From Spirochaetia bacterium (GTDB lineage Bacteria > Spirochaetota > Spirochaetia > UBA9216): a DNA stretch of 64,000 bases. A program made the translations under genes and the position numbers. Below, piece after piece: positions 1 through 64,000 of this stretch. The notes below the pieces were generated by a model. It was given only the letters and a program-made list of their open reading frames with translations. It was not told the origin of the DNA and did not search any database. The stretch spans positions 1,312,001-1,376,000 of the forward strand of contig CAXXYH010000004.1 in assembly GCA_963677925.2 (NCBI GenBank), read 5' to 3'. Each line of letters begins with the position of its first letter. Position 1 is the stretch's first letter.

Positions 1-1280
1 TGGACTTTGTTGATGATGTTACCCTTGTGGCAAAAATTCGTGAAGGAATAACCGACAGCGCAGGTAATCCATTTACAGCAAGTGATGTTGTCTATAGTTA
101 TAAATGGGGCCTTGGTGATTTTGTAACCGCCATGGGTATCTATGCAATAGATTTTGATAAAACCAGGGCTATTGATGATTACACTGTAGAAATAGTTTTA
201 AAAGCACCGAATGTTTCGCAATGGTACCTTCTTGAGCAGCAGAGACTGTTTACCCAGGCTGCAATGGAAGCAAGTGAAAACGGAATGAAGGCCGATCCCG
301 TAGGAACCGGACAGTATGTCCTTACCGAGTACATACAGGGATCAAGAGTTTCCTTCACACGTAATGAGAATTATTGGGGAACTCCTGCAGCGATTAAAAA
401 TGTTAACTGGCTGATCATTCCGGAAACAAGTCAGAGAATGATGACTCTTGAATCCGGTGAAGTTGATTTTTCAGAAGATATTGCCGGTATAGATTATAAG
501 CGAATGGAAAAAAATGACAAAATTGACGCTGATATTGTTCCCTCGTTTGCAAGTACCTGTATTTATTTTAACTGTTCTGAATATTCCATATGCAATGATC
601 CTGCTGTCAGGCAGGCAGTTTCCTATGCGGTAAGTAAAGATGCAGTGAATAAGATTGTATACAGCGATCTCTTTGTTCCTTCAGTAATTCCCGGCTCAAG
701 AGCTCTAATGGGAATTGATCTCAGCTGGAATGCAAAAGACGGCTATTATGATCTTGATCCTGCAAAAGCAAAGTCACTGCTTGCCAAGGCCGGTATAGCT
801 GAAGGTACTGAGGTTGTGATTGGAATCCCGGGTGAAAATGCAATGATAGCAACTGCTGAAGTAATTCAGGGGGCACTAATCGGGTTAGGATTGGATGCGA
901 AGATTCAGTCATATGAACCGGCAGTATGGAATGAGGTTCAGATAGATCCTCAGAGCGGTATAGATTTGGCAATTCACACTCCGGGATGCCCCGACGGATA
1001 TTTCGGAAATAAATTACAGGCGAATTTCAGACTGTCACAGACAATATTCTACGATAATGACGAACTGCTGGACATGATTGATGAATCACTAATGACTATG
1101 GATAAAGACGCTCAGCTCGTAATAAATAAAAAGCTGAATGATCTTGTTGTCAAAGATGTTCCCATTTTGAGTCTGGTAGACAACGGATACATATATGCAT
1201 GGGATTCAAATGTAAAGGGTGTTAAAAAGATGCATGCAGAAAGAGGACGTCAGTTAGATCTGTCTTATCTGTCATATTAA
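1..1280 (+). CDS. Peptide/nickel-type (family 5) ABC substrate-binding protein, 5'-truncated by window edge
   Basis: Frame open from position 3 (DFVDDVTLVAKIREG..GNPFTASDV); PVGTGQY, RNENYWG and VRQAVSYAV motifs of SBP_bac_5. Confidence 0.9.
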   Translation, partial: DFVDDVTLVAKIREGITDSAGNPFTASDVVYSYKWGLGDFVTAMGIYAIDFDKTRAIDDYTVEIVLKAPNVSQWYLLEQQRLFTQAAMEASENGMKADPVGTGQYVLTEYIQGSRVSFTRNENYWGTPAAIKNVNWLIIPETSQRMMTLESGEVDFSEDIAGIDYKRMEKNDKIDADIVPSFASTCIYFNCSEYSICNDPAVRQAVSYAVSKDAVNKIVYSDLFVPSVIPGSRALMGIDLSWNAKDGYYDLDPAKAKSLLAKAGIAEGTEVVIGIPGENAMIATAEVIQGALIGLGLDAKIQSYEPAVWNEVQIDPQSGIDLAIHTPGCPDGYFGNKLQANFRLSQTIFYDNDELLDMIDESLMTMDKDAQLVINKKLNDLVVKDVPILSLVDNGYIYAWDSNVKGVKKMHAERGRQLDLSYLSY

Positions 1281-1286
1281 CCAAGC

Positions 1287-1317
1287 TGAAGCCGGGAGTA
1301 TCTGCTCCCGGTTTTCA
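1287..1317 (+). terminator. Stem-loop after SBP gene (stabiliser or weak terminator)
   Basis: GCCGGGAG-tatctg-CTCCCGGT followed by TTT. Confidence 0.6.
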
Positions 1318-1331
1318 TAAATGAGTAAATT

Positions 1332-1925
1332 ATGTTTTTAAATAGATACAAAAACTTTGATACATACTGGAAGAGAATAAGGGTTAAAGATGATTCATCG
1401 GAAGGCTCTCATTCCAAGTTTGTATATGTTGAAGATTACTATCATTACGATTTCGATGATGATGTTAAAAACAGAATAAAACGTATGCAGATTCAGCTTG
1501 CACTGTGTTTTGTAATTGTATTCGGGTTTTCTGTAACACGTCAGGTAAGTATTAATAGTATTCCATACATAGGCGGTTTCGCAATGATAGCGGCTGCTGC
1601 TGAATTGTTCTGTATAATCGGTATCTTTTCATTTATCAGGATTGAAGAAAATATGACGATTATGGATTTCAAGCGTGTCAGGGGGATGATTTACTATAGC
1701 GCTGCAGGTGTTGTTTTTGCACTGTCAGCTTTATTTGCTGGATATTTCTATTACCTTTTTACGCAGCATCCTGTAATAACTAAAATGGATTTTTTAGTTG
1801 CTGCAGGATATATTTTCGCAATCCTACTGGAAATACCGATACTTTTGTTCCAGAGCAGGAAGCATTATAAAGTTATTCTTAACAATAAAATGGATAAAAG
1901 GGAGATCGATATAAATGGTTACTAA
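1332..1925 (+). CDS. Hypothetical membrane protein (about 4 TM helices)
   Basis: 197-aa ORF with four hydrophobic stretches; overlaps next start. Confidence 0.75.
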   Translation: MFLNRYKNFDTYWKRIRVKDDSSEGSHSKFVYVEDYYHYDFDDDVKNRIKRMQIQLALCFVIVFGFSVTRQVSINSIPYIGGFAMIAAAAELFCIIGIFSFIRIEENMTIMDFKRVRGMIYYSAAGVVFALSALFAGYFYYLFTQHPVITKMDFLVAAGYIFAILLEIPILLFQSRKHYKVILNNKMDKREIDINGY

Positions 1926-3639
1926 GAAAGATGTCATGGTGGAAATGCCTGACGGTGTAAAACTTGCTACTGATATATTTTTACCTGAAGATGGAAAAGG
2001 TGCTTATCCTACCGTTCATGTAAGAACTCCGTATGTTAAAGATAATATTCTTAAACGTATTTTCGACGACATTCCGGCCAGCGAAAGACCTTTTGATATT
2101 CCCGGTTACACTGATAAGGGTTATGCGTTTGTTATTCAGGACTGCAGGGGAACCGGAAAATCTGAGGGGCTTTACAGACCCTGGCTTGGAGATGCTGAAG
2201 ACGGGTATGAACTTGTTGAGTGGATTGCAGCGCAGGATTGGAGTACTGGAAAAATTGGAGCTATCGGTTCTTCAAATCACGGTTCAGTACAGCTTTTAAC
2301 TGCTTCAATGCGGCCTCCGCATCTTGACTGTATTGTTCCCATGGGAACTTCCAATGCAATGCCATTTTTTGAAAATGGAATTTTAAATCTTGCCGGTTCC
2401 TCAATATGGTATATTCAGCAGGCTTTTAATTCCGCTCAGCGGGGCGGTATGAGTGAAGAGCGGTTCCAGCGTATGAAAGCAAAGCTCGATAAGATAATGA
2501 GTAATATGGATGAACAGTTTTACTGGCTGCCACTGAAGGATGTTCCATTTGCTAATGTTGAAGAAGTTGATATGGAGCTGTTCTTTCATGAGTTTCTTGA
2601 ATATCTTGATCAGCCGGCTCACTGGACAAGGATTCATAACCCTGCAGACATACTGAACATTGATATGCCTATCATGTTTATCGCTAACTGGTATGATCAT
2701 CTGGCAAGAAATGTTTTTGACATGTACAAAGTGTTAAAAAATCATGGAACTCCAAAAACACAGGAGAACCTTCATTTGTATATTGGTCCATGGCGAAAAT
2801 ATAATGGAATAGAAGGTACTGATGAGGGGCTCTGGGACAATCATAGAAGTCTTTTCGATGTGACCATCGGCTGGTTTGATTATTGGCTGAAAGGAGAATC
2901 AAACGGATTTGATAAATCCGAACCGGTTTTCCTCCATACTATGGGTGATGTCGCATGGCGGTTCGAGAAGAGCTGGCCGCTTCCGGATACTGATTTCACT
3001 AAATATTATTTTGATTCAGAAAATGGCGCCAACTCATTAAACGGTGATGGTGTTCTGACATTGAATAAGCCGATTGACGGATACGATGAATTTGATTATG
3101 ACCCCGCTAATCCGGTGGAAACCAGATCCGGGGTTGTAATCAACCCGAATGATTCGCTGAGGCAGAGTCAGAATGATGTTGAACAGCGTGAGGATGTGCT
3201 TGTTTACAGTTCAGAAGTACTTTCTAATCCGGTAGAGGTTACCGGGCCGGTTAGGGTTAAGCTCTGGGCTTCTACTAGTGCGGTTGATACTGATTTTACC
3301 GCAAAGCTTGTTGATGTCAAACCCGATGGAGAAACTTACAATCTGATCGAGGGAATAATCCGGGCCAGGTATAAAAACGGTGTGGACAGCGCTGAACTCC
3401 TTATTCCCGGTGCAGTTTATGAATATGAAATTAATTTGGGGGCTGTAGGAATTGTTTTTAAAGAGGGTCACCGTATCCGTGTTGAGATAGCAAGCAGCAA
3501 TTTTCCTAAACATGACAGGAATATGAACACAGGGCATAAGATCGGAGTTGATAAAGAAGGAATAATTGCAAGTCAGAAAATTTTTCATGATGATATGCAT
3601 CCTTCATACATAGAATTGCCGGTTATCCCGAAAAAATAA
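1915..3639 (+). CDS. CocE/NonD family (peptidase S15) hydrolase
   Basis: DGVKLATDIFLP, RTPY, QDCRGTGKSEG, GSSNHG, WYD, YDPANPV, SSNFPKHDRN. Confidence 0.92.
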   Translation: MVTKKDVMVEMPDGVKLATDIFLPEDGKGAYPTVHVRTPYVKDNILKRIFDDIPASERPFDIPGYTDKGYAFVIQDCRGTGKSEGLYRPWLGDAEDGYELVEWIAAQDWSTGKIGAIGSSNHGSVQLLTASMRPPHLDCIVPMGTSNAMPFFENGILNLAGSSIWYIQQAFNSAQRGGMSEERFQRMKAKLDKIMSNMDEQFYWLPLKDVPFANVEEVDMELFFHEFLEYLDQPAHWTRIHNPADILNIDMPIMFIANWYDHLARNVFDMYKVLKNHGTPKTQENLHLYIGPWRKYNGIEGTDEGLWDNHRSLFDVTIGWFDYWLKGESNGFDKSEPVFLHTMGDVAWRFEKSWPLPDTDFTKYYFDSENGANSLNGDGVLTLNKPIDGYDEFDYDPANPVETRSGVVINPNDSLRQSQNDVEQREDVLVYSSEVLSNPVEVTGPVRVKLWASTSAVDTDFTAKLVDVKPDGETYNLIEGIIRARYKNGVDSAELLIPGAVYEYEINLGAVGIVFKEGHRIRVEIASSNFPKHDRNMNTGHKIGVDKEGIIASQKIFHDDMHPSYIELPVIPKK

Positions 3640-3652
3640 GGAATCTTTAATA

Positions 3653-5005
3653 ATGAAAAATATTACTGTACCTCTCAGGCTGGAGGTTCCTACACCATGT
3701 GCCGAAAGATGCGAGAATCTTATTGAGGTTTTTCAGAACGGTAATGAATACCGATGGACACAATATTTACCATCCTCTTTGAAATCGGGACTTCCCCTGG
3801 TTGTTGAAATTCATGGAGGCGGAGGGAACGGCGAGCGGCAGAGCAGAGTAACAGCCTGGGCTGAACTTGCAGAGAGGGAAAATTTTGTAGTCATTTATCC
3901 CTCGGCAAACAATATTGCCAGAGACAATAATATAAAGAACTGGAGATGCCAGCAGGATAATTTCCTAGATGATGCAGATTATCTTTATGACATAATTATG
4001 TTCATCTGTGGTAAGTATGAAATTGATAAAGAGAGAATTTACATATCCGGCATGTCCTTCGGTGATATGATGAGTTCCATTTTTGCTGCAAAATACGGGG
4101 GGATGCTTGCAGGATTATGCAGTTTTAACGGACCAACAGCACCTTGGGAATGGCATAAACTAAAACTGACAAGTGAACTCCCGGTTATTCAGATAAGGGG
4201 AGAGCTGGACCTCTCTCTTCCGTTTCCGGAACAGAATAAGCTCACAGAGGAAGAAGCTTTTAATCAGAAAAAAGAGTTTTATATTCTAAATCGTGAAAAC
4301 TGGATGGCTAAACTTGAGACCAGTAAAATTCCTCAGATTACTCTGAAAGAAAAAATTAACTTTGCATTATACGAAGGCAGAACATCAGATCTTCTATATG
4401 TTGAATGTAAATCAATGGGTCATGTTGAACCCGAATTCGGGATGGACCTTGCCTGGAGATACTGCTTTTCACGGTTCCGCAGAACAGCAGAGGGGATCGA
4501 ACGAATTAATGATTTGGCTCAAGTGAAGACCGGCAATGGTACTTTTGTTATTGCCTCAGGTGTGGATAAAATCTATTCCTCCAATGGAATAAGGAGAATC
4601 GCTTCAGCTCCGGTTATGGGAATACCTGAAGCTCTTCCAAAAGATAACTGGTGTATTGTAAGCAGAAATGATTATAAAAAAGAATCAGTACTGTATATAA
4701 AGCTTGAGCAGCTTGCAGAAATTATCTCTAGTGAATTAACAGATAACAGATTAAATTTCAATGATACCGTCTATACGTTTTATCCGGACAATTATCTTGT
4801 AGCCACAGATAAAGAACACTTTTCAATGAGCAGGCCGGCTTTGTTGATTGATAATGTTGTCTGGGTTCCGGCAGGTGATGCTCTTGAGGTGATGGGATTT
4901 AAATATTCTGAAAATGACGGTGTCCTGTACTGCTCTGATATGTGCAGCTATTTAACTCATGGTTTTGCTACTCTTCTAAGAAGAATGTTTGAGCAGACTC
5001 CATAA
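3653..5005 (+). CDS. PHB-depolymerase/LpqC-like alpha/beta esterase with C-terminal extra domain
   Basis: PLVVEIHGGGG, FVVIYP, IDKERIYISGMSFG (GxSxG), GELD, MGH. Confidence 0.75.
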   Translation: MKNITVPLRLEVPTPCAERCENLIEVFQNGNEYRWTQYLPSSLKSGLPLVVEIHGGGGNGERQSRVTAWAELAERENFVVIYPSANNIARDNNIKNWRCQQDNFLDDADYLYDIIMFICGKYEIDKERIYISGMSFGDMMSSIFAAKYGGMLAGLCSFNGPTAPWEWHKLKLTSELPVIQIRGELDLSLPFPEQNKLTEEEAFNQKKEFYILNRENWMAKLETSKIPQITLKEKINFALYEGRTSDLLYVECKSMGHVEPEFGMDLAWRYCFSRFRRTAEGIERINDLAQVKTGNGTFVIASGVDKIYSSNGIRRIASAPVMGIPEALPKDNWCIVSRNDYKKESVLYIKLEQLAEIISSELTDNRLNFNDTVYTFYPDNYLVATDKEHFSMSRPALLIDNVVWVPAGDALEVMGFKYSENDGVLYCSDMCSYLTHGFATLLRRMFEQTP

Positions 5006-5017
5006 CAAAGGCTTTTT

Positions 5018-6394
5018 ATGAACATTACCAGTAGACTTGTAAAGCACACGGCGAATTTACGTTATGAGGATCTATCTAAATCAGTAATAGAGGTGCAAAA
5101 GAAATCAATAGCCGATTCAATTGCCTGTATGATTGCCGCAACCGGAGCTGACCGGGGTATACATGCCGTCTATGATACCGCATTTGAGCTTGGAGGCCCC
5201 GGTAACTGCACCATGTTTTCAAGCATGCGCAAAACAACTCCAATGATGGCTGCTCTTGCAAACGGGGCTTTGTCGCACTTTCTTGATTTCGAAGATTCAC
5301 ATGAGCTTGCATTGGTACATCCCAATGAGGTTTCAATGCCTGTAATGGTGGCACTTGCTGAATATGAGGGGACCAGAAGTGGAAAAGATTTTTTAACTGC
5401 TCTTGTTGCAGCCAGTGACATATGCTGCCGGCTTGATTTTGGTATCAGCGAAGATGTCCTGAAATACGGGTGGAATATGCCGCCAATACACGGCGGTATG
5501 AGTGCTGTCATGGGAGCGTGCAATTTTCTCGGGTTGAGCGAAGAGCAGACTCTTGATGCAATTGCTATGAACATGAGTCAGGTGACATCGAGCGGAGAGG
5601 CTGCGTTCAGCTCTGAATCCGTAATAAGATCGATCCGTGACGGATTTGCTGCACAGGCTTCAGTTCTTTCTGTACTGACTGCCGCAAAGGGTATTTCAAC
5701 AAAATTTAATGATGCTTTTGGTGGAGACAACGGGTACTTTCACGCCTATGCTCGTGATGCGTATACACCGGATAAAGTTCTTGAAGGTCTTGGAGAGATT
5801 TTTCAGAGTGAGTATATCAGTTTTAAACCATGGCCCTGCTGCAGAGCTACTCATACATCAATAGAAGGTGTACAGAATATAATAGAAGAAAATGATATAA
5901 AAACTGAAGATATAGAGGAAATTCATCTTACTTTACATGAGGTAGGACGAATGGTCCTTGAGCCCAGAGAAATTAAATATAATCCGAAGACCGCGGCAAT
6001 GGCCAAATTCAGTATACCGTTTGCTCTTGGTACACTGATTAAATACGGAAAAGTCGACCTGCATAGTTTTTCTCAGGAAAGACTTGATGACCGCGAAATT
6101 TGTGAGCTGGGCAGTAAAGTTAGTTATAAAATTGATAATGAGCTTACAAAAGAAGAGAATAAGCTCACTGATATAATTATAAAAACAAAGAAGGGTCAGT
6201 TTAACAGGACTGTCAATCATCCTCTAGGCTGCAGAGAGAATCCGATGAGTGAACAGCATATGCTTGACAAGTTTAGAAGCTGCATGTCTTTCGCAAGAAA
6301 ACCCTATACTGATAAACAGGTCGATTCAATCTTTGATATGATAAACCACATTGATGAATTGGATAATGTTTGTGAGCTCTTTGAGCTTCTATAA
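5018..6394 (+). CDS. MmgE/PrpD family protein (paralog 1)
   Basis: NGALSHFLDFEDSH..HP, FKPWPCCRATH, AKFSIPF, GCRENPM. Confidence 0.92.
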   Translation: MNITSRLVKHTANLRYEDLSKSVIEVQKKSIADSIACMIAATGADRGIHAVYDTAFELGGPGNCTMFSSMRKTTPMMAALANGALSHFLDFEDSHELALVHPNEVSMPVMVALAEYEGTRSGKDFLTALVAASDICCRLDFGISEDVLKYGWNMPPIHGGMSAVMGACNFLGLSEEQTLDAIAMNMSQVTSSGEAAFSSESVIRSIRDGFAAQASVLSVLTAAKGISTKFNDAFGGDNGYFHAYARDAYTPDKVLEGLGEIFQSEYISFKPWPCCRATHTSIEGVQNIIEENDIKTEDIEEIHLTLHEVGRMVLEPREIKYNPKTAAMAKFSIPFALGTLIKYGKVDLHSFSQERLDDREICELGSKVSYKIDNELTKEENKLTDIIIKTKKGQFNRTVNHPLGCRENPMSEQHMLDKFRSCMSFARKPYTDKQVDSIFDMINHIDELDNVCELFELL

Positions 6395-6491
6395 AAAGTA
6401 TAGCGGTCTGAAATCGCAGAAGAAAAATGTTTCAGGTTAATGGCTGACTGATTTTCTGATATTTGCTCTATGAAGAGTGCTTAATTTAAAT

Positions 6492-6523
6492 AAAAAAAGG
6501 GGTGTCTTCCAATAAGACACCCC
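6492..6523 (-). terminator. Rho-independent terminator of sugar SBP gene
   Basis: GGGGTGTCTT/AAGACACCCC stem with 7-T tail on minus strand. Confidence 0.85.
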
Positions 6524-6546
6524 GTTAATCATAATTCCAGAATTAA

Positions 6547-7734
6547 TTATTTGTAAGGACTGAAATCGATGTCGGCAAAATCCGGATGATTTTCGTCTTT
6601 GTAGCCTGTAGCAAAGATTGTGTCATAGGTTAACTGGGGATTTGTTGCCAGCAGAGTATCAATTGGTGAATAAGCAGTTTTTGCACCGTCAATTGAAGGT
6701 CCGCTTGTTACACCCTTTAATCCGTCAACACCGTCAACGACATTTTTGGCGATAGTAACAGAATCTTTTACTAACTTTGATACATCTTTGAATACTGTCA
6801 TTGTCTGAGTACCCTTACCTGTAACAGTGTCTCCCATCAGACTTGCTAGAGTAACGTTTGAACCATCCTGGCCGGTAGTATAGTACTTGGCATATGGAGT
6901 TGCCATTTTTGCAAATTCCTGTCGGATTGCAGCAGAAGTGTCGTCATTCGGAGCAAGGACGAATACCTTGTCTGAAGTCGGTTTGATCTGTGCAACTACA
7001 CCGGCTGCTTTAATTCCTGCAGTTTCAGGATTCCAGTCGGTATCGATAGGCTGCATTGCTGCCTGAAGAGCGTCTTTAGCAGCATCATTAAATGTCGCTT
7101 CTGTATACAGTGCAAGCTTTTTGAATGCAGCAGGATCCTGGTTTACTATGTTGAACATATCAAGGTTCGGCTGTAGTTCTTCAAAAGCTCCGCCGAAGAA
7201 GTATGTTGCGTTTGGCCAGTCAGCAACACGTCCAGCAAAGATTGCCAGATCGCCCTTGTTGGATGGAGAGCATCCTTCTGCTTTTGCGGCGTCTACAAGG
7301 TGTTTACCCATAGCTTTACCAACATTCCAGCTGTTGAATGTAGTATAGTAATCTGCTACGTCTGAAGAGCCTTTTGCCATTCTGTCATGTGCAATTACTA
7401 CAACATCTTCAGCATGTGCAGCTGCAACCGCAGAAGCACCGGAGCCTTGAGCTGTAATAATAATTACCTGAGCACCCTTGGCTATTAAGGCTTCAACGTT
7501 CTGTTTTTCTTTGGCTTCATCACCCTCTGAGAATAAAATCTCAAACGGATAATCGGGACCTAAAGCTTCCAGATTTTCAAGGAAGAACTTACCATCCTGG
7601 TTTGCCCATCTTTCTTCAGATGCATCCGGTAAAACAACTCCAATTTTGATTCCGGCAGATTCCTGTGCACCGCCTGCAAAAGCAAACCCTGATACTAAAG
7701 CCAGGATAAGAACAGTGAATAGAAAACGTTTCAT
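6547..7734 (-). CDS. Sugar ABC substrate-binding protein (ChvE/XylF-like)
   Basis: Signal peptide FAFAGGAQE; IGVVLP..ERW, VIAHDR, LAPNDD, TGQD, TMTVFKD. Confidence 0.88.
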   Translation of the reverse strand: MKRFLFTVLILALVSGFAFAGGAQESAGIKIGVVLPDASEERWANQDGKFFLENLEALGPDYPFEILFSEGDEAKEKQNVEALIAKGAQVIIITAQGSGASAVAAAHAEDVVVIAHDRMAKGSSDVADYYTTFNSWNVGKAMGKHLVDAAKAEGCSPSNKGDLAIFAGRVADWPNATYFFGGAFEELQPNLDMFNIVNQDPAAFKKLALYTEATFNDAAKDALQAAMQPIDTDWNPETAGIKAAGVVAQIKPTSDKVFVLAPNDDTSAAIRQEFAKMATPYAKYYTTGQDGSNVTLASLMGDTVTGKGTQTMTVFKDVSKLVKDSVTIAKNVVDGVDGLKGVTSGPSIDGAKTAYSPIDTLLATNPQLTYDTIFATGYKDENHPDFADIDFSPYK

Positions 7735-7850
7735 GTTAACCTCCTATGAAACATTACAATTTACAGATACAATATTTTCTGCAAATTATTTTTTTGATAT
7801 CATTAGAGCTCAGTAATTGTTACTGAACTTTAATTCCAAATTAAAAATTG

Positions 7851-9284
7851 TTATTTGATAAAATCAGCTTCAATACTGCCTCTGATTTTATCTTTGATCT
7901 TATTGTACGCTCCCAATGCGTTTGTATACTTATATTCAAAATCTATAAGGTCTGTACGATTTTCTTTTTTGGCAGCTTTAAGTTCAGATTTGGCTATTGC
8001 AAAGTTCTTTTTGTCAGTTTCAAATTCTTTCTTATATTGCTTTTTTGCGTAATGTATTCCGACTAAATCAACAGGGTTGACATTCCTTGTATATATATCA
8101 AATACAACAGCAAGTAGTAATACTCCGCCTAATATGATTGGTTCGATATTTGCATCTATACCTGCAAGTGCCATTCCGTTCTTTAACGACATCATTACGA
8201 TTGCACCTATTACACCGTTAACAACTTTACCGACACCGCCGCTGGCGCTTGTTCCGCCGATAAAGGCTGCTGCAATTGCATACAGTTCCCAGAACGGACC
8301 GTGTTTCGGTGAAGCATTTTCCAGTCTGGATACATACATTACGCCGGAAATCATTGCGAGTATTCCCATCGAAATAAACACGATGATTAATATGCCTTCA
8401 ACATTTATACCTGACAGCTCGGCGGCTTCAGGGCTTCCGCCGACAGCATAAATTCGTCTGCCCAGTGTTGTTTGTGTTGTCATGAAAAAGTAGATAGCAA
8501 CAACGGCAACCGTAATCAGCAGCAGGTATGAAATACCTTTGTTGGCGCTGAAAACATAGGTTAAATAACCGATAACAGCGGTCAGTAAGAGTAATTTTGT
8601 GATGAATAATTCTATTTTTTCGCTTGGAATATTTAATTTTCTGTTTTTATTTCGCCTTAATATTCCTGATAACAGGGCAAAAATGAGTATTACGCTACCG
8701 ACAATAATTGAAACTATATCGTACCCGCCTATCTCTACAGTCGGTAAATAGCCTGTGCCGACTTTGATGAAAAACTCATTTGTAGTTGATATTGTTCTGT
8801 TTCCAGTTTGAATCATCAGGAAGCCTTTGAAAATAAACATGCCGGCAAGAGTTACAACAAAAGAAGGTACTTTGATTTTGGCGATGAAGTAACCTTTTAC
8901 AGCACCTACGAATACGGTTATTGCTAATGCGCCAAGTAAGGCAACTATTACAGACTGGCCGCCGGTTTCAACAGCAACTACAACATAGGCGCCAAGGAAA
9001 GCACCGATATAACCAACTGATAAGTCAATCTGTCTGGTGACTATGACAAGCGTCATTCCAACAGCCAGAACAGCTACATAAGCTGTCTGATTTAATAGGT
9101 TTGTAAAGTTAAATGGTCCGAGGAATATTCCGTTTGTCATGAAACCGAATACAATGAATATAACAACCAGTGCTATAAACATTCCGTAATCTCTAATGTT
9201 TGTTCTCAGCATAGAGATAAGCGTCAGGAAATATTTATAAATATGCCAGGCTGCCTTTTCTAAAATATTTTTATTTTCTACCAT
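7851..9284 (-). CDS. Sugar ABC permease (GguB/XylH-like)
   Basis: IDLSVG, PSFVVTLAGM, GRRIYAVGGSPEAAELSG, ELYAIAAAFIGG. Confidence 0.92.
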   Translation of the reverse strand: MVENKNILEKAAWHIYKYFLTLISMLRTNIRDYGMFIALVVIFIVFGFMTNGIFLGPFNFTNLLNQTAYVAVLAVGMTLVIVTRQIDLSVGYIGAFLGAYVVVAVETGGQSVIVALLGALAITVFVGAVKGYFIAKIKVPSFVVTLAGMFIFKGFLMIQTGNRTISTTNEFFIKVGTGYLPTVEIGGYDIVSIIVGSVILIFALLSGILRRNKNRKLNIPSEKIELFITKLLLLTAVIGYLTYVFSANKGISYLLLITVAVVAIYFFMTTQTTLGRRIYAVGGSPEAAELSGINVEGILIIVFISMGILAMISGVMYVSRLENASPKHGPFWELYAIAAAFIGGTSASGGVGKVVNGVIGAIVMMSLKNGMALAGIDANIEPIILGGVLLLAVVFDIYTRNVNPVDLVGIHYAKKQYKKEFETDKKNFAIAKSELKAAKKENRTDLIDFEYKYTNALGAYNKIKDKIRGSIEADFIK

Positions 9285-9293
9285 CAATCTCTC

Positions 9294-10814
9294 CTAAATT
9301 GTTGCGCTTGCCATTATTTTTTCAGGGGTTGCATCTTTAATATCAAATTCAGCAGTCTGAACACCTTCAGAGATGACATAGACCCTGTCGCACATTCCCA
9401 GTATTTCGGGCAGTTCCGAGGAAATTATCATTATGCTCATGCCCCGGGCTACTAAATCATTGATAATTGTGTATATTTCGTATTTTGCACCGACATCAAT
9501 TCCGCGTGTCGGTTCATCAAGAATTAATATTTTCGGTTCAATAAAAAGCCATTTACTAACCTGAACCTTCTGCTGGTTTCCACCGCTGAGGTTTTTAACC
9601 TGCTGCAGGATTGACGGGGTTTTTATGCCGATGTCTTTTACATACTGTTCTGCATACTTGTTTTGTTTGAAGAAATCGATTACTCCCATTTTGGATATTT
9701 TCTTCAGTGAAGAAATTGTTATGTTCTGACCTATAGTCTCACTGAGTATCAATCCGTCATTTTTTCTGTCCTCAGAAACATAAGCGATTCCGTGAGCTAT
9801 TGCTTTTTTTGGTGAAGATAGTTTTACAGCTTTTCCGAATACTATTGTGGATCCTGTAATTTTATATTTTTTAGGATTCCCGAAAATGCTGTGTGCAAGT
9901 TCTGTTCTTCCCGCGCCCATTAATCCGGCAATTCCTACTACTTCGCCCTGACGGATTTTAATATTGGAATCATTAACAAGGTAGCGGTTAATGTTTGTGT
10001 CAAAAGCATTAAAATGGACCGTCTCAAGAACGACATCACCGCCTTTGTATTCAGGTCTTTTAGGGAATATGTCATCTATCTCGCGGCCAACCATGTTTTT
10101 AATTATTTCACGTTCATTGATTTCAGATTTTGTCATTCTTGCAACGGTCTTGCCGTCACGCAAAACCGTGATGGAGTCGGCAACAGCTTCTACTTCTTTT
10201 AACTTATGAGAAATCATAATTGAAGTAATGCCTTCTTTTTTAAGGCTAACCAGCAGTTGTAATAAATTGGCGCTGTCGTCCTCATTCAATGCCGCTGTCG
10301 GCTCATCTAAAATCAGCAGCTTTACATTCTGGCTTAATGCCTTTGCAATTTCGATCAGCTGCTGCTTTCCAACTCCTAATGATCCAACAAGACTGTATAA
10401 ATCAACATTAAGACCTACCATATCCAGGTATTTCTTTGCTTCTTTTTTGGTCCTGTCCCAGTCCATTAAAGAGAATTTATTATTCAGTTCGTGACCGACA
10501 AAAACGTTTTCATATACTGTAAGGTTAGGGAAAAGTTCCAGTTCCTGATTTATGATTACAATACCAACATTTACTGAATCTTTTATTCCATGAAAATGTT
10601 TTATTTTTCCATCAAATATAATATCTCCGTCATAATCTCCATAGGGATAGATTCCGCTCAGTACCTTCATCAAAGTTGATTTCCCGGCGCCGTTCTCACC
10701 GACTATAAAATGGATTTCGCCGTTTTCAACGGAGATATCCACTTCTTCCAGTGCTTTAACACCCGGAAACGTCTTTGTGATAGACTTCATCTGTAATATT
10801 AAATTGTTATCCAA
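9294..10814 (-). CDS. Sugar ABC ATP-binding protein with two ABC domains (GguA/XylG-like)
   Basis: GENGAGKST, LDEPT, LSGGNQQK, DEPTRGIDVGAK; TTG start with GAGGTG SD. Confidence 0.95.
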   Translation of the reverse strand: MDNNLILQMKSITKTFPGVKALEEVDISVENGEIHFIVGENGAGKSTLMKVLSGIYPYGDYDGDIIFDGKIKHFHGIKDSVNVGIVIINQELELFPNLTVYENVFVGHELNNKFSLMDWDRTKKEAKKYLDMVGLNVDLYSLVGSLGVGKQQLIEIAKALSQNVKLLILDEPTAALNEDDSANLLQLLVSLKKEGITSIMISHKLKEVEAVADSITVLRDGKTVARMTKSEINEREIIKNMVGREIDDIFPKRPEYKGGDVVLETVHFNAFDTNINRYLVNDSNIKIRQGEVVGIAGLMGAGRTELAHSIFGNPKKYKITGSTIVFGKAVKLSSPKKAIAHGIAYVSEDRKNDGLILSETIGQNITISSLKKISKMGVIDFFKQNKYAEQYVKDIGIKTPSILQQVKNLSGGNQQKVQVSKWLFIEPKILILDEPTRGIDVGAKYEIYTIINDLVARGMSIMIISSELPEILGMCDRVYVISEGVQTAEFDIKDATPEKIMASATI

Positions 10815-11025
10815 AAAACACCTCTTAACTAATTCTGTCTTATTGACAGTTTAAAAACTCCAATCAGGCAGTTAATCAATTCAAGATTTAAAATTATGAG
10901 CTTTTTATTACTGTATTAATTTTAATAGGGATATTATGAATCCGATACAGGACTTATCTGATATGCTTAGGCTATTATTGACATTGGGTAAAAAAAATTA
11001 AAAAATAATAGGACAATTTTATAAT

Positions 11026-12051
11026 TCAGGGTGTAATTTTGCGGTAAACATCATCTTTTGAATGAAATCCATCCTTTATAACTGTCTCATCCATTTTATC
11101 CTTATCAACTGCGATAGGGGTTTCAACAAAAAAAGGTATATCTCTCCCGCTGTTGTTGTTGATATACTGGTCCGGTTCCGGAGTTTCATTCATGGCCATA
11201 TTTACTGCAAGCTGAGCAGCGCGTTCTGCCAGTCTGGCTATTGGTTTATATACTGTAATCAGCTGAGTTCCTTCCATTATTCTCTGGCAGGAAAGGAGAT
11301 CGGCATCCTGGCCGACAACTGCAACCTGTCCGGCGAGTCTCCTTTCTGAGAGCAGACGAATTGCCGCTTCAGCTATCATATCGTTAGCTCCCGATATTGC
11401 CTGTATATCCTGTGTCCTTTCCAGGACTGCTCCAATCTTTTTTGTGGCTTCATCAAAACTCCACTCATCAAGCCATATCTCCTCAACCAGTTTGATTTCC
11501 CCACTTCTCAGATAAGGATCAAGTATTTGATGCAGGCCCTTGTTGACTTCATAACTGTTGTTGTCACGGACAGATCCGTTTACGATCAAATAATTTCCAC
11601 GAGGGCTGGCCTTCAGCAGTGCACGTGCAAGCAGTCTCCCGACTTCCTTGTTGTCAAAAGAAACATAGCCGGTAATGGGGACATTCATTACGGGTCTGTC
11701 ATATGATAAAACAGGAATACCTTTATCCAGAATTTTTTTAATTATTCCGGAAAGCATTTCCATATCTTCCGGGATAACGACCAGAACATCTATATCCTGC
11801 TCCAGTAGATACTGTATCTGTGGTATCTGTCCCATTGCATTTCCGGGTGATTTAGCAAAAATTACCTCTGCATCATATTCTCTTGCTGCGGCCATGAATA
11901 TCTTGATATCACGATCCCAGCGTTCAAGAAGAAATGTATCTGAAGCTGCAGAAAATCCTATCCTCACGCCTGATTTATCTTCTTCTTTCTTAGTGCATGA
12001 AATTGAGATAATTAGAATGAATAAAATGAAAATAATCCTTTTTTTTACCAT
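11026..12051 (-). CDS. XylF-like sugar-binding lipoprotein
   Basis: Lipobox ISISC; ERWDRD, LSYDR, YVSFDN, GQDAD, TVYKPI. Confidence 0.88.
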   Translation of the reverse strand: MVKKRIIFILFILIISISCTKKEEDKSGVRIGFSAASDTFLLERWDRDIKIFMAAAREYDAEVIFAKSPGNAMGQIPQIQYLLEQDIDVLVVIPEDMEMLSGIIKKILDKGIPVLSYDRPVMNVPITGYVSFDNKEVGRLLARALLKASPRGNYLIVNGSVRDNNSYEVNKGLHQILDPYLRSGEIKLVEEIWLDEWSFDEATKKIGAVLERTQDIQAISGANDMIAEAAIRLLSERRLAGQVAVVGQDADLLSCQRIMEGTQLITVYKPIARLAERAAQLAVNMAMNETPEPDQYINNNSGRDIPFFVETPIAVDKDKMDETVIKDGFHSKDDVYRKITP

Positions 12052-12053
12052 TA

Positions 12054-13544
12054 TTATAAACCTTCTTTCTCCAGATCTGATGGTGATATGCCCATATGGC
12101 GCCTGAAAATTCTGCTGAAATAATTGGGGTCCTGATACCCGACAAGGGATGCCACTTCCTTAATGGAATATTTTTTTCCTTCAAGCAATGTGATGGCTTT
12201 ATTGAGTCGAAACTGATTTATGTAATCAACAAAATTGGTGCCCAAATACTCTTTAAACAACCGGCTTAGATAACTGCTTGTGACATTGCAGGCTTCTGCA
12301 ACCATTGAAAGCTGTATCGGTTTCTGAAAATTTTCTCTTATGTAAACTATCGCGGCGATAAGCGGTCTCGGGTAGGACTGATCTTTACCCAGCTGTATGT
12401 GCATTCTAAGGCTGTCAAAAATCTGTGTAGACCAGCGCTGCCACTCTTCGATGGAATTAAGAACCATGATTTCTTCAGCCGGATCAAAATTAAAATTGGA
12501 TGAAATTAAGACCTGTTTATCTATTCTGCTTAATACAAGAGAAAATAATGAAACCATTTTTCCAAGAGCTACCTGAAAGCTGAGTTTATTGAATATCTCA
12601 ATCCAGAACTCTTCAAAAATATTTTTAGCATTATCATTCTTTGTGTCTATGATGCTGCTGCATACTGACTTGATTTTTTCCCAGCCCGGGAAATAGGAAT
12701 CCTCTTTTTCAGAAGCTATTGCAAAAGGCTGGAATGCTTCAGAGAAAGAACTGTGTAATGAAGTTAAAGGATAAACCCCGCCCTTGCCCTGTATGAATGT
12801 ATAGGGATTGAGTTTTTTTATGATGTCATCAAGATAAAAATCCAGTTTGTTTAAGCTTTTTTCTTCAGGAAAGAAAATGAGCATTCTTCCTGCAACGATT
12901 GTACTGAGGCAGAAGAATTTATATTGTATTTTTTCTTTGATTATTTCGTAGTTTGAGTTTTTGATGTCTTCAGAAATATCGCCTGTAGCTTCAAGCAGAT
13001 AAATGGAACCGCGATCACTGTTTATTGAAAACAGGCTTAAAAACTTGTTCCAGTCATTTTTATTGTGGTCTCTCCACATCAAGCCGCATAAAAAACGTTT
13101 AGTTTCTTCGTTCTTTGTTTTCTTTAGAAGCTGGGTATCCTCAAGACTTCTCAGTTCCATTTCTCTTAAATTATCAAGATGGATTTTTACTCTCGAAAGT
13201 TCATCAAGGAGCCTCTGTCGTGAAACCGGTTTAACAATATAACTGAAAACACCCAGAGGGATTGCTTTTTGAGCGATATCAAAACGCTCATATGCAGTAG
13301 CCAGAATAAATACGGTCTTCGGGAAACTTTTTCTGACCTGCTCGATAGCATCAATTCCATTTATTCCGGGCATTTGAATATCCATGAAAACCAGATCGGG
13401 TGACAGCTCGTATATCAGCCTGACTGCTTCTGTTCCGGACCTTGCTTTTGCGCAAAGTTCAAAGTCTGTTGTATTGTTGCTGAGTATAAATGCAAAACTG
13501 TCTAAAACAGGTTCTTCATCATCAACTATCATAACTTGATACAT
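12054..13544 (-). CDS. YesN-type response regulator (receiver + AraC HTH)
   Basis: IVDDE, DIQMPG, KP; C-terminal SYLSRLFK and VGYQDPNYFSRIF. Confidence 0.93.
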   Translation of the reverse strand: MYQVMIVDDEEPVLDSFAFILSNNTTDFELCAKARSGTEAVRLIYELSPDLVFMDIQMPGINGIDAIEQVRKSFPKTVFILATAYERFDIAQKAIPLGVFSYIVKPVSRQRLLDELSRVKIHLDNLREMELRSLEDTQLLKKTKNEETKRFLCGLMWRDHNKNDWNKFLSLFSINSDRGSIYLLEATGDISEDIKNSNYEIIKEKIQYKFFCLSTIVAGRMLIFFPEEKSLNKLDFYLDDIIKKLNPYTFIQGKGGVYPLTSLHSSFSEAFQPFAIASEKEDSYFPGWEKIKSVCSSIIDTKNDNAKNIFEEFWIEIFNKLSFQVALGKMVSLFSLVLSRIDKQVLISSNFNFDPAEEIMVLNSIEEWQRWSTQIFDSLRMHIQLGKDQSYPRPLIAAIVYIRENFQKPIQLSMVAEACNVTSSYLSRLFKEYLGTNFVDYINQFRLNKAITLLEGKKYSIKEVASLVGYQDPNYFSRIFRRHMGISPSDLEKEGL

Positions 13545-15010
13545 GGCTGAACCTCGGTATGTATTCTAATCTCAATGTTTGTTCCTTCGTCAGGATGAGA
13601 CTTTATATCAATGACATCTTTATGGTCAGGGTAAAAGAAATAACATCGCTGTATAACATTTTCCAATCCCATTACTTTGGAACTGAACTGGTAATCATGA
13701 ATATGCGAAGCTAATAATTTCCTGACTGTTTTTTCTGGAATACCATCCCCGTCGTCCTGAACTGAGATCAGCAGAACGGGATCGTTGAAGCTGATATGAA
13801 CTGTAATCGTTCCTATGCCTTCCTTATTCTTGAACGCATGAAGTACGGAATTTTCTACAAGAGGCTGCAGTATCATTGACGGGCATGTGTATTTATCAAG
13901 GAGTTCTTCATCTACATTAAGAACAAAATTCAGCGTTTTGGGAAATCTGATTTTCAGTATGCTGTAATAAGATTTCAAACCGTCAAGCTCATGACGCAGC
14001 GGGACAAAAAACTGTTTTTCTCTGATGTTGTACCGGAAAAGAGCCGCAAGACTTTCCATAAACTCTGCGGTCCTGTCGGCATTTTCTACTATGGCCAGCT
14101 GCACTCCGGTATTGATTGTATTAAACAGGAAGTGAGGATTCATTTGCGCCTGAAGTGTGTACAGTTCCATCCTTTTCAGCATCTGTTCCATTTTTAGATT
14201 TCTAACCCGTTCCGTCATAATCTCCTGTTCCATTTCTTTCTGTTTATGCAGCTCTTCAACAAACTGGCGGATATTAAGTTTCATGTCATTAAAAGCTTCC
14301 GAAACCTGATTGACTTCATTTACAGAATCAAAATGCATGTCAGGTATATCGAATTCGCCGTTTGAAAGTTTACCGGCCATGAGTGATAACTCGTACATAG
14401 GGGTTACGATATTATTGATTGTCTGCATCAGAAGGGTGAACGAGAAGGCGGTGGCAAGCAGTATCTGGATTATGCTGTAAAGCTGCATCCTGCGAAAAAG
14501 ACTCAGAAAATTCCTGTACTCTTCCAATTGAACGCGGAAACCAATCAGACTTGCGTAATTTATTTTATCAGTTATGTAGGTATACAGGTTGTAAAGGTTT
14601 TGATAGTTTTCAGTATATTCCTTCACCCTGTGCCCGCGTTTCTGTTCAATAATCTGGTTCAGCTGGATTAAATAATTTTCAAGTAGAAAGGACAATTCTC
14701 TTTTTATCAGATCTGAATCATTCGCTGTTATTTTGCGCTGAATAGGAATTGATTCATTTAATATTTCTATTTTATACAGGAGTTTTGAAAGTGATGAAGA
14801 AGAGTAGGTTGTCAGGTAATTTTCAAGGGGCGCCTGGATATCAGTCAGATGCATCTGAATTTCCTGAAGAAACTGTTCATCTTCAAACCTCTTGTCTGCT
14901 ATATTTTGAATCTTCAGTGAGTTGTAAAATACAAAGCCCAGAGACACCACAATGATTACCATACTGATGGTGAAATAGATCAGCAGTCTGTTCTTGATTG
15001 AATTATTCAT
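13529..15010 (-). CDS. LytS/YesM-type sensor histidine kinase
   Basis: Two TM, HAMP, LQAQMNPHFLFNT, LQPLVENS, DDGDG; likely ATG at 15010. Confidence 0.93.
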   Translation of the reverse strand: MNNSIKNRLLIYFTISMVIIVVSLGFVFYNSLKIQNIADKRFEDEQFLQEIQMHLTDIQAPLENYLTTYSSSSLSKLLYKIEILNESIPIQRKITANDSDLIKRELSFLLENYLIQLNQIIEQKRGHRVKEYTENYQNLYNLYTYITDKINYASLIGFRVQLEEYRNFLSLFRRMQLYSIIQILLATAFSFTLLMQTINNIVTPMYELSLMAGKLSNGEFDIPDMHFDSVNEVNQVSEAFNDMKLNIRQFVEELHKQKEMEQEIMTERVRNLKMEQMLKRMELYTLQAQMNPHFLFNTINTGVQLAIVENADRTAEFMESLAALFRYNIREKQFFVPLRHELDGLKSYYSILKIRFPKTLNFVLNVDEELLDKYTCPSMILQPLVENSVLHAFKNKEGIGTITVHISFNDPVLLISVQDDGDGIPEKTVRKLLASHIHDYQFSSKVMGLENVIQRCYFFYPDHKDVIDIKSHPDEGTNIEIRIHTEVQPCIKL

Positions 15011-15959
15011 TTGTCTTTCCTGAAAGGATGGTGATGCCTGTATCTGCATAGGCAGATGTGTACCCGTTTGTACTAAGTTCTTTCAGGGCCATAACAGTTG
15101 AAAAACCTATGCGGTAAGGGTTTCTGACTATACTGCCCAGAAGTACTCCTTTTTCAATATATGATTTTATTGTTTCATGCTCCCCGAAGCCGATTATCTG
15201 GACCTTGCCGACAAGGTTCATATCTATGATAGTCTGGACTGTCATTAGAGTGTCATTGGCATCTGTGAGGGCAATAATATCAATTGAAGGATCCGATCTT
15301 AATAAATCATAGGCAAGCATTCCGGTGGCAAGAGGATTTAAACTGGTTTCTTCTGTATTCAATACGGATAATTTATTGCCAAGAACTGTTTTAAGTCCCA
15401 TTTCAACAAGGTTTCTGTCGGACAGAACACCGGGGCTTTTTTTACTGTAAACAAGAACCATATTCAGCCTGTCGATTCCGGTATCAAGAGCCAGCTGACC
15501 TATTCCTTTTCCTACATCAAAATTATTTGTTCCGATGAAAATGGAATCGGTCCCCTGAATGATTTCATTTTCGATCTGTACTACAGGAAGTCCTTCTTTA
15601 AGAATTTCAGATACATACTGAAGTTTACTCCTGTCTTTTTCGTAAAGGTATAAGCCGAATCCGTCAAACCCGGAATATCTGGCCATTTCAAAACTGAGCG
15701 GATCGGAATCTATTGAATGAAAGCTGATTGCACAGTCCCTTGATTCTGCGGCTTCAATTGCCCCCTCTTTCAATCTGCTGAAATAAGAAGAATTCTCTGC
15801 AGGCAGGAAAAATGCATAGTGGTACATCTTCTCCTCTTCTGCATTTTTATTGTTATCAGAGACAAAAGGCGACTGCAGAAGGAGGCGGACTGAAAAAAAA
15901 AGCAAAACTATAAAGGAGATACCGAACATCAGGGCCATAATCTTGATTATCTTATTCAC
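15003..15959 (-). CDS. Membrane-anchored sugar-sensing SBP (XylFII-like)
   Basis: N-terminal TM, IGTNNFDVG, KVQIIGF, NPYRIG; overlaps kinase start. Confidence 0.8.
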   Translation of the reverse strand: MNKIIKIMALMFGISFIVLLFFSVRLLLQSPFVSDNNKNAEEEKMYHYAFFLPAENSSYFSRLKEGAIEAAESRDCAISFHSIDSDPLSFEMARYSGFDGFGLYLYEKDRSKLQYVSEILKEGLPVVQIENEIIQGTDSIFIGTNNFDVGKGIGQLALDTGIDRLNMVLVYSKKSPGVLSDRNLVEMGLKTVLGNKLSVLNTEETSLNPLATGMLAYDLLRSDPSIDIIALTDANDTLMTVQTIIDMNLVGKVQIIGFGEHETIKSYIEKGVLLGSIVRNPYRIGFSTVMALKELSTNGYTSAYADTGITILSGKTNE

Positions 15960-15965
15960 CCATAA

Positions 15966-15994
15966 ATCTTACAATTCGAATATAAGAATTGTAA
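15966..15994 (-). promoter_or_regulatory. sigma70-like promoter TTACAA-17-TAAGAT overlapped by inverted repeat TTACAATTC-N8-GAATTGTAA
   Basis: Read directly; -10 lies 6 nt from the GTG start. Confidence 0.6.
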
Positions 15995-16159
15995 AGTTTT
16001 TTATCTATAAAATCAGTTATTCCTTTTTGTATATAAATCACGCCGAAATAAATATTTCACTAACAAACTGCAGAATGATAATATATGGATAAAAATAGAC
16101 TTTAATATTGTTTAAATATCAAAAAATTTACCTAAGACTTTTCAAGGAGATAGAATAGA

Positions 16160-17215
16160 ATGAAAGCTTTAGCATTATACGGTCCCGGTGACCTTAGGCT
16201 TGAAGACCGTCCAGTTCCGCATCCGGGTCCTAATCAGCTTGTTGTAAAGATGAACTATGTCGGCATCTGCGGTACCGATGTGGAATTTTATGCAGGACAT
16301 TATCCTCCTTTTATCGAGCTTCCTATGGTTCTCGGCCATGAAAATGCCGGTACTGTTGTTGAAGTAGGAGAGGGTGTAACCGGCTTTGCTGTCGGTGATA
16401 AACTGCTTTGCGGACCTCCGACGGCCTGTGCCGATATGTGTCCGTCATGCAGGGAGGGGAAGACCAATATCTGCATCAACGGCTTTCCGAATACCCCGGG
16501 TATAGGCGGTCCGGACGGCGGCTACTGCGAGTACTTTCTTGTGCGTGATGTAGCACACACCATGCTGATTAAGATTCCCGATGAAGTGGATATGAAGGAT
16601 GCAGTCCTGTTTGACGTAATCTGTGTTGCCCTTCACGGTATAAGAAAATCGACCTTCAAAACCGGTGATAATGTCGTTGTCAGCGGTACCGGCCCCATCG
16701 GACTGGCAGCAATCCAGTTTCTGAAAGCGGGAGGGGCTAACAGGATTATTGTTCTAGGTACCTCCGATGAGAAGGAACCGATTCTAAAGCAGTACGGTGC
16801 CGATTACTTTATAAACTCAAAAAAGTGTGAGGACCTCGGCGGCGAGATTAAAAAGATTTTAGGAACACCGGTAGGTGCTGATGTTGTCTTTGAGTGCGCT
16901 GGAAATCCGGCAAGTTTCAACAACTGTGTTTTTCAGGCGGTAAAACCCGGCGGACAGGTTGTGGTAATTGGAACAATCAACGAGCCCTTTGAAATTACTC
17001 CGGGCCGTTTCTCAATTTTTGAGCCGGATTTACTTTTCACCTTTGTCTACACTGAGGAAGAAGTCATTATGTACCTTGAAATGCTGGCTGCCGGAAAAAT
17101 TTCATTTCCGGGAATGGTAACGGGCGTTCTCAGCCTTGATGATGCCGTTGAAAAGTATATCGGTGCCGAGAGCCGCAAGGGTCATCTGAAAGTTTTAATT
17201 GACCCTAGTCTTTAA
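16160..17215 (+). CDS. Zinc-dependent medium-chain alcohol dehydrogenase
   Basis: GICGTD, LGHE, structural-Zn C..CPSC..C, GTGPIG; AAGGAG SD. Confidence 0.92.
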   Translation: MKALALYGPGDLRLEDRPVPHPGPNQLVVKMNYVGICGTDVEFYAGHYPPFIELPMVLGHENAGTVVEVGEGVTGFAVGDKLLCGPPTACADMCPSCREGKTNICINGFPNTPGIGGPDGGYCEYFLVRDVAHTMLIKIPDEVDMKDAVLFDVICVALHGIRKSTFKTGDNVVVSGTGPIGLAAIQFLKAGGANRIIVLGTSDEKEPILKQYGADYFINSKKCEDLGGEIKKILGTPVGADVVFECAGNPASFNNCVFQAVKPGGQVVVIGTINEPFEITPGRFSIFEPDLLFTFVYTEEEVIMYLEMLAAGKISFPGMVTGVLSLDDAVEKYIGAESRKGHLKVLIDPSL

Positions 17216-17234
17216 TTTAATGGAGTAATAATAG

Positions 17235-19151
17235 ATGAAACAGTTTCCGCATGTATTTTCACCTGTCCGTGTGGGCGGTGTTATACTGAAAAATAGAATA
17301 ATTTCTGCCCCGAGCACAATTCACAGTTCCTCTTCAGGGCAGCCTTACCCGACAGAGGAGGGGCTTCGTTTTTTTGAACAGCGGGCAATTGCAGGGGCGG
17401 GGCTGGTAACCTGCGCCGGTGTGAGCCTCGGCGGCGCGTTCAACGACGGCCTTCATTGTTCATGGGATACCAAGATGGGGAACAAGACAAACCGTCTGGT
17501 TGATTTGACCGAGAGGATACATCTCTACGGCGCAAAATGTACGATGGAGCTTATCGGAGTATTTCCTGACGGCTACACAGTATCCGACGGATGTTCCATC
17601 ATGGGTTCTCCACCTATCGGCCGCGAAATTCCAAAAGAAAAGATGGACTGGTTTCGTGACGAGTATATTGAAACCTCGGCTGTTTTAAAGAAGACAGGCT
17701 TTGACGGTGTGATGCTCCATTTTGGACACAGCATCCCGATTGCTCAGTTTTTAAGTCCGATTACCAATAAAAGGACTGATAAATACGGAGGCTCAACTGA
17801 AAACCGCTGCCGTTATATTGTAGAAATCCTTAAAGGAATAAGGGCTGCCTGCGGAAATGATTTTATTATCGATGTCAGGATGTCCGGTGACGAGTTTGAA
17901 AAGGGCGGAATTGATCAGGAAGAAGGTCTCCGCATAGCCGAAATGCTTCAGGAATACTGCGACATCCTCCAGGCCAGTGCCGGTATGCATAACCCTGACT
18001 GGATGACATGGACGCATCCCTGCGGATTCCTTCCTCCCAACCCGAATGTTTACATTGCCGAAGGCTGGAAGAAGTCAGGTAAGATCGATAAGTGCTTTGT
18101 TACTGCAATCGGGGGAATCTCGAAACTTCAGGACTGTGAGGATATTCTTGCAAACGGCAAGGCTGACTTTGTGATGGTGGCACGGCAGTTCTTTGCCGAC
18201 CCCGACTGGATTAAGAAAACTCTGGAGGGCCGTGCAGATGATGTTACTCCCTGTATCAAGTGCATGCGCTGCCACGACTCGGACAACTATGCCCAGCACC
18301 TGCTCTGTGCTGTAAACCCGCGCTGCGGGCTGGAGGAGGCGATTGAAAGAGTTCCTTTAACAACTGAAAGAAAGAAAGTTGCGGTAATAGGAGGCGGACC
18401 GGCCGGAATGTTCAGCGCAATGCAGGCTGCAGAACTTGGACATGAAGTTACTCTGTTTGAGAAAACTGATACTCTTGGCGGACTGCTTGAGTATGCAGAT
18501 CATATTCCCTTTAAATGGCCGCTTGCCAACTATAAAAACTGGCTGGTAGAGCAGCTTAAGAAAAGTCCTGTAACGGTGAAAATGAATACTGAAGCCATCC
18601 CTGAAATGGTTAAGGGCTTTGATTCGGTTGTTGTTGCTGTAGGTTCCGAACCCGTTATCCCTTCCTCGATTCCAGGGGTTGAAAATGCAATAACTGCCGT
18701 ATCTGCAGTAGGGCATGAGGATAAACTTGGAAAGAAGGTCACAGTTATCGGGGGAGGCCAGGTTGGTCTTGAAACTGCTGTTCATCTGGAAAGACTTGGG
18801 CATGAAGTTACAATCATCGAGATGATGTCCGAGCTTGCAGGCGATGCTTCAAAAACCCATCGTGATGAGCTTCTTGTTGAAGCACGCAATCATTCTGATA
18901 AAATTAATGTAATTCTGGATGCTGAATGTACAAAAATAGCTGCAGACTCTGTCAGTTATAAAAAGGACGGACAGTCAGCCGATGTTCCTTCAGACAGTGT
19001 TCTGCTTGCTGTAGGTTTGAAGCCTCTTCAGTCTCTGGCAGACAGCTTTATGAACTGTGCCGATGATTTCCATGAAATCGGAGACTGTGTGAAGCCGAGA
19101 ACTGTTGAGTGGTGTACCAAAGAAGGCTTCTACGCTGCGCTTAATATCTAA
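17235..19151 (+). CDS. NADH:flavin oxidoreductase (OYE + 4Fe-4S + FAD; BaiCD/FadH-like)
   Basis: LKNRIISAP, FLSPITNKRTDKYGGS, CIKCMRC..CAVNP, GGGPAG, GGGQVG. Confidence 0.92.
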   Translation: MKQFPHVFSPVRVGGVILKNRIISAPSTIHSSSSGQPYPTEEGLRFFEQRAIAGAGLVTCAGVSLGGAFNDGLHCSWDTKMGNKTNRLVDLTERIHLYGAKCTMELIGVFPDGYTVSDGCSIMGSPPIGREIPKEKMDWFRDEYIETSAVLKKTGFDGVMLHFGHSIPIAQFLSPITNKRTDKYGGSTENRCRYIVEILKGIRAACGNDFIIDVRMSGDEFEKGGIDQEEGLRIAEMLQEYCDILQASAGMHNPDWMTWTHPCGFLPPNPNVYIAEGWKKSGKIDKCFVTAIGGISKLQDCEDILANGKADFVMVARQFFADPDWIKKTLEGRADDVTPCIKCMRCHDSDNYAQHLLCAVNPRCGLEEAIERVPLTTERKKVAVIGGGPAGMFSAMQAAELGHEVTLFEKTDTLGGLLEYADHIPFKWPLANYKNWLVEQLKKSPVTVKMNTEAIPEMVKGFDSVVVAVGSEPVIPSSIPGVENAITAVSAVGHEDKLGKKVTVIGGGQVGLETAVHLERLGHEVTIIEMMSELAGDASKTHRDELLVEARNHSDKINVILDAECTKIAADSVSYKKDGQSADVPSDSVLLAVGLKPLQSLADSFMNCADDFHEIGDCVKPRTVEWCTKEGFYAALNI

Positions 19152-19155
19152 TAAG

Positions 19156-19308
19156 TGAGCTTCTTGCAAAACTCGGTTAGTTTTCAAGAAGCTCTGAAGC
19201 AAAATTTTACATTATTATGTAAAATATTATATAATAACAAATTGTAAAATTTTCTTCATTTACATTAAGGTCGCAATTTTAAAACTTTCTAAGTTTTGAA
19301 ATTGCCTC
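19156..19308. repeat. Cluster of three tandem palindromes (REP/MITE-like)
   Basis: GAGCTTCTTGcAAAACT..AGTTTTCAAGAAGCTC; TGAAGcAAAATTTTACA..TGTAAAATTTTCTTCA; GCAATTTTAAAACTT..AAGTTTTGAAATTGC. Confidence 0.65.
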
Positions 19309-19330
19309 AAGTAACCAAATAATTCAATTC

Positions 19331-19366
19331 AAGGCCTGTATGTTTTTAGCATACAGGCCTTTTTTT
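19331..19366 (+). terminator. Rho-independent terminator
   Basis: AAGGCCTGTATG/CATACAGGCCTT stem plus T-run. Confidence 0.85.
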
Positions 19367-19506
19367 ATAAAAATCTGGTCAAAAATATAACCAATGGGGA
19401 TATAAGCATATTTGTCAAGAAAAAAATACAAATTCTCTTGATTGTTTTTGTAATTAGTATTATTTTATCGATAGAAGATAATTTCATAGATATATGAGGT
19501 AAAGAT

Positions 19507-19653
19507 ATGAAAACTATAAGAAAGATCAAAGCGATGTTCTCAAGCAGAAGCAATCATGACGTAATGATAAAGAATTACGACAACTGGGAAGATATTATTT
19601 CTACCCCGGAAATGAAACCTTATCTTAATCAGTCCATGAGTCTGCATTTTTAG
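19507..19653 (+). CDS. Small hypothetical protein, 48 aa (not in ORF track)
   Basis: GAGGT SD 6 nt before ATG; MKTIRKIKAMFSSRSNHDVMIKNYDNWEDIISTPEMKPYLNQSMSLHF; followed by a terminator. Confidence 0.6.
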   Translation: MKTIRKIKAMFSSRSNHDVMIKNYDNWEDIISTPEMKPYLNQSMSLHF

Positions 19654-19684
19654 TGTTGAAGGATTCATCGGAATCAACTAACTG

Positions 19685-19721
19685 AAGGCTGCCGGGTTAA
19701 TACACTCTGGCAGCTTTTTTT
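19685..19721 (+). terminator. Terminator between small ORF and convergent OsmC gene
   Basis: GCTGCCGGGT..ACTCTGGCAGC plus T-run. Confidence 0.7.
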
Positions 19722-20127
19722 ATGTCTGTTCGGTGAACTCAATCTCAGTGGACATCTCTGCTACCCTGCTTAGTGTCTGAAAGATTGAACAGTATTTTGC
19801 AGCAAGATCGAAGGCCCGCTCAAATTTCTTTTGGTTGTCTGCTCCCTTCACTTTGAATTTAACACGGCAGTATTTCAGAAACTTCGGTACCTCTTCACGC
19901 TTTTCGCCCTCTATCTCAATATCAGTGGATTCACAGCTGATTCGCATTTTTTTAAAGACTTCTTCAAATGTTGCATACATGCAGGAGCCCAGCGCCATCA
20001 GAAGCATGTCATAGGGCTTCAGGCTGTTTTCCTTCTGCAGAACATTCACAGAGAATCCCGTTGAAGATTCCGCTGTCCCTCCCTCTTCAGTATTAAAATT
20101 GAGTTTCGCATTCAGAGTCTCGCTCAT
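19720..20127 (-). CDS. OsmC/YhfA family protein
   Basis: PYDMLLMALGSC and KYCSI two-Cys pattern; GGGAGG SD before ATG 20127. Confidence 0.85.
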   Translation of the reverse strand: MSETLNAKLNFNTEEGGTAESSTGFSVNVLQKENSLKPYDMLLMALGSCMYATFEEVFKKMRISCESTDIEIEGEKREEVPKFLKYCRVKFKVKGADNQKKFERAFDLAAKYCSIFQTLSRVAEMSTEIEFTEQT

Positions 20128-20201
20128 GCCTGCCTCCCGCATAAAATTTGAAAAAGTTAATATTTAATACAAAATATACTATTTATCAAATTATCTCCAT
20201 T

Positions 20202-20237
20202 GATTGTTTGACATAACAATCTAATTTATGGAATAAT
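20202..20237 (+). promoter_or_regulatory. Promoter TTGACA (-35) inside palindrome GATTGTT-N6-AACAATC (candidate repressor operator)
   Basis: gattgtttgacataacaatc; TGgAATAAT 18 bp downstream of the -35. Confidence 0.55.
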
Positions 20238-20280
20238 TCTTATAAAAGTGCTTCAGATTTAATTTTGAGGTATGTAAAAT

Positions 20281-21954
20281 TTGTATAAAACTGCGGGTAT
20301 TATGTCGTATTTAAATAATAACAGGATTATTAACAGAGCCGGCTGCACAGTCGCATTTTCTACCGGAACAGCTTCAAAGAACGGTGAGACACTGGTAGTT
20401 AAAAACGGTGATATTGATTCTCACTGGTATATGCAGATGGTTCTTTCAAATGGAACTTCCAGTGCTGCTTCAGAAGGTGATTTCTACAGCGGTCCGCTTG
20501 CTCAATTTTCGGGAAAAAAAAGGATTCCATGGGTCGGTCAGCGATGCATGTCATACTGGGCACCGCATATGGGAATAAACGATGCAGGGGTTTCAATCAG
20601 CCTTTTAGCCTCTCCCGGACGGGAGGATAAGGAGAATCCAGGTATTCTGGGCGGCTTTGATTATAACCGCATTGTCCTTGATTTTGCGTCTTCTGCAAGA
20701 GAGGGCGTGGAGCTGATTGCCGGGACAGCTGAGAAATGCGGTTTTGCCGAAACAAGCATGAGCTATGTCATAGGCGACTCTGAAGAGGTCTGGCTTATTG
20801 AAGCTTCCGGATATCACTGGGCCGCAAAGAGATACAGAGACCAGGTCGGAGCACATGCAAACAGTTATATTATTGAAACCGACTGGGATTTATGCTCAGC
20901 GGACCTGGAGGAGTATGCTTTTTCAAAGGGCTGGATAGGAAGGGGTGAACAGCTTAATTTCAGGGATGTCTATTCGGGAAGCGGCTATCTTCATAAACAT
21001 CAGGCACCCCGTCCTGATATTTTTTCAAGCATTGTGAGACAGCACAGGGCTGATGAGCTTATGCAGAGCAAGGCGGCTGCCGGACCTGTTACAGTTGCAG
21101 ATATGATGGAAGTAAGCCGGGATCAGCTTGATGTGTTTGTACTTCCTGATGGGAGCAGGCTTGAATTTAATCAGACACCCTGGCATTCAACCTCTTTTTT
21201 CCGTGATGAATTTGACGGCGGAGAATGGCTTGATGATATGCCGAAGGAAGGCTTTCTGCGTTCACCGGTTTTCATAAGGCAGATATGCTGCGACACCGCA
21301 TATGAAAAAACACTGGGCTCGGCAGTTTTTAATTCCGGCTCAAAGGACCGGCCTGCAGGAATCATGTATGGACTGGTCGGCGTTCCGACATTTTCAGCCT
21401 ACGTTCCCTACTTTCCTGGAATGAAAGAGCTCCATCCTGCATTTTCCGGAATTGAAGCGGCCCGACTCTTTGAAGAGATCGACCTTCATGCCTTCGGTAA
21501 ATACCAGGAATTCCATCCGATAGCCGAACAGGCCTTCAGTTTATTTGAGAGTGAAGTTCTGGTTGCCATGGATGCTGCTGCCGGTGGGAATTCACAGACT
21601 TCAGATTCAATGTCTTTCGCTTCTGCAGACAAACTGATAGGGCTTGGCCGTCAGGTTCTGGATAAGTTCTGGCTTTATGATCTGCGGATCCGGGAATGGG
21701 GCCGAAAGCGTCAGTCTGCGGACAGGGTGCCTGAAATCTATACAATAGTCGGACAGCCTTTCTGCATTGGCTTTACCGGCGGGCAGGTTGTAAGGCCAGT
21801 TGCAGTCAGGAAAGACGGCGAGCTGTTTATCGATCTGGAGCAGGGGCCTGATGAGGTATACCTGCCTGTAAAGGCCGCTTCTGAAAAATATAATTTTGAA
21901 TGGACCGATCTTCCCGACACGGGGGATCTGTTTATATATAAAAACATTAGTTGA
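20281..21954 (+). CDS. C69 dipeptidase/secernin-like Ntn hydrolase
   Basis: GCT nucleophile then ASKNGETLVVKNGD, MGINDAGV, SAREGV, IGDSEEVWLIE, HANSY, YVPYF. Confidence 0.8.
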   Translation: MYKTAGIMSYLNNNRIINRAGCTVAFSTGTASKNGETLVVKNGDIDSHWYMQMVLSNGTSSAASEGDFYSGPLAQFSGKKRIPWVGQRCMSYWAPHMGINDAGVSISLLASPGREDKENPGILGGFDYNRIVLDFASSAREGVELIAGTAEKCGFAETSMSYVIGDSEEVWLIEASGYHWAAKRYRDQVGAHANSYIIETDWDLCSADLEEYAFSKGWIGRGEQLNFRDVYSGSGYLHKHQAPRPDIFSSIVRQHRADELMQSKAAAGPVTVADMMEVSRDQLDVFVLPDGSRLEFNQTPWHSTSFFRDEFDGGEWLDDMPKEGFLRSPVFIRQICCDTAYEKTLGSAVFNSGSKDRPAGIMYGLVGVPTFSAYVPYFPGMKELHPAFSGIEAARLFEEIDLHAFGKYQEFHPIAEQAFSLFESEVLVAMDAAAGGNSQTSDSMSFASADKLIGLGRQVLDKFWLYDLRIREWGRKRQSADRVPEIYTIVGQPFCIGFTGGQVVRPVAVRKDGELFIDLEQGPDEVYLPVKAASEKYNFEWTDLPDTGDLFIYKNIS

Positions 21955-21964
21955 GGAGTGCTTA

Positions 21965-23605
21965 ATGAACACACATCGAAATCCTTTAAGCAGGATAATC
22001 ACGATCTCAATTCTGTTTCTGTTGTTATTCGGAATATTCGCATATGCCGGAGGATCTCAGGAAGTAAAAGATGAAAAAGTCAGGCTGACTGTAGGTTTCA
22101 GGGACGGTGAAGCTCTTGATTCACTGGCTGTGGATATGGCCTGGAAGACCTCCTACATGGGCCTTGAATTCTGGCATATAGTTTATAATCAGCTCTGGGG
22201 CATCGGGCCTTCACCCGATTACGATCCGGTTCCGCTGCTGGCAACAAGCTGGGAAACAGAGGATCACATCACCTGGATTTTTCATCTCGATGAAGATGCC
22301 GTTTGGCAGGACGGAACTCCGGTAACTGCCGATGATGTAGGCTTTTCGCTCTACTATCTTCCGAAGGCAATTCCGGCTACCTACCTCGGTCCCGGTACTG
22401 ATGTTGCAAGCTGGGAGGCCATTGATGACAAGACTGTAAAGATTGTTCTTAATGCTGCTGTAAACGACGGTAAATATCCAATCCCGCTTTGGACACCAAT
22501 CCTTCCCAAGCATATTTTTGAACCTTATAAGGATACCTTTTCTGATTATCCGAATGAGGCTCCTGTCGGAAACGGTCCGTTCAAGGTTAAGGAGTTTGCT
22601 CCTTCAGAATATCTCTGGCTCGAAGCCGATGAAAACTACTGGGGTGAGAAGGCTGGCGTTGATGAGATTGTCTTCCAGACTTTCGGAAGTGATGATGCTT
22701 TGTATGCTGCACTTAAGAGCGGTGAAATCGATATGATAACATCCACCGGTGCAAGTCCCCAGATTGCCGCCGATCTTGATAAGGATCCAAATATAAGCGT
22801 TATAAGATCTCCGGGACTCAACAATCTCTGGATTTCATTCAATACTTATTCTGCAACCCCGCTTGCAGACAAGGATTTCAGAAAGGCCTTCATGTACAGC
22901 ATCGATAAAGATAATATCATCGACCTTGTCTACATGGGTTATGCCGAGAAAGCCAACAGTTTCATCTATCCTGAAATGGACACATACAATGACCAGATTC
23001 CGGTTTATGATAACGACCTTGATAAGGCTGCGGCTCTTCTTGATACTGCCGGTTATACAGATACCGACGGCGACGGTCTGCGCAATGATCCTGCAACCGG
23101 TGAAAACGTTAACATTGAACTGATGGTTTCATCCAGTGCAACTGCAGATGTAAAGATGGCATCACTTATTAAAGAGAATCTGCTCAGATCGGGAATTGAG
23201 GTTACAGTAAAGGCTGTAGACCTTGCCACTTACTGGGAGTTTATCGTTTCTGCAAAATCAGACGGTTACCAGGCTGCAATTGCTTACGGAGATCCGGGCC
23301 CCAATGGAAACTGGGTATGGAATTATGCAGACAGCCAGACCGGATGGAACACAGCCGCATATGCAAATCCTGAGTATGATGAGATTCTTGCAAAGATGAT
23401 ATCTGCTCCTGATTATGAAACACAGAAGGCTTATATCAAACAGCTTCAGGCAATACTTGCCGAGGACCTTCCCTACGGACTTCTTGTAAGACCTGAAAGC
23501 CTTGACCCTGTAAGAACAGACAGACTTGAGGGCTGGGTTCAGAGTATGGGAGGCCTTACTTCCTACATCAACCCCTGGACCTTCTCAAGCGTCCATCCAA
23601 AATAG
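21965..23605 (+). CDS. Peptide ABC substrate-binding protein (DppA/OppA-like)
   Basis: GAGGAG SD; AYAGGSQE signal; PLLATSWE, WQDGTPVTADDV, PVGNGPF. Confidence 0.92.
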   Translation: MNTHRNPLSRIITISILFLLLFGIFAYAGGSQEVKDEKVRLTVGFRDGEALDSLAVDMAWKTSYMGLEFWHIVYNQLWGIGPSPDYDPVPLLATSWETEDHITWIFHLDEDAVWQDGTPVTADDVGFSLYYLPKAIPATYLGPGTDVASWEAIDDKTVKIVLNAAVNDGKYPIPLWTPILPKHIFEPYKDTFSDYPNEAPVGNGPFKVKEFAPSEYLWLEADENYWGEKAGVDEIVFQTFGSDDALYAALKSGEIDMITSTGASPQIAADLDKDPNISVIRSPGLNNLWISFNTYSATPLADKDFRKAFMYSIDKDNIIDLVYMGYAEKANSFIYPEMDTYNDQIPVYDNDLDKAAALLDTAGYTDTDGDGLRNDPATGENVNIELMVSSSATADVKMASLIKENLLRSGIEVTVKAVDLATYWEFIVSAKSDGYQAAIAYGDPGPNGNWVWNYADSQTGWNTAAYANPEYDEILAKMISAPDYETQKAYIKQLQAILAEDLPYGLLVRPESLDPVRTDRLEGWVQSMGGLTSYINPWTFSSVHPK

Positions 23606-23615
23606 ATATCGTTTC

Positions 23616-23647
23616 AAGGCCCGGTACCAACGCCGGGCCTTCTTTTA
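23616..23647 (+). terminator. Intra-operon stem-loop after SBP
   Basis: AAGGCCCGG/CCGGGCCTT plus CTTTT. Confidence 0.65.
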
Positions 23648-23662
23648 ATTCCGAGGTACCTG

Positions 23663-24631
23663 ATGAATAAATATATTCTAAAAAAGGTTATAGGCATGGT
23701 GATAACTGTTTTTGCGGTTTTATGTCTGAACTTTATTATCTTCCGCCTTGCTCCGGGTGATCCCATCAGAATGATGTTTCATGATCCCAGAAGCAGTGAG
23801 GCGCAGTTTGAGCTGCAGAAACAGAAATACGGACTGGACAAGCCTATCAGCTACCAGTTTGCTGTATACGTAAAAAATATTGCAAATGGGGATCTGGGCG
23901 AATCATTCTGGAAAAAGAAACCGGTTCTTTCCATTATTATGGAGCGGGTTCCGGCAACCCTGCTTCTGGTTCTTACATCCCTTGGACTTGCAATAATTCT
24001 GGGAATATTTCTCGGGGCTATTGCAGGATGGCGAAACGGATCGAAACTCGATTCGGTGATTCTGACCGCTTCGCTTACGCTCTACTCTGTTCCAAAGTTT
24101 GCACTGGGAATAGTGCTGCTGCTTATTTTTGCATATCTGGTTCCTGTTCTTCCCTTCGGCGGGATTAAAACCCCCGCAACCGGTTATACCGGAATCCGCT
24201 ATGCTCTGGATGTCGCAAAGCATATGGTCCTGCCGGTGTTTTCGATACTGCTGTGGTACTTCGGTGAATACATCATACTTACGCGTTCTTCGATGCTAGA
24301 TGTAATGCATGAAGAGTTCATCCAGACTGCCCACTCAAAGGGACTTCCGGACGGCCAGGTTCTCAGAAAGCACGCGCTTAGAAATGCAATGCTGCCGATT
24401 GCCACAATTACCGAAGTAAATATCGGGCTGGCTCTTGCCGGTGTAATTGAGGCCGAGACCGTTTTCTCCTGGCCGGGGATAGGGCGGCTTACCTATGAGG
24501 CCGTTATGAAAAGAGACTATCCTCTGCTTCAGGGTCTGTTTCTTGTCTTTGCGGTTTCAATAGTTCTGGCCAACTTTATAATGGATCTTCTCTATGTTTA
24601 CATCGATCCCCGTATCGGAAGGGAGCATTGA
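23663..24631 (+). CDS. dppB: Peptide ABC permease (DppB-like)
   Basis: PGDP, GDLGES, TRSSMLDV..AHSKGL, ETVFSWPGIG, RDYPLLQG, IDPRI. Confidence 0.92.
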   Translation: MNKYILKKVIGMVITVFAVLCLNFIIFRLAPGDPIRMMFHDPRSSEAQFELQKQKYGLDKPISYQFAVYVKNIANGDLGESFWKKKPVLSIIMERVPATLLLVLTSLGLAIILGIFLGAIAGWRNGSKLDSVILTASLTLYSVPKFALGIVLLLIFAYLVPVLPFGGIKTPATGYTGIRYALDVAKHMVLPVFSILLWYFGEYIILTRSSMLDVMHEEFIQTAHSKGLPDGQVLRKHALRNAMLPIATITEVNIGLALAGVIEAETVFSWPGIGRLTYEAVMKRDYPLLQGLFLVFAVSIVLANFIMDLLYVYIDPRIGREH

Positions 24632-25503
24632 TTATGAGAGAAACCAAACTTACGGCAAAAGTATTCTTTAAGCAGATACTTATTCACCCGAAGGGGCGTA
24701 TCGGTCTTTTTCTTATTCTGCTTATTCTGATATTCGCTGTCTTTGCACCCTTCCTGCATACGGTTGATCCGCAGAAATCAGGAGAGGCTGCGAATGCCCT
24801 GCTTGCACCTAACACTGTTAATTTTTTCGGAACAGATGATATGGCCCGTGATGTCTGGAGTCAGACTCTGTACGGGGCAAGGATATCGCTTTTAATCGGT
24901 TTTATTGCCGCGCTTATAACTGTTGTTACCGGATCGGTTATCGGTCTTGTGTCCGGTTATTTCGGCGGAGCTGTGGATTTGATACTGGGACGTATAATTG
25001 ATTTTTTCATGATGCTTCCCGGACTGCCGCTGATGATTGTGCTTGCTGCCGTTCTGGGACCCAGCCTCTGGACCATCATCCTTGTTGTGTCCCTTATAAG
25101 CTGGCCCTCCACGGCAAGAATTGTGCGCTCACAGGTTCTGTCTCTTAAGGAAAGACCATTCATTGAGGCCTCACGCTGTATAGGTTCCGGTGATGCATAT
25201 CTTATGTTCATCGACATCCTCCCGGGTGTTCTTCCGCTGATGTTCGCCCAGGCAATCCTGATGGTTACAAACGCGATTTATTCAGAATCAGTTCTCAGCT
25301 TTCTGGGGCTTGGCGATGTTACATCCGTGAGCTGGGGGATGATGCTTCATTTTGCCTTTGCATCCGGACTGCTTGCAAAGGCTCCCTGGTGGATTGCTCC
25401 TCCGATTGTCTTTATCGTAATGATAATACTCGGGTTTACATTTCTGGGTACTGCTATCAACGATATTCTCAATCCCGGATACCGCAGGTCAAAGGGATTA
25501 TAG
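24628..25503 (+). CDS. dppC: Peptide ABC permease (DppC-like)
   Basis: GTDDMARD, YGARISL, ARIVRSQVLSLKERPFIEA, LSFLGLG, SWGMML. Confidence 0.92.
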   Translation: MIMRETKLTAKVFFKQILIHPKGRIGLFLILLILIFAVFAPFLHTVDPQKSGEAANALLAPNTVNFFGTDDMARDVWSQTLYGARISLLIGFIAALITVVTGSVIGLVSGYFGGAVDLILGRIIDFFMMLPGLPLMIVLAAVLGPSLWTIILVVSLISWPSTARIVRSQVLSLKERPFIEASRCIGSGDAYLMFIDILPGVLPLMFAQAILMVTNAIYSESVLSFLGLGDVTSVSWGMMLHFAFASGLLAKAPWWIAPPIVFIVMIILGFTFLGTAINDILNPGYRRSKGL

Positions 25504-25512
25504 GAGGACACT

Positions 25513-26475
25513 ATGGCATTACTTGAAGTTACTAACCTCAGTGTTCATTATGAAACACAGAGCGGAACAGCAAAGGCTGTTGAAAATATAAGTTTTTCTC
25601 TTGAGAAAGGTGAGACCATCGGCTTTATCGGTGAATCAGGCTGCGGAAAATCAACCACTGCAAGTGCACTGATCAGAATGGTGCAGCCTCCCGGATTTAT
25701 TGCGGGCGGAAGTATTGTATTTAAGGGAAAGGATCTGCTTTCGTACTCCGAGCAGGATTTTAAAAAGATCCGCGGTAAGGAAATAGCGATTGTACGGCAG
25801 CAGGCCCAGCATGCACTTAATCCGGTTATGCGGATAGGCGATCAGATTACCGAGATTATCAAAAATCATGAGGGGGTTTCCAACGCCGAAGCAGTTAAGC
25901 GTGCGAATGAACAGCTTGAACTTGTCGGTCTTGATTCCGGAAGGTTCAGAAGCTATCCGCACCAGTTCAGCGGAGGGATGAAACAGCGGACGATTATCGC
26001 AATTGCAACAGCATGCAGGCCGGGACTGCTTATTCTTGATGAACCCATTACCGGGCTTGATGTAATTGTTCAGCGTCAGCTTCTTACCCTTCTGAAGGAT
26101 CTGAAGGCAGAGCTGGATTTAACTACGATTTTCATCGCCCATGATCTTGCTGTAGTCTCGGAAACCTGCAGCCGGACCGCTGTGATGTACGGCGGTAAAA
26201 TAGTTGAAAATACTGAAACATCCATGCTTTTTAAAAAGCCCCTTCACCCATACAGCGAGGCTCTTGTAAAATCGTATCCAAGCATTCTGGGTGAAAAGCA
26301 GGAGCTCTACAGTATTCCCGGCAGTCCGCCGGATCTGATTAACCCGCCTGAGGGCTGCCGCTTCGCCGAACGCTGCGAAAAAGCAATGCCTGTCTGCAGG
26401 GAAAAAGAACCGGCAGAATATAGGATTGACGGCCGGACTGTGCTCTGCCACCTATACGGAGATAAAAATGACTGA
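25513..26475 (+). CDS. dppD: Peptide ABC ATPase (DppD-like)
   Basis: [28 protein letters not shown]-terminal Cys cluster. Confidence 0.93.
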
Positions 26476-27421
26476 ACCTGTACTTGTAACGAAATCGCTT
26501 AAAAAGGTATTTAACTCCGGAAAGAATAATATAAAAGCCGTGGACGGTATTTCACTTTCAATCGGGCGCGGGGAGATCCTCGGCGTAGTAGGGGAGTCCG
26601 GCTGCGGTAAATCAACCCTCGGGCGGACAATACTCAGGCTGGTGGAACCCACATCCGGGGAGGTAAATGTCTGCGGAATGGATATAACCTCTCTGAACCG
26701 GAGGCAGCTTAAAGACGCCAGGCAGAAGATGCAGATGATATTTCAGGATCCCTTCGGTTCGCTCAACCCCAGGCGTTCCGTCTACGATATTATAGCGCAG
26801 TCGGTACGGACCCACCATCTTGCTTCATCGAAGGAAGATGAAGCACTGATGATTGAATATGTTCTTCGTGATGTAGGCTTGGACCCGGATGTGTTTCTGT
26901 CAAAATACCCGGCATCGATGAGCGGCGGGCAGCTTCAGAGAGTGAGCATGGCAAGGGTTCTTGTGCTGAAGCCTGAGTTCATAGTTGCCGACGAGCCGGT
27001 CTCTATGCTTGATGTTTCAATCAGGATCGGGATTCTGAAGCTGCTGAAAAAAATTAGGGATGAGCATAACATCTCATTTCTGTATATAACCCATGACCTG
27101 TCAACTGCAAGGTATATCTGCGACCGGATATCAATTCTCTACCTCGGTGCTGTAATGGAATCCGGACCGACCGAGACAATTCTTCAGTCTCCAATGCACC
27201 CCTACACAAAGGCTTTGATTGCGGCCGTGCCCTGTACGGACCCTTCATTAAAGGAGGAGGATATTCCTATCAAGGGTTTTGTTCCTGTAGACTACAGCCT
27301 GCTTGATAACCGCTGCCGTTTTGCCGACAGATGCCCGCAGGCTTTTGATAAGTGCTTCAGTGAAGCGCCGAAGGAATCGGAGCAGGGAGATAAGCACAGG
27401 GTGAGCTGTCATTTGTATTAA
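26468..27421 (+). CDS. dppF: Peptide ABC ATPase (DppF-like)
   Basis: [40 protein letters not shown]. Confidence 0.93.
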
Positions 27422-27460
27422 TCTGATTTGAATTAAGGGCATGTCTAATAGCCCCGAACT

Positions 27461-27510
27461 AAAAAAAAGGGGCTGACTAAGATTCGTTTTTGTCAGCCCC
27501 TTTCTATTTT
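27461..27510. terminator. Bidirectional terminator between dppF and GRE-1
   Basis: A8-GGGGCTGAC..GTCAGCCCC-TTTCTATTTT. Confidence 0.85.
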
Positions 27511-27525
27511 ACAGGTCAGGATTTG

Positions 27526-29922
27526 CTACATCGCCTGTTCTGTCCGGGCAATTATTTCATCCTGAACTCTGGAAGTTAAGGTTACATAATAGGTGCTGTA
27601 TCCGGCAACGCGGATTATCAGATCCCTGTACTTGTCTTTTTCCACCTTTGCCGCTTCCAGGGTTTCCCGGCTGACGACGTTCAGCTGGATCTGCTTTCCC
27701 CCGCTTATAAGATATGTTTTTACCATTGATGCAAGCTTCCTGAGATCTTCATCCGTTTTCAGGGTTCCCGGATGAAACTTCATGTTCAGAAGTGTTGCCA
27801 TGTATTCATCCTGCGGGATCTTCATGGCGCTCTGCAGTGCTGCAAGCGGCCCCTTGCGATCCATGCCCTGAACCGGAGAAATCGAGCCGTCCGCAAAGGT
27901 TTCTCCGTCTTTACGGCCGTCCGGTGTTGCGCTTGTCATCGCACCGCCGGGGGCATGAGCAGTTATTGATATTGCTGTGGGCAGTACCTTTGCATCAAAA
28001 ATTGAAGTGAACTCCTGAACTATTTCAGCAAAATCATGCCAGAACCTGCCTGCTATGTCATCTACAAAGGCGTCGTTGTTTCCGTACTTCGGCGCATCAA
28101 GGCAGAGTTTTCTTAAATCTTCGTAGCCTTCCCAGTTTGCCCGAAGGGCTTTAATCATGGTATCGGCGGGAATGCTTTTGTCTTCAAAGACGAGCTTTTT
28201 AACGGCGGCCAGGGAATCTACTGTGTTGGCCATACCTACTACATTGATCGCAGAACCGTTTTCAAAAGGCAGTCTTCGATCAAGGCCGTCACGTCCCGCC
28301 TTCATGGCATCATGGAGGAAGGCGCTTGTCACTACATCGGGGTAGAGTTCCCTCTGAACCATCAGAAGGATATTGTGTTCCTCGACGACCATTCCAATGA
28401 AATGTCTGCACTGTTCAAGAAATGCCCGGTAAAAATCTTCAAAGCTTTCAAATGATTCGAACTCACCTGTTTCAAGGCCCAGCAGTTCACCGCTTTTAGG
28501 TTCACGTCCATTATAAAGCGCAGTTTCAAGGTACATCGGTATTATGCTCATTCCGAAGGCCTGATTGCGGGATTTCCCGGGCAGCATGAGATCCATGCAT
28601 CCGGCAATGGCAAACTCCCGGGCTTCCTCTACCGGAATTCCCTGCTTTGTTATGAAGTTTATATAACTGTCTTCAGATATAAAAGCAGGCATTCCTGCAC
28701 CGGTTCTAACGACCTCCATTCCCTTGGCTATAAAATCTATGGGAGTGTCTTTTCCGACCCGCATGGTAAGTGTATGGTGAGGCGTCTGGCAGTCAAGCGC
28801 GGCTTCAAGCATGAGATATGATAACTCATTGGTGACATCCTTGCCGCTGCTGTCGCAGCCTCCTATAATAAAATTATGCCAGCGTGCCATTCCAGCCCAT
28901 TTTTCACGCTGGTTTTTACCGCCGCCCACAAAATTAAGCTGCATTATCTTTAATCTGAGGCATTCGAAAAGTTCAAGAGCCTCATCCCTCGTGATTCTGC
29001 CTTCTTCGAGATCAGCCTTGTACAGGGGCCAGAGGTACTGATCCATACGGCCGCCCGGCTGGGCCCCGTGTGCAACCATCATCCAGTAGAAGAAGAAAAA
29101 CTGAATACCTTCCCTGAATGTCCGTGCGGGATGCTCGGGGATATGCCGGCAGATTTCAGCGATCTGAATAAGTTCTTTTTTCCGCTTCTCATCATTTTCG
29201 TCACTGGCCATGGTTTCGGCCAGATCAGCGTAGCGTCCTGCCAGTCTGATTATCGCCGGAAGCGCAATCAGGGATGCCTTGTAAAAATTAGCCTTTGTTA
29301 CTGATTCTGCATCATAATAACGGAGTTCAAGAAGTTTCTGACGGGCCTCTTCTATAAAGGGGCCGATTCCTGTATGTATGATTCTTCCGTAGTCGGGACA
29401 GTTCAATGTTGTCGGGCCCATTCCCAGGCCCCAGCCCATTCCGGCTGCTCCCTGTCCGCGGCCCAGATCTTTCCTCTCCCAGGGCGGGCAGAGAAAACCG
29501 CGTTTGATAAAGGGCCACAACCGCTCATCATTGTAATGGAAGCCCTGGCGTTCATCCTGTGTCCGCCCCTTTCCGCTGTAATAATCATCCATGCTGCGGA
29601 TGGTTTTTCTGTCCTCTTCCGAGAGATATATCTGTCCTCCGGACAGCAGGTCGTCGAGATCATCATCCGGCCACCCCGGTCCGCCTGAGCCCATCTCCAT
29701 GCCCATCGGCTTGCTGGCAATGTTTCCGATTATAAGTTCATCCGGTTCGATGAAGATTGTCTTGTTGTCAAGATAATCGGCAGTTGCCTGCGCACGTCTG
29801 ACTATCTGCGGCCATCCGTCATTCTGCTTGAAAGAATTTAAAACTATTTCTGCTTTCTCTACACAAATTGGAAACTTATCTACTCTTAAAGCTTCCCTGA
29901 GCCTTTTTATTCTGTCATTCAT
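27526..29922 (-). CDS. Glycyl radical enzyme, uncharacterised clade (GRE-1)
   Basis: IRVAGYS Gly loop (Gly774), AIAGCMD Cys loop (Cys442), GRMDQY, PKYGN, TPDGRK. Confidence 0.95.
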   Translation of the reverse strand: MNDRIKRLREALRVDKFPICVEKAEIVLNSFKQNDGWPQIVRRAQATADYLDNKTIFIEPDELIIGNIASKPMGMEMGSGGPGWPDDDLDDLLSGGQIYLSEEDRKTIRSMDDYYSGKGRTQDERQGFHYNDERLWPFIKRGFLCPPWERKDLGRGQGAAGMGWGLGMGPTTLNCPDYGRIIHTGIGPFIEEARQKLLELRYYDAESVTKANFYKASLIALPAIIRLAGRYADLAETMASDENDEKRKKELIQIAEICRHIPEHPARTFREGIQFFFFYWMMVAHGAQPGGRMDQYLWPLYKADLEEGRITRDEALELFECLRLKIMQLNFVGGGKNQREKWAGMARWHNFIIGGCDSSGKDVTNELSYLMLEAALDCQTPHHTLTMRVGKDTPIDFIAKGMEVVRTGAGMPAFISEDSYINFITKQGIPVEEAREFAIAGCMDLMLPGKSRNQAFGMSIIPMYLETALYNGREPKSGELLGLETGEFESFESFEDFYRAFLEQCRHFIGMVVEEHNILLMVQRELYPDVVTSAFLHDAMKAGRDGLDRRLPFENGSAINVVGMANTVDSLAAVKKLVFEDKSIPADTMIKALRANWEGYEDLRKLCLDAPKYGNNDAFVDDIAGRFWHDFAEIVQEFTSIFDAKVLPTAISITAHAPGGAMTSATPDGRKDGETFADGSISPVQGMDRKGPLAALQSAMKIPQDEYMATLLNMKFHPGTLKTDEDLRKLASMVKTYLISGGKQIQLNVVSRETLEAAKVEKDKYRDLIIRVAGYSTYYVTLTSRVQDEIIARTEQAM

Positions 29923-29944
29923 AAAAAACCTTCCTCCGGAGGCA

Positions 29945-29975
29945 ATTATCGCTGTTCCTATTGTGGGAAGGTCAA
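29945..29975 (-). promoter_or_regulatory. MerR-type promoter TTGACC-19 bp-GATAAT with dyad CTTCC-N7-GGAAC
   Basis: Minus strand TTGACCttcccacaataggaacagcGATAAT, then GGAGGAAGG SD. Confidence 0.65.
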
Positions 29976-29999
29976 GTTTTTATTTGCTGATGAGAGTTT

Positions 30000-30902
30000 T
30001 CATTCCTCTTCATCCGCGCAGGCGGCCTGGTAGGTCTTTCTGAATTCGCTCGGGGTGTACTGCGTGGAATTATGAAACACAGTACAGAAGTAGTTGCTCG
30101 ATGAAAAGCCCGCGTCAAGGGCAATCTGGGTTACAGGCAGATCGGTTTCCGCAAGCTGCTGCTTGGCCCATTCGAGCTTTTTGAAGGTTATATAGTTTGC
30201 CGGCGGAAAGCCGACAATTTCCTTGAATTTACTTTTAAACCTGGACAGGGAATAGCCGGATATAGCCGCAAGTTCTTTAAGCTGCAGAGGTTCCTGAAAG
30301 TCCCTGTCGATAATATCAACAGCCCGTTTAATGTTCTCATCTGTAATATTTTTCTTCTGCTTGCGCACCGGAATGAATTCCGGAACCTTGAAAAGGAAGG
30401 TGCACAGGTACTGGACTCCCAGCATCAGAGAGAGGGGGTCTTTATCGCTGATATTGCTGAAAGCCAGGCTCAGCAGCTTCTGATCTGTTGAAGGGAAGCG
30501 CAGATGCCGGTATTCCAGGCTGCTGAGAATATCATAAAGAGCAAGGGAGTAGGTTTCGTTGAGTCCAAGCAGCTGCTTTTTTCTGCTTGTATCAATCTGC
30601 AGTGCAAAAAACGAGCAGGGGCTTAAATCAATACTGCTTGTATAATGAGGTTCGAAGGGGAATGAGATAAACATCTCGTTTCCGGTGATAGTGTAATCCT
30701 TATTATCAACATGACAGCTTCGTTTTCCTTTTATCAGGCAGTGTATCTCAATGATATCGGAATGGATATGGAGCGGGGTAGGCAGTGATGCTGTGGGCAT
30801 ATTCCAGTGTGCGAAGTTCTTCAGTCCGGAAATGCCGTGCTGGTCAAGAGTTATAACCTTGTTATGCTTCTCCCAGCAGTACTCATCTATGATTTCCAGC
30901 AT
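30000..30902 (-). CDS. AraC family regulator (cupin + HTH)
   Basis: LHIH..EIH cupin; GYSLSRFKSKFK, IALDAGFSSSNYFCTVF; AGGAGG SD before ATG 30902. Confidence 0.9.
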   Translation of the reverse strand: MLEIIDEYCWEKHNKVITLDQHGISGLKNFAHWNMPTASLPTPLHIHSDIIEIHCLIKGKRSCHVDNKDYTITGNEMFISFPFEPHYTSSIDLSPCSFFALQIDTSRKKQLLGLNETYSLALYDILSSLEYRHLRFPSTDQKLLSLAFSNISDKDPLSLMLGVQYLCTFLFKVPEFIPVRKQKKNITDENIKRAVDIIDRDFQEPLQLKELAAISGYSLSRFKSKFKEIVGFPPANYITFKKLEWAKQQLAETDLPVTQIALDAGFSSSNYFCTVFHNSTQYTPSEFRKTYQAACADEEE

Positions 30903-31036
30903 TAAAAATCCCCTCCTGATGTTTGGAAAAGTACTAAAGATAATCCTGAATGTCCAATTTAAGCACACACTATTATACTACAAATGAATCCGAACCACTA
31001 ATAAAAATATGGATTCATACAGGAAGGACCTTGAGG

Positions 31037-31963
31037 ATGAGCAATTCAATTTCAAATGGTGTATGGCCGGTAATGCTTACACCGTATACGGAAGATAACA
31101 AAATCGATTATGACGGTGTACTTGAGATGCTTGACTGGTATGCAGCAGGCAAGGTAACCGGCATATTTGCCGTATGTCAGTCTAGTGAGATGTTTAAATT
31201 AACAAAGGAAGAACGTCTGACACTGGCTTCATTTATCATTAAAAACAGGCCGAAGGGTCTGGGTATAGTTGTCTCCGGACATGTTGCTCCGACTATAGAT
31301 GAACAGATTGAAGAAGCCCAGGCTGTTGTTGATGCGGGCGCCGATTCCTATGTTTTTATCTCAAACCAGTTTGCAGCTGCCGATGAGGGCGATGATGCTG
31401 CCAAAAAGAATATTGAGGCGCTTATCAACGGAGTTAAGGCAGACAGCTTCGGAATTTATGAATGTCCGCAGCCTTATAAAAGACTCATGTCTCCGGAACT
31501 TCTTGCATGGTGTGCACAGACCGGTAAATTCAGTTTTCTTAAGGACACCTGCTGCAGCCTCCCCGAACTGAAGGCAAAACTCAACGCCGTTGACGGAACA
31601 CCTCTTAAAATATTCAACGCAAATGCAGCAACACTGCTTGAGAGTCTGAAGATGGGTGCTGCCGGATACAGCGGTATCATGGCTAACTTTCATGCCGACC
31701 TTTACAGCTGGCTCTGCGCCAATTTTGAGAAAGAACCCAAAAAAGCTGAAATTCTTCAGGACCTGCTTGGTTTTGCAAGCACTATTGAATGCCAGATGTA
31801 TCCGGTTAACGCCAAGTATCACATGGAACTTGACGGACTGAATATTAATCTGTTCAGCAGGGTTCAGGATTTCACACAGTTCACTCCGAACCGTCAGATG
31901 GAGATAGAGCAGATGAGAAGATCGATAAATCTGATGAGATCTCAGATTGGAATTTGGAATTAA
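31037..31963 (+). CDS. DapA/NAL-like class I aldolase (CQSSE subgroup)
   Basis: GVWPVMLTPY, AVCQSSE, IYECP, Schiff-base Lys in LKDT. Confidence 0.85.
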   Translation: MSNSISNGVWPVMLTPYTEDNKIDYDGVLEMLDWYAAGKVTGIFAVCQSSEMFKLTKEERLTLASFIIKNRPKGLGIVVSGHVAPTIDEQIEEAQAVVDAGADSYVFISNQFAAADEGDDAAKKNIEALINGVKADSFGIYECPQPYKRLMSPELLAWCAQTGKFSFLKDTCCSLPELKAKLNAVDGTPLKIFNANAATLLESLKMGAAGYSGIMANFHADLYSWLCANFEKEPKKAEILQDLLGFASTIECQMYPVNAKYHMELDGLNINLFSRVQDFTQFTPNRQMEIEQMRRSINLMRSQIGIWN

Positions 31964-32006
31964 CCCCAGACAGGGGAGATAATATATTCAACTAAAGGAG
32001 CAATTT

Positions 32007-33017
32007 ATGAAAAAGATTGGATTGGTGATGCTTGTTCTGATGCTTGGAGCAGGAATGCTGCTGTTTGCAGGCGGATCACAGGAAAAAGACGCTGCTAAAC
32101 CCGTAGAACTTATTTTTACTTCAGTTTCAATACCGGGTGATTCACACACTGAAGCAATGTACGTTTTCGCAGACAAGGTAAAAGAGCTTACCGGCGGTTC
32201 TGTTGAAGTTAAGGTTTATGACAGTGCTACACTTTTCACACAGGAAAATGAATACGATGCCCTTATCAGCGGTCAGGCTGACATGGCATATATCTCATTC
32301 CCGACTCTTGCTACACAGATTCCTTCGTTCAGCATGTTCGGTTCAGGCTACTTCTTCAGCTCTTACGATCATATGACAAAGGTTCTTAACGGCGATTTGG
32401 CAAAAGAAAACATATGGCCTGCTGTACAGGAACTCGGCCTTCAGCCGCTTGGAAGCATGTACCTCGGTTCACGTGTTGTAAATACAAAAGACAAGAAAAT
32501 CAACAGCTATGCTGATATGAACGGTGTACTTCTTAGAATGCCCGGTTCTGAATCATGGCTCTTCCTTGGAAAGGCTCTCGGTGCAAACCCGACTCCTCTG
32601 TCTTTCAGCGAACTCTACACAGCACTTCAGACCGGTGCCGTAGGCGGACAGGATAACCCCCTTCCTACAGTAGAAAGTGCAAAGTTCTATGAGGTAACAA
32701 AATACCTTGCTATTACAAACCATGTTATCGATTCCATTATGCCCTGTGTTAACCTGGACAAATGGAACATGATGACTGCCGAACAGCAGGATGCAGTAAT
32801 GGAAGCTATGACTTACGCAATTGCATTCAACGATCAGGAAAGAATTTCCCGTGAAAACAGCCTTGTTGAGTTCTTCGAGGGCGAAGGCATGACTGTAACT
32901 CACCCTGATATTGCAGAGTTCAGAGCAAATGTACAGGCTGCATATGCAGCAAACGAAGCTATGACTTCAACATGGGATATGGATCTGTATGAAAAAGTAC
33001 AGAGCATGGCAGAATAA
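32007..33017 (+). CDS. dctP: TRAP substrate-binding protein (DctP/SiaP-like)
   Basis: LFAGGSQE signal; LRMP, ELYTALQTG, GQDNP, FYEV. Confidence 0.93.
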   Translation: MKKIGLVMLVLMLGAGMLLFAGGSQEKDAAKPVELIFTSVSIPGDSHTEAMYVFADKVKELTGGSVEVKVYDSATLFTQENEYDALISGQADMAYISFPTLATQIPSFSMFGSGYFFSSYDHMTKVLNGDLAKENIWPAVQELGLQPLGSMYLGSRVVNTKDKKINSYADMNGVLLRMPGSESWLFLGKALGANPTPLSFSELYTALQTGAVGGQDNPLPTVESAKFYEVTKYLAITNHVIDSIMPCVNLDKWNMMTAEQQDAVMEAMTYAIAFNDQERISRENSLVEFFEGEGMTVTHPDIAEFRANVQAAYAANEAMTSTWDMDLYEKVQSMAE

Positions 33018-33124
33018 AAACTGGCGAATCAGTTTTTAACACATTATTCTTTAAAGGAGAGACCTTCCCCGCGGAGGTCCTCCTTAATTTTTCTAAGGTC
33101 AAATTTATAGGTAGGATGTAGGAA

Positions 33125-33634
33125 ATGGATCTGATAAAGAAGATCGGAAAAGCAGTTATGTACTTACTTGGTACTGTTATTCCAAACCTGACGTTTCTTT
33201 TGATTTTTGTCACCTTCATGGTAACAATTGTCTCAAGATATGTTTTAAAGGCTCCCGTTCCCTGGGCGTATGAAATAAGTATTCTGGCTTATATGTGGAC
33301 GATGTTCTTCGGAGTCGGCAAGGCAATGCAGAATGATGAGCACGTTGTGTTCGGTCTGGTTTATGATCATGTAAGACCCGGAGTAAAGATTGTTTTTGAT
33401 ATTATCAGCAGTCTGACTCTCGGAGTATTGCTGATTACTGTATTCATTCCGTCAATCCACTCTCTGCTTGCAAAGAAGATGGTAACCGGCGTTCTTAAGC
33501 TGCCGTATACAATTGTATTCTCTCCGCTTATCTATATGTTTGCCGAAATGCTTGTAAGGAGTCTGCTTGACTGCTGGAAGCATGTGAAAAAATTTCAGAC
33601 AGAAATCATCAGGAAGGAAGGTGAACAGAAATGA
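33125..33634 (+). CDS. dctQ: TRAP small permease
   Basis: SRY..WAYE, EHV, four TM. Confidence 0.88.
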   Translation: MDLIKKIGKAVMYLLGTVIPNLTFLLIFVTFMVTIVSRYVLKAPVPWAYEISILAYMWTMFFGVGKAMQNDEHVVFGLVYDHVRPGVKIVFDIISSLTLGVLLITVFIPSIHSLLAKKMVTGVLKLPYTIVFSPLIYMFAEMLVRSLLDCWKHVKKFQTEIIRKEGEQK

Positions 33635-34914
33635 ACGTAGTACTTATTCTTTTTCTGATTCTGGCTCTCTGTTTCATCATCAGAATGCCCGTTTCAATGG
33701 CGATGCTTGCAGCATCGATCAGTTACTTCCTTCTGAGCGGAAGAAGTCTCGAACAGGTTTTTACCGTTATGTCGGGAAACATGTTCTCAAACTATACAAT
33801 GCTTGCGGCACCCCTGTTTATATTTATGGCTAACGTCATGAATGAGGGCGAAATTACCGACAAACTGTTCAAATTCTGCAACGGTCTTTTCGGTCGTCTG
33901 CGGGGCGGAACAGCCCAGGTTAATGTAGCCGCATCACTGATTTTCTCAGGGATGACCGGTTCAGCTATTGCAGATGCTTCCGGAATCGGCCTGATGGAAA
34001 TTGAACAGATGAAAAAAGAGGGCTATGACTCTTCTTTCAGCTGTGCACTTACAGCGGCATCCGCTACGGTCGGGCCTATATTCCCGCCTAGTATTCCGAT
34101 GGTTATCTACGCCATGCTTTCGGGCGCTTCAATCGGCAAGCTTTTCATGGGCGGTATGATTCCCGGAATCATCCTTTCCCTTATGCTTGCAGGCTATGTA
34201 GCGGTGGTTTCCGCTAAAAGGCAGTATCCCCGCGGTGAAATGATGGCGATACGTCAATTTATCAGGGTTTCAATCAGTGCAATTCCCGCACTTTTTACAG
34301 TAGTCCTCCTTCTCGGCGGAATCTACCTCGGTATTGTAACCCCGACCGAAGCCGGAGCACTTGCCTCGAGTTATGCGATAATTATTTCAATCATTATCTA
34401 CCGGAACCTCGGACCTGAAAAGTTCTGGAGAATCATCAAGAAAAGCGCTGCCAATACAGCAACCCTTGCACTTCTTGCAGGAACTTCAATGCTTTTCTCA
34501 TATATCATCGCTCTTGAGCAGGTTCCCCGCGCTATTGCAGGCGTAGTAATGGGAATTACCGAAAACAAATACGTCTTCCTCATGGTTGTTAATGTTATCT
34601 TTCTGCTTCTGGGCTGTGTCCTTGATGTCAGCACCATACAGCTTGTATTTGTTCCGATGGTTCTTCCGCTTGTTAATGCATTCGGAATCGACCTTGTACA
34701 TTTCGGTGTAATAATCTGTTTCAATATGATGATAGGTCTTTCAACACCTCCATTCGGAATGCTGCTCTTCATTGTTGCCGGACTGGGCAAAACAAAGATA
34801 AGCGGCGTTATACGTGAAATTATTCCGATGATTCTGGTTATGATTGCGGTTCTTCTGGCAATTACCTATATACCGGATATTGTTATGGCAATTCCGAACA
34901 GGTTCATGTCCTGA
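33631..34914 (+). CDS. dctM: TRAP large permease
   Basis: FSGMTGSAIAD, IFPPSIP, TPTEA, HFGV, TPPFG. Confidence 0.94.
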   Translation: MNVVLILFLILALCFIIRMPVSMAMLAASISYFLLSGRSLEQVFTVMSGNMFSNYTMLAAPLFIFMANVMNEGEITDKLFKFCNGLFGRLRGGTAQVNVAASLIFSGMTGSAIADASGIGLMEIEQMKKEGYDSSFSCALTAASATVGPIFPPSIPMVIYAMLSGASIGKLFMGGMIPGIILSLMLAGYVAVVSAKRQYPRGEMMAIRQFIRVSISAIPALFTVVLLLGGIYLGIVTPTEAGALASSYAIIISIIIYRNLGPEKFWRIIKKSAANTATLALLAGTSMLFSYIIALEQVPRAIAGVVMGITENKYVFLMVVNVIFLLLGCVLDVSTIQLVFVPMVLPLVNAFGIDLVHFGVIICFNMMIGLSTPPFGMLLFIVAGLGKTKISGVIREIIPMILVMIAVLLAITYIPDIVMAIPNRFMS

Positions 34915-34923
34915 TAACAGCAG

Positions 34924-37900
34924 ATGGATACACTCGATGAGATAAACAAAAGGCTGAACGGGGCTTCCCCGAAGTACCGTTCAGCACCCTTCTGGGCCTG
35001 GAATGATTCACTCCGGCCCGAAAGGCTTACCGGTCAGATTGATCTGATGAAAGAGCAGGGCATAGGCGGCTTTTTCATTCATTCACGGGAAGGACTTGAA
35101 ACAGAGTATCTTTCAGATGAGTGGATGGACTGTACAGAAGCAGCCCTGAATCATGCCGAAAAATCGGGCATGGAAGTCTGGATCTATGATGAGGACACCT
35201 GGCCCTCCGGCAGTGTGGGCGGGGCGGTAAGCGCCGCCGATCCGCAGCATTTTTCAGCCAAAGCACTGACCCTTGAAATAAGCACAAACAAAAACCACTC
35301 CAACGACGCCGATATTCTGGCGGTCTGCCCTGCTGAGCCCTACGCTGGCCCCGGAGCAGAAAACCGCTTTCTGGTTTTCAGAAGAGAACTTTCAGGCCCC
35401 TCGGAATGGTATAACGGCTCTGCGCCAAGCGATAATATGAACCCGGAAGCGGTCCGCCTGTTTTTAAATAAAACCCATAAGGCTTATGCCGACTGCTTCG
35501 GTGAAAAGCTCGGTCCGGCAATCAAGGGTTTTTTTACTGATGAACCCAACGTCTGTGACTTTTTCGCCAATTTTACAGCCGGACGCCCCTGGCTGCCCTG
35601 GACCGATTCTTTCACTCAGTCTTTTATAGACGCCCGGGGCTATGATATCCAAGGAATCCTTCCGCTTCTTTTCTTTAAGGGGGAGGGCTCGGAGAAGGCT
35701 CGCTACGATTACTGGCTTACACTTACAGAAATCTTTGTTACATCTTATACGAGGCAGCTCTATGACTGGTGTGAAGAGCACAATGTCAAACTGACCGGCC
35801 ATATGCTTTATGAAAACGATCTCGGCTACGGCGTCCGCTGCAACGGGGCGGTCATGCCGCACTACCGCTACATGCATGCGCCCGGAATTGATCTGCTGGG
35901 GGATCAGCGCAGTGAGTATCTTACGGTAAAACAGTGCACAAGCGTTGCCAATCAGTTCCGCCGCGATATGGTTCTGTCTGAGATGTACGGATGCACCGGC
36001 TGGGAGTTTTCTTTTTCCGGACAGAAACGTCTTGGGGACTGGCAGTATGTGATGGGCGTCAATAAAAGGTGTCAGCATCTCGCGCTCTACTCGATAAGCG
36101 GCTGCAGAAAGCGTGATTATCCGCCGGCGTTCAACTATCAGTCAACATTCTGGGAATATTCTCATCTTATGGAAGACTACTTTGCACGCCTGGGTGTCTG
36201 CACGACATCCGGGGAGGTTCACCGCGATATACTCATGATTCATCCGGTGGGAACATTCTGGATGAAGTCGGGCAGTTCCGCGGATGAAGATCTTTCAAAA
36301 GTGTACATGAACATGGGCTGGCTTGATGAGCATCTGATGAATCTCAACCGCGAAGGCGACTACTACAATCAGCTGACACATCAGCTTCTCGCCCGCCAGT
36401 TTGATTTTGATTTCGGTGATGAGCTTATTATGAAAGATGAAGCCTCTGTTTCCGGAAGCTGTCTTCAGGTCGGCTCTCACTCGTATTCTTATGTAATAGT
36501 TCCGCCGCTTCAGACCCTGATGGCTTCTACCATTGAGCTTTTAAAGGACTTTCTTGAATCGGGGGGGCATATCTTCTGGATGACTCCCTATCCTGAATAC
36601 GTTGATGCTGAAAAATCCGGAAAGATAGCAGAGCTTACAGGTCATTTCCGTGTTCATCCCGTGGAAAATTTTGCTAAACTTGTATCTGTGATGTCATCCA
36701 TGGTTCAAAGGCCGGTGCGGATATGTGACGGATTCGGAACTGACTGTGACCGGCTGCTTTCGATGACCCGTACCCTTGAAAAGGGCAGGGCTGTTACAAT
36801 TGTAAATACCGCTGCTGAAAAACTTGATGGACTTATTCTGAAATTTGCAGACAGGGGAAGGCTTACCCGGCTTGATCTGCTTTCCGGAGATCAGTCAATA
36901 GTTCCTGTTGAACTTGATGATCAGGGCGGAATGAACTACAGGCTCTCATTTGAAGCCGAGGAAACGGTTGTCTTTTTTATTGATGAGACCGCTGAACCTG
37001 AAGTATCCCGGCCGCTTTCGCTTTACTACCGGCATCCCCATGATTCTGTTGAGCTTGTCTACGGATTTCCCGCTGTCTCTCCTGTCAGGCTTACAAGTGA
37101 AAACGCCCTTACCCTTGATATCTGCAGTTTCAGAATTGCCGATGAGGCATGGAGTGATGAGCTTCCGGTATGGCAGGCGCAGAAGATTATCCGTGAGCGC
37201 TTTGGCATGCAGGCTGTCCACTACAACGGTGCACCCCAGCGCTACCTCTGGATTGATGATAAAAAAGAGTATCCGCTTTCATTGCGTTTCTCTTTTACCG
37301 TGGACTGCACTCCTGAGGGAGAGGTCTTTGCGGCAGTTGAAAAATCCGCAGGGATGAAAATCAGCTGTAATTCCAGGGCCTGTGAACAGACAGAACAGTG
37401 GTTTATCGATGAAGATTTTATCAAGCACCGGATTCCTGTGCTTGTGAACGGTGAGAATGTGCTTGAAATAGATCTGATGTACTGCTCCTCAACCGAGCTT
37501 GAAGATATCTACATTACAGGAAACTTCGGCGTCAGCCCGTCCCGCCGCATCACCGGAATACCGTCGACTCTGGAGCGGGGTGACTGGTCGCTACAGGGGC
37601 TGAAGCATTACCCTGGAAGCTGTATCTACCAGTATGAAATTCCTGCAGCAGCACTGGCTGAGATTAAGGCTTCTGAGGGTTCACGAAGGCTGATGCTTCA
37701 CCTGGGAGAGTTCAGCGGTGCTCTTGCGGTGATTAGAATTGACGGCGGAGAACCAATCTTTGCCCTTCGTGAGACGGATATCGAGCTCAGCGGTAAAATT
37801 GCCCCAACAGCCGGGCCCGTATCGGTTGAAATTGAGATAGTCGGAAGCCTCCGAAACCTGTTGGGGCCGCTTCACAGATCTGCAGATGTCTGCAGCAGAA

Positions 37901-38001
37901 TAAGCTGGGAAGATTTTCATCCCTCCGGTGCGGCCTTCACGCCGGAATATGTAACTGAAGCTGCGGGGCTTATGGGTGAAGTTTATCTATATATTGAATA
38001 A
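34924..38001 (+). CDS. Cytoplasmic glycoside hydrolase, GH106-like
   Basis: PFWAWND, GGFFIHSREGL, YDEDTWPSG, GFFTDEP, PGIDLL, SEMYG; no signal peptide. Confidence 0.8.
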   Translation: MDTLDEINKRLNGASPKYRSAPFWAWNDSLRPERLTGQIDLMKEQGIGGFFIHSREGLETEYLSDEWMDCTEAALNHAEKSGMEVWIYDEDTWPSGSVGGAVSAADPQHFSAKALTLEISTNKNHSNDADILAVCPAEPYAGPGAENRFLVFRRELSGPSEWYNGSAPSDNMNPEAVRLFLNKTHKAYADCFGEKLGPAIKGFFTDEPNVCDFFANFTAGRPWLPWTDSFTQSFIDARGYDIQGILPLLFFKGEGSEKARYDYWLTLTEIFVTSYTRQLYDWCEEHNVKLTGHMLYENDLGYGVRCNGAVMPHYRYMHAPGIDLLGDQRSEYLTVKQCTSVANQFRRDMVLSEMYGCTGWEFSFSGQKRLGDWQYVMGVNKRCQHLALYSISGCRKRDYPPAFNYQSTFWEYSHLMEDYFARLGVCTTSGEVHRDILMIHPVGTFWMKSGSSADEDLSKVYMNMGWLDEHLMNLNREGDYYNQLTHQLLARQFDFDFGDELIMKDEASVSGSCLQVGSHSYSYVIVPPLQTLMASTIELLKDFLESGGHIFWMTPYPEYVDAEKSGKIAELTGHFRVHPVENFAKLVSVMSSMVQRPVRICDGFGTDCDRLLSMTRTLEKGRAVTIVNTAAEKLDGLILKFADRGRLTRLDLLSGDQSIVPVELDDQGGMNYRLSFEAEETVVFFIDETAEPEVSRPLSLYYRHPHDSVELVYGFPAVSPVRLTSENALTLDICSFRIADEAWSDELPVWQAQKIIRERFGMQAVHYNGAPQRYLWIDDKKEYPLSLRFSFTVDCTPEGEVFAAVEKSAGMKISCNSRACEQTEQWFIDEDFIKHRIPVLVNGENVLEIDLMYCSSTELEDIYITGNFGVSPSRRITGIPSTLERGDWSLQGLKHYPGSCIYQYEIPAAALAEIKASEGSRRLMLHLGEFSGALAVIRIDGGEPIFALRETDIELSGKIAPTAGPVSVEIEIVGSLRNLLGPLHRSADVCSRISWEDFHPSGAAFTPEYVTEAAGLMGEVYLYIE

Positions 38002-38062
38002 AACATAGTGACTAAAAATGCTTATCCCGTTTATAATCTATTTAGATTTTCAGGAGGTTTTT

Positions 38063-38611
38063 ATGGGTACTTTGGAAAATTCAAGCGCTGCAGGGTTCGC
38101 AGACGGGCAATGGGAAAGCATAGTTTCTGTTGTTTCTTCCTCATTCGGTTTCAGTGCTGATGAAAGTAAGAAATTATCAGAAAACAAAACCGCAAAGCTT
38201 ATTGCCGCAATCCCCTTTCTGGCCGGCTGTTCACAGCCCATGAGGACCGCAGTCGCTAATCTCGCTGTATACCATATTGCCAGGGCTGAAGGAAAATCAG
38301 TTTTTGAACATAATGCCTTAGATGATCAGGATGCCTATGCCAGATTATTCAGTATATCGAATTTTCAGGGCGGTGATGAAAAGATCATAAAAAGAGGAAT
38401 GGCCCTGCTTGCACTTCAGAGTCTGCGCAACCATGTGAAGGATTCCGGGACCGATGGAGCAAAGGGTAAGTATAACCCTGTCTCTGAAGGTAAATGGGAT
38501 GCTTCAGCAATTGAAACTCAACTTCTCACTGAAATACAAAATGTAGAAAGTCCTGAAATGGATGAAATTTTGAGTTCAGGAGATGTAGATGGCTTCTGGG
38601 ATAACAACTAA
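38063..38611 (+). CDS. Hypothetical all-alpha protein, 182 aa (possible isoprenoid-synthase-like motifs)
   Basis: AGGAGG SD, own promoter GTGACT-18-TATAAT (38008-38037); LDDQD and NHVKDSGTDGAKGKYNP; ends DGFWDNN. Confidence 0.8.
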   Translation: MGTLENSSAAGFADGQWESIVSVVSSSFGFSADESKKLSENKTAKLIAAIPFLAGCSQPMRTAVANLAVYHIARAEGKSVFEHNALDDQDAYARLFSISNFQGGDEKIIKRGMALLALQSLRNHVKDSGTDGAKGKYNPVSEGKWDASAIETQLLTEIQNVESPEMDEILSSGDVDGFWDNN

Positions 38612-39437
38612 TAAATTTTCAATTTTTAAAGTACAAAAAAGGATTTCATATATAGTCTCAGCCCTTGGGATGCTTGTTGTGTTTATCAACTTCTTTGATT
38701 TGGTACGGCGATTTCCTGTTATAGATGCACTTTTGTATCCTTCTGTCGGTATTATACTTGCAGTATCAATCGTTATCTTTTTAACCTCACTAAAAGACAG
38801 CAGTTTTTTAAGGTATGTACAGCTGTTTATCTTTTTTCTTGTAGGTGCTATTGCAATTCTTGATGTTTATAATTCCTTTCATGGCCTGGGTCTTGTTATT
38901 CTGACTTTGATAATCGGTTTCCGCTACGGCCTCTTTGAAAAGAAGCCCCTTTTAAAGATATTTCTGTTTATAGGCATAATATTTGTTATTGTAGAAATTG
39001 CCGCAAGTCTTCAGAGCGGGGTAATACGCTGGAATACCGGTCTGGATGCAATAATGTACATCCTTGTCTTTATAGGGGTCCTCTATACCATCTATTCAAA
39101 TGAAATTATCTACTACGTAAAATTAACCACCGAGGCTGAAAATAAACTGAACCGGATAGAAATGGAGCGGACCCGCCTCCAGAACAAGCTTGATGATCTT
39201 GATCTGGTGTACAGACAGCTGACCCAGCCTGCCGATCTTGACTCCATGGGAATTACTCCCAGAGAGATGGAAGTTATTGAGGCTCTGGTTGTTTACCGGG
39301 AACGGGACAGGGCATTGGCTGAAAGGCTCGGGATTTCACCCTATACACTGAAAGAACATATGAAGCATATCAGGGACAAGCTGGGCGTTGACCGCAGGGA
39401 TGAGATTGTCGATATGTGCAGGAATAATTTTTCTTAA
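38589..39437 (+). CDS. Membrane-integral LuxR-family one-component regulator
   Basis: About 6 TM helices, coiled coil, ITPREMEV..LAERLGISPYTLKEHMKHIRDKLGV HTH. Confidence 0.88.
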   Translation: MASGITTNKFSIFKVQKRISYIVSALGMLVVFINFFDLVRRFPVIDALLYPSVGIILAVSIVIFLTSLKDSSFLRYVQLFIFFLVGAIAILDVYNSFHGLGLVILTLIIGFRYGLFEKKPLLKIFLFIGIIFVIVEIAASLQSGVIRWNTGLDAIMYILVFIGVLYTIYSNEIIYYVKLTTEAENKLNRIEMERTRLQNKLDDLDLVYRQLTQPADLDSMGITPREMEVIEALVVYRERDRALAERLGISPYTLKEHMKHIRDKLGVDRRDEIVDMCRNNFS

Positions 39438-39448
39438 TCCGGGGAACC

Positions 39449-41014
39449 TTATATCTGCAGTTCGCGTTTCATGTACTTTTCATAATACCTTATCATCTGG
39501 CATGAGAATATAATACGCTGACGCAGAATGCCGTCCTCAAGATCAAGTTCAATGAGTTTGTTGATTTTATTAACCTTATTTATGACTGTGTTCCTGTGAG
39601 CATAGGTAACCGCCGCTGTTTTTACCAGGTTCCGGTCATTCAGCAGGTAATAAAACAGGGTGTCCCGAAGGTTAGTGTTGTGATCCCTGTCGTATCTGGT
39701 CAGGTGCACAACCGCCGGATGAATCAGATAGACTATGTCGTTATGGTGATGAAGTTCGTAGAATCGGTGCGCGCACATATCTATTGCGGTATATATCCAG
39801 AACTCCTCGTAAAAGAATATCCTCTCTTTCAGGTTCTCACGAAGTTCGCAGGCCAGCGGAATTGTGTTTTTTGCCAGAATATTGAGTGAGCGCAGGTTTC
39901 CGAAATCCCTGGTTCCGTTGCTTATCCCAATAAAACCGTTGTGCCGCTCAAGAATGGTTTCAAGCCTTTTTGTATCAAGGTTTAAGTTGAATGTCCTCTG
40001 CGGATAGGTTTGAAGAATCACAACCTCATTCTCGTAAACCGTCATATTGCAGTCCGGAAATACTTCTCGCAGCTGTGCAAATATAAAACTTGAGGGCGTC
40101 TGCTTGGTGTTTTTATTCCGGAAAGTTACAACAATCACGCGGACAAAGGTTTCAATTGGAAAGGGCATCAGTCTGAGTCTCTGAATTATCTCGAAGGTCT
40201 GGGTCAGGCTCTGATCCATTATTTCCATCCAGAACTGTTTGAAGTCCTTTGTATAGGTTCCAAGCTTCAGCGAATTGGCCGGAAGGATGTGGCGGTGAAT
40301 CGCCTGTCCGGCACAGACGCATAATCCCCTGCAGTCAATCTCGATCTGTTCAATGCTGCTTTCAATCAAGATAACACTAACAAGCTGATCCTCGTGATAT
40401 ATCCGGTATCCGTAAAGGCGAATACCGCTCTCGGCTACCTTATATTCAACCGGTAAATGCTTCTCTGATCTGTTTATGAAAATAGAGTCTGCAATTTTTT
40501 TTGGGAGAGCGCCTGTCTGGTCCAGATGTTCGGTCAGAAATTTGCTTTCTTCCAGTTTGCAGCTGAGTACGATGCGGTAATTCGGATTCAGCAGAATGAT
40601 CGGGGATTCGGCAAAATCAGATGTCAGATTAAGCATTGCGTATAAGGACTGATCATCAGCTGTAGCATATTTATCAAGCCAAATCTGCCTGAGAGTGAGT
40701 ATTTTGTTGATCATAACAAAAAGATTCGTCCGCGGACAGGAAAGGTAAATAACCGAAATTTCAGGATTCTTGTTCAGGATCACATAATTTGATTTGTGTT
40801 CACATATAAAAATTACAGTACCGGGTTCAATTTCGACATTTTGAAGATTTCTTACTGTTTCTTCGCCAGCGCCTATCCAGGTCTTATCTGCACATAGGGT
40901 TTTCTGATTATCTATAAAATCAACTTCCTGCGGGCATGTTTCCGGCAGGTTCTTTTCATCGGCGTAAACGGTGCACTGCCTCAGATGCTGAAAAAGATAT
41001 GACAGATAAAGCAT
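39449..41014 (-). CDS. PucR/CdaR family transcriptional regulator
   Basis: C-terminal YDRDHNTNLRDTLFYYL..AHRNTVINKVNKI HTH; own promoter TCGACA-17-TATAAT (41060-41088). Confidence 0.88.
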   Translation of the reverse strand: MLYLSYLFQHLRQCTVYADEKNLPETCPQEVDFIDNQKTLCADKTWIGAGEETVRNLQNVEIEPGTVIFICEHKSNYVILNKNPEISVIYLSCPRTNLFVMINKILTLRQIWLDKYATADDQSLYAMLNLTSDFAESPIILLNPNYRIVLSCKLEESKFLTEHLDQTGALPKKIADSIFINRSEKHLPVEYKVAESGIRLYGYRIYHEDQLVSVILIESSIEQIEIDCRGLCVCAGQAIHRHILPANSLKLGTYTKDFKQFWMEIMDQSLTQTFEIIQRLRLMPFPIETFVRVIVVTFRNKNTKQTPSSFIFAQLREVFPDCNMTVYENEVVILQTYPQRTFNLNLDTKRLETILERHNGFIGISNGTRDFGNLRSLNILAKNTIPLACELRENLKERIFFYEEFWIYTAIDMCAHRFYELHHHNDIVYLIHPAVVHLTRYDRDHNTNLRDTLFYYLLNDRNLVKTAAVTYAHRNTVINKVNKINKLIELDLEDGILRQRIIFSCQMIRYYEKYMKRELQI

Positions 41015-41111
41015 TGTTTTTGTACTCCTGAATGTATAAAAAACGGAACTTAAGGCTTGATTATATTCTTAATCGCCGGTTTTGTCGAATTAAACCGGTT
41101 GAGCAGGCCGA

Positions 41112-41215
41112 TGTGCGAAAAGTACAAAATATTCTTTCATTAATGTGCTTATATCACAGATTATCAGACGCCTTTAAAAAATGATTTTTAAGGAAAAACT
41201 ATCACGTGTTAGCCT
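41112..41215 (+). promoter_or_regulatory. Activator-type promoter A: paired boxes plus extended -10
   Basis: TGTGC-N6-TACA (41112) and TGTGC-N6-CACA (41144), 32 bp apart; TGTTAGCCT at 41207. Confidence 0.7.
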
Positions 41216-41257
41216 GAGAATCAAAGGAAAAGAAAATTTTTATTAAAGGAGATCTAC

Positions 41258-41320
41258 ATGAATTGCCCGCCTCGTGCTGCGCTCAGACCCAAACTATTTA
41301 AAACGGAAATTTCAAAATGA
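41258..41320 (+). CDS. 20-aa leader ORF coupled to tctB
   Basis: AAGGAG SD; MNCPPRAALRPKLFKTEISK; stop overlaps tctB start (ATGA). Confidence 0.5.
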   Translation: MNCPPRAALRPKLFKTEISK

Positions 41321-41811
41321 CTGAATATATAAAAAACAAGAAAGATTTTATCCTTGGTGTTGCTACTATTGTGATTGCTGCGTTGATTACTATTCTTTCA
41401 ATGCAGCTCAGGGCTTCCGGATATGACGGTGACCCGGGTCCGAAAATGTTCCCGATGACCGGTGCCGCAATTATGCTTATCTGCGGAATTGCGCTGATTA
41501 TCAAGCCAGGCAAGGTGGCAGGTACCTTCCTTACCCGTAAACAGTGGCTCTCGGCACTTACCATGTTTGGTGTTTATGTCGGAGTTGCTGTTCTGTTTTT
41601 CCTTCTGGGATTTATGCTCTCTCTTCCGATTATTGCCTTCACTCTTACCTTTCTAATGAGCAGGCTGTCGCTGAAGGATCTGGAGCTGAAAAAGCGTATT
41701 CTGAAAAGCCTTATCTATGCGGTAATTGCCAGCGTCTGTGTATACCTTGCATATGTTGTAGGTCTTAACGCAAGGCTTCCTGAAGGTTTGATATTTAAAC
41801 TTTTCTACTGA
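41317..41811 (+). CDS. tctB: Tripartite tricarboxylate transporter TctB
   Basis: DPGPKMFP, LGFMLS, LNARLPEG; precedes tctA. Confidence 0.85.
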   Translation: MTEYIKNKKDFILGVATIVIAALITILSMQLRASGYDGDPGPKMFPMTGAAIMLICGIALIIKPGKVAGTFLTRKQWLSALTMFGVYVGVAVLFFLLGFMLSLPIIAFTLTFLMSRLSLKDLELKKRILKSLIYAVIASVCVYLAYVVGLNARLPEGLIFKLFY

Positions 41812-41823
41812 GGATAAAAAATA

Positions 41824-43344
41824 ATGGAAATAATGGATTTAATTTTTGGTGCACTGCATAATATTTTTACGCCTACAGGACTTATATACATAATAGCGGG
41901 AGCCCTGGGCGGAATCGTGCTTGGAGCTATTCCCGGCCTGGGAAGCTCAACGTTGATGGTAATTCTGTTACCTATAGCCTACCGTCTGGATACCAACCTG
42001 GTTCTGGCGCTGTTTATTTCAATTGTAATCGGAGGTATGTCCGGCGGATGTATCGGGTCAATTCTTCTGGGAATTCCTGGTACTGCCTCGTCGCTGGCAA
42101 CGGTCTGGGACGGGTACGAGTTTACCAAACAGGGAGACCCTGTCCGCCCCTTAAGCGCCGCGGTAACAGTTAACTTTCTGGGAACCTTCCCTTCAATCAT
42201 TCTTGCAATCTTTGCCTGCCGCGGTATTGCAATATGGGCTGTTAAACTTGGGCCATGGGAATATGCCGCCTTATGTTTCTGCGCTATTCTGATGGTTGTA
42301 GGACTGTCCAAAGGCAACCTCGTAAAGAGTATGATTGGTGTAGGCCTCGCAATCTTTCTGGCTTCAATCGGTGAAGACCCCATAAATGCAAGCGGACGTT
42401 TCTTGCTTTTCGGACGTCTTGAGTTCCTAAAGGGCCTGAACCTTATCAGCGTAATGCTTGGTCTTTTTGCCGCCAAGATTATTCTTCTTGAATACGCAAG
42501 GGCAAGTAAGACTGAACAGAAAATCGATATCAAGGTTGGCGGGTACAAGTGGCCCGGAAAAGACCTTTCAAAGAATAAACTTCCCGTACTGAGATCCTGG
42601 ATACTCGGTGCTGTTGTAGGATTCCTTCCGGGCCTCGGCGGTCCTGTTGCTTCTGTTATGGGCTATTCCACCGAGAGAATGCTTGCAAAGGACAAGTCCA
42701 AATGGGGCAAGGGTGAGATTGCCGGTGTTCTATGCCCGGAAATCGCCAAGAACTCCGCAATCGGCGGTGCTCTTATTCCGCTTATCGCACTGGGTATTCC
42801 CGGCGACGCGGCCAATGTTCAGTTTATTACTGCCCTGAACGTTAAGGGAATAAACGTAGGTCCCATGTTCATGCGTGAACAGCCGATGATCGTTTACATC
42901 ATTTTTATTGCCGCCCTTATTGCCGCAGTAATCTGTCTTCTGTATGAAACATTCTGTATGAAGACCTTTCCAGCCCTGCTGAAGATTCCCTATCACTACC
43001 TCTATTCAATGGTTGTAATTCTGGCTTTGACCGGAGCTTTCATGACTACAGGAAGCTTCTTCGGTCTGATGGTCGCGCTGTTCTTCTGTCTGCTGGGGAT
43101 CGTTATGGATGTCTTCGGGGTGCCGAGTCTGCCTTTTCTGATGGCATTCATACTCTCGCCCATGCTTGAGCTCAATATCAGAAGGGGTCTGAACTATTCA
43201 GTAAACGGTTTTTCAGAGTTTTTCCGCAGACCTATATCCTGCGTATTTATCATAGTCGGACTTGGTGTTCTTATATACGGTTTCGTGGGACCTGTTATCA
43301 AGAAGGCGATAGCCGAAAGAAAAGCTGCGGCAGCAGTTAAATAA
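41824..43344 (+). CDS. tctA: Tripartite tricarboxylate transporter TctA
   Basis: GAIPGLG, SILLGIPGT, TVWDGY, GFLPGLG, LGIPGD. Confidence 0.92.
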   Translation: MEIMDLIFGALHNIFTPTGLIYIIAGALGGIVLGAIPGLGSSTLMVILLPIAYRLDTNLVLALFISIVIGGMSGGCIGSILLGIPGTASSLATVWDGYEFTKQGDPVRPLSAAVTVNFLGTFPSIILAIFACRGIAIWAVKLGPWEYAALCFCAILMVVGLSKGNLVKSMIGVGLAIFLASIGEDPINASGRFLLFGRLEFLKGLNLISVMLGLFAAKIILLEYARASKTEQKIDIKVGGYKWPGKDLSKNKLPVLRSWILGAVVGFLPGLGGPVASVMGYSTERMLAKDKSKWGKGEIAGVLCPEIAKNSAIGGALIPLIALGIPGDAANVQFITALNVKGINVGPMFMREQPMIVYIIFIAALIAAVICLLYETFCMKTFPALLKIPYHYLYSMVVILALTGAFMTTGSFFGLMVALFFCLLGIVMDVFGVPSLPFLMAFILSPMLELNIRRGLNYSVNGFSEFFRRPISCVFIIVGLGVLIYGFVGPVIKKAIAERKAAAAVK

Positions 43345-43412
43345 ACTGAAATTTTATAAATCTTCGCAAATAGCAGGGCAACCTGTATTTGAATATAAAT
43401 TTGGAGGAAGAA

Positions 43413-44477
43413 ATGAAAAAGGTAATTGTATTACTCATAGCAGTTGGACTGATCTTCAGTCTCGCCGGTTGTGACAAAACAAAATCCGCAGAAGGTTCAT
43501 CAGCTAAATCTTCTGAATCAGCATCATGGCCCAATGGTGACATTACAATTCTGGCAGGTTATGCTGTCGGTTCAAGGACCGATATCAATATCCATACAGT
43601 AGCAGACTGGATTACAGACAAAACAGGTGCAACAGTTCGAATTGAGAACAACGATACAGGCGGCGGTGCCAACCTTGCCACCCAGCTTGTTCATGCTGAT
43701 CCGGACGGACAGACTCTTATGCTTATCGGTATGAACTGTATTGCAAACTACTACAGCGGTCTGTGGTCAGTTAACCCCTGCGATACAAGCCAGTTTAAGC
43801 TTGTATGCGGAGCTATTCAGCCCTATCCGGATTCAGGATGTATTCTCGTAACTCAGGCAAATCAGCCTTACAGCAACTGGGAAGAACTTGCAGCATATGC
43901 AAAAGCCAACCCCGGAAAGGTAACTGTAGCTTCTATTGCCGGAAAAGTTATGGACATCAAGATGAAGGGTCTGTTTAACGGAACCGGCGTAGCAAAGGAT
44001 ATCAGATGGGTTTCAACTACAAATGCAGATGCCTCTGCCGGCCTTTTAGGCGGAAATATAAATATAATCATTCTTGATGAATGGGCAGCCAGCGGCTACC
44101 TCAAGGATGACAAGGTTAAGGCAATCATCAACTCACGTGATAATGCTGATTATTCCTACTACAAAGACGGTGAAGAAAAGGATATCATCATGAGTGTTCC
44201 TACACTTATCGATGTTTTCGGTGAAGAAAAAGGCAAGGCTCTTGCTATTCCCAACCGCTCAATGTTCGTAGCTCCGGCAGACACTCCTGATGAAATTGTT
44301 GCTCAGATTGCAGAAGTCATTGATGCTCTAGGCGCAGAGACAGAGGGTGATTACTATGAGAGAACCCTTATTAACGGCGGAACTTCAAAGTACTACACAT
44401 GGCCGGGTAAAGAAGTTATGGATGAATGGAACAGACTTGATCCAATAATTAAAGATATTGTTGAAATGGCAAAATAA
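43413..44477 (+). CDS. tctC: TTT substrate-binding lipoprotein TctC/Bug (divergent)
   Basis: LAGC lipobox; WPNGDIT, ADPDGQTL, YAKANPGK, VPTL, APADTPDEIV. Confidence 0.85.
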   Translation: MKKVIVLLIAVGLIFSLAGCDKTKSAEGSSAKSSESASWPNGDITILAGYAVGSRTDINIHTVADWITDKTGATVRIENNDTGGGANLATQLVHADPDGQTLMLIGMNCIANYYSGLWSVNPCDTSQFKLVCGAIQPYPDSGCILVTQANQPYSNWEELAAYAKANPGKVTVASIAGKVMDIKMKGLFNGTGVAKDIRWVSTTNADASAGLLGGNINIIILDEWAASGYLKDDKVKAIINSRDNADYSYYKDGEEKDIIMSVPTLIDVFGEEKGKALAIPNRSMFVAPADTPDEIVAQIAEVIDALGAETEGDYYERTLINGGTSKYYTWPGKEVMDEWNRLDPIIKDIVEMAK

Positions 44478-44511
44478 TTCCCCGCTTTACATTTAAAAAT
44501 AAAACCAATTG

Positions 44512-44532
44512 GGGAAGCCCTATGGGCTTCCC
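44512..44532 (+). terminator. Intra-operon hairpin after tctC
   Basis: GGGAAGCCC-tat-GGGCTTCCC, no T-tail. Confidence 0.55.
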
Positions 44533-44568
44533 TGCATTAAAAGAAATAAAAGATTACCAGGAGTCTTT

Positions 44569-45948
44569 ATGAACCTTTCCCATACTCTCGCAGAATTTGT
44601 GGCAGAGACTGTATATGATGATATTGATCCGCGTGTTATAGAGACTCAGAAGAAATCGGTGATGGATGCCGTGGCAATTACACTCGGCGCTTCCGGTCTG
44701 GGGGACGGCTGCAGCCAGATGCTTAAAATTGCGAAGGACCTGTCGGCCGGAGGAAGCGGGGAAGCTGCTGTAATAGGATTCCGGGAACGTCTGCCCGCAG
44801 CCTGGGCAGCGTTTGCCAATGCTTCAATGGCGCACTCTCTGGATTTCGGAGATACTCATTTACGAAGCACAATCCATTCAAACTCATCAAGTTTTCCGGC
44901 AGCTCTGGCCATGTCAGAGAAGATTGGAAACATATCAGGCAAAAAACTTCTTGAAGCCCTGGTTCTCGGAAGCGAGGTCGCAGTCCGCATTGCCCTTGCA
45001 GCCGATGTTAATACACTTGAATACGGATTCTACATCCCCACAATCTATTCATCCTACGGAGCAACCGCGGCTGTTGCAAAGATTATGGGTTTAAGTGCCG
45101 AGCAGATTGTAAGCGCTTTTTCTTTTAATCTCTGTCAAAGCACCTGCAGCAGTGAGCTCGTCAACAATCCGAAAACTGCTCTAAGGTCCATTCGTGAATC
45201 CTTTACTGCCAGAAATGCTATTGTCGCCTGCTGTATGGCCCGGGAGGGGCTTACAGGTTTTGATGCTCCGCTGGAAGGAGAGCTTGGTTTTTATCATGCA
45301 TTTCTTCATGACAACTATACCGCAGAAAAGGCCCTTGACGGTCTGGGTACTCATTACGAAGCAGGTGATCTTACATTCAAGGTATGGCCCTGCTGTTTCG
45401 GAACTCATTCATCAATCACCGCAGCTTCAATTATTGCGAAAGAAGAGAATGTAAAGGCTGAAGACATAAAACATATTCAGGTCTCAATCGGAGCTCAGAA
45501 CAAAATGCTTTTTGAGCCGCTTGATGAAAGACGGAATCCCGAATCATCAATAATCGGGAAGTTCAGTATTCCCTTTACAATGGCTACAGCTCTAATCAAG
45601 GGGAATGTTGATTTAAACAGTTTCAGTAAGGAAAACCTTCAGGATAAGCAAGTCAGAGCTCTGGCTTCACTTATCGATTATACATATATGGAAGACTGGC
45701 AGCGGGGAAAGGAGGCCTGGACTAAGGTTATTATCGAAACCGCCGGAGGTACATTTGAACGCATGGTTACAAATCCATTCGGTACTCCCGAGAATCCGAT
45801 GGATGAAAACATGTTTGATCTGAAGTTTGATTCCTGCGCGCAAAATGCAGTTAACCCTAAGACTCAGCAGGAACTTGACCTGCTGAAATCTTCAATCAGA
45901 ACTCTCGAAGACTGTAAAAACATCTGTGAGTTTACAGAACTTCTCTAA
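44569..45948 (+). CDS. MmgE/PrpD family protein (paralog 2)
   Basis: AHSLDFGDTH..H, FKVWPCCFGTH, KFSIPF, GTPENPM; AGGAG SD. Confidence 0.92.
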   Translation: MNLSHTLAEFVAETVYDDIDPRVIETQKKSVMDAVAITLGASGLGDGCSQMLKIAKDLSAGGSGEAAVIGFRERLPAAWAAFANASMAHSLDFGDTHLRSTIHSNSSSFPAALAMSEKIGNISGKKLLEALVLGSEVAVRIALAADVNTLEYGFYIPTIYSSYGATAAVAKIMGLSAEQIVSAFSFNLCQSTCSSELVNNPKTALRSIRESFTARNAIVACCMAREGLTGFDAPLEGELGFYHAFLHDNYTAEKALDGLGTHYEAGDLTFKVWPCCFGTHSSITAASIIAKEENVKAEDIKHIQVSIGAQNKMLFEPLDERRNPESSIIGKFSIPFTMATALIKGNVDLNSFSKENLQDKQVRALASLIDYTYMEDWQRGKEAWTKVIIETAGGTFERMVTNPFGTPENPMDENMFDLKFDSCAQNAVNPKTQQELDLLKSSIRTLEDCKNICEFTELL

Positions 45949-45964
45949 TTAAGGATAAAAACAA

Positions 45965-47125
45965 ATGAATAAAGAAAACATAACCATTCTGGGGGTAGGA
46001 GATAATATTCCGGGAATGGGATACTATGATGGTCTGTACGATCATGTTGCACCCATACTTCAGGATGCTGATATTACATTCGGTCAGCTTGAAACCGTTC
46101 TCATCGATGAAAAAATTGATGACCTGTTTCCCTTTGCTGCTTCACAGGCTCGAATGCCCTGTTCTTCAGATCCGAAAGTGGCTCCGGTGCTTAAGGATGC
46201 CGGCTTTGATATAGTATCATTCGCCTCAAATCACTCGCTTGACTACGGCCGTTTTCATTTCCTTAATACAGTTGATTATCTGCGGAATGCAGGTATGGAA
46301 GTTATCGGCGCCGGTGAAAACGAAGAAGATGCCCGACGCTTTTCAGTGATTGAGCGTGACGGAACAAAGATTGCCTTTCTCGGCTACTGCACAATACTGC
46401 CGCAGGATTACTGGGCGCAGGAAGCCCGTCCCGGTGTTAACCCTGCACGGGGGCATACATACTATGAGCAGATAGAGCATGATCAGCCGGGCACACCCTG
46501 CAGAGTGCACAGCTGGGCTCACAAACAGGACAAGGCGCATCTGCTTGATGATATTGCTCAGGCTAAAAAGCAGGCTGATATAGTTGTTGTTTCAATGCAT
46601 TGGGGTATTCATTTTACACAGGCCGAGATTGCCGAGTATCAGAGAGAGTATGCATATGAAGCAATTGATGCCGGTGCGGATCTAATCCTGGGGCACCATG
46701 CTCATATCCTCAAGCCTATCGAGGTATACAAGGGCAAGGTGATCTTCTATTCGCTTGGAAATTTTGCAATGACTGACCCTGATAAAATGGAGCGTGATAA
46801 AAAAACTCTTCGTCAGGATATGCGTACGTCAAAAAAACATCAGGAGATGGCCAGGATACGCAAGGGCTTCGGCACCGGCAACGCGGCCAAAACCTTCCCT
46901 GAAGATTGCTACTATTCAATGATAGCCAAGATTTCAGTTAAAGACAGAAAGATAGATCGCGTCTCCTATATTCCGGTCTACATTCCTGATGATTTCAAGC
47001 CCTACGCGGTGAAGAATGATGATCCGCTATTTAATACTATATTTGATTACATGAAGAATATTGATCAGATGATGAATATAGAAACTGCGTACAGCATAGA
47101 AGGGGATGAGGTTATTATTGATTAG
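45965..47125 (+). CDS. CapA-family metallophosphoesterase-fold protein, cytoplasmic
   Basis: GVGD, QLE, SNHSLDYG, SMHWG, GHHAH, YSLGNF; no signal or TM. Confidence 0.9.
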   Translation: MNKENITILGVGDNIPGMGYYDGLYDHVAPILQDADITFGQLETVLIDEKIDDLFPFAASQARMPCSSDPKVAPVLKDAGFDIVSFASNHSLDYGRFHFLNTVDYLRNAGMEVIGAGENEEDARRFSVIERDGTKIAFLGYCTILPQDYWAQEARPGVNPARGHTYYEQIEHDQPGTPCRVHSWAHKQDKAHLLDDIAQAKKQADIVVVSMHWGIHFTQAEIAEYQREYAYEAIDAGADLILGHHAHILKPIEVYKGKVIFYSLGNFAMTDPDKMERDKKTLRQDMRTSKKHQEMARIRKGFGTGNAAKTFPEDCYYSMIAKISVKDRKIDRVSYIPVYIPDDFKPYAVKNDDPLFNTIFDYMKNIDQMMNIETAYSIEGDEVIID

Positions 47126-47141
47126 GACATAAGCTTTTGCA

Positions 47142-47244
47142 TATGCAAATAGCACATTACCCGGAAGACTGTTTGTACGCATGTCACAGACTTTAATTTT
47201 CCGGGGATGATTTGTTTTTATTTAAAAAATAAACATGTTAGGCT
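47142..47244 (+). promoter_or_regulatory. Activator-type promoter B: same architecture as promoter A
   Basis: TATGC-N6-CACA (47142) and TGTAC-N6-CACA (47174), 32 bp apart; TGTTAGGCT at 47236. Confidence 0.7.
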
Positions 47245-47308
47245 TAGCCAACTGATTTATTACATAGAAAATTTAAATCGCAATTAATGCATAAATAAGG
47301 GGTTTACT

Positions 47309-49720
47309 ATGACAGGTCGTGTTGAACGAATGAAAGAAAGTCTGCGGGTCAATAAATATCCGCTGTGTATTCAGCTGTTCAGGCTGGCAAATGAGTCTCT
47401 GGATATGACAGCCGGAGAGCCGATGCTGCTGCGCCGATCAAAACTGCACGCACATATTCTTGATAACATTGATATATTTATTGAAGAGGATGACTTACTC
47501 TGCGGATCCGGAGCAAGCAAGCCCTTCGGTCTTGAGATGCAGTATGAATACGGTGTCTGGACACAGGATGAAGTAGAGTCGCTTAAAAGTGAAATCTATA
47601 CCATCGATCCTGAAGATGAGAAAGAACTTTACGAACTCAACGAACGCTTTGCCGGAAATTCACTCAACAGCAACCTGGTTGAGACAATGGGTAAATCTCT
47701 CGGAATGACAGAACGTCTATGGCCCTTCATGAAATCAGGAACAATACTTCCTCCATGGAAGGACAGAACCGGAGGTTCCGGCGGCGGATTTGCAATGTCA
47801 GGATACGGTCTGGGCCCGGGCTTTTCCCTGGTTGGAATTGACTACTCACGCATCCTTAACGGCGGAGCAAAGTCTGTAATTGAAGAAGCAAAGCAGTGTC
47901 TTCTTGATCTCCGCTATGATTCTTCAGATGCAATCGAAAAGAGAAACTTCTGGGAAGGTATAATCATTGTTTATGAAGCATGGGTCCGCTTTGCAGGCCG
48001 CTATGCTGATCTTGCCGAGAAGATGGCTGAGGCTGAAAGCAATGCCGACAGAAAGGCTGAACTTATTGAGATGGCCAGAATCTGCCGCAAGGTTCCATAT
48101 GAACCTGCTGAAACTTTCCATGAAGCACTGCAGTCTTTCTGGTTTACCTTCCTGCTCGTATGTCCTTCACCTACATCAACAGCCGGCCGTTTTGATCAGT
48201 ACATGTATCCCTTCTATAAGGCTGATATTGACAGCGGCCGAAGTGATGACGACAAGATTCTCGAACTCCTTGAAATCATGCGCTGCAAGGTTATGAAAAT
48301 CAACCGTGTATCAGGAAAGGCAAACAGGGCAAAGAATGCCGGTATGGCAAAGTGGTATAACTGGACAATCGGCGGTCAGAAGGCTGACGGCAGCGATGCT
48401 ACAAATGAGCTGAGCTATCTTCTTCTTGATGCTGCACTTGATACGCATCTTCCCCACCACACCATCACTGTCCGCGTTCATAAGGGAACTCCTGAAAAAC
48501 TGATGGTTAAGGCTCTTGAGTGCGTAAGAAGCGGACTCGGTCTTCCAGCCTTCCTCGGGGATGAATCAAACATCAACTTCTTTACCTCACAGAGCGATAA
48601 AAACAAGCTTTCGATTGAAGTTGCCAGAGATTATGTAGCAACAGGCTGTGTTGATGCCAACGTTCCTTCTGTAACCAGAACTCAGGTAGCCTGCTTTTTT
48701 ATCATACCCCAGGCCATGGATATCTGCATGCATAACGGATACTGCCGCTATACAGAGGAAATGGTCGGTATGCAGACAGGCGATGTCACTGAAATGAAAA
48801 CCTTTGAAGAGTTCAAGGCTGCAATGCATACACAGATACAGCATCTGATGAGCATGGCAAATGAACGAATCAACGTAGAGCTTATAGCAGAACGTGATCT
48901 CTTTCCGGATGTCTTCCGCTCCTCACTTATGAAAGACGGCGTCAAGGTTGGTAAGGATATGTTCAACCGCCGCTTCGATTTTGAAAACGGTGCGGTTCTT
49001 GGTGCAGTCGGCGGTGTAAATACAGGTAACGCCATGTACGCCATCAAGAAGCTTGTCTTCGATGAAAAGAAATACACCATGAAGCAGCTGATGGAAGCCC
49101 TTGATGCAGACTGGGTTGGATATGAGGATATGCAGGCTGATTTTGCTGCAGTGCCCAAATACGGTAACGATGATTCTGAAGTTGATGCAATGGTTGCAGA
49201 AGTTTATCAGCTCCATGCCGATACATGCCACAGTCTGCCATGCGCCTATGGTGATTCGCTCAAGCCGAACGCAATTTCAATTTCTGCACACCAGCCCGGC
49301 GGCGCCTGTACAGGAGCTACTGCAGACGGAAGAAAGGGCGGAGAGATTCTTGCAGATGCTTCACTGTCGCCCGATCATGGACAGGATGTCCACGGTCCTA
49401 CAGCAGTTTTCAAGAGTGCGATGAAAGTCAACCAGGATCCCTACCAGGGAACACTGATGAACATGAAGTTTCATCCAACGAACATGAAAACTGAAAGTGA
49501 TTTAAAGAAACTCGGTGCCTTGATTAAAACCTACCTGACTAACGGCGGTAAGCATATTCAGTTTAATATTGTTAACCGTGAAGATATGGTTGATGCAAAG
49601 GTTCATCCCGAGGATCATCCTGAACTGGTAGTTCGGGTTGCAGGCTACAGTGCCTACTTCACACGCCTTACAGACGGTATTCAGGACGAGGTAATTAACC
49701 GAATGTCCCATACTTTATAA
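47309..49720 (+). CDS. Glycyl radical enzyme, uncharacterised clade (GRE-2)
   Basis: VRVAGYS Gly loop (Gly779), VATGCVD Cys loop (Cys447), GRFDQY, PKYGND, HIQFN. Confidence 0.95.
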   Translation: MTGRVERMKESLRVNKYPLCIQLFRLANESLDMTAGEPMLLRRSKLHAHILDNIDIFIEEDDLLCGSGASKPFGLEMQYEYGVWTQDEVESLKSEIYTIDPEDEKELYELNERFAGNSLNSNLVETMGKSLGMTERLWPFMKSGTILPPWKDRTGGSGGGFAMSGYGLGPGFSLVGIDYSRILNGGAKSVIEEAKQCLLDLRYDSSDAIEKRNFWEGIIIVYEAWVRFAGRYADLAEKMAEAESNADRKAELIEMARICRKVPYEPAETFHEALQSFWFTFLLVCPSPTSTAGRFDQYMYPFYKADIDSGRSDDDKILELLEIMRCKVMKINRVSGKANRAKNAGMAKWYNWTIGGQKADGSDATNELSYLLLDAALDTHLPHHTITVRVHKGTPEKLMVKALECVRSGLGLPAFLGDESNINFFTSQSDKNKLSIEVARDYVATGCVDANVPSVTRTQVACFFIIPQAMDICMHNGYCRYTEEMVGMQTGDVTEMKTFEEFKAAMHTQIQHLMSMANERINVELIAERDLFPDVFRSSLMKDGVKVGKDMFNRRFDFENGAVLGAVGGVNTGNAMYAIKKLVFDEKKYTMKQLMEALDADWVGYEDMQADFAAVPKYGNDDSEVDAMVAEVYQLHADTCHSLPCAYGDSLKPNAISISAHQPGGACTGATADGRKGGEILADASLSPDHGQDVHGPTAVFKSAMKVNQDPYQGTLMNMKFHPTNMKTESDLKKLGALIKTYLTNGGKHIQFNIVNREDMVDAKVHPEDHPELVVRVAGYSAYFTRLTDGIQDEVINRMSHTL

Positions 49721-49744
49721 TTTCATTTTGTATTCCTTCACTTT

Positions 49745-49785
49745 GCGCCGGAAGCCCTTCACGGTTTCCGGCGCTTCCTTTTTTT
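49745..49785 (+). terminator. Rho-independent terminator after GRE-2
   Basis: GCGCCGGAAGCC..GGTTTCCGGCGC plus T-run. Confidence 0.8.
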
Positions 49786-49787
49786 AA

Positions 49788-50540
49788 CTACACCGGAATG
49801 ACAATTGTATGTCCGCAGGCCTCTGTTACAGCAGATTCCATCCCGTAAACCTCTTTAATATTCTCAGGATTTATTATCTCTTTCCCGCCTGCAGCATGTA
49901 CCCGGCCTTCCCTGATAAGCAGAAATTTATCTGAGTAGCGGAGCGCAAGATTAATGTCGTGCATTGTCATTACGGCAGCCATCGGTTTTGAATGGATTAA
50001 TCTGCCGATTCTTGCCATAAGCTGATGCTGGTGACTGATATCAAGACTGCTTGTCGGTTCATCAAAAAGTATCAGTCTGGGTCTCTGGGCAAGAGCCCGC
50101 ACTATCTGGACAAGCTGGAACTCCCCGCCGCTTAACTCGTCTGCATAGCGGAGTGCAAGCTCTTCCAGGCCCATCAGCTTGATAGCTTCTTCAACTATGG
50201 CATGATCTTCTTTTCGGGGAGACCAGTGAAAGTGAGGTTTTCTTCCAAGCAGAACCAAATCATATACCTTCATTCTGACGGGTTCGGAATGCTGGGCTAC
50301 CAGGCCCGTCTTTCTAGCCATTTCTCCATGGCTGATATCACAGCAGTTTTTTCCGTCAATTAAAACTGTGCCCCTGTCAGGAGAAAGTATGAGGTTGAGG
50401 CATTTTAGAAGAGTAGTTTTTCCCGCGCCGTTCGGACCGAGAATTGAAAGTATTTCGCCCTCTTTGAGTTCAAAGCCTGCATCATCAATAACCCGGCGGC
50501 TTTTATAAGCAAAACTCAGACCGTCTACCTTAAGAATCAT
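49788..50540 (-). CDS. FecE/BtuD-type ABC ATPase
   Basis: GPNGAGKT, LSGGEFQ, DEPTSSLD, HDINLA. Confidence 0.92.
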   Translation of the reverse strand: MILKVDGLSFAYKSRRVIDDAGFELKEGEILSILGPNGAGKTTLLKCLNLILSPDRGTVLIDGKNCCDISHGEMARKTGLVAQHSEPVRMKVYDLVLLGRKPHFHWSPRKEDHAIVEEAIKLMGLEELALRYADELSGGEFQLVQIVRALAQRPRLILFDEPTSSLDISHQHQLMARIGRLIHSKPMAAVMTMHDINLALRYSDKFLLIREGRVHAAGGKEIINPENIKEVYGMESAVTEACGHTIVIPV

Positions 50541-51580
50541 CTGTTCCTTCCTGCCACAAGTAAATATATAAAGAGCGGCCCGCCGCAGATTGAGGTAAGG
50601 ATTCCTACGGGAAGAACCATCGGGGTTAAAACTGTTCTTGCCGCTGTGTCGGCTGCAAGAAGTATTATCGCGCCAATCAGCGGAGAGCTGATAAGCAGAA
50701 ACCGGTGGTCTGAGCCAAGCAGCCTTCGGGCAATGTGGGGACCCAGAAGACCGATAAATGCTATGGTTCCGAAAAAGGATACTATGACCGCCGAGATCAT
50801 GGAGGCGGCTGCCATTCCCGCAATACGCAGGGCTCCTGTCTTAATTCCAAGACTTTTAGCCGTATCCTCTCCGGTATCAAGGGCATTGAAATCCCACCGG
50901 AAATAAAAAAATGCAATGAATAGCGGAATGAGTACAGACGCTGTGATTACAAGCACGCGGTTGTTCGCCCTGCCCAGATCTCCGAAAGTCCAGGAAACGA
51001 TGCTTGCCAGCTGTACGCTGTCTGCCAGGTACTGCATTAAAGTCAGTCCGGCGGAAAAAAGAGAACCGATCGCAATTCCGGCAAGGACCATACTTTCAGC
51101 TGAAATCCTGGTGAATACTGTCAGCAGCAGAATGGCTATTGTAGAAACTGCGCAGAAGAAAAACGCCGAAGCGGCGACTGTAAATGAACTGCTGATAATG
51201 ATAGTTGATGTAGTGCCTGTGCCTGCACCGAGAAATACTATTGCAAATGAAGCTCCGAAGGCCGCCGCGCTTGAAAGTCCCAGGGTATATGGTGAGGCCA
51301 GCGGGTTTCGCAGGACCGACTGCATTACAGTTCCTGAGAGTGAAAGACCGGCTCCGACCAGCAGGGCTGCAATAATACGGGGCATTCTTACATCCCAGAC
51401 TATACGGCCTGTGCCTGAATTATCGAAGCGGAAAACATAGGCAAGCACATCTTTCAGAGGAATTCTGATAGTTCCTGCAGATGCTGAAAAAACAACAAGG
51501 GCAGCAAGAATAATTCCTGCTGCCGATATGAAAAGAATGCGTTTACTTTGCTCTTTTTTGTAAGAGCTGTAGATATTCAT
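50537..51580 (-). CDS. FecCD/BtuC-type ABC permease
   Basis: RMPR, QSVLRNPLASPYTLG, FIGLLGPHIAR, LPVGILTS. Confidence 0.93.
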   Translation of the reverse strand: MNIYSSYKKEQSKRILFISAAGIILAALVVFSASAGTIRIPLKDVLAYVFRFDNSGTGRIVWDVRMPRIIAALLVGAGLSLSGTVMQSVLRNPLASPYTLGLSSAAAFGASFAIVFLGAGTGTTSTIIISSSFTVAASAFFFCAVSTIAILLLTVFTRISAESMVLAGIAIGSLFSAGLTLMQYLADSVQLASIVSWTFGDLGRANNRVLVITASVLIPLFIAFFYFRWDFNALDTGEDTAKSLGIKTGALRIAGMAAASMISAVIVSFFGTIAFIGLLGPHIARRLLGSDHRFLLISSPLIGAIILLAADTAARTVLTPMVLPVGILTSICGGPLFIYLLVAGRNR

Positions 51581-51582
51581 TC

Positions 51583-52728
51583 TCAGTTAAACCAGTCAAC
51601 CTGTGCCGGACCGCCTTTCTGCTGTTCTGTTACAGTTTTAAAATCAAGCGGAACATTAAAAAATAAGTCCCATATTTCCTCGGCCTTATCTTCAATTGTG
51701 AAATCTCCGAATATTTCCGGGTAGAGAATCTTGCCGGCATAGTAAACGTTGATAAGCTGATTTTCCCAGTTTGTTCCGTAATATTTATAAACAAAGGTGG
51801 AATAAACCTGCCGGTTGGTGAATGCCGGAACCTGTTCTTCAAGTACTCCCCGGTTTGTCTCAAAACCCTGTTTTGACAGATTTATATTGGCTGCATCTAT
51901 AAATACGTAATCGGGTGCCGCTGAAATAAGATCTTCAAGTGATGTCATGTAGGGCTGCAGATTTCCGGCCGGGTTGGTCGGCATTACATTCTCTGCCCCG
52001 CTTAAAAAGAAGGGAAGGTAGTCACCTGTTGTCCTGAGCAGATCAGCCGGTCCGTAATACATCATTCCGCCGGAATAGGCTTTTATGGGATTTGTAACCT
52101 CTGATTTGCGGGACTTTAGATCTGTCAATGATTCTTCAATTCCGGTAATCAGCTCTTTCGCCCGGGCTTCCTTACCAAGCAGGCTTCCCAGTGTATTCAG
52201 CTGACGGTAGAACAGTTCAGTATCGTAGAGTTCAACATCTACATCTACACCGAATACCGGAATCCCGAGTATCAGCTGCAGCTGGTCAAGCTGTGCGGCG
52301 TCTACTGTAGACGATATTATGATGTCGGGCGCTGCTGCAATAATTCCTTCATGATTATCCTTATTCCCGATGCTTGGAAGATTTTTAAGCTCCGGAAAAG
52401 CAATCCGGTATGTAGCCAGTGAAAAGAAGCCGTACGGGGATTTTTCCCTCCCGTGCCCTGCGTCTTCAACCGCAATAATTCTATCCGCTTCACCCATGTA
52501 GCAAAGCAGCCTGAGTGAGCCCGCATCAAGTGCAATTATTCCGTCGATATTTTCCGGAACTTCGATCTCACGGCCGCGCATATCCGTCAGTATGGACTGG
52601 GTTTGTACTGCAGGTTCCTCCTGCTGCGCGGATGCGAAGAGACTGAAACTTCCTGCAGTGAAAATAAGACTGAGCATCATCAGCCTGGAAATGTGCGGAA
52701 ATATATGTTTTCTCACTGAAATTCTCAA
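51583..52728 (-). CDS. Metal-chelate ABC substrate-binding protein (class III)
   Basis: TDMRGREIEVP, PDIII, LLGKEARAKEL, PDYVFID; probable TTG start after GGAGG. Confidence 0.85.
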   Translation of the reverse strand: MRISVRKHIFPHISRLMMLSLIFTAGSFSLFASAQQEEPAVQTQSILTDMRGREIEVPENIDGIIALDAGSLRLLCYMGEADRIIAVEDAGHGREKSPYGFFSLATYRIAFPELKNLPSIGNKDNHEGIIAAAPDIIISSTVDAAQLDQLQLILGIPVFGVDVDVELYDTELFYRQLNTLGSLLGKEARAKELITGIEESLTDLKSRKSEVTNPIKAYSGGMMYYGPADLLRTTGDYLPFFLSGAENVMPTNPAGNLQPYMTSLEDLISAAPDYVFIDAANINLSKQGFETNRGVLEEQVPAFTNRQVYSTFVYKYYGTNWENQLINVYYAGKILYPEIFGDFTIEDKAEEIWDLFFNVPLDFKTVTEQQKGGPAQVDWFN

Positions 52729-52757
52729 AATAGATACCTCCAAGGTGTTTATGAGAT

Positions 52758-52786
52758 TGAGCTTCTTGTAAAACTCAGTTAGTTTT
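52758..52786. repeat. Second, partial copy of the 19156 palindromic repeat
   Basis: TGAGCTTCTTGtAAAACTCaGTTAGTTTT, 27/29 identical to 19156-19184. Confidence 0.7.
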
Positions 52787-52816
52787 TTCTGAATTCGGTG
52801 TTATTCAGTACAAGAT

Positions 52817-52844
52817 GTGACACGAAAAATAAAAATCGTGCTAC
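52817..52844. promoter_or_regulatory. NikR-type operator (28 bp)
   Basis: GTGACACGA-N10-TCGTGCTAC; same layout as E. coli nikA operator GTATGACGA-N10-TCGTCATAC; just downstream of TTGACT-17-TACCTT on minus strand. Confidence 0.75.
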
Positions 52845-52893
52845 TTGATAACAAGGTATTATTTTTTTCAGTTGAAGTCAATTATAAAAAGGT

Positions 52894-53310
52894 CTAAAGT
52901 AATTCTTTAAACAATTCATCTGTTGCAGTAACTGCAAGTTTTCCGATTATCTTTTTGCTTGAGAGAAGTTTTTGCGCCCATGCATGAACTTCCGAACCTC
53001 TGCCTCTGACAACCAGAACTTTAATGCGGATGTCGTTGTCAGCATGAAGCTGAATATTGGCGGTAATTTGTACCGACGGGTAGTTTTCAACCAGAACACG
53101 TGGAAGGCGGGTGGAGTGGTGATATAGAAGCGTTACAGTACCTATTATCTCGGGATCGGCATCGCCTGAATTTGTTTCAACAAGGGCCTGCCTTACCAGA
53201 CTTCGGATAGTCTCTGATCGGTTTTCATGTCCCTGTTCAATAGTGAACCGGTCAAGAAGTTCGACCATCTCACTGTCCATTGAAACACCGAATCTTACTG
53301 TTTCTCCCAT
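52894..53310 (-). CDS. nikR: NikR-like ribbon-helix-helix regulator
   Basis: VRFGVSMD, NRSETIRSLVR, GTVTLLYHH, VVRG. Confidence 0.8.
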   Translation of the reverse strand: MGETVRFGVSMDSEMVELLDRFTIEQGHENRSETIRSLVRQALVETNSGDADPEIIGTVTLLYHHSTRLPRVLVENYPSVQITANIQLHADNDIRIKVLVVRGRGSEVHAWAQKLLSSKKIIGKLAVTATDELFKELL

Positions 53311-53333
53311 TCGTTCCTCCGGGGGTGATATCT

Positions 53334-53368
53334 AAAAAAAGGGCGGTGGACTTTATTGTCCACCGCCT
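53334..53368 (-). terminator. Rho-independent terminator
   Basis: GGCGGTGGAC/GTCCACCGCC plus T7 on minus strand. Confidence 0.85.
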
Positions 53369-53376
53369 AATGCGGT

Positions 53377-53892
53377 TTATAAATTTAAACTTTGTTTTAA
53401 CGATTTATTGTATGCGGAAATCTCAATAAATGGGATGGCAATTCCTGCCAGCCCGAATACCGCAGCCCCAATCTCTGCAATCAGAAAATCGGTGCTTTTA
53501 ACAGTCGGATCCTGCTCCATCATTCCTAATACCATGAATGTATAGCTGGCAATGAATCCTGCCTGAAGTATTGAACCTGAGAGAATATTTCCGTTAATCA
53601 GGCTTCCCATTCCTCCGGTACAGAAGTTGACAATGGATACTCCCCAGGGATCCTGTGAGTACTTTTTATACAGAATATCCTTATAGAAGGGAGCTAACTC
53701 TTCTGAATAAAGCTTCATCTGTGCAGATTCGTTTTCATCCAGAAATGAATCAAGTGAACACATTATATCCAGCTGTACATAGGGTATTATAGCTGAACTA
53801 AGATCTGTAAGATTATAATTTTCTTCGGCATATAAAGCTCCGGAGGAAAAGATTGCAGCAATTATTAAAGTCAGGAATATCTTATTTTTCAT
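53377..53892 (-). CDS. Borrelia P13-like membrane protein/porin
   Basis: Signal peptide; LYKKYSQDPWGVSIVNFCTGGMGSLINGNILSG resembles the P13 core; YNKSLKQSL end. Confidence 0.6.
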   Translation of the reverse strand: MKNKIFLTLIIAAIFSSGALYAEENYNLTDLSSAIIPYVQLDIMCSLDSFLDENESAQMKLYSEELAPFYKDILYKKYSQDPWGVSIVNFCTGGMGSLINGNILSGSILQAGFIASYTFMVLGMMEQDPTVKSTDFLIAEIGAAVFGLAGIAIPFIEISAYNKSLKQSLNL

Positions 53893-53894
53893 TA

Positions 53895-55694
53895 TTACTC
53901 TATCACCTTTATGCTGCCGAATCTTAATGTTGTGTCTATTTTTGACCATGTACCCGAGGCAATATCAATTTTACCATTGATAATCTCATTGGTCTGGGCA
54001 TTGGCACCCACAAAATACACTTCATCATTACTTGAAGATGTATCATATGAGACTACTTCTATAGTATTTCCAAGGTCTGCCGGTAATATTTCAATTTCTA
54101 CGTTGGTCGCAAAATTGAGTCTTGCCAGCTGATGTTTACCTGATTCCTCTCCATATGAATCAAGCACCGCATAGCGGTAATAAAGGCAGTCATCTTCAAT
54201 TTTAATTAATGAAGGGTACTGCGCTCCGTGTGCAAGATCAATCACCTGCAGATCTCTGTTTCCTGAATCATCGAGCAGTTTAACAATCTTTGTTCCGGTA
54301 GATTCGGATCCCCAGTAACCGGAATCATACAGTCCATAGAGTGCTCCGTCTGTTGACCAGAGCATGGTTCCTATGTTTCCGAAGTACAGATCATTCAAGC
54401 CATTTTCATCCAGCCAGTCTTTGAAGAGTTTTCCGTCAAAGTAGGTTCTTAAGAATTCTTCAGCATAGTTAGTAATCCACAGGTAAAGAGCATGTCCGCC
54501 GTCACTGTTACTTAAGGCTCCCGTGACAAAGGATTCCATTCCCGATTTTACCGAAGGTGTATCATAAAAATAGGGCTGAATTTTGGTGTATATTTTGTTA
54601 ATATCCACAACTCCGCCGGTTTTTACATCATCACGCCATTCATAGGCTGCCGCCTCCCATGTCTGAGAAATCTGATCGATGAGCTCTGTATTGTTTTCCC
54701 AGGAATCGTTATAGTATTTATAAAGGTGTATCCAGTCACCTGTGCCGTTGGATTCGCTGTACATTAAGTCATAACTTTGCTGATCGTCATTATCCAGGTC
54801 GGAAACCTTTATTATTCCGTTCATTCCCCGAATATTGGAGCCGTTTATTACAATATAATCGCCTGTAGGGCTGGTTGTGAATCCTCTGATCCATGTGTTA
54901 TTGTCGGACGAGTAGTAAATTGTCTGGTAGCCTGTAGAACCGTCGGAATAGTAACGCAGGTATGAAGCCGCTCCGGAGTCCCAGCCTTCACTCTGAAAGA
55001 ACAGGTGTTTCTTAGAATCAACCATAAAACGCTGTATTGACAGCGTAGCGCTTTCGGGCGTTACCAGTACCGGTTCTTCGGCAGTATCCGGGTCATAGCG
55101 GTAAATCTTGTGAGAGGTTGTACTTGAAGTCCAGGTTTCGACCTCGAAGTATAGTTTGCCGTCGGCACCTTTTACAAGGGGTTCATATTCCATTCCCCAC
55201 CAGTTCCAGGTGATAATCTGTCCGGCATCATTTATATCATCACCCTCCAGGCCTGTCGGAGGCCACAGCACATCATAATCGGAAGAGTCCGGATGAATAC
55301 GGATAAACTGAATTCCCTGACTGGTTGAGCCTGTCCAGACCCACCAGACCCATGAAAACCCGACATAGATTGAACCGTCATCCCCTGTTGTGATAAAGGC
55401 TATGTCAGGTGTTCCGCCGCCTGTATCAGTTTCAATTATTGATTCTATTGTGCCGTCTTCAAGGAATTTTACCAGTACAGGGTCTTCTTCCAGCGCCCTG
55501 GAATCAAGTCCCCTTGAGATACCTCTTGAGGCGCTGTCAATTCCTGCTACAGCCTTTGCCCCGATTGAGTTTACTGTCAGCACAGAACTTGAATCGGTTG
55601 AGAACATGTCTGCCATAAACGGGCCGAGTGCACAAGAAATGAACAGAGCAGAAATGCAGATTAGCAGTGAAAATTTTACGATTTGTTTTTTCAT
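53895..55694 (-). CDS. Large acidic lipoprotein, hypothetical (beta-rich)
   Basis: GGAG SD; LFISC lipobox; Trp/Tyr/Asp-rich. Confidence 0.8.
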   Translation of the reverse strand: MKKQIVKFSLLICISALFISCALGPFMADMFSTDSSSVLTVNSIGAKAVAGIDSASRGISRGLDSRALEEDPVLVKFLEDGTIESIIETDTGGGTPDIAFITTGDDGSIYVGFSWVWWVWTGSTSQGIQFIRIHPDSSDYDVLWPPTGLEGDDINDAGQIITWNWWGMEYEPLVKGADGKLYFEVETWTSSTTSHKIYRYDPDTAEEPVLVTPESATLSIQRFMVDSKKHLFFQSEGWDSGAASYLRYYSDGSTGYQTIYYSSDNNTWIRGFTTSPTGDYIVINGSNIRGMNGIIKVSDLDNDDQQSYDLMYSESNGTGDWIHLYKYYNDSWENNTELIDQISQTWEAAAYEWRDDVKTGGVVDINKIYTKIQPYFYDTPSVKSGMESFVTGALSNSDGGHALYLWITNYAEEFLRTYFDGKLFKDWLDENGLNDLYFGNIGTMLWSTDGALYGLYDSGYWGSESTGTKIVKLLDDSGNRDLQVIDLAHGAQYPSLIKIEDDCLYYRYAVLDSYGEESGKHQLARLNFATNVEIEILPADLGNTIEVVSYDTSSSNDEVYFVGANAQTNEIINGKIDIASGTWSKIDTTLRFGSIKVIE

Positions 55695-55882
55695 AGTTTT
55701 CTCCAACTTGTTACAATCTCTGATAAGAATATAATAGAAAAATAACGTTTGCAATTGTTTTCTTTATCGGTGATTACCTATATTTATACCGCTTTTTCTC
55801 CTCAAAATCTTTTAAATTTCTGCATAAACCGTTCAATTTGGAGCTTTATTATCTGTGTATAAGAAATACAGGAGGCTTTAAT

Positions 55883-56209
55883 ATGAAGCAGGGAATGAGC
55901 AGAGGCAAGGTTAATTATATAGTGGATGTAGCGATTGGACTTGGATTTCTGGTGTCGGCATTCAGCGGGATTGTTCTGCTGTTTTTCGGTTCCGGAGACG
56001 GTTACCGGGGCGGCCGGAACATCCATGCGGCTGTTACTGTTCTTGGAATGGACCGCTGGTTTATAAAGGATATGCATACAGTAAGCAGTATAGTCATGGC
56101 AGCGGGAGTTCTTGGACATCTGATTCTGCACTGGAAGTGGATAACATGCATGACAAAGAATATTTTCAAGAGGAAGCAGTCTTTGGAGCTCCAGGAATGT
56201 GAGGTCTGA
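55883..56209 (+). CDS. DUF4405-like small membrane protein (His-containing)
   Basis: NYIVD, SGIVL, DMH..GHLILHWKW; AGGAGG SD. Confidence 0.75.
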   Translation: MKQGMSRGKVNYIVDVAIGLGFLVSAFSGIVLLFFGSGDGYRGGRNIHAAVTVLGMDRWFIKDMHTVSSIVMAAGVLGHLILHWKWITCMTKNIFKRKQSLELQECEV

Positions 56210-56224
56210 AGCTTTTTCTGACTG

Positions 56225-57631
56225 TTAAAGAATAAGGGCCGTTACCGACAGGATAATGAGCCCTTCAATAAAAAAGATCAGCGAGAACATTCCGTTCCAG
56301 TTGAAGGCTGCCTTTACTGAAGAGCATCCCGCGAACCTTGAAAGGGTAATAATTGTTCCCGCGAATGGCGATACCGAATAAGATATTGCACTTCCAAGCA
56401 GCAGTCCTAGGGCAATCATTGTGGAATATCCCGGAAGTGCGGCAGAAAGCAGAGAGCCGAGCAGGCCTACGCCCATGAGCGGATGTATACCTGTAAGCGA
56501 CAGGATTACAATAAATGGCGTAACAATCAGAAAATTGAACTGACCAAGTGAGCCTGCAGTATTTATAACCCAGCTGCTGAAAATTTCAATAAATGATGAT
56601 GCCTGAATTACCTTTGTAAATATCCCCATTGAAAGAAACAGTACTGAAAGATCAGGTACCACTTTCAATGAGCTGTTCCAGTATTCAGAGAATGCTTCTT
56701 TTATTATCCCTTTCTTTCTGTGAAAAGCTGTCCAGGCTGCCGCGGTTATGATTCCTACCAGTATAACCCTGGATGAGCCTGTAAGCAGGTTTAAAATGTC
56801 CAGCAGCATAACTCCTGCCAGGAGAATCAAAGAAACAGCCACAAGGATATAAATCTTTTTGGTATCGGCTTTTTTCACATCAGGATCGGGCGCCTCAGAG
56901 ATTGTGATCTTATGTCCCCTGAGGGCAGTAGAGCTTTCAAGCAGAATTGAAGAAGCAAAACCGATAATAGTCAGCAGAAGGGTAACCGGGATTACCTTCA
57001 TCCATTCCGCTCCTGTACTTTCCAGAACCAGAACTACACTGACTGCTCCGGGGGCCCACAGGGTTACCAGAGTGAAGCTCCTGCCGATAGCGGTCACGGC
57101 AAATCGGGCCGGATCTTTTACAAGGTCTTTGATCGGCTTTCCGAAAAAAGTATAAATCATCGGTACTGTTCCGAACAGCATGAAACTTCCGACTATATGC
57201 GAAATAAAACTGACAAAACTGAAAAGCCCCGATTCGCTGCTGAAACGACCCTTCAGATACCTTTCCAGAGTCTCATCATACCGGCCTGCACGTATCGGGA
57301 TTAGAAACAGCTGAAGTGCAGTCATTATTGCTGCTATTGCGAGCATCGAATTTACACCAGTGATGACGGTGGAAAAGCTGATGCCCTCGTAAATAAGCAG
57401 AAATGCAGAAAGAGTAATGAAAACTGCTGCCGGTTTTAAATATGATTTTTTTGTGAGAGGGATTCCTGTTAATATTATTACAATGCCCAGCCATCCGGTA
57501 ATTAAAGAAAAGTCAGCAGGCAGCATTGAGTCAAGCAGATAGAAAAACGCGGCTGCAACCAGTGCTATTCTGCATATTTGTCCGTCAATACTGATGAACT
57601 TTCCCGGTCTTACTGAGGTTGCTTTATTCAC
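56225..57631 (-). CDS. Polytopic membrane protein, putative transporter
   Basis: About 12-13 TM; RSF..LWAP, GIHP, SPFAGT motifs. Confidence 0.7.
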   Translation of the reverse strand: MNKATSVRPGKFISIDGQICRIALVAAAFFYLLDSMLPADFSLITGWLGIVIILTGIPLTKKSYLKPAAVFITLSAFLLIYEGISFSTVITGVNSMLAIAAIMTALQLFLIPIRAGRYDETLERYLKGRFSSESGLFSFVSFISHIVGSFMLFGTVPMIYTFFGKPIKDLVKDPARFAVTAIGRSFTLVTLWAPGAVSVVLVLESTGAEWMKVIPVTLLLTIIGFASSILLESSTALRGHKITISEAPDPDVKKADTKKIYILVAVSLILLAGVMLLDILNLLTGSSRVILVGIITAAAWTAFHRKKGIIKEAFSEYWNSSLKVVPDLSVLFLSMGIFTKVIQASSFIEIFSSWVINTAGSLGQFNFLIVTPFIVILSLTGIHPLMGVGLLGSLLSAALPGYSTMIALGLLLGSAISYSVSPFAGTIITLSRFAGCSSVKAAFNWNGMFSLIFFIEGLIILSVTALIL

Positions 57632-57920
57632 AAAAAATCTCCAAATCCACCTTCCCGCTTTTGTCGAAAATTATCCCTTCGCTTTCAAGAAGCTGCCTCT
57701 GCAGGTCGGCTCCGCTGCCGGTAAGAGAAATCCTGCCGCCTGAGTTTATCACTCTGTGCCAGGGCAGGCCGTGTTTCACGCTTGAACTGTGCAGAAGTCT
57801 TGATACCTGCCTTGCCGCCCTGGGATTTCCTGCCTTTACGGCTATGCTTCCATAGGTCTCAACACGGCCTTCGGGAATTGCGCTTATTATACAAATTACT
57901 GCTTTTGAAAACTCAGTCAT
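57624..57920 (-). CDS. Alkyltransferase-like protein (ATL/YbaZ type)
   Basis: IPEGRVETYG, AARQV, PWHRV (Trp replaces catalytic Cys), LESEG. Confidence 0.9.
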   Translation of the reverse strand: MTEFSKAVICIISAIPEGRVETYGSIAVKAGNPRAARQVSRLLHSSSVKHGLPWHRVINSGGRISLTGSGADLQRQLLESEGIIFDKSGKVDLEIFCE

Positions 57921-58728
57921 CTGACCTGTTTTTATCTGCAGGACAGACGGCCAGTGCGTAGTAGTATCTGCTGTCGGGAGTTCGCCAGCGGTCCAGTATG
58001 TAAAAACCCTGTATGCTGGCCTCGGCTATTTCAAGATTACTCTGTGTCGTTACGGTTCCGACAGAGTTTTCAAGTTTTACCTGTCCGTTTGATACACTGA
58101 TTGAGATCTGTTTAGCCATCTGGGCAAGAGCCTGCTCTTCAGCAGCTTCAAACGAGTCAGCCACGTAGCCTTTCTGCAGTGTTATTCCAACACTTGTGAT
58201 ATATCCGGGAATTTCCGGAGTATTGTTAATCCATGAAGGTTCTTTGTCTGCAGATCTGGGCGATATAATTACAGGAGGTGCATGTCCCTGAAGTTCTGCA
58301 AGTACATAGCTTCCATAATTGTCCTGCCAGCTTTCAATAATACTGAGATCTTCATAAAGCGACCCGGAAAGGTTCAAATCCCATGAAGCATCAAGATCGT
58401 CCATGTATCTGAACGATGTATTCACCTTTTCGCTGTAGAATTTAGACACAACATTAACTGAATAATAACGTGATGCCTGATCTGCCGCCTTCCGCAGCGC
58501 TGCCTCTTCTTCAAGCTCCCTGTTGCTCATTCTCTGGACTGCTGCAAAAAACACCGGGTTACCGTTCCTTGGGTATGTGTTAACAGCTTCACAGATGTCA
58601 GAGGATGAGAAATTTATCGGAGATTCTGATTTGTACTGATTTGAGGACTGGTTCCAGAAATCGTTAAATGACATGCAGGATGTCAGTGCTATGATCAGGG
58701 GCAGCAGAATTATTGAAAGCTTCTTCAT
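57913..58728 (-). CDS. LPP20-like lipoprotein
   Basis: LTSC lipobox; EPSWI, AEEQALAQMAKQI. Confidence 0.65.
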   Translation of the reverse strand: MKKLSIILLPLIIALTSCMSFNDFWNQSSNQYKSESPINFSSSDICEAVNTYPRNGNPVFFAAVQRMSNRELEEEAALRKAADQASRYYSVNVVSKFYSEKVNTSFRYMDDLDASWDLNLSGSLYEDLSIIESWQDNYGSYVLAELQGHAPPVIISPRSADKEPSWINNTPEIPGYITSVGITLQKGYVADSFEAAEEQALAQMAKQISISVSNGQVKLENSVGTVTTQSNLEIAEASIQGFYILDRWRTPDSRYYYALAVCPADKNRSDD

Positions 58729-58842
58729 CCTTCAATTATAGCAATTATGATATTAAAAATGAATAGTGAAAAAAATATTGCGTTTAAGCATTGCGGCTGT
58801 TTTTTCCTTTTCCTTCACAAATTACCTTAGTAAATTACTAAT

Positions 58843-59817
58843 ATGAAATCAAATAAATACGGCAGGGCTGTAAGCGCCCTTGGTTTGTTTATTTTAGCAG
58901 TTTTTCCGGCATTCTCATCAGGAGCGCCTGAAGTTGCAGAGGAGGCATCAGTGAGCAGTGAATCAAAAGATCTTCTTAACAGCAGATTGGATATAAATTC
59001 ATACAGGGTAATAGAGGAAAAGGCTACGGAGCGGCCGTTTACAGGCGAGTTCTGGGATTATCATGAACAGGGGACCTATGTCTGCAGGCGATGCAGGACT
59101 CCGCTTTATGAATCGGTTACGAAATTCGATTCCGGCTGCGGCTGGCCTAGTTTTGATGATGAGATAGATGGCGCAGTTCGGCGGCAGACCGATGCAGATG
59201 GCAGCCGGACCGAGATTCTGTGTGCGGAATGCGGGGCCCACCTGGGCCATGTTTTTACAGGAGAAGGCTTTACAGAAAAAAATACAAGGCACTGTGTTAA
59301 CTCTCTTTCAATGGATTTTATTCCTGCTGAAGGTGAGACCGGGCGCGCAGTATTCGCCGGCGGATGTTTCTGGGGAGTTGAACACTACTTCAACAGACTT
59401 GAAGGTGTTATCGGTACTACAGTAGGCTATACAGGCGGTCACAAGGCTTATCCAACGTATAAAGAGGTCTGTTATACTGATACCGGTCATGTAGAAGCAA
59501 TTGAGGTCCTTTATGATCCTGATGCGGTCACATACCGGGAACTTGCAACGCTGTTTTTTGAAATTCATGATCCTGAACAGACTAATGGTCAGGGGCCGGA
59601 CATTGGCGAGCAGTATCTTTCAAGGGTTTTTTATGAAAATGAGACCCAGAAAGCAGCTGCACAGGAGCTGATAAACATTCTGACTGAAAAGGGATACACT
59701 GTTGCAACGGAGCTTGAGCCTTCCGGAGCTTTCTGGCCGGCCGAGGACTACCATCAGGACTATTACCTTAATAACGGAAAGGTTCCATACTGTCATGCCT
59801 ATGTAAAGCGGTTTTGA
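58843..59817 (+). CDS. msrAB: Bifunctional methionine sulfoxide reductase MsrB-MsrA with signal peptide
   Basis: TERPFTG, CRRC/CAEC, GWPSF, HLGHVF, RHCVNS; GGCFWG, GYTGG, AEDYHQ. Confidence 0.96.
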   Translation: MKSNKYGRAVSALGLFILAVFPAFSSGAPEVAEEASVSSESKDLLNSRLDINSYRVIEEKATERPFTGEFWDYHEQGTYVCRRCRTPLYESVTKFDSGCGWPSFDDEIDGAVRRQTDADGSRTEILCAECGAHLGHVFTGEGFTEKNTRHCVNSLSMDFIPAEGETGRAVFAGGCFWGVEHYFNRLEGVIGTTVGYTGGHKAYPTYKEVCYTDTGHVEAIEVLYDPDAVTYRELATLFFEIHDPEQTNGQGPDIGEQYLSRVFYENETQKAAAQELINILTEKGYTVATELEPSGAFWPAEDYHQDYYLNNGKVPYCHAYVKRF

Positions 59818-59843
59818 GTGAAAAGCGGAAGCCGTGAAGGGAT

Positions 59844-59883
59844 AAAAAAAAGGGCAGATCAGAATTATCTGCTGATCTGCCCT
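59844..59883 (-). terminator. Rho-independent terminator
   Basis: AGGGCAGATCAG/CTGATCTGCCCT plus T-run on minus strand. Confidence 0.85.
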
Positions 59884-59905
59884 GTGAGTAACTTGTAAAG
59901 TCAGC

Positions 59906-60811
59906 TTATTTAAAAGCTTTGTTGAAAATCTCTACGAATTCGTTAACATGAACGCTAACGCCTGCGATTGCATCAGTTTTACCGTCTGCATTCACAGCCA
60001 TGATTGCCTGGTTCTTAAGGATGTAATCCTCAACCTTGGCAGCCTGCTCGTTCCACTCGAACTGTGAACCTGCTTTCTTCATGCCGTAGACTTCGCCGAT
60101 CTGGTCTTTAGATAACGGAGCGTTTGCATCAACTTTTCCATTTGCATCTTTTCCGAAGTAAGCTGCATCTTTACCGTCTGCAGCGGGCTTGTTTGAGTAA
60201 ACTGAGTTGTAGTTAACATCAACAATAGTTCCGTTTGCAACAATGAAGTCTGCTGCTGTTGCCCAGCCTGTGTTTCCAGCAGGAAGTTTAACATTTACAA
60301 CATAATCTTTAGCCTTGAAGTTTCCTGCCGGTACAGCTGTACTGGAAAGAGCTTTCTCAACAAGAGTAAAGAATTCAACAACATGGATTGAAACACCTGC
60401 ACCGCCGTCGGTTTTAAGCATATCTGTATGTCCATGGTCATCTGTGTATTTCATTGCTGCCGGATTCTGGTTTGCAAGCAGCCATTTTTCAGCAGCTTCA
60501 GCCTGTTCGTACCAGTATGATGCAGCTTTACCGAATTTAACCATTCCGTACTGCTTGTTTTCTGACATTCTTCTCTTGTCGCCGTTTGGCTGAACGTTTG
60601 TTCCGCCCCAGTATGCATCAGTAATTTTTCCGCCGTCTACAGTAACAACTACAAAGTACTTGTAGCCGGAACCTGCAAAAGCGTCTTCCTGTGCAAAATA
60701 TACGCCGTCTGTGTAAGCGGCAGCTGCGCCTTCCTGCTGTCCTTCAGCAAAAACTGCAGAAGCTGTAAGCAGAACGGCCAAAACGATGAAGATTGATACT
60801 AATTTCTTCAT
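59906..60811 (-). CDS. Exported tandem FMN-binding-domain protein (Tp15/PplA-like)
   Basis: VFAEGQQE signal; YTDGVY, twin W.EQA...Q and (D)xxAGVS.HV.EF repeats; promoter TTGACT-17-TATACT (60866-60894). Confidence 0.78.
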   Translation of the reverse strand: MKKLVSIFIVLAVLLTASAVFAEGQQEGAAAAYTDGVYFAQEDAFAGSGYKYFVVVTVDGGKITDAYWGGTNVQPNGDKRRMSENKQYGMVKFGKAASYWYEQAEAAEKWLLANQNPAAMKYTDDHGHTDMLKTDGGAGVSIHVVEFFTLVEKALSSTAVPAGNFKAKDYVVNVKLPAGNTGWATAADFIVANGTIVDVNYNSVYSNKPAADGKDAAYFGKDANGKVDANAPLSKDQIGEVYGMKKAGSQFEWNEQAAKVEDYILKNQAIMAVNADGKTDAIAGVSVHVNEFVEIFNKAFK

Positions 60812-60924
60812 GTGCATCTCCTTTGAGTTCCATACCTGATATAAAAGGTTGGTTATTTATACTGGAGTATAGTGGAAATCATATGAAAAGTCAAATACCG
60901 ATAAAAATATATTTGTAATAATTT

Positions 60925-61353
60925 TTAAGAAATTACTCCCTTCTTCAGTAAAATATTTGCATAAAGGGCTGTTTCACCGCTTGCAAGTACTGCGAATGCC
61001 TGTTTTGCTCTCTCGTAATACTCGAAACGTTCTATATACTCATACTGGACATCAAAACTTTCATGTTTTGCGATTATTTTCTTGTATTCATCCCAGATTA
61101 CGGGGACTGTAGGATCTCCCGGTGTTACTTCCATCAGTCCTACCTGATATTCAGCGTAGGTATCCAGCGGAAAAAGCTGCAGTATGGCCTCAAGCAGGAC
61201 GGGAACACTATGCCCGTCGGCTCTTACGAGTCTCTGAGCCATCGATGCGGACGGAAAGTTGGCATCTCCTATCACTATAGTGTCTCCATGTCCCATTTCC
61301 TGCAGAATTTTAAGAAGTTCCGGCGATATAACCGGTGAAATACCTTTTAGCAT
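60925..61353 (-). CDS. fucU: L-fucose mutarotase (RbsD/FucU family)
   Basis: MLKGI, EMGHGD..DANFP, FPLD, ERFEYYERAK, YANILLKKGV. Confidence 0.92.
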   Translation of the reverse strand: MLKGISPVISPELLKILQEMGHGDTIVIGDANFPSASMAQRLVRADGHSVPVLLEAILQLFPLDTYAEYQVGLMEVTPGDPTVPVIWDEYKKIIAKHESFDVQYEYIERFEYYERAKQAFAVLASGETALYANILLKKGVIS

Positions 61354-61405
61354 ATTGTACCCCTATTAATTATTATAGCTTTCCTCACCGGCTTCCTGCC
61401 GGCGT

Positions 61406-61434
61406 TTGACATCAAATTAGAATTATTTTATCAT
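61406..61434 (+). promoter_or_regulatory. sigma70 promoter TTGACA-17-TATCAT, predicted leaderless start
   Basis: -10 ends 6 nt before ATG 61441; no SD. Confidence 0.75.
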
Positions 61435-61440
61435 CATACA

Positions 61441-62541
61441 ATGAGATATGCACTAATTATAGCAGGCGGAAAGGGCACAAGATTATGGCCTATGAGTACT
61501 GGTTCACAGCCAAAGCAGCTGATCCCCTTTGTTAATGGAAAAAGTTTACTTCAGATTGCCTACGAACGGCTTGAAGGTCTTGTTGAAAACAATCACAGAT
61601 TTATCTGCGCAGGAAGTGCTCATATGGATATGATTATATCAAGGATCCCGGGGATGGGAGCCGGACGTTTTATCGGAGAGCCTGTCGGGCGCGACACCCT
61701 GAACGCTCTTGCCTACAGTGCTGCAGTCATTCACAAACTTGATAAAGATGCGGTAATAGGTGTTTTTACTGCAGATCATATCATACAGCCCGAAGATAAA
61801 TTCCGTAAGATAGTTGAAGAGGGTTACCGGATTGCAGAGAGCTCTGAAAATACCCTTGTAACCTTCGGTATAACTCCTGATCATCCTGCAACCGGGTTCG
61901 GATACCTTGAACTTGGAGAAACTCTTCAGGGCTCTTCAACTGCAAAGACACTTAAAAGATTCAAGGAAAAACCCGATCTTGAAACCGCTGCTTCCTACAT
62001 TGAAGCCGGACCTGAATCATACCTCTGGAACAGCGGAATGTTTGTGTGGAAGGCCTCAACTCTTCTAAACTGTGTAAAAAAATATGAACCTGAAATTTAC
62101 AGCCGGATTTCTGAACTCGGCGAATCATACGGAACACAGGATTTTGATTCAGTTATCAGCAGGATTTATCCTGAACTGAAAAAAATAAGTGTGGATTTTG
62201 CTGTAATGGAACCTGCATCAGAAGATCCTGATATGACTATTGCTGCCGTCCCCATGCCTCTCAGCTGGCTTGATATAGGGTCCTGGCCCTCTTATGCTGA
62301 AACCTGTGACGCCGATGCGGATGTAAACCGCAGCTCATCAGTGAACTCTGTTTTCACAGACTGCCGCGGTGTTCTTGCCGTATCCGATGACCCTGAGCAT
62401 CTAATAACCGGGATAGGCCTTGAGGACATGATTATTATCAGGACAAAAAAAGCTACTCTTGTATGTCCAAAAGACAGGGCGCAGGATATTAAAAATCTCT
62501 ATGACGAAGTTGAAAAGAGCTTCGGGGATGAATACATCTGA
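61441..62541 (+). CDS. manC: Mannose-1-phosphate guanylyltransferase (no PMI domain)
   Basis: AGGKGTRLWPMS..PKQ, EPVGRDT, ADH, FKEKP, WNSGMF, SVDFAVME, WLDIGSW. Confidence 0.9.
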   Translation: MRYALIIAGGKGTRLWPMSTGSQPKQLIPFVNGKSLLQIAYERLEGLVENNHRFICAGSAHMDMIISRIPGMGAGRFIGEPVGRDTLNALAYSAAVIHKLDKDAVIGVFTADHIIQPEDKFRKIVEEGYRIAESSENTLVTFGITPDHPATGFGYLELGETLQGSSTAKTLKRFKEKPDLETAASYIEAGPESYLWNSGMFVWKASTLLNCVKKYEPEIYSRISELGESYGTQDFDSVISRIYPELKKISVDFAVMEPASEDPDMTIAAVPMPLSWLDIGSWPSYAETCDADADVNRSSSVNSVFTDCRGVLAVSDDPEHLITGIGLEDMIIIRTKKATLVCPKDRAQDIKNLYDEVEKSFGDEYI

Positions 62542-62625
62542 TTCTCTTAGGTCAGATAATGATTGATATCTGCCCGCTTCGATGCTATTAATTAAAGTTA
62601 GAATAAACAAATATAGAGGTTTCCT

Positions 62626-64000
62626 GTGCCTGAATCATACCGAAAGCTGACAAAAGAAGAAATTAGGATAATGGAGGAGCGTGGCTGCTCTTCCGAGGAG
62701 TGGGACAGAGTCCTGGCTTCGGAAAACGGCTTCGATCCGCAGAGATTCAAGCACACAATATTTCACGGCGACATCAGGCTAGGCCTGATGGAAAAGAAGT
62801 TTGAGACCACCAGCGGAATTATCAGAACCAGCGGGGTTTATAATTCTGTACTTCATAACTGTGTTATCAAAGACAATGTGTATATACGCAATGTATCTAA
62901 TTATATATCAAACTATATAATTGAAAGTGATGTTATTATTGATGATGTTAATACCCTGGAAGTTACAGAAGACTCATCCTTCGGAAACGGGGTAAGAGCT
63001 TCTGTCATAAACGAGGCCGGCGGCAGGGAAGTTCCCATATATGACCGGCTTTCGGCTCATGAAGCCTATGTAATTGCTTTCTACCGTCACAGGATAAAAC
63101 TGATTGACGGGTTGCGGACGCTTATTGATGCATACTCAGAAAAGGTTACTTCCCATACCGGTATAATCGGCCGGGGCTCAAAGATATCCAACTGCGGAAA
63201 TATCCGTAATGTCAAGGTCGGCGAATATGCCGAGCTTTACGGAATAGTCAGGCTTAACAACGGAACGGTGAACAGTAATAAAACTGCTCCGACAACAGTT
63301 GGAGCCGGTGTAATAGCTGATGACTTTATTATGGCTACAGGCTGCAGCGTGACAGACGGTGTAATCCTGGACAAGTGTTTCATCGGACAGGCTACTGAAC
63401 TTTCAAAACAGTATTCGGCTGAGAACTCCGTGTTTTTTGCAAACTGCGGAGGTTTTCACGGTGAAGCCTGTTCTGTTTTCGCCGGGCCCTATACGGTTAC
63501 CCACCATAAAAGCACACTGCTGATTGCAGGTTTTTATTCATTTATGAACGCCGGTTCGGCTTCAAACCAGAGCAATCACCTTTACAAGCTGGGACCTGTG
63601 CATCAGGGGATCCTGGAAAGGGGAACAAAAACCACTTCAAATTCGTATATCCTTTTCCCTGCGAGAATCGGCGCCTTTACTCTTGTAATGGGCAGGCATA
63701 CTGCAAATCCCGACACCTCCGATTTTCCGTTCAGCTACCTCCTTGAAGATGACGATGAAAGTGTCCTTGTTCCCGGAGTAAATATAAAGAGTGTCGGAAC
63801 CATCCGCGACTCCAAGAAGTGGCCCAGGCGCGATCAGAGAATTGATACTGATATTCTTGATAACATTACATTTCATCTGCTTACGCCCTACACGGTTCAG
63901 AAGATGATAAGCGGTAAATATCTGCTGGAAAACCTGAGAGAAAGCTCGGGGCATTCAACCCAGAAGTACTACCATAACGGTGTAAGAATTGCGCGAACAT
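62626..64000 (+). CDS. DUF4954-family protein, 3'-truncated by window edge (absent from ORF track)
   Basis: GAGGT SD plus GTG; YRKLTKEEI, NEAGGREV, HGEACSVFAGPYTVTHHKSTLLIAG, SNQSNHLYKLGPVHQG; still in frame at the window end. Confidence 0.85.
   Translation, partial: MPESYRKLTKEEIRIMEERGCSSEEWDRVLASENGFDPQRFKHTIFHGDIRLGLMEKKFETTSGIIRTSGVYNSVLHNCVIKDNVYIRNVSNYISNYIIESDVIIDDVNTLEVTEDSSFGNGVRASVINEAGGREVPIYDRLSAHEAYVIAFYRHRIKLIDGLRTLIDAYSEKVTSHTGIIGRGSKISNCGNIRNVKVGEYAELYGIVRLNNGTVNSNKTAPTTVGAGVIADDFIMATGCSVTDGVILDKCFIGQATELSKQYSAENSVFFANCGGFHGEACSVFAGPYTVTHHKSTLLIAGFYSFMNAGSASNQSNHLYKLGPVHQGILERGTKTTSNSYILFPARIGAFTLVMGRHTANPDTSDFPFSYLLEDDDESVLVPGVNIKSVGTIRDSKKWPRRDQRIDTDILDNITFHLLTPYTVQKMISGKYLLENLRESSGHSTQKYYHNGVRIART

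Follow-up and report, generated by a model that had tools for sequence, protein, structure and literature searches.

Within the 64-kb stretch of spirochaete DNA that we analysed (the window), a regulator gene stands divergent from a run of co-directional genes that begins with a carboxylate transporter and ends with a glycyl radical enzyme (GRE). All seven genes were located at the positions claimed in an earlier note on this DNA, and coordinates and Pfam families agree with the gene set given there (divergent PucR; tctB-tctA-tctC, a PrpD-like enzyme, a CapA-like enzyme and an 803-aa GRE). The gaps along the co-directional genes measure 12, 44, 31, 16 and 183 bp, and the run closes with a terminator that is as strong as had been claimed, its 12-bp stem being followed by a T run. 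The features are as follows.

39449..41014, minus strand: PucR-family transcription regulator, 521 aa, divergent from the operon (Pfam HTH_30)
41060..41088, minus strand: promoter-like site of the regulator gene, TCGACA-17-TATAAT, 11/12 (consensus match only)
41144..41162, plus strand: 19-nt element TGTRCNNATRTNACAGAYT, copy 1, candidate operator about 155 bp upstream of tctB
41317..41811, plus strand: TctB, small membrane subunit of a tripartite tricarboxylate transporter (TTT) (Pfam TctB, E 1.5e-14)
41824..43344, plus strand: TctA, large membrane subunit of the TTT (Pfam TctA, E 1.8e-108)
43389..44477, plus strand: TctC, solute-binding lipoprotein (Pfam TctC, E 3.9e-17)
44509..45948, plus strand: MmgE/PrpD-family enzyme (Pfam MmgE_PrpD_N 1.2e-57, MmgE_PrpD_C 4.7e-29)
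45965..47125, plus strand: PGA_cap (CapA/MslH-like) calcineurin-fold enzyme, cytoplasmic (Pfam PGA_cap 6.4e-68, 229 bits)
47136..47149, no strand: perfect 14-bp palindrome TTTGCATATGCAAA in the CapA-GRE spacer
47174..47192, plus strand: 19-nt element, copy 2, about 117 bp upstream of the GRE start
47309..49720, plus strand: GRE of the Cys-x-Asp clade, 803 aa (Pfam PFL-like 2.5e-145, Gly_radical 3.6e-28)
49745..49774, plus strand: intrinsic terminator ending the operon, between convergent genes (12 pairs, 9 G-C, loop 6, T-rich tail)

The GRE (Cys447, Asp449, Gly779) has intact glycyl (RVAGYSAYF) and thiyl motifs. Its Cys loop reads GCVD, with Asp at the alignment position occupied by Glu in the GCVE of glycerol dehydratase (GD), diol dehydratase (PD), HpzG and 9RCO. 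The enzyme is thus non-canonical, as had been claimed; according to a 2026 review, CXE occurs in every characterised GRE eliminase and isomerase. Leu174 stands opposite GD His164, as read from the start of the alignment and from the alignment with PD. Among solved structures the top match was GD (1R8W, 427.6 bits), with AAD (7E7L, 409.7 bits) second and PD fourth (399.9 bits); for the Cys-loop segment AAD was the top match. GD (C. butyricum, 1R8W/1R9D) and PD (5I2A) share with the window GRE the PFL-like barrel, the glycyl radical domain, the Cys-loop register and the use of a separate radical SAM activase, at an identity put at only about 35% from representatives with equal scores. However, GD Glu435 and His164 are replaced by Asp449 and Leu174, an insertion specific to the clade, around residues 140-174, and four conserved arginines set the window GRE apart, and its context is one of carboxylate carriers rather than of microcompartments or aldehyde enzymes. 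AAD also departs from CXE, with Leu (GCVL) where the window GRE has Asp, and, like the window GRE, does not need a small subunit (review PMC13450708, section 5.4); AAD acts on arylacetates, whereas the carriers and neighbours in the window point to di/tricarboxylates.

We compared 80 orthologs of this GRE (70-99% identity) from gut Clostridia, Eggerthellaceae and Spirochaetes. The C-V-D triplet, L174, R340 and R457 were kept in all 80, R325 in 78 and R554 in 76, and the four arginines were rare outside the Cys-x-Asp clade. All 17 CxD rows of the GRE tree fell into one clade (SH-like support of 100 for the 22-row clade; one label change). The window GRE missed every NCBIfam GRE cut-off: TIGR01774 came closest (514 bits against 678), all equivalogs stayed below half their cut-offs, and the decarboxylase models IAD and HPAD gave 433 and 347 bits against 1100 and 1150. 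Likewise, none of ten representatives of the clade reached an NCBIfam cut-off. The expectation that the GRE would not cluster tightly with characterised GREs was therefore borne out by a separate monophyletic clade in which no curated threshold is reached, and the Cys-x-Asp clade represents a large, uncharacterised branch of glycyl radical enzymes.

No activase gene was found in the whole 64-kb window. Only two activases of TIGR02494 grade are encoded in this genome, both on another contig; the matching one is encoded in trans (C3:709289-710227) and is up to 75% identical to the activases that flank GRE orthologs. The genome also has five CXD paralogs, and next to every one lies a carrier of MatC, TTT or TRAP type. 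S15 peptidase/esterase and Opp genes lie near its PrpD and CapA paralogs.

At the 80 ortholog loci, some of them on cut contigs, we found an activase in 53, PucR in 39 and any MatC/CitMHS/TctA carrier in 42, the last count lending weight to the carboxylate import claimed before. CapA-like genes were present at 17 of these loci, PrpD-like genes at 10, both at nine and Tct at seven, so that PrpD, CapA or Tct is missing from 63-73 of the 80. Restricted to the 41 loci with 5 kb or more of sequence on either side, the counts were 33 (activase), 29 (PucR), 29 (carrier), 11 (CapA-like) and seven (PrpD-like). In the flanks examined, the PucR-like genes were mostly directly divergent. PucR, GRE, activase and a MatC/CitMHS-type carrier are thus the core, and PrpD/CapA/Tct is an accessory module. 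On the GRE tree this module has a patchy distribution (14 changes among 19 labelled rows), and it occurs in at least three gene orders: that of the window, GRE-PrpD-CapA-TctBAC (L073/L074) and GRE-TctBAC-CapA-PrpD (L054). The claimed co-occurrence of PrpD, CapA, Tct and PucR is therefore seen again in unrelated lineages, where the genes stand in different orders, and we also agree that the context is unlike that of known GRE loci. In four of the five host genomes with any MmgE_PrpD_N gene, all five copies lie inside GRE loci. PGA_cap genes are multi-copy (2-6 per genome), and the linkage of CapA is therefore weaker evidence than that of PrpD; a CapA-centred scan found PrpD nearby in six loci and a GRE in two. 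Other recurrent neighbours at the 80 loci were S15 peptidase/esterase (12), CoA-transferase (12), URO-D-like (11), Opp (10), OYE reductase (8) and Hgd-type dehydratase (6) genes; the S15, URO-D-like, CoA-transferase, OYE and Hgd genes hint at reactions on esters or peptides, or dependent on CoA, that a polyacid reading does not accommodate.

The PucR-like regulator reaches no NCBIfam equivalog, its HTH_30 match (E 3.2e-10) covering residues 449-495. The region of its promoter-like site aligns, by eye, with the PucR-proximal part of the PucR-GRE intergenic region of another locus, L017 (12-nt exact match). The 19-nt element has two matches in 64 kb against 0.01 expected, and at least two in 0 of 100 shuffles, for a pattern derived post hoc from the matched sequences. 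In L017, whose PucR gene and GRE are directly divergent, the element (4765-4783) precedes the GRE by about 125 bp; it was not found in Clostridial ortholog loci. The position of the element ahead of both tctB and the GRE in the window is the one indirect sign that the two units may be co-induced. Adjoining the palindrome is TGCAAAT.GCACATT, common to the window and the L017 GRE upstream region.

We next consider the two accessory enzymes. The best solved relative of the PrpD-like protein is iminodisuccinate (IDS) epimerase (2HP0, E 7.2e-40, 140 bits, residues 22-444), a distant match in a family where no curated model tells epimerases from other members; cis-aconitate decarboxylase (CAD, E 1e-24) and PrpD dehydratase (E 1e-7) are weaker relatives, and the NCBIfam PrpD equivalogs gave 38-50 bits against cut-offs of 458-950. 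The protein retains the motif of its family, AHSLDFGDTH aligning with AHAIDFDDSF of IDS epimerase, and its true start may be Met21. According to PMC12290011, every MmgE/PrpD substrate characterised is a substituted 1,4-dicarboxylate, handled via a C2 enolate. As judged from these similarities, the PrpD-like protein is probably an enolate-forming isomerase or epimerase acting on a substituted 1,4-dicarboxylate. IDS epimerase and (S)-(R)-methylsuccinate isomerase, of the same family, belong to aerobic proteobacterial pathways without radical enzymes, unlike the window protein.

CapA/PgsA of poly-gamma-glutamate synthesis, which shares the PGA_cap domain, is membrane-anchored. We found no membrane anchor in the window CapA-like protein, which has neither a hydrophobic N-terminal segment nor a TM segment, in agreement with the cytoplasmic location proposed earlier. 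Among solved structures it is related only to the MslH entries 8GQ9, 8GQA, 8GQB, 8ITG and 8ITH (E 3e-22), and it scores 97 bits against the MslH equivalog cut-off of 700. N89-H90-D93, H212 and H247 align with N87-H88-D91, H259 and H295 of MslH (8GQ9), a lasso-peptide C-terminal epimerase; the window protein retains both His/Asp dyads and most of the metal ligands, whereas MslH His261 is matched by Gly, and these calcineurin-fold residues, being common to phosphoesterases, cannot alone separate epimerase from hydrolase. MslH and CapA/PgsA have peptide or polymer partners, whereas the window protein is partnered with a small-molecule pathway. According to PMC8179263 and PMC10406935, biochemical work on PGA_cap members has revealed only epimerases, which act at a C-alpha beside a free carboxylate: MslH does so with two His/Asp dyads (PMC10406935), and CapA is proposed to act likewise. 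The CapA-like protein is thus probably a C-alpha epimerase rather than a hydrolase. Since the nearest relatives of the two accessory enzymes are C-alpha epimerases that need no cofactor (IDS epimerase and MslH), the hydrolysis by CapA that had been claimed is unsupported.

TctC carries a lipoprotein signal ending in a LAGC lipobox; its nearest solved relatives bind terephthalate, and BugD and other Bug proteins match as well. TctA copies 69-73% identical to that of the window adjoin GRE orthologs in five loci (L037, L054, L073, L074 and L091).

We give an even chance to the reading that the locus is a regulator-controlled catabolic set for an imported organic polyacid, with the key step performed by the Cys-x-Asp GRE. 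Several alternatives were weighed against it. It is unlikely that the GRE decarboxylates an aliphatic or aromatic polycarboxylate by radical chemistry (through a Kolbe-type mechanism or hydrogen-atom transfer, as proposed for arylacetate decarboxylases), with a CAD-type PrpD-like enzyme and carboxyls stripped stepwise. The rank of AAD among solved relatives and its lack of the CXE Glu, the loss of the GD catalytic His, the place of CAD as second group of PrpD-like relatives and the URO-D-like genes are consistent with it; against it stand the IAD and HPAD scores, carriers of di/tricarboxylate rather than aromatic-acid type, the far better match to IDS epimerase than to CAD and, as a matter of chemistry, the unstabilised radical that decarboxylation of a non-benzylic acid would be expected to yield. 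That the GRE should be an ordinary dehydratase of glycerol or 1,2-propanediol, B12-independent and next to unrelated genes by chance, is extremely improbable: although GD and PD rank first and fourth, CXE has become CXD and His164 Leu in 80 of 80 orthologs, TIGR01774 is missed, the clade stands apart from CXE enzymes and no microcompartment or aldehyde-handling genes were found nearby. In particular, loss of the His164 equivalent, as read from the alignment, argues against plain GD-type dehydration.

The remaining alternatives concern the accessory genes. Improbably, tctBAC-prpD-capA could be a self-standing acid-utilisation module whose insertion separated the PucR gene from the GRE, and it would then serve a substrate other than that of the GRE. 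PucR is directly divergent from the GRE at most loci, the module is scattered on the GRE tree, and L096 has Tct-PrpD-CapA with no GRE within 10 kb; furthermore, homology links the CapA-GRE spacer with the stretch nearest the GRE in the region between PucR and GRE of L017, which implies that the GRE retained an upstream region of its own. Yet the five MmgE/PrpD genes noted above all lie at GRE loci, the linkage survives the changes in gene order, and the same 19-nt element precedes both units. The scheme of the earlier note, in which a polycarboxylate amide or ester is imported, hydrolysed by the CapA-like enzyme and isomerised or dehydrated by the PrpD-like enzyme before a new radical step by the GRE, is supported as regards a new GRE branch, carboxylate import and gene co-occurrence and lacks support for the hydrolysis step; as a whole we rate it quite improbable. 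The metallophosphoesterase-type fold of the CapA-like protein with its metal and His/Asp residues would suit this scheme, as would the S15 and Opp genes near orthologs and paralogs, but none of the PGA_cap proteins is known as a hydrolase (PMC8179263 and PMC10406935), free acids are the cargo of TTT and MatC carriers, and the PrpD-like protein scores far below the cut-offs of the PrpD dehydratase equivalogs.

In the polyacid reading that we prefer, the PucR-like protein would sense the acid and activate both transcription units, and TctC with TctBA would import a C2/C3-substituted (hydroxy- or amino-) succinate-type di- or tricarboxylate with more than one stereocentre, tartrate or 3-hydroxyaspartate isomers being candidates. 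The PrpD-like and CapA-like enzymes would convert non-cognate stereoisomers or close analogues via enolate chemistry. [quoted passage not shown] The locus points to a novel anaerobic breakdown route for a plant- or host-derived polycarboxylic acid in a gut-type spirochaete. A central-metabolite product would also explain why the minimal module elsewhere consists of regulator, GRE, activase and carrier only. In the E. coli ttdR-ttdAB-ttdT module for L-tartrate, a regulator, one dehydratase and one carrier suffice, the product being the central metabolite oxaloacetate. This module resembles the minimal PucR-GRE-activase-MatC module by functional analogy only: TtdAB belongs to the Fe-S hydro-lyases rather than to the radical enzymes, and the two regulators come from different families.

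The studied glycyl radical enzyme (GRE) is encoded at the end of a co-directional gene run that starts with a tricarboxylate transporter and is divergent from a regulator gene. The ORF map together with Pfam and NCBIfam scans confirmed, gene by gene, the layout proposed in the earlier note:

39449-41014, minus strand: PucR-type regulator gene, PF13556 C-terminal HTH (40 bits), divergent from the tctB-to-GRE run
41317-41811, plus strand: tctB, PF07331
41824-43344, plus strand: tctA, PF01970
43389-44477, plus strand: tctC, PF03401, with a lipoprotein signal (LAGC)
44509-45948, plus strand: MmgE/PrpD-family gene, two family domains (195 and 102 bits)
45965-47125, plus strand: PGA_cap/CapA-family gene, PGA_cap 229 bits
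47309-49720, plus strand: GRE gene, 803 aa, PF02901 (486 bits) and PF01228 (98.6 bits)
49745-49774: terminator hairpin, 12-bp stem with 9 GC and a T tail, ending the operon

The gaps between genes from tctB to the GRE gene were 12, 44, 31, 16 and 183 bp on the ORF map, and the tripartite tricarboxylate transporter (TTT) was complete, with TctA, TctB and TctC recognized by Pfam on three adjoining genes. The hairpin corresponds to the single strong terminator that had been proposed, and the CapA-like protein has no hydrophobic N-terminus and is thus predicted to be cytoplasmic, as also claimed earlier. The PucR-like regulator reached no NCBIfam equivalog (AdeR 25.6 of 700 bits; CdaR 18.8 of 612 bits), and a search of 38500-50500 against Rfam with E values up to 0.1 returned 0 matches, and hence no known riboswitch or leader in this region. 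Convergent with the GRE operon, at 49788-53310, lie genes for a FecCD/BtuC-type ABC importer (ATPase, permease and binding protein) followed by a NikR-like ribbon-helix-helix regulator, and the hairpin may act as a bidirectional terminator shared by the operon and this importer. A link between the importer and the GRE pathway in other genomes was found only in a Spirochaetia MAG record that is 99% identical to the window.

The GRE carries the superfamily signatures, namely the glycyl motif RVAGYSAYF (Gly779) and Cys447 on the Cys loop GCVD. The catalytic Cys is kept in all 80 orthologs analyzed and the Gly motif in 78, the remaining two being ended by contig ends. However, the CXE motif, with Glu two residues after the catalytic Cys, that is found in glycerol dehydratase (GD), 1,2-propanediol dehydratase (PD), HypD, CutC, IslA, HpsG, HplG, YbiW and PflD is absent; the loop reads C-V-D in the studied GRE as in 80/80 orthologs. 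Residue-level alignments placed Asp449 opposite the Glu of GCVE in GD, diol dehydratase, HpzG and 9RCO, whereas arylacetate decarboxylase (AAD) has a Leu at this position. According to a June 2026 GRE review (PMC13450708), the CXE Glu hydrogen-bonds the substrate in all six C-O eliminases, CutC, C-S lyases and three isomerases, and term look-ups in its text returned no occurrence of 'CXD'. In GD, according to the same review, the leaving hydroxyl receives its proton from His164 (PMC13450708). Opposite this residue the studied GRE has Leu174, as judged from the alignment start for GD 1R8W (query 71 to chain 161) and the PD alignment (GVGH versus gfsl), with the three-residue GD register assumed to be ungapped. 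Leu174 is kept in 80/80 orthologs, in all of which a counterpart of the GD/PD-type His is therefore lacking. Together, the Glu-to-Asp and His-to-Leu changes argue against a plain GD-type dehydration by this enzyme.

Profile scores likewise set the protein apart. The studied GRE missed the TIGR01774 cut-off for the PFL2/GD subfamily (514 of 678 bits) and stayed below half of every equivalog cut-off for CutC (434 of 1050 bits), HypD (400 of 1100), HpsG (487 of 1000), HpfG (404 of 1000), IAD (433 of 1100), HPAD (347 of 1150), PflD-type (410 of 1109) and PFL (88 of 994). Solved structures were about equally distant from it (GD 427.6, AAD 409.7, CutC 407 and PD 399.9 bits). The description of the enzyme as a 'non-canonical GRE' holds, given a GCVD loop whose Asp takes the place of the Glu of GCVE.

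We then placed the enzyme among its relatives. A scan of 1.84 billion representatives gave 7864 matches at E up to 0.001, with scores that dropped from 1501 bits (78% identity, its own cluster) over 1045, 837 and 745 to about 525 bits, followed by a plateau at about 35% identity. Among 141 aligned full-length rows (134 representatives and the seven GREs of the genome), 70 had CxE and 20 had CxD at the Cys-loop position. A FastTree tree was built from 82 rows, comprising the genome's seven GREs and the 75 best full-length of 150 listed representatives, with SH-like values as its sole support measure. All 17 CxD rows fell inside one 22-row clade (SH-like 100) with one label change, and 0/500 shuffles were as low. 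None of 10 clade representatives reached any NCBIfam cut-off. Thus, rather than clustering tightly with a characterized GRE, which would have counted against the reading in the earlier note, the protein belongs to a separate CxD clade that reaches no curated cut-off. Besides Asp449, the clade conserves R325, R340, R457 and R554 and an insertion around residues 140-174; residue 554 is Gly in 99/121 outgroup rows. Relatives were encoded by 316 stretches in species-representative genomes, of which the best 80 (70-99% identity) were analyzed. These come from Lachnospiraceae, Oscillospiraceae, Clostridiaceae, Eggerthellaceae/Coriobacteriaceae, a few others and two Spirochaete MAGs, and R340 and R457 are, like C-V-D and L174, present in 80/80. 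Source names for such proteins are only 'hypothetical', 'pyruvate formate lyase family' or 'formate C-acetyltransferase'. Our searches, which covered literature outside subscription journals and supplements, found no paper that gives a CXD GRE a function or links GREs with PrpD, CapA, PucR, TTT or sugar/hydroxy acids; the sole match for GRE plus PucR, PMC12507026, has both terms confined to its reference list. On the ortholog tree the Spirochaete GREs (window, L016 and L017) are nested among Bacillota sequences, and near-identical GREs occur in bins labelled Prevotella, Selenomonadales and Eggerthellaceae, a pattern suggestive of either horizontal spread of the module or contigs assigned to the wrong bin.

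To describe the neighbourhoods of the 80 ortholog loci, 979 neighbouring ORFs were clustered, their representatives annotated, and the families recounted by tblastn; the recount leaves out a chimeric query ORF (L022:1713-3005) that had raised the CapA count to 28/80. A radical SAM activase was present at 53 loci, a PucR-like gene at 39 and any carrier at 42 (MatC_N/CitMHS 32+4, TctA 7). CapA-like genes were found at 17/80 loci, PrpD-like genes at 10, both at 9, and both together with TctA at 4. A second CXD GRE occurred at 15, an S15 peptidase/BD-FAE esterase at 12, a family-I CoA-transferase at 12, a URO-D-like gene at 11, an Opp permease at 10, an OYE-type reductase at 8 and an Hgd-type dehydratase subunit at 6. 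Restricted to the 41 loci flanked by 5 kb or more on either side, the counts were 33 for the activase, 29 for PucR, 29 for a carrier, 11 for CapA and 7 for PrpD, and activase, PucR and carrier were all missing in only two (L080 and L081). Thus, regulator, GRE, activase and carboxylate carrier form a core, and PrpD, CapA and Tct an accessory module. The co-occurrence of prpD, capA, tct and pucR that the earlier note wanted checked is real and is seen again in unrelated lineages, with PucR as part of the core and the other three as accessory genes.

The accessory genes were further followed across hosts, on a total base of 80+17 loci, a large share of which belong to fragmented MAGs. Five host genomes (2.4-6.2 Mb) held 1, 1, 1, 2 and 0 MmgE_PrpD_N copies, 5/5 of them inside GRE loci. 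PGA_cap was present in 6, 5, 5, 6 and 2 copies in the same genomes, so that the CapA-GRE linkage weighs less. Gene order varied between Tct-PrpD-CapA-GRE (window), GRE-PrpD-CapA-TctBAC (two Blautia MAGs), GRE-TctBAC-CapA with PrpD inverted (locus L054) and GRE-PrpD…CapA (Clostridium spp.). A CapA-centred metagenome scan yielded 17 loci, with PrpD nearby in six (L096, L099, L101, L106, L108 and L112) and a GRE in two (L097 and L102), most other contigs being too short; L096 combines MatC, TctBAC, PrpD, CapA and URO-D-like genes and has no GRE within 10 kb. On the ortholog tree the CapA/PrpD label changed 14 times for 19 labelled rows, against a shuffled mean of 17 (16-18 of 500 shuffles as low), with contig ends blurring some 'none' labels. 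This indicates that the CapA/PrpD module was gained, lost or relocated many times.

Several loci had unusual arrangements. In the L022 ORF, on the minus strand of a Lachnospiraceae MAG, the N-terminal part is CapA-like but lacks large segments, and a GRE fragment (residues ~135-329, 45% identical) continues in the same frame. The ORF represents either the remains of a CapA-GRE pair or a chimera made during assembly, and its CapA-then-GRE order is that of the window. The longest co-directional version of the module, in Youngiibacter fragilis and a relative (L083/L084, 7880-19000), reads PucR (divergent), MatC, GRE, activase, CitMHS, CapA-like, two 2-hydroxyacyl-CoA dehydratase (HGD-D) subunits and a family III CoA-transferase, an order suggesting that in some hosts the GRE product is handled as a CoA ester. 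A 16-locus neighbour cluster first taken as possible GRE1-like genes was rejected as an antisense shadow ORF inside GRE genes without a Pfam hit; such antisense open frames run through GRE genes at L018:5514-8111 and like sites in about 16 loci and reach up to 865 aa.

Next, we compared the two accessory enzymes with characterized proteins. The best solved match of the PrpD-like protein was iminodisuccinate (IDS) epimerase 2HP0 (E 7.2e-40, residues 22-444), followed by cis-aconitate decarboxylases (CADs; 1e-24) and 2-methylcitrate dehydratase (1e-7). Its AHSLDFGDTH segment aligns with the H-x-x-D-F-x-D region of IDS epimerase and CAD, and it missed the PrpD equivalog cut-offs NF006943 (50 of 575 bits), NF042438 (40 of 950) and TIGR02330 (38 of 458). 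According to PMC12290011, the substrate of all characterized MmgE/PrpD members is a four-carbon 1,4-dicarboxylate with a substituent at C2/C3, which is protonated and deprotonated at C2, and epimerizations make up two of the four known activities. The sole solved relatives of the CapA-like protein were 8GQ9, 8GQA, 8GQB, 8ITG and 8ITH, all of them identified in PMC10406935 as MslH, an enzyme that inverts the C-alpha of a C-terminal residue beside a free carboxylate, using His88/Asp91, His295/Asp11 and a Ca(II) site. A similar epimerization of glutamyl units has been proposed for CapA (PMC8179263), and an all-L polymer is formed without pgsA according to the title of PMC6029982.

The MslH reference set of metal ligands and two His/Asp dyads consists of D11, E44, N87, H88, D91, H259, H261 and H295. 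N89-H90-D93, H212 and H247 of the CapA-like protein align with MslH N87-H88-D91, H259 and H295; D13 and E43 resemble D11 and E44 by eye only, H261 is opposite Gly214, and the MslH equivalog score was 97 of 700 bits. Nothing we found supports the hydrolysis step previously assigned to CapA, the solved relatives all being the MslH epimerase, although the aligned residues are common to phosphoesterases and hydrolysis would on that account still be a possible activity.

Taken as a whole, the genes fit a catabolic set for an imported polyacid, with a radical reaction on the free acid as the key step. The chemistry of the MmgE/PrpD family, the likeness of both accessory enzymes to C-alpha epimerases working beside carboxylates, the di/tricarboxylate carriers and the clade-specific arginines together suggest that the substrate would be a substituted-succinate-type acid with several stereocentres. 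In other genomes the minimal module contains no enzyme that would act after the GRE, so the GRE product would be expected to enter central metabolism directly. The radical step could eliminate a group from an alpha-hydroxy or alpha-amino acid, remove a carboxyl group or be of a new kind. The boldest form of the last option, which we regard as distinctly improbable, is that the Cys-x-Asp clade catalyzes a new type of GRE reaction on substituted succinates and that it is supplied by the PrpD-like and CapA-like proteins, which together would invert two stereocentres. One possibility for such a reaction is a C-C cleavage or rearrangement, as a B12-independent counterpart of the carbon-skeleton mutases, or a reverse fumarate addition; if true, this would add a new class to the GREs, carried by bacteria that are abundant in gut and rumen.

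GREs underlie health-relevant gut conversions, including those of choline to TMA, hydroxyproline use, the conversion of sulfonates to H2S and the formation of p-cresol and skatole. That whole GRE clades lack a function is stressed in the 2026 review (PMC13450708). The present clade breaks the CXE rule, has a wide distribution (Lachnospiraceae, Oscillospiraceae, Eggerthellaceae and rumen MAGs) and is highly conserved, with 70-88% identity across phyla. The carrier pairing and the two epimerase-like enzymes in many lineages narrow the substrate search to substituted di- or tricarboxylic acids. Once solved, the function of the clade would provide a new GRE substrate class and possibly a new mechanism, and would account for an unassigned route by which organic acids from diet or host are consumed anaerobically. 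The question is directly testable, since the module is carried by cultured strains (Youngiibacter fragilis 232.1, Murimonas intestini DSM 26524 and Fusibacter ferrireducens Q10-2).

The genome encodes seven GREs and only two TIGR02494-grade activases, both on contig C3 and none in the window. One of them (C3:709289-710227) shares up to 75% identity with activases encoded beside the orthologs, the other at most 42%, and the former is likely the trans-acting activase of the studied GRE. Five of the seven GREs are CXD paralogs, the studied enzyme (CVD) and four others:

27526-29922 of the window, minus strand: GRE-1, Cys loop GCMD, 43% identical to the studied GRE
C4:213550: CLD, followed by TctBAC
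C3:710217: CLD, activase before and MatC after
C3:1385270: CLD, followed by MatC

GRE-1 is surrounded (27526-39437) by genes for an AraC regulator, a DHDPS-family protein (class I aldolase/dehydratase-type), TRAP DctPQM, a 1025-aa GH106-like protein and LuxR-type proteins, a context that suggests a sugar-acid-type substrate. GRE-1-like paralogs (52-53% identity) also adjoin orthologs of the studied GRE in several Clostridial loci. Elsewhere in the window, a run at 27-6394 encodes an Opp solute-binding protein, an S15 X-Pro-type peptidase, a PHB-depolymerase/BD-FAE-like esterase and a PrpD paralog (5018-6394, 35% identical), 16160-19151 an ADH and an OYE-type reductase, and 20281-27421 a C69 peptidase and Opp. 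Some 15 kb before the window begins, a CapA paralog (42% identical) adjoins two Opp systems (G000:C4:1296407-1311710). All of these are modules also seen with the GRE orthologs in other genomes, where the S15, esterase and Opp families in particular recur.

Finally, we analyzed the upstream regions. At most loci, including that of the 88%-identical Spirochaete relative L017 (PucR divergent, then GRE, MatC and activase), the PucR and GRE genes are immediate divergent neighbours, whereas five genes separate the two in the window. The GRE-proximal part of the L017 intergenic region has its counterpart in the 183-bp CapA-GRE spacer, with TGCAAAT.GCACATT and then TGTACGCAT.T.ACAGA.T in common; this was seen in a MAFFT alignment and with a degenerate pattern but not by blastn-short. 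A promoter-like TCGACA-17-TATAAT is PucR-proximal and remains beside the regulator gene. Across the 64 kb, the motif TGTRCNNATRTNACAGAYT has exactly two copies, one about 155 bp ahead of tctB and the other about 117 bp ahead of the GRE gene, with 0.01 expected and 0/100 shuffles having at least two, a generous statistic since the pattern was written after seeing the sequences. A further copy precedes the L017 GRE, while 110 of 112 fetched loci had no match and one of the two matches was the window's own copy. The shared TGTRCNNATRTNACAGAYT, the single piece of evidence here, would place the tctB and GRE units under one regulator. Furthermore, the CapA-GRE spacer contains, beside the sequence common with the L017 GRE upstream region, a possible second operator:

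47136-47149: perfect 14-bp palindrome TTTGCATATGCAAA
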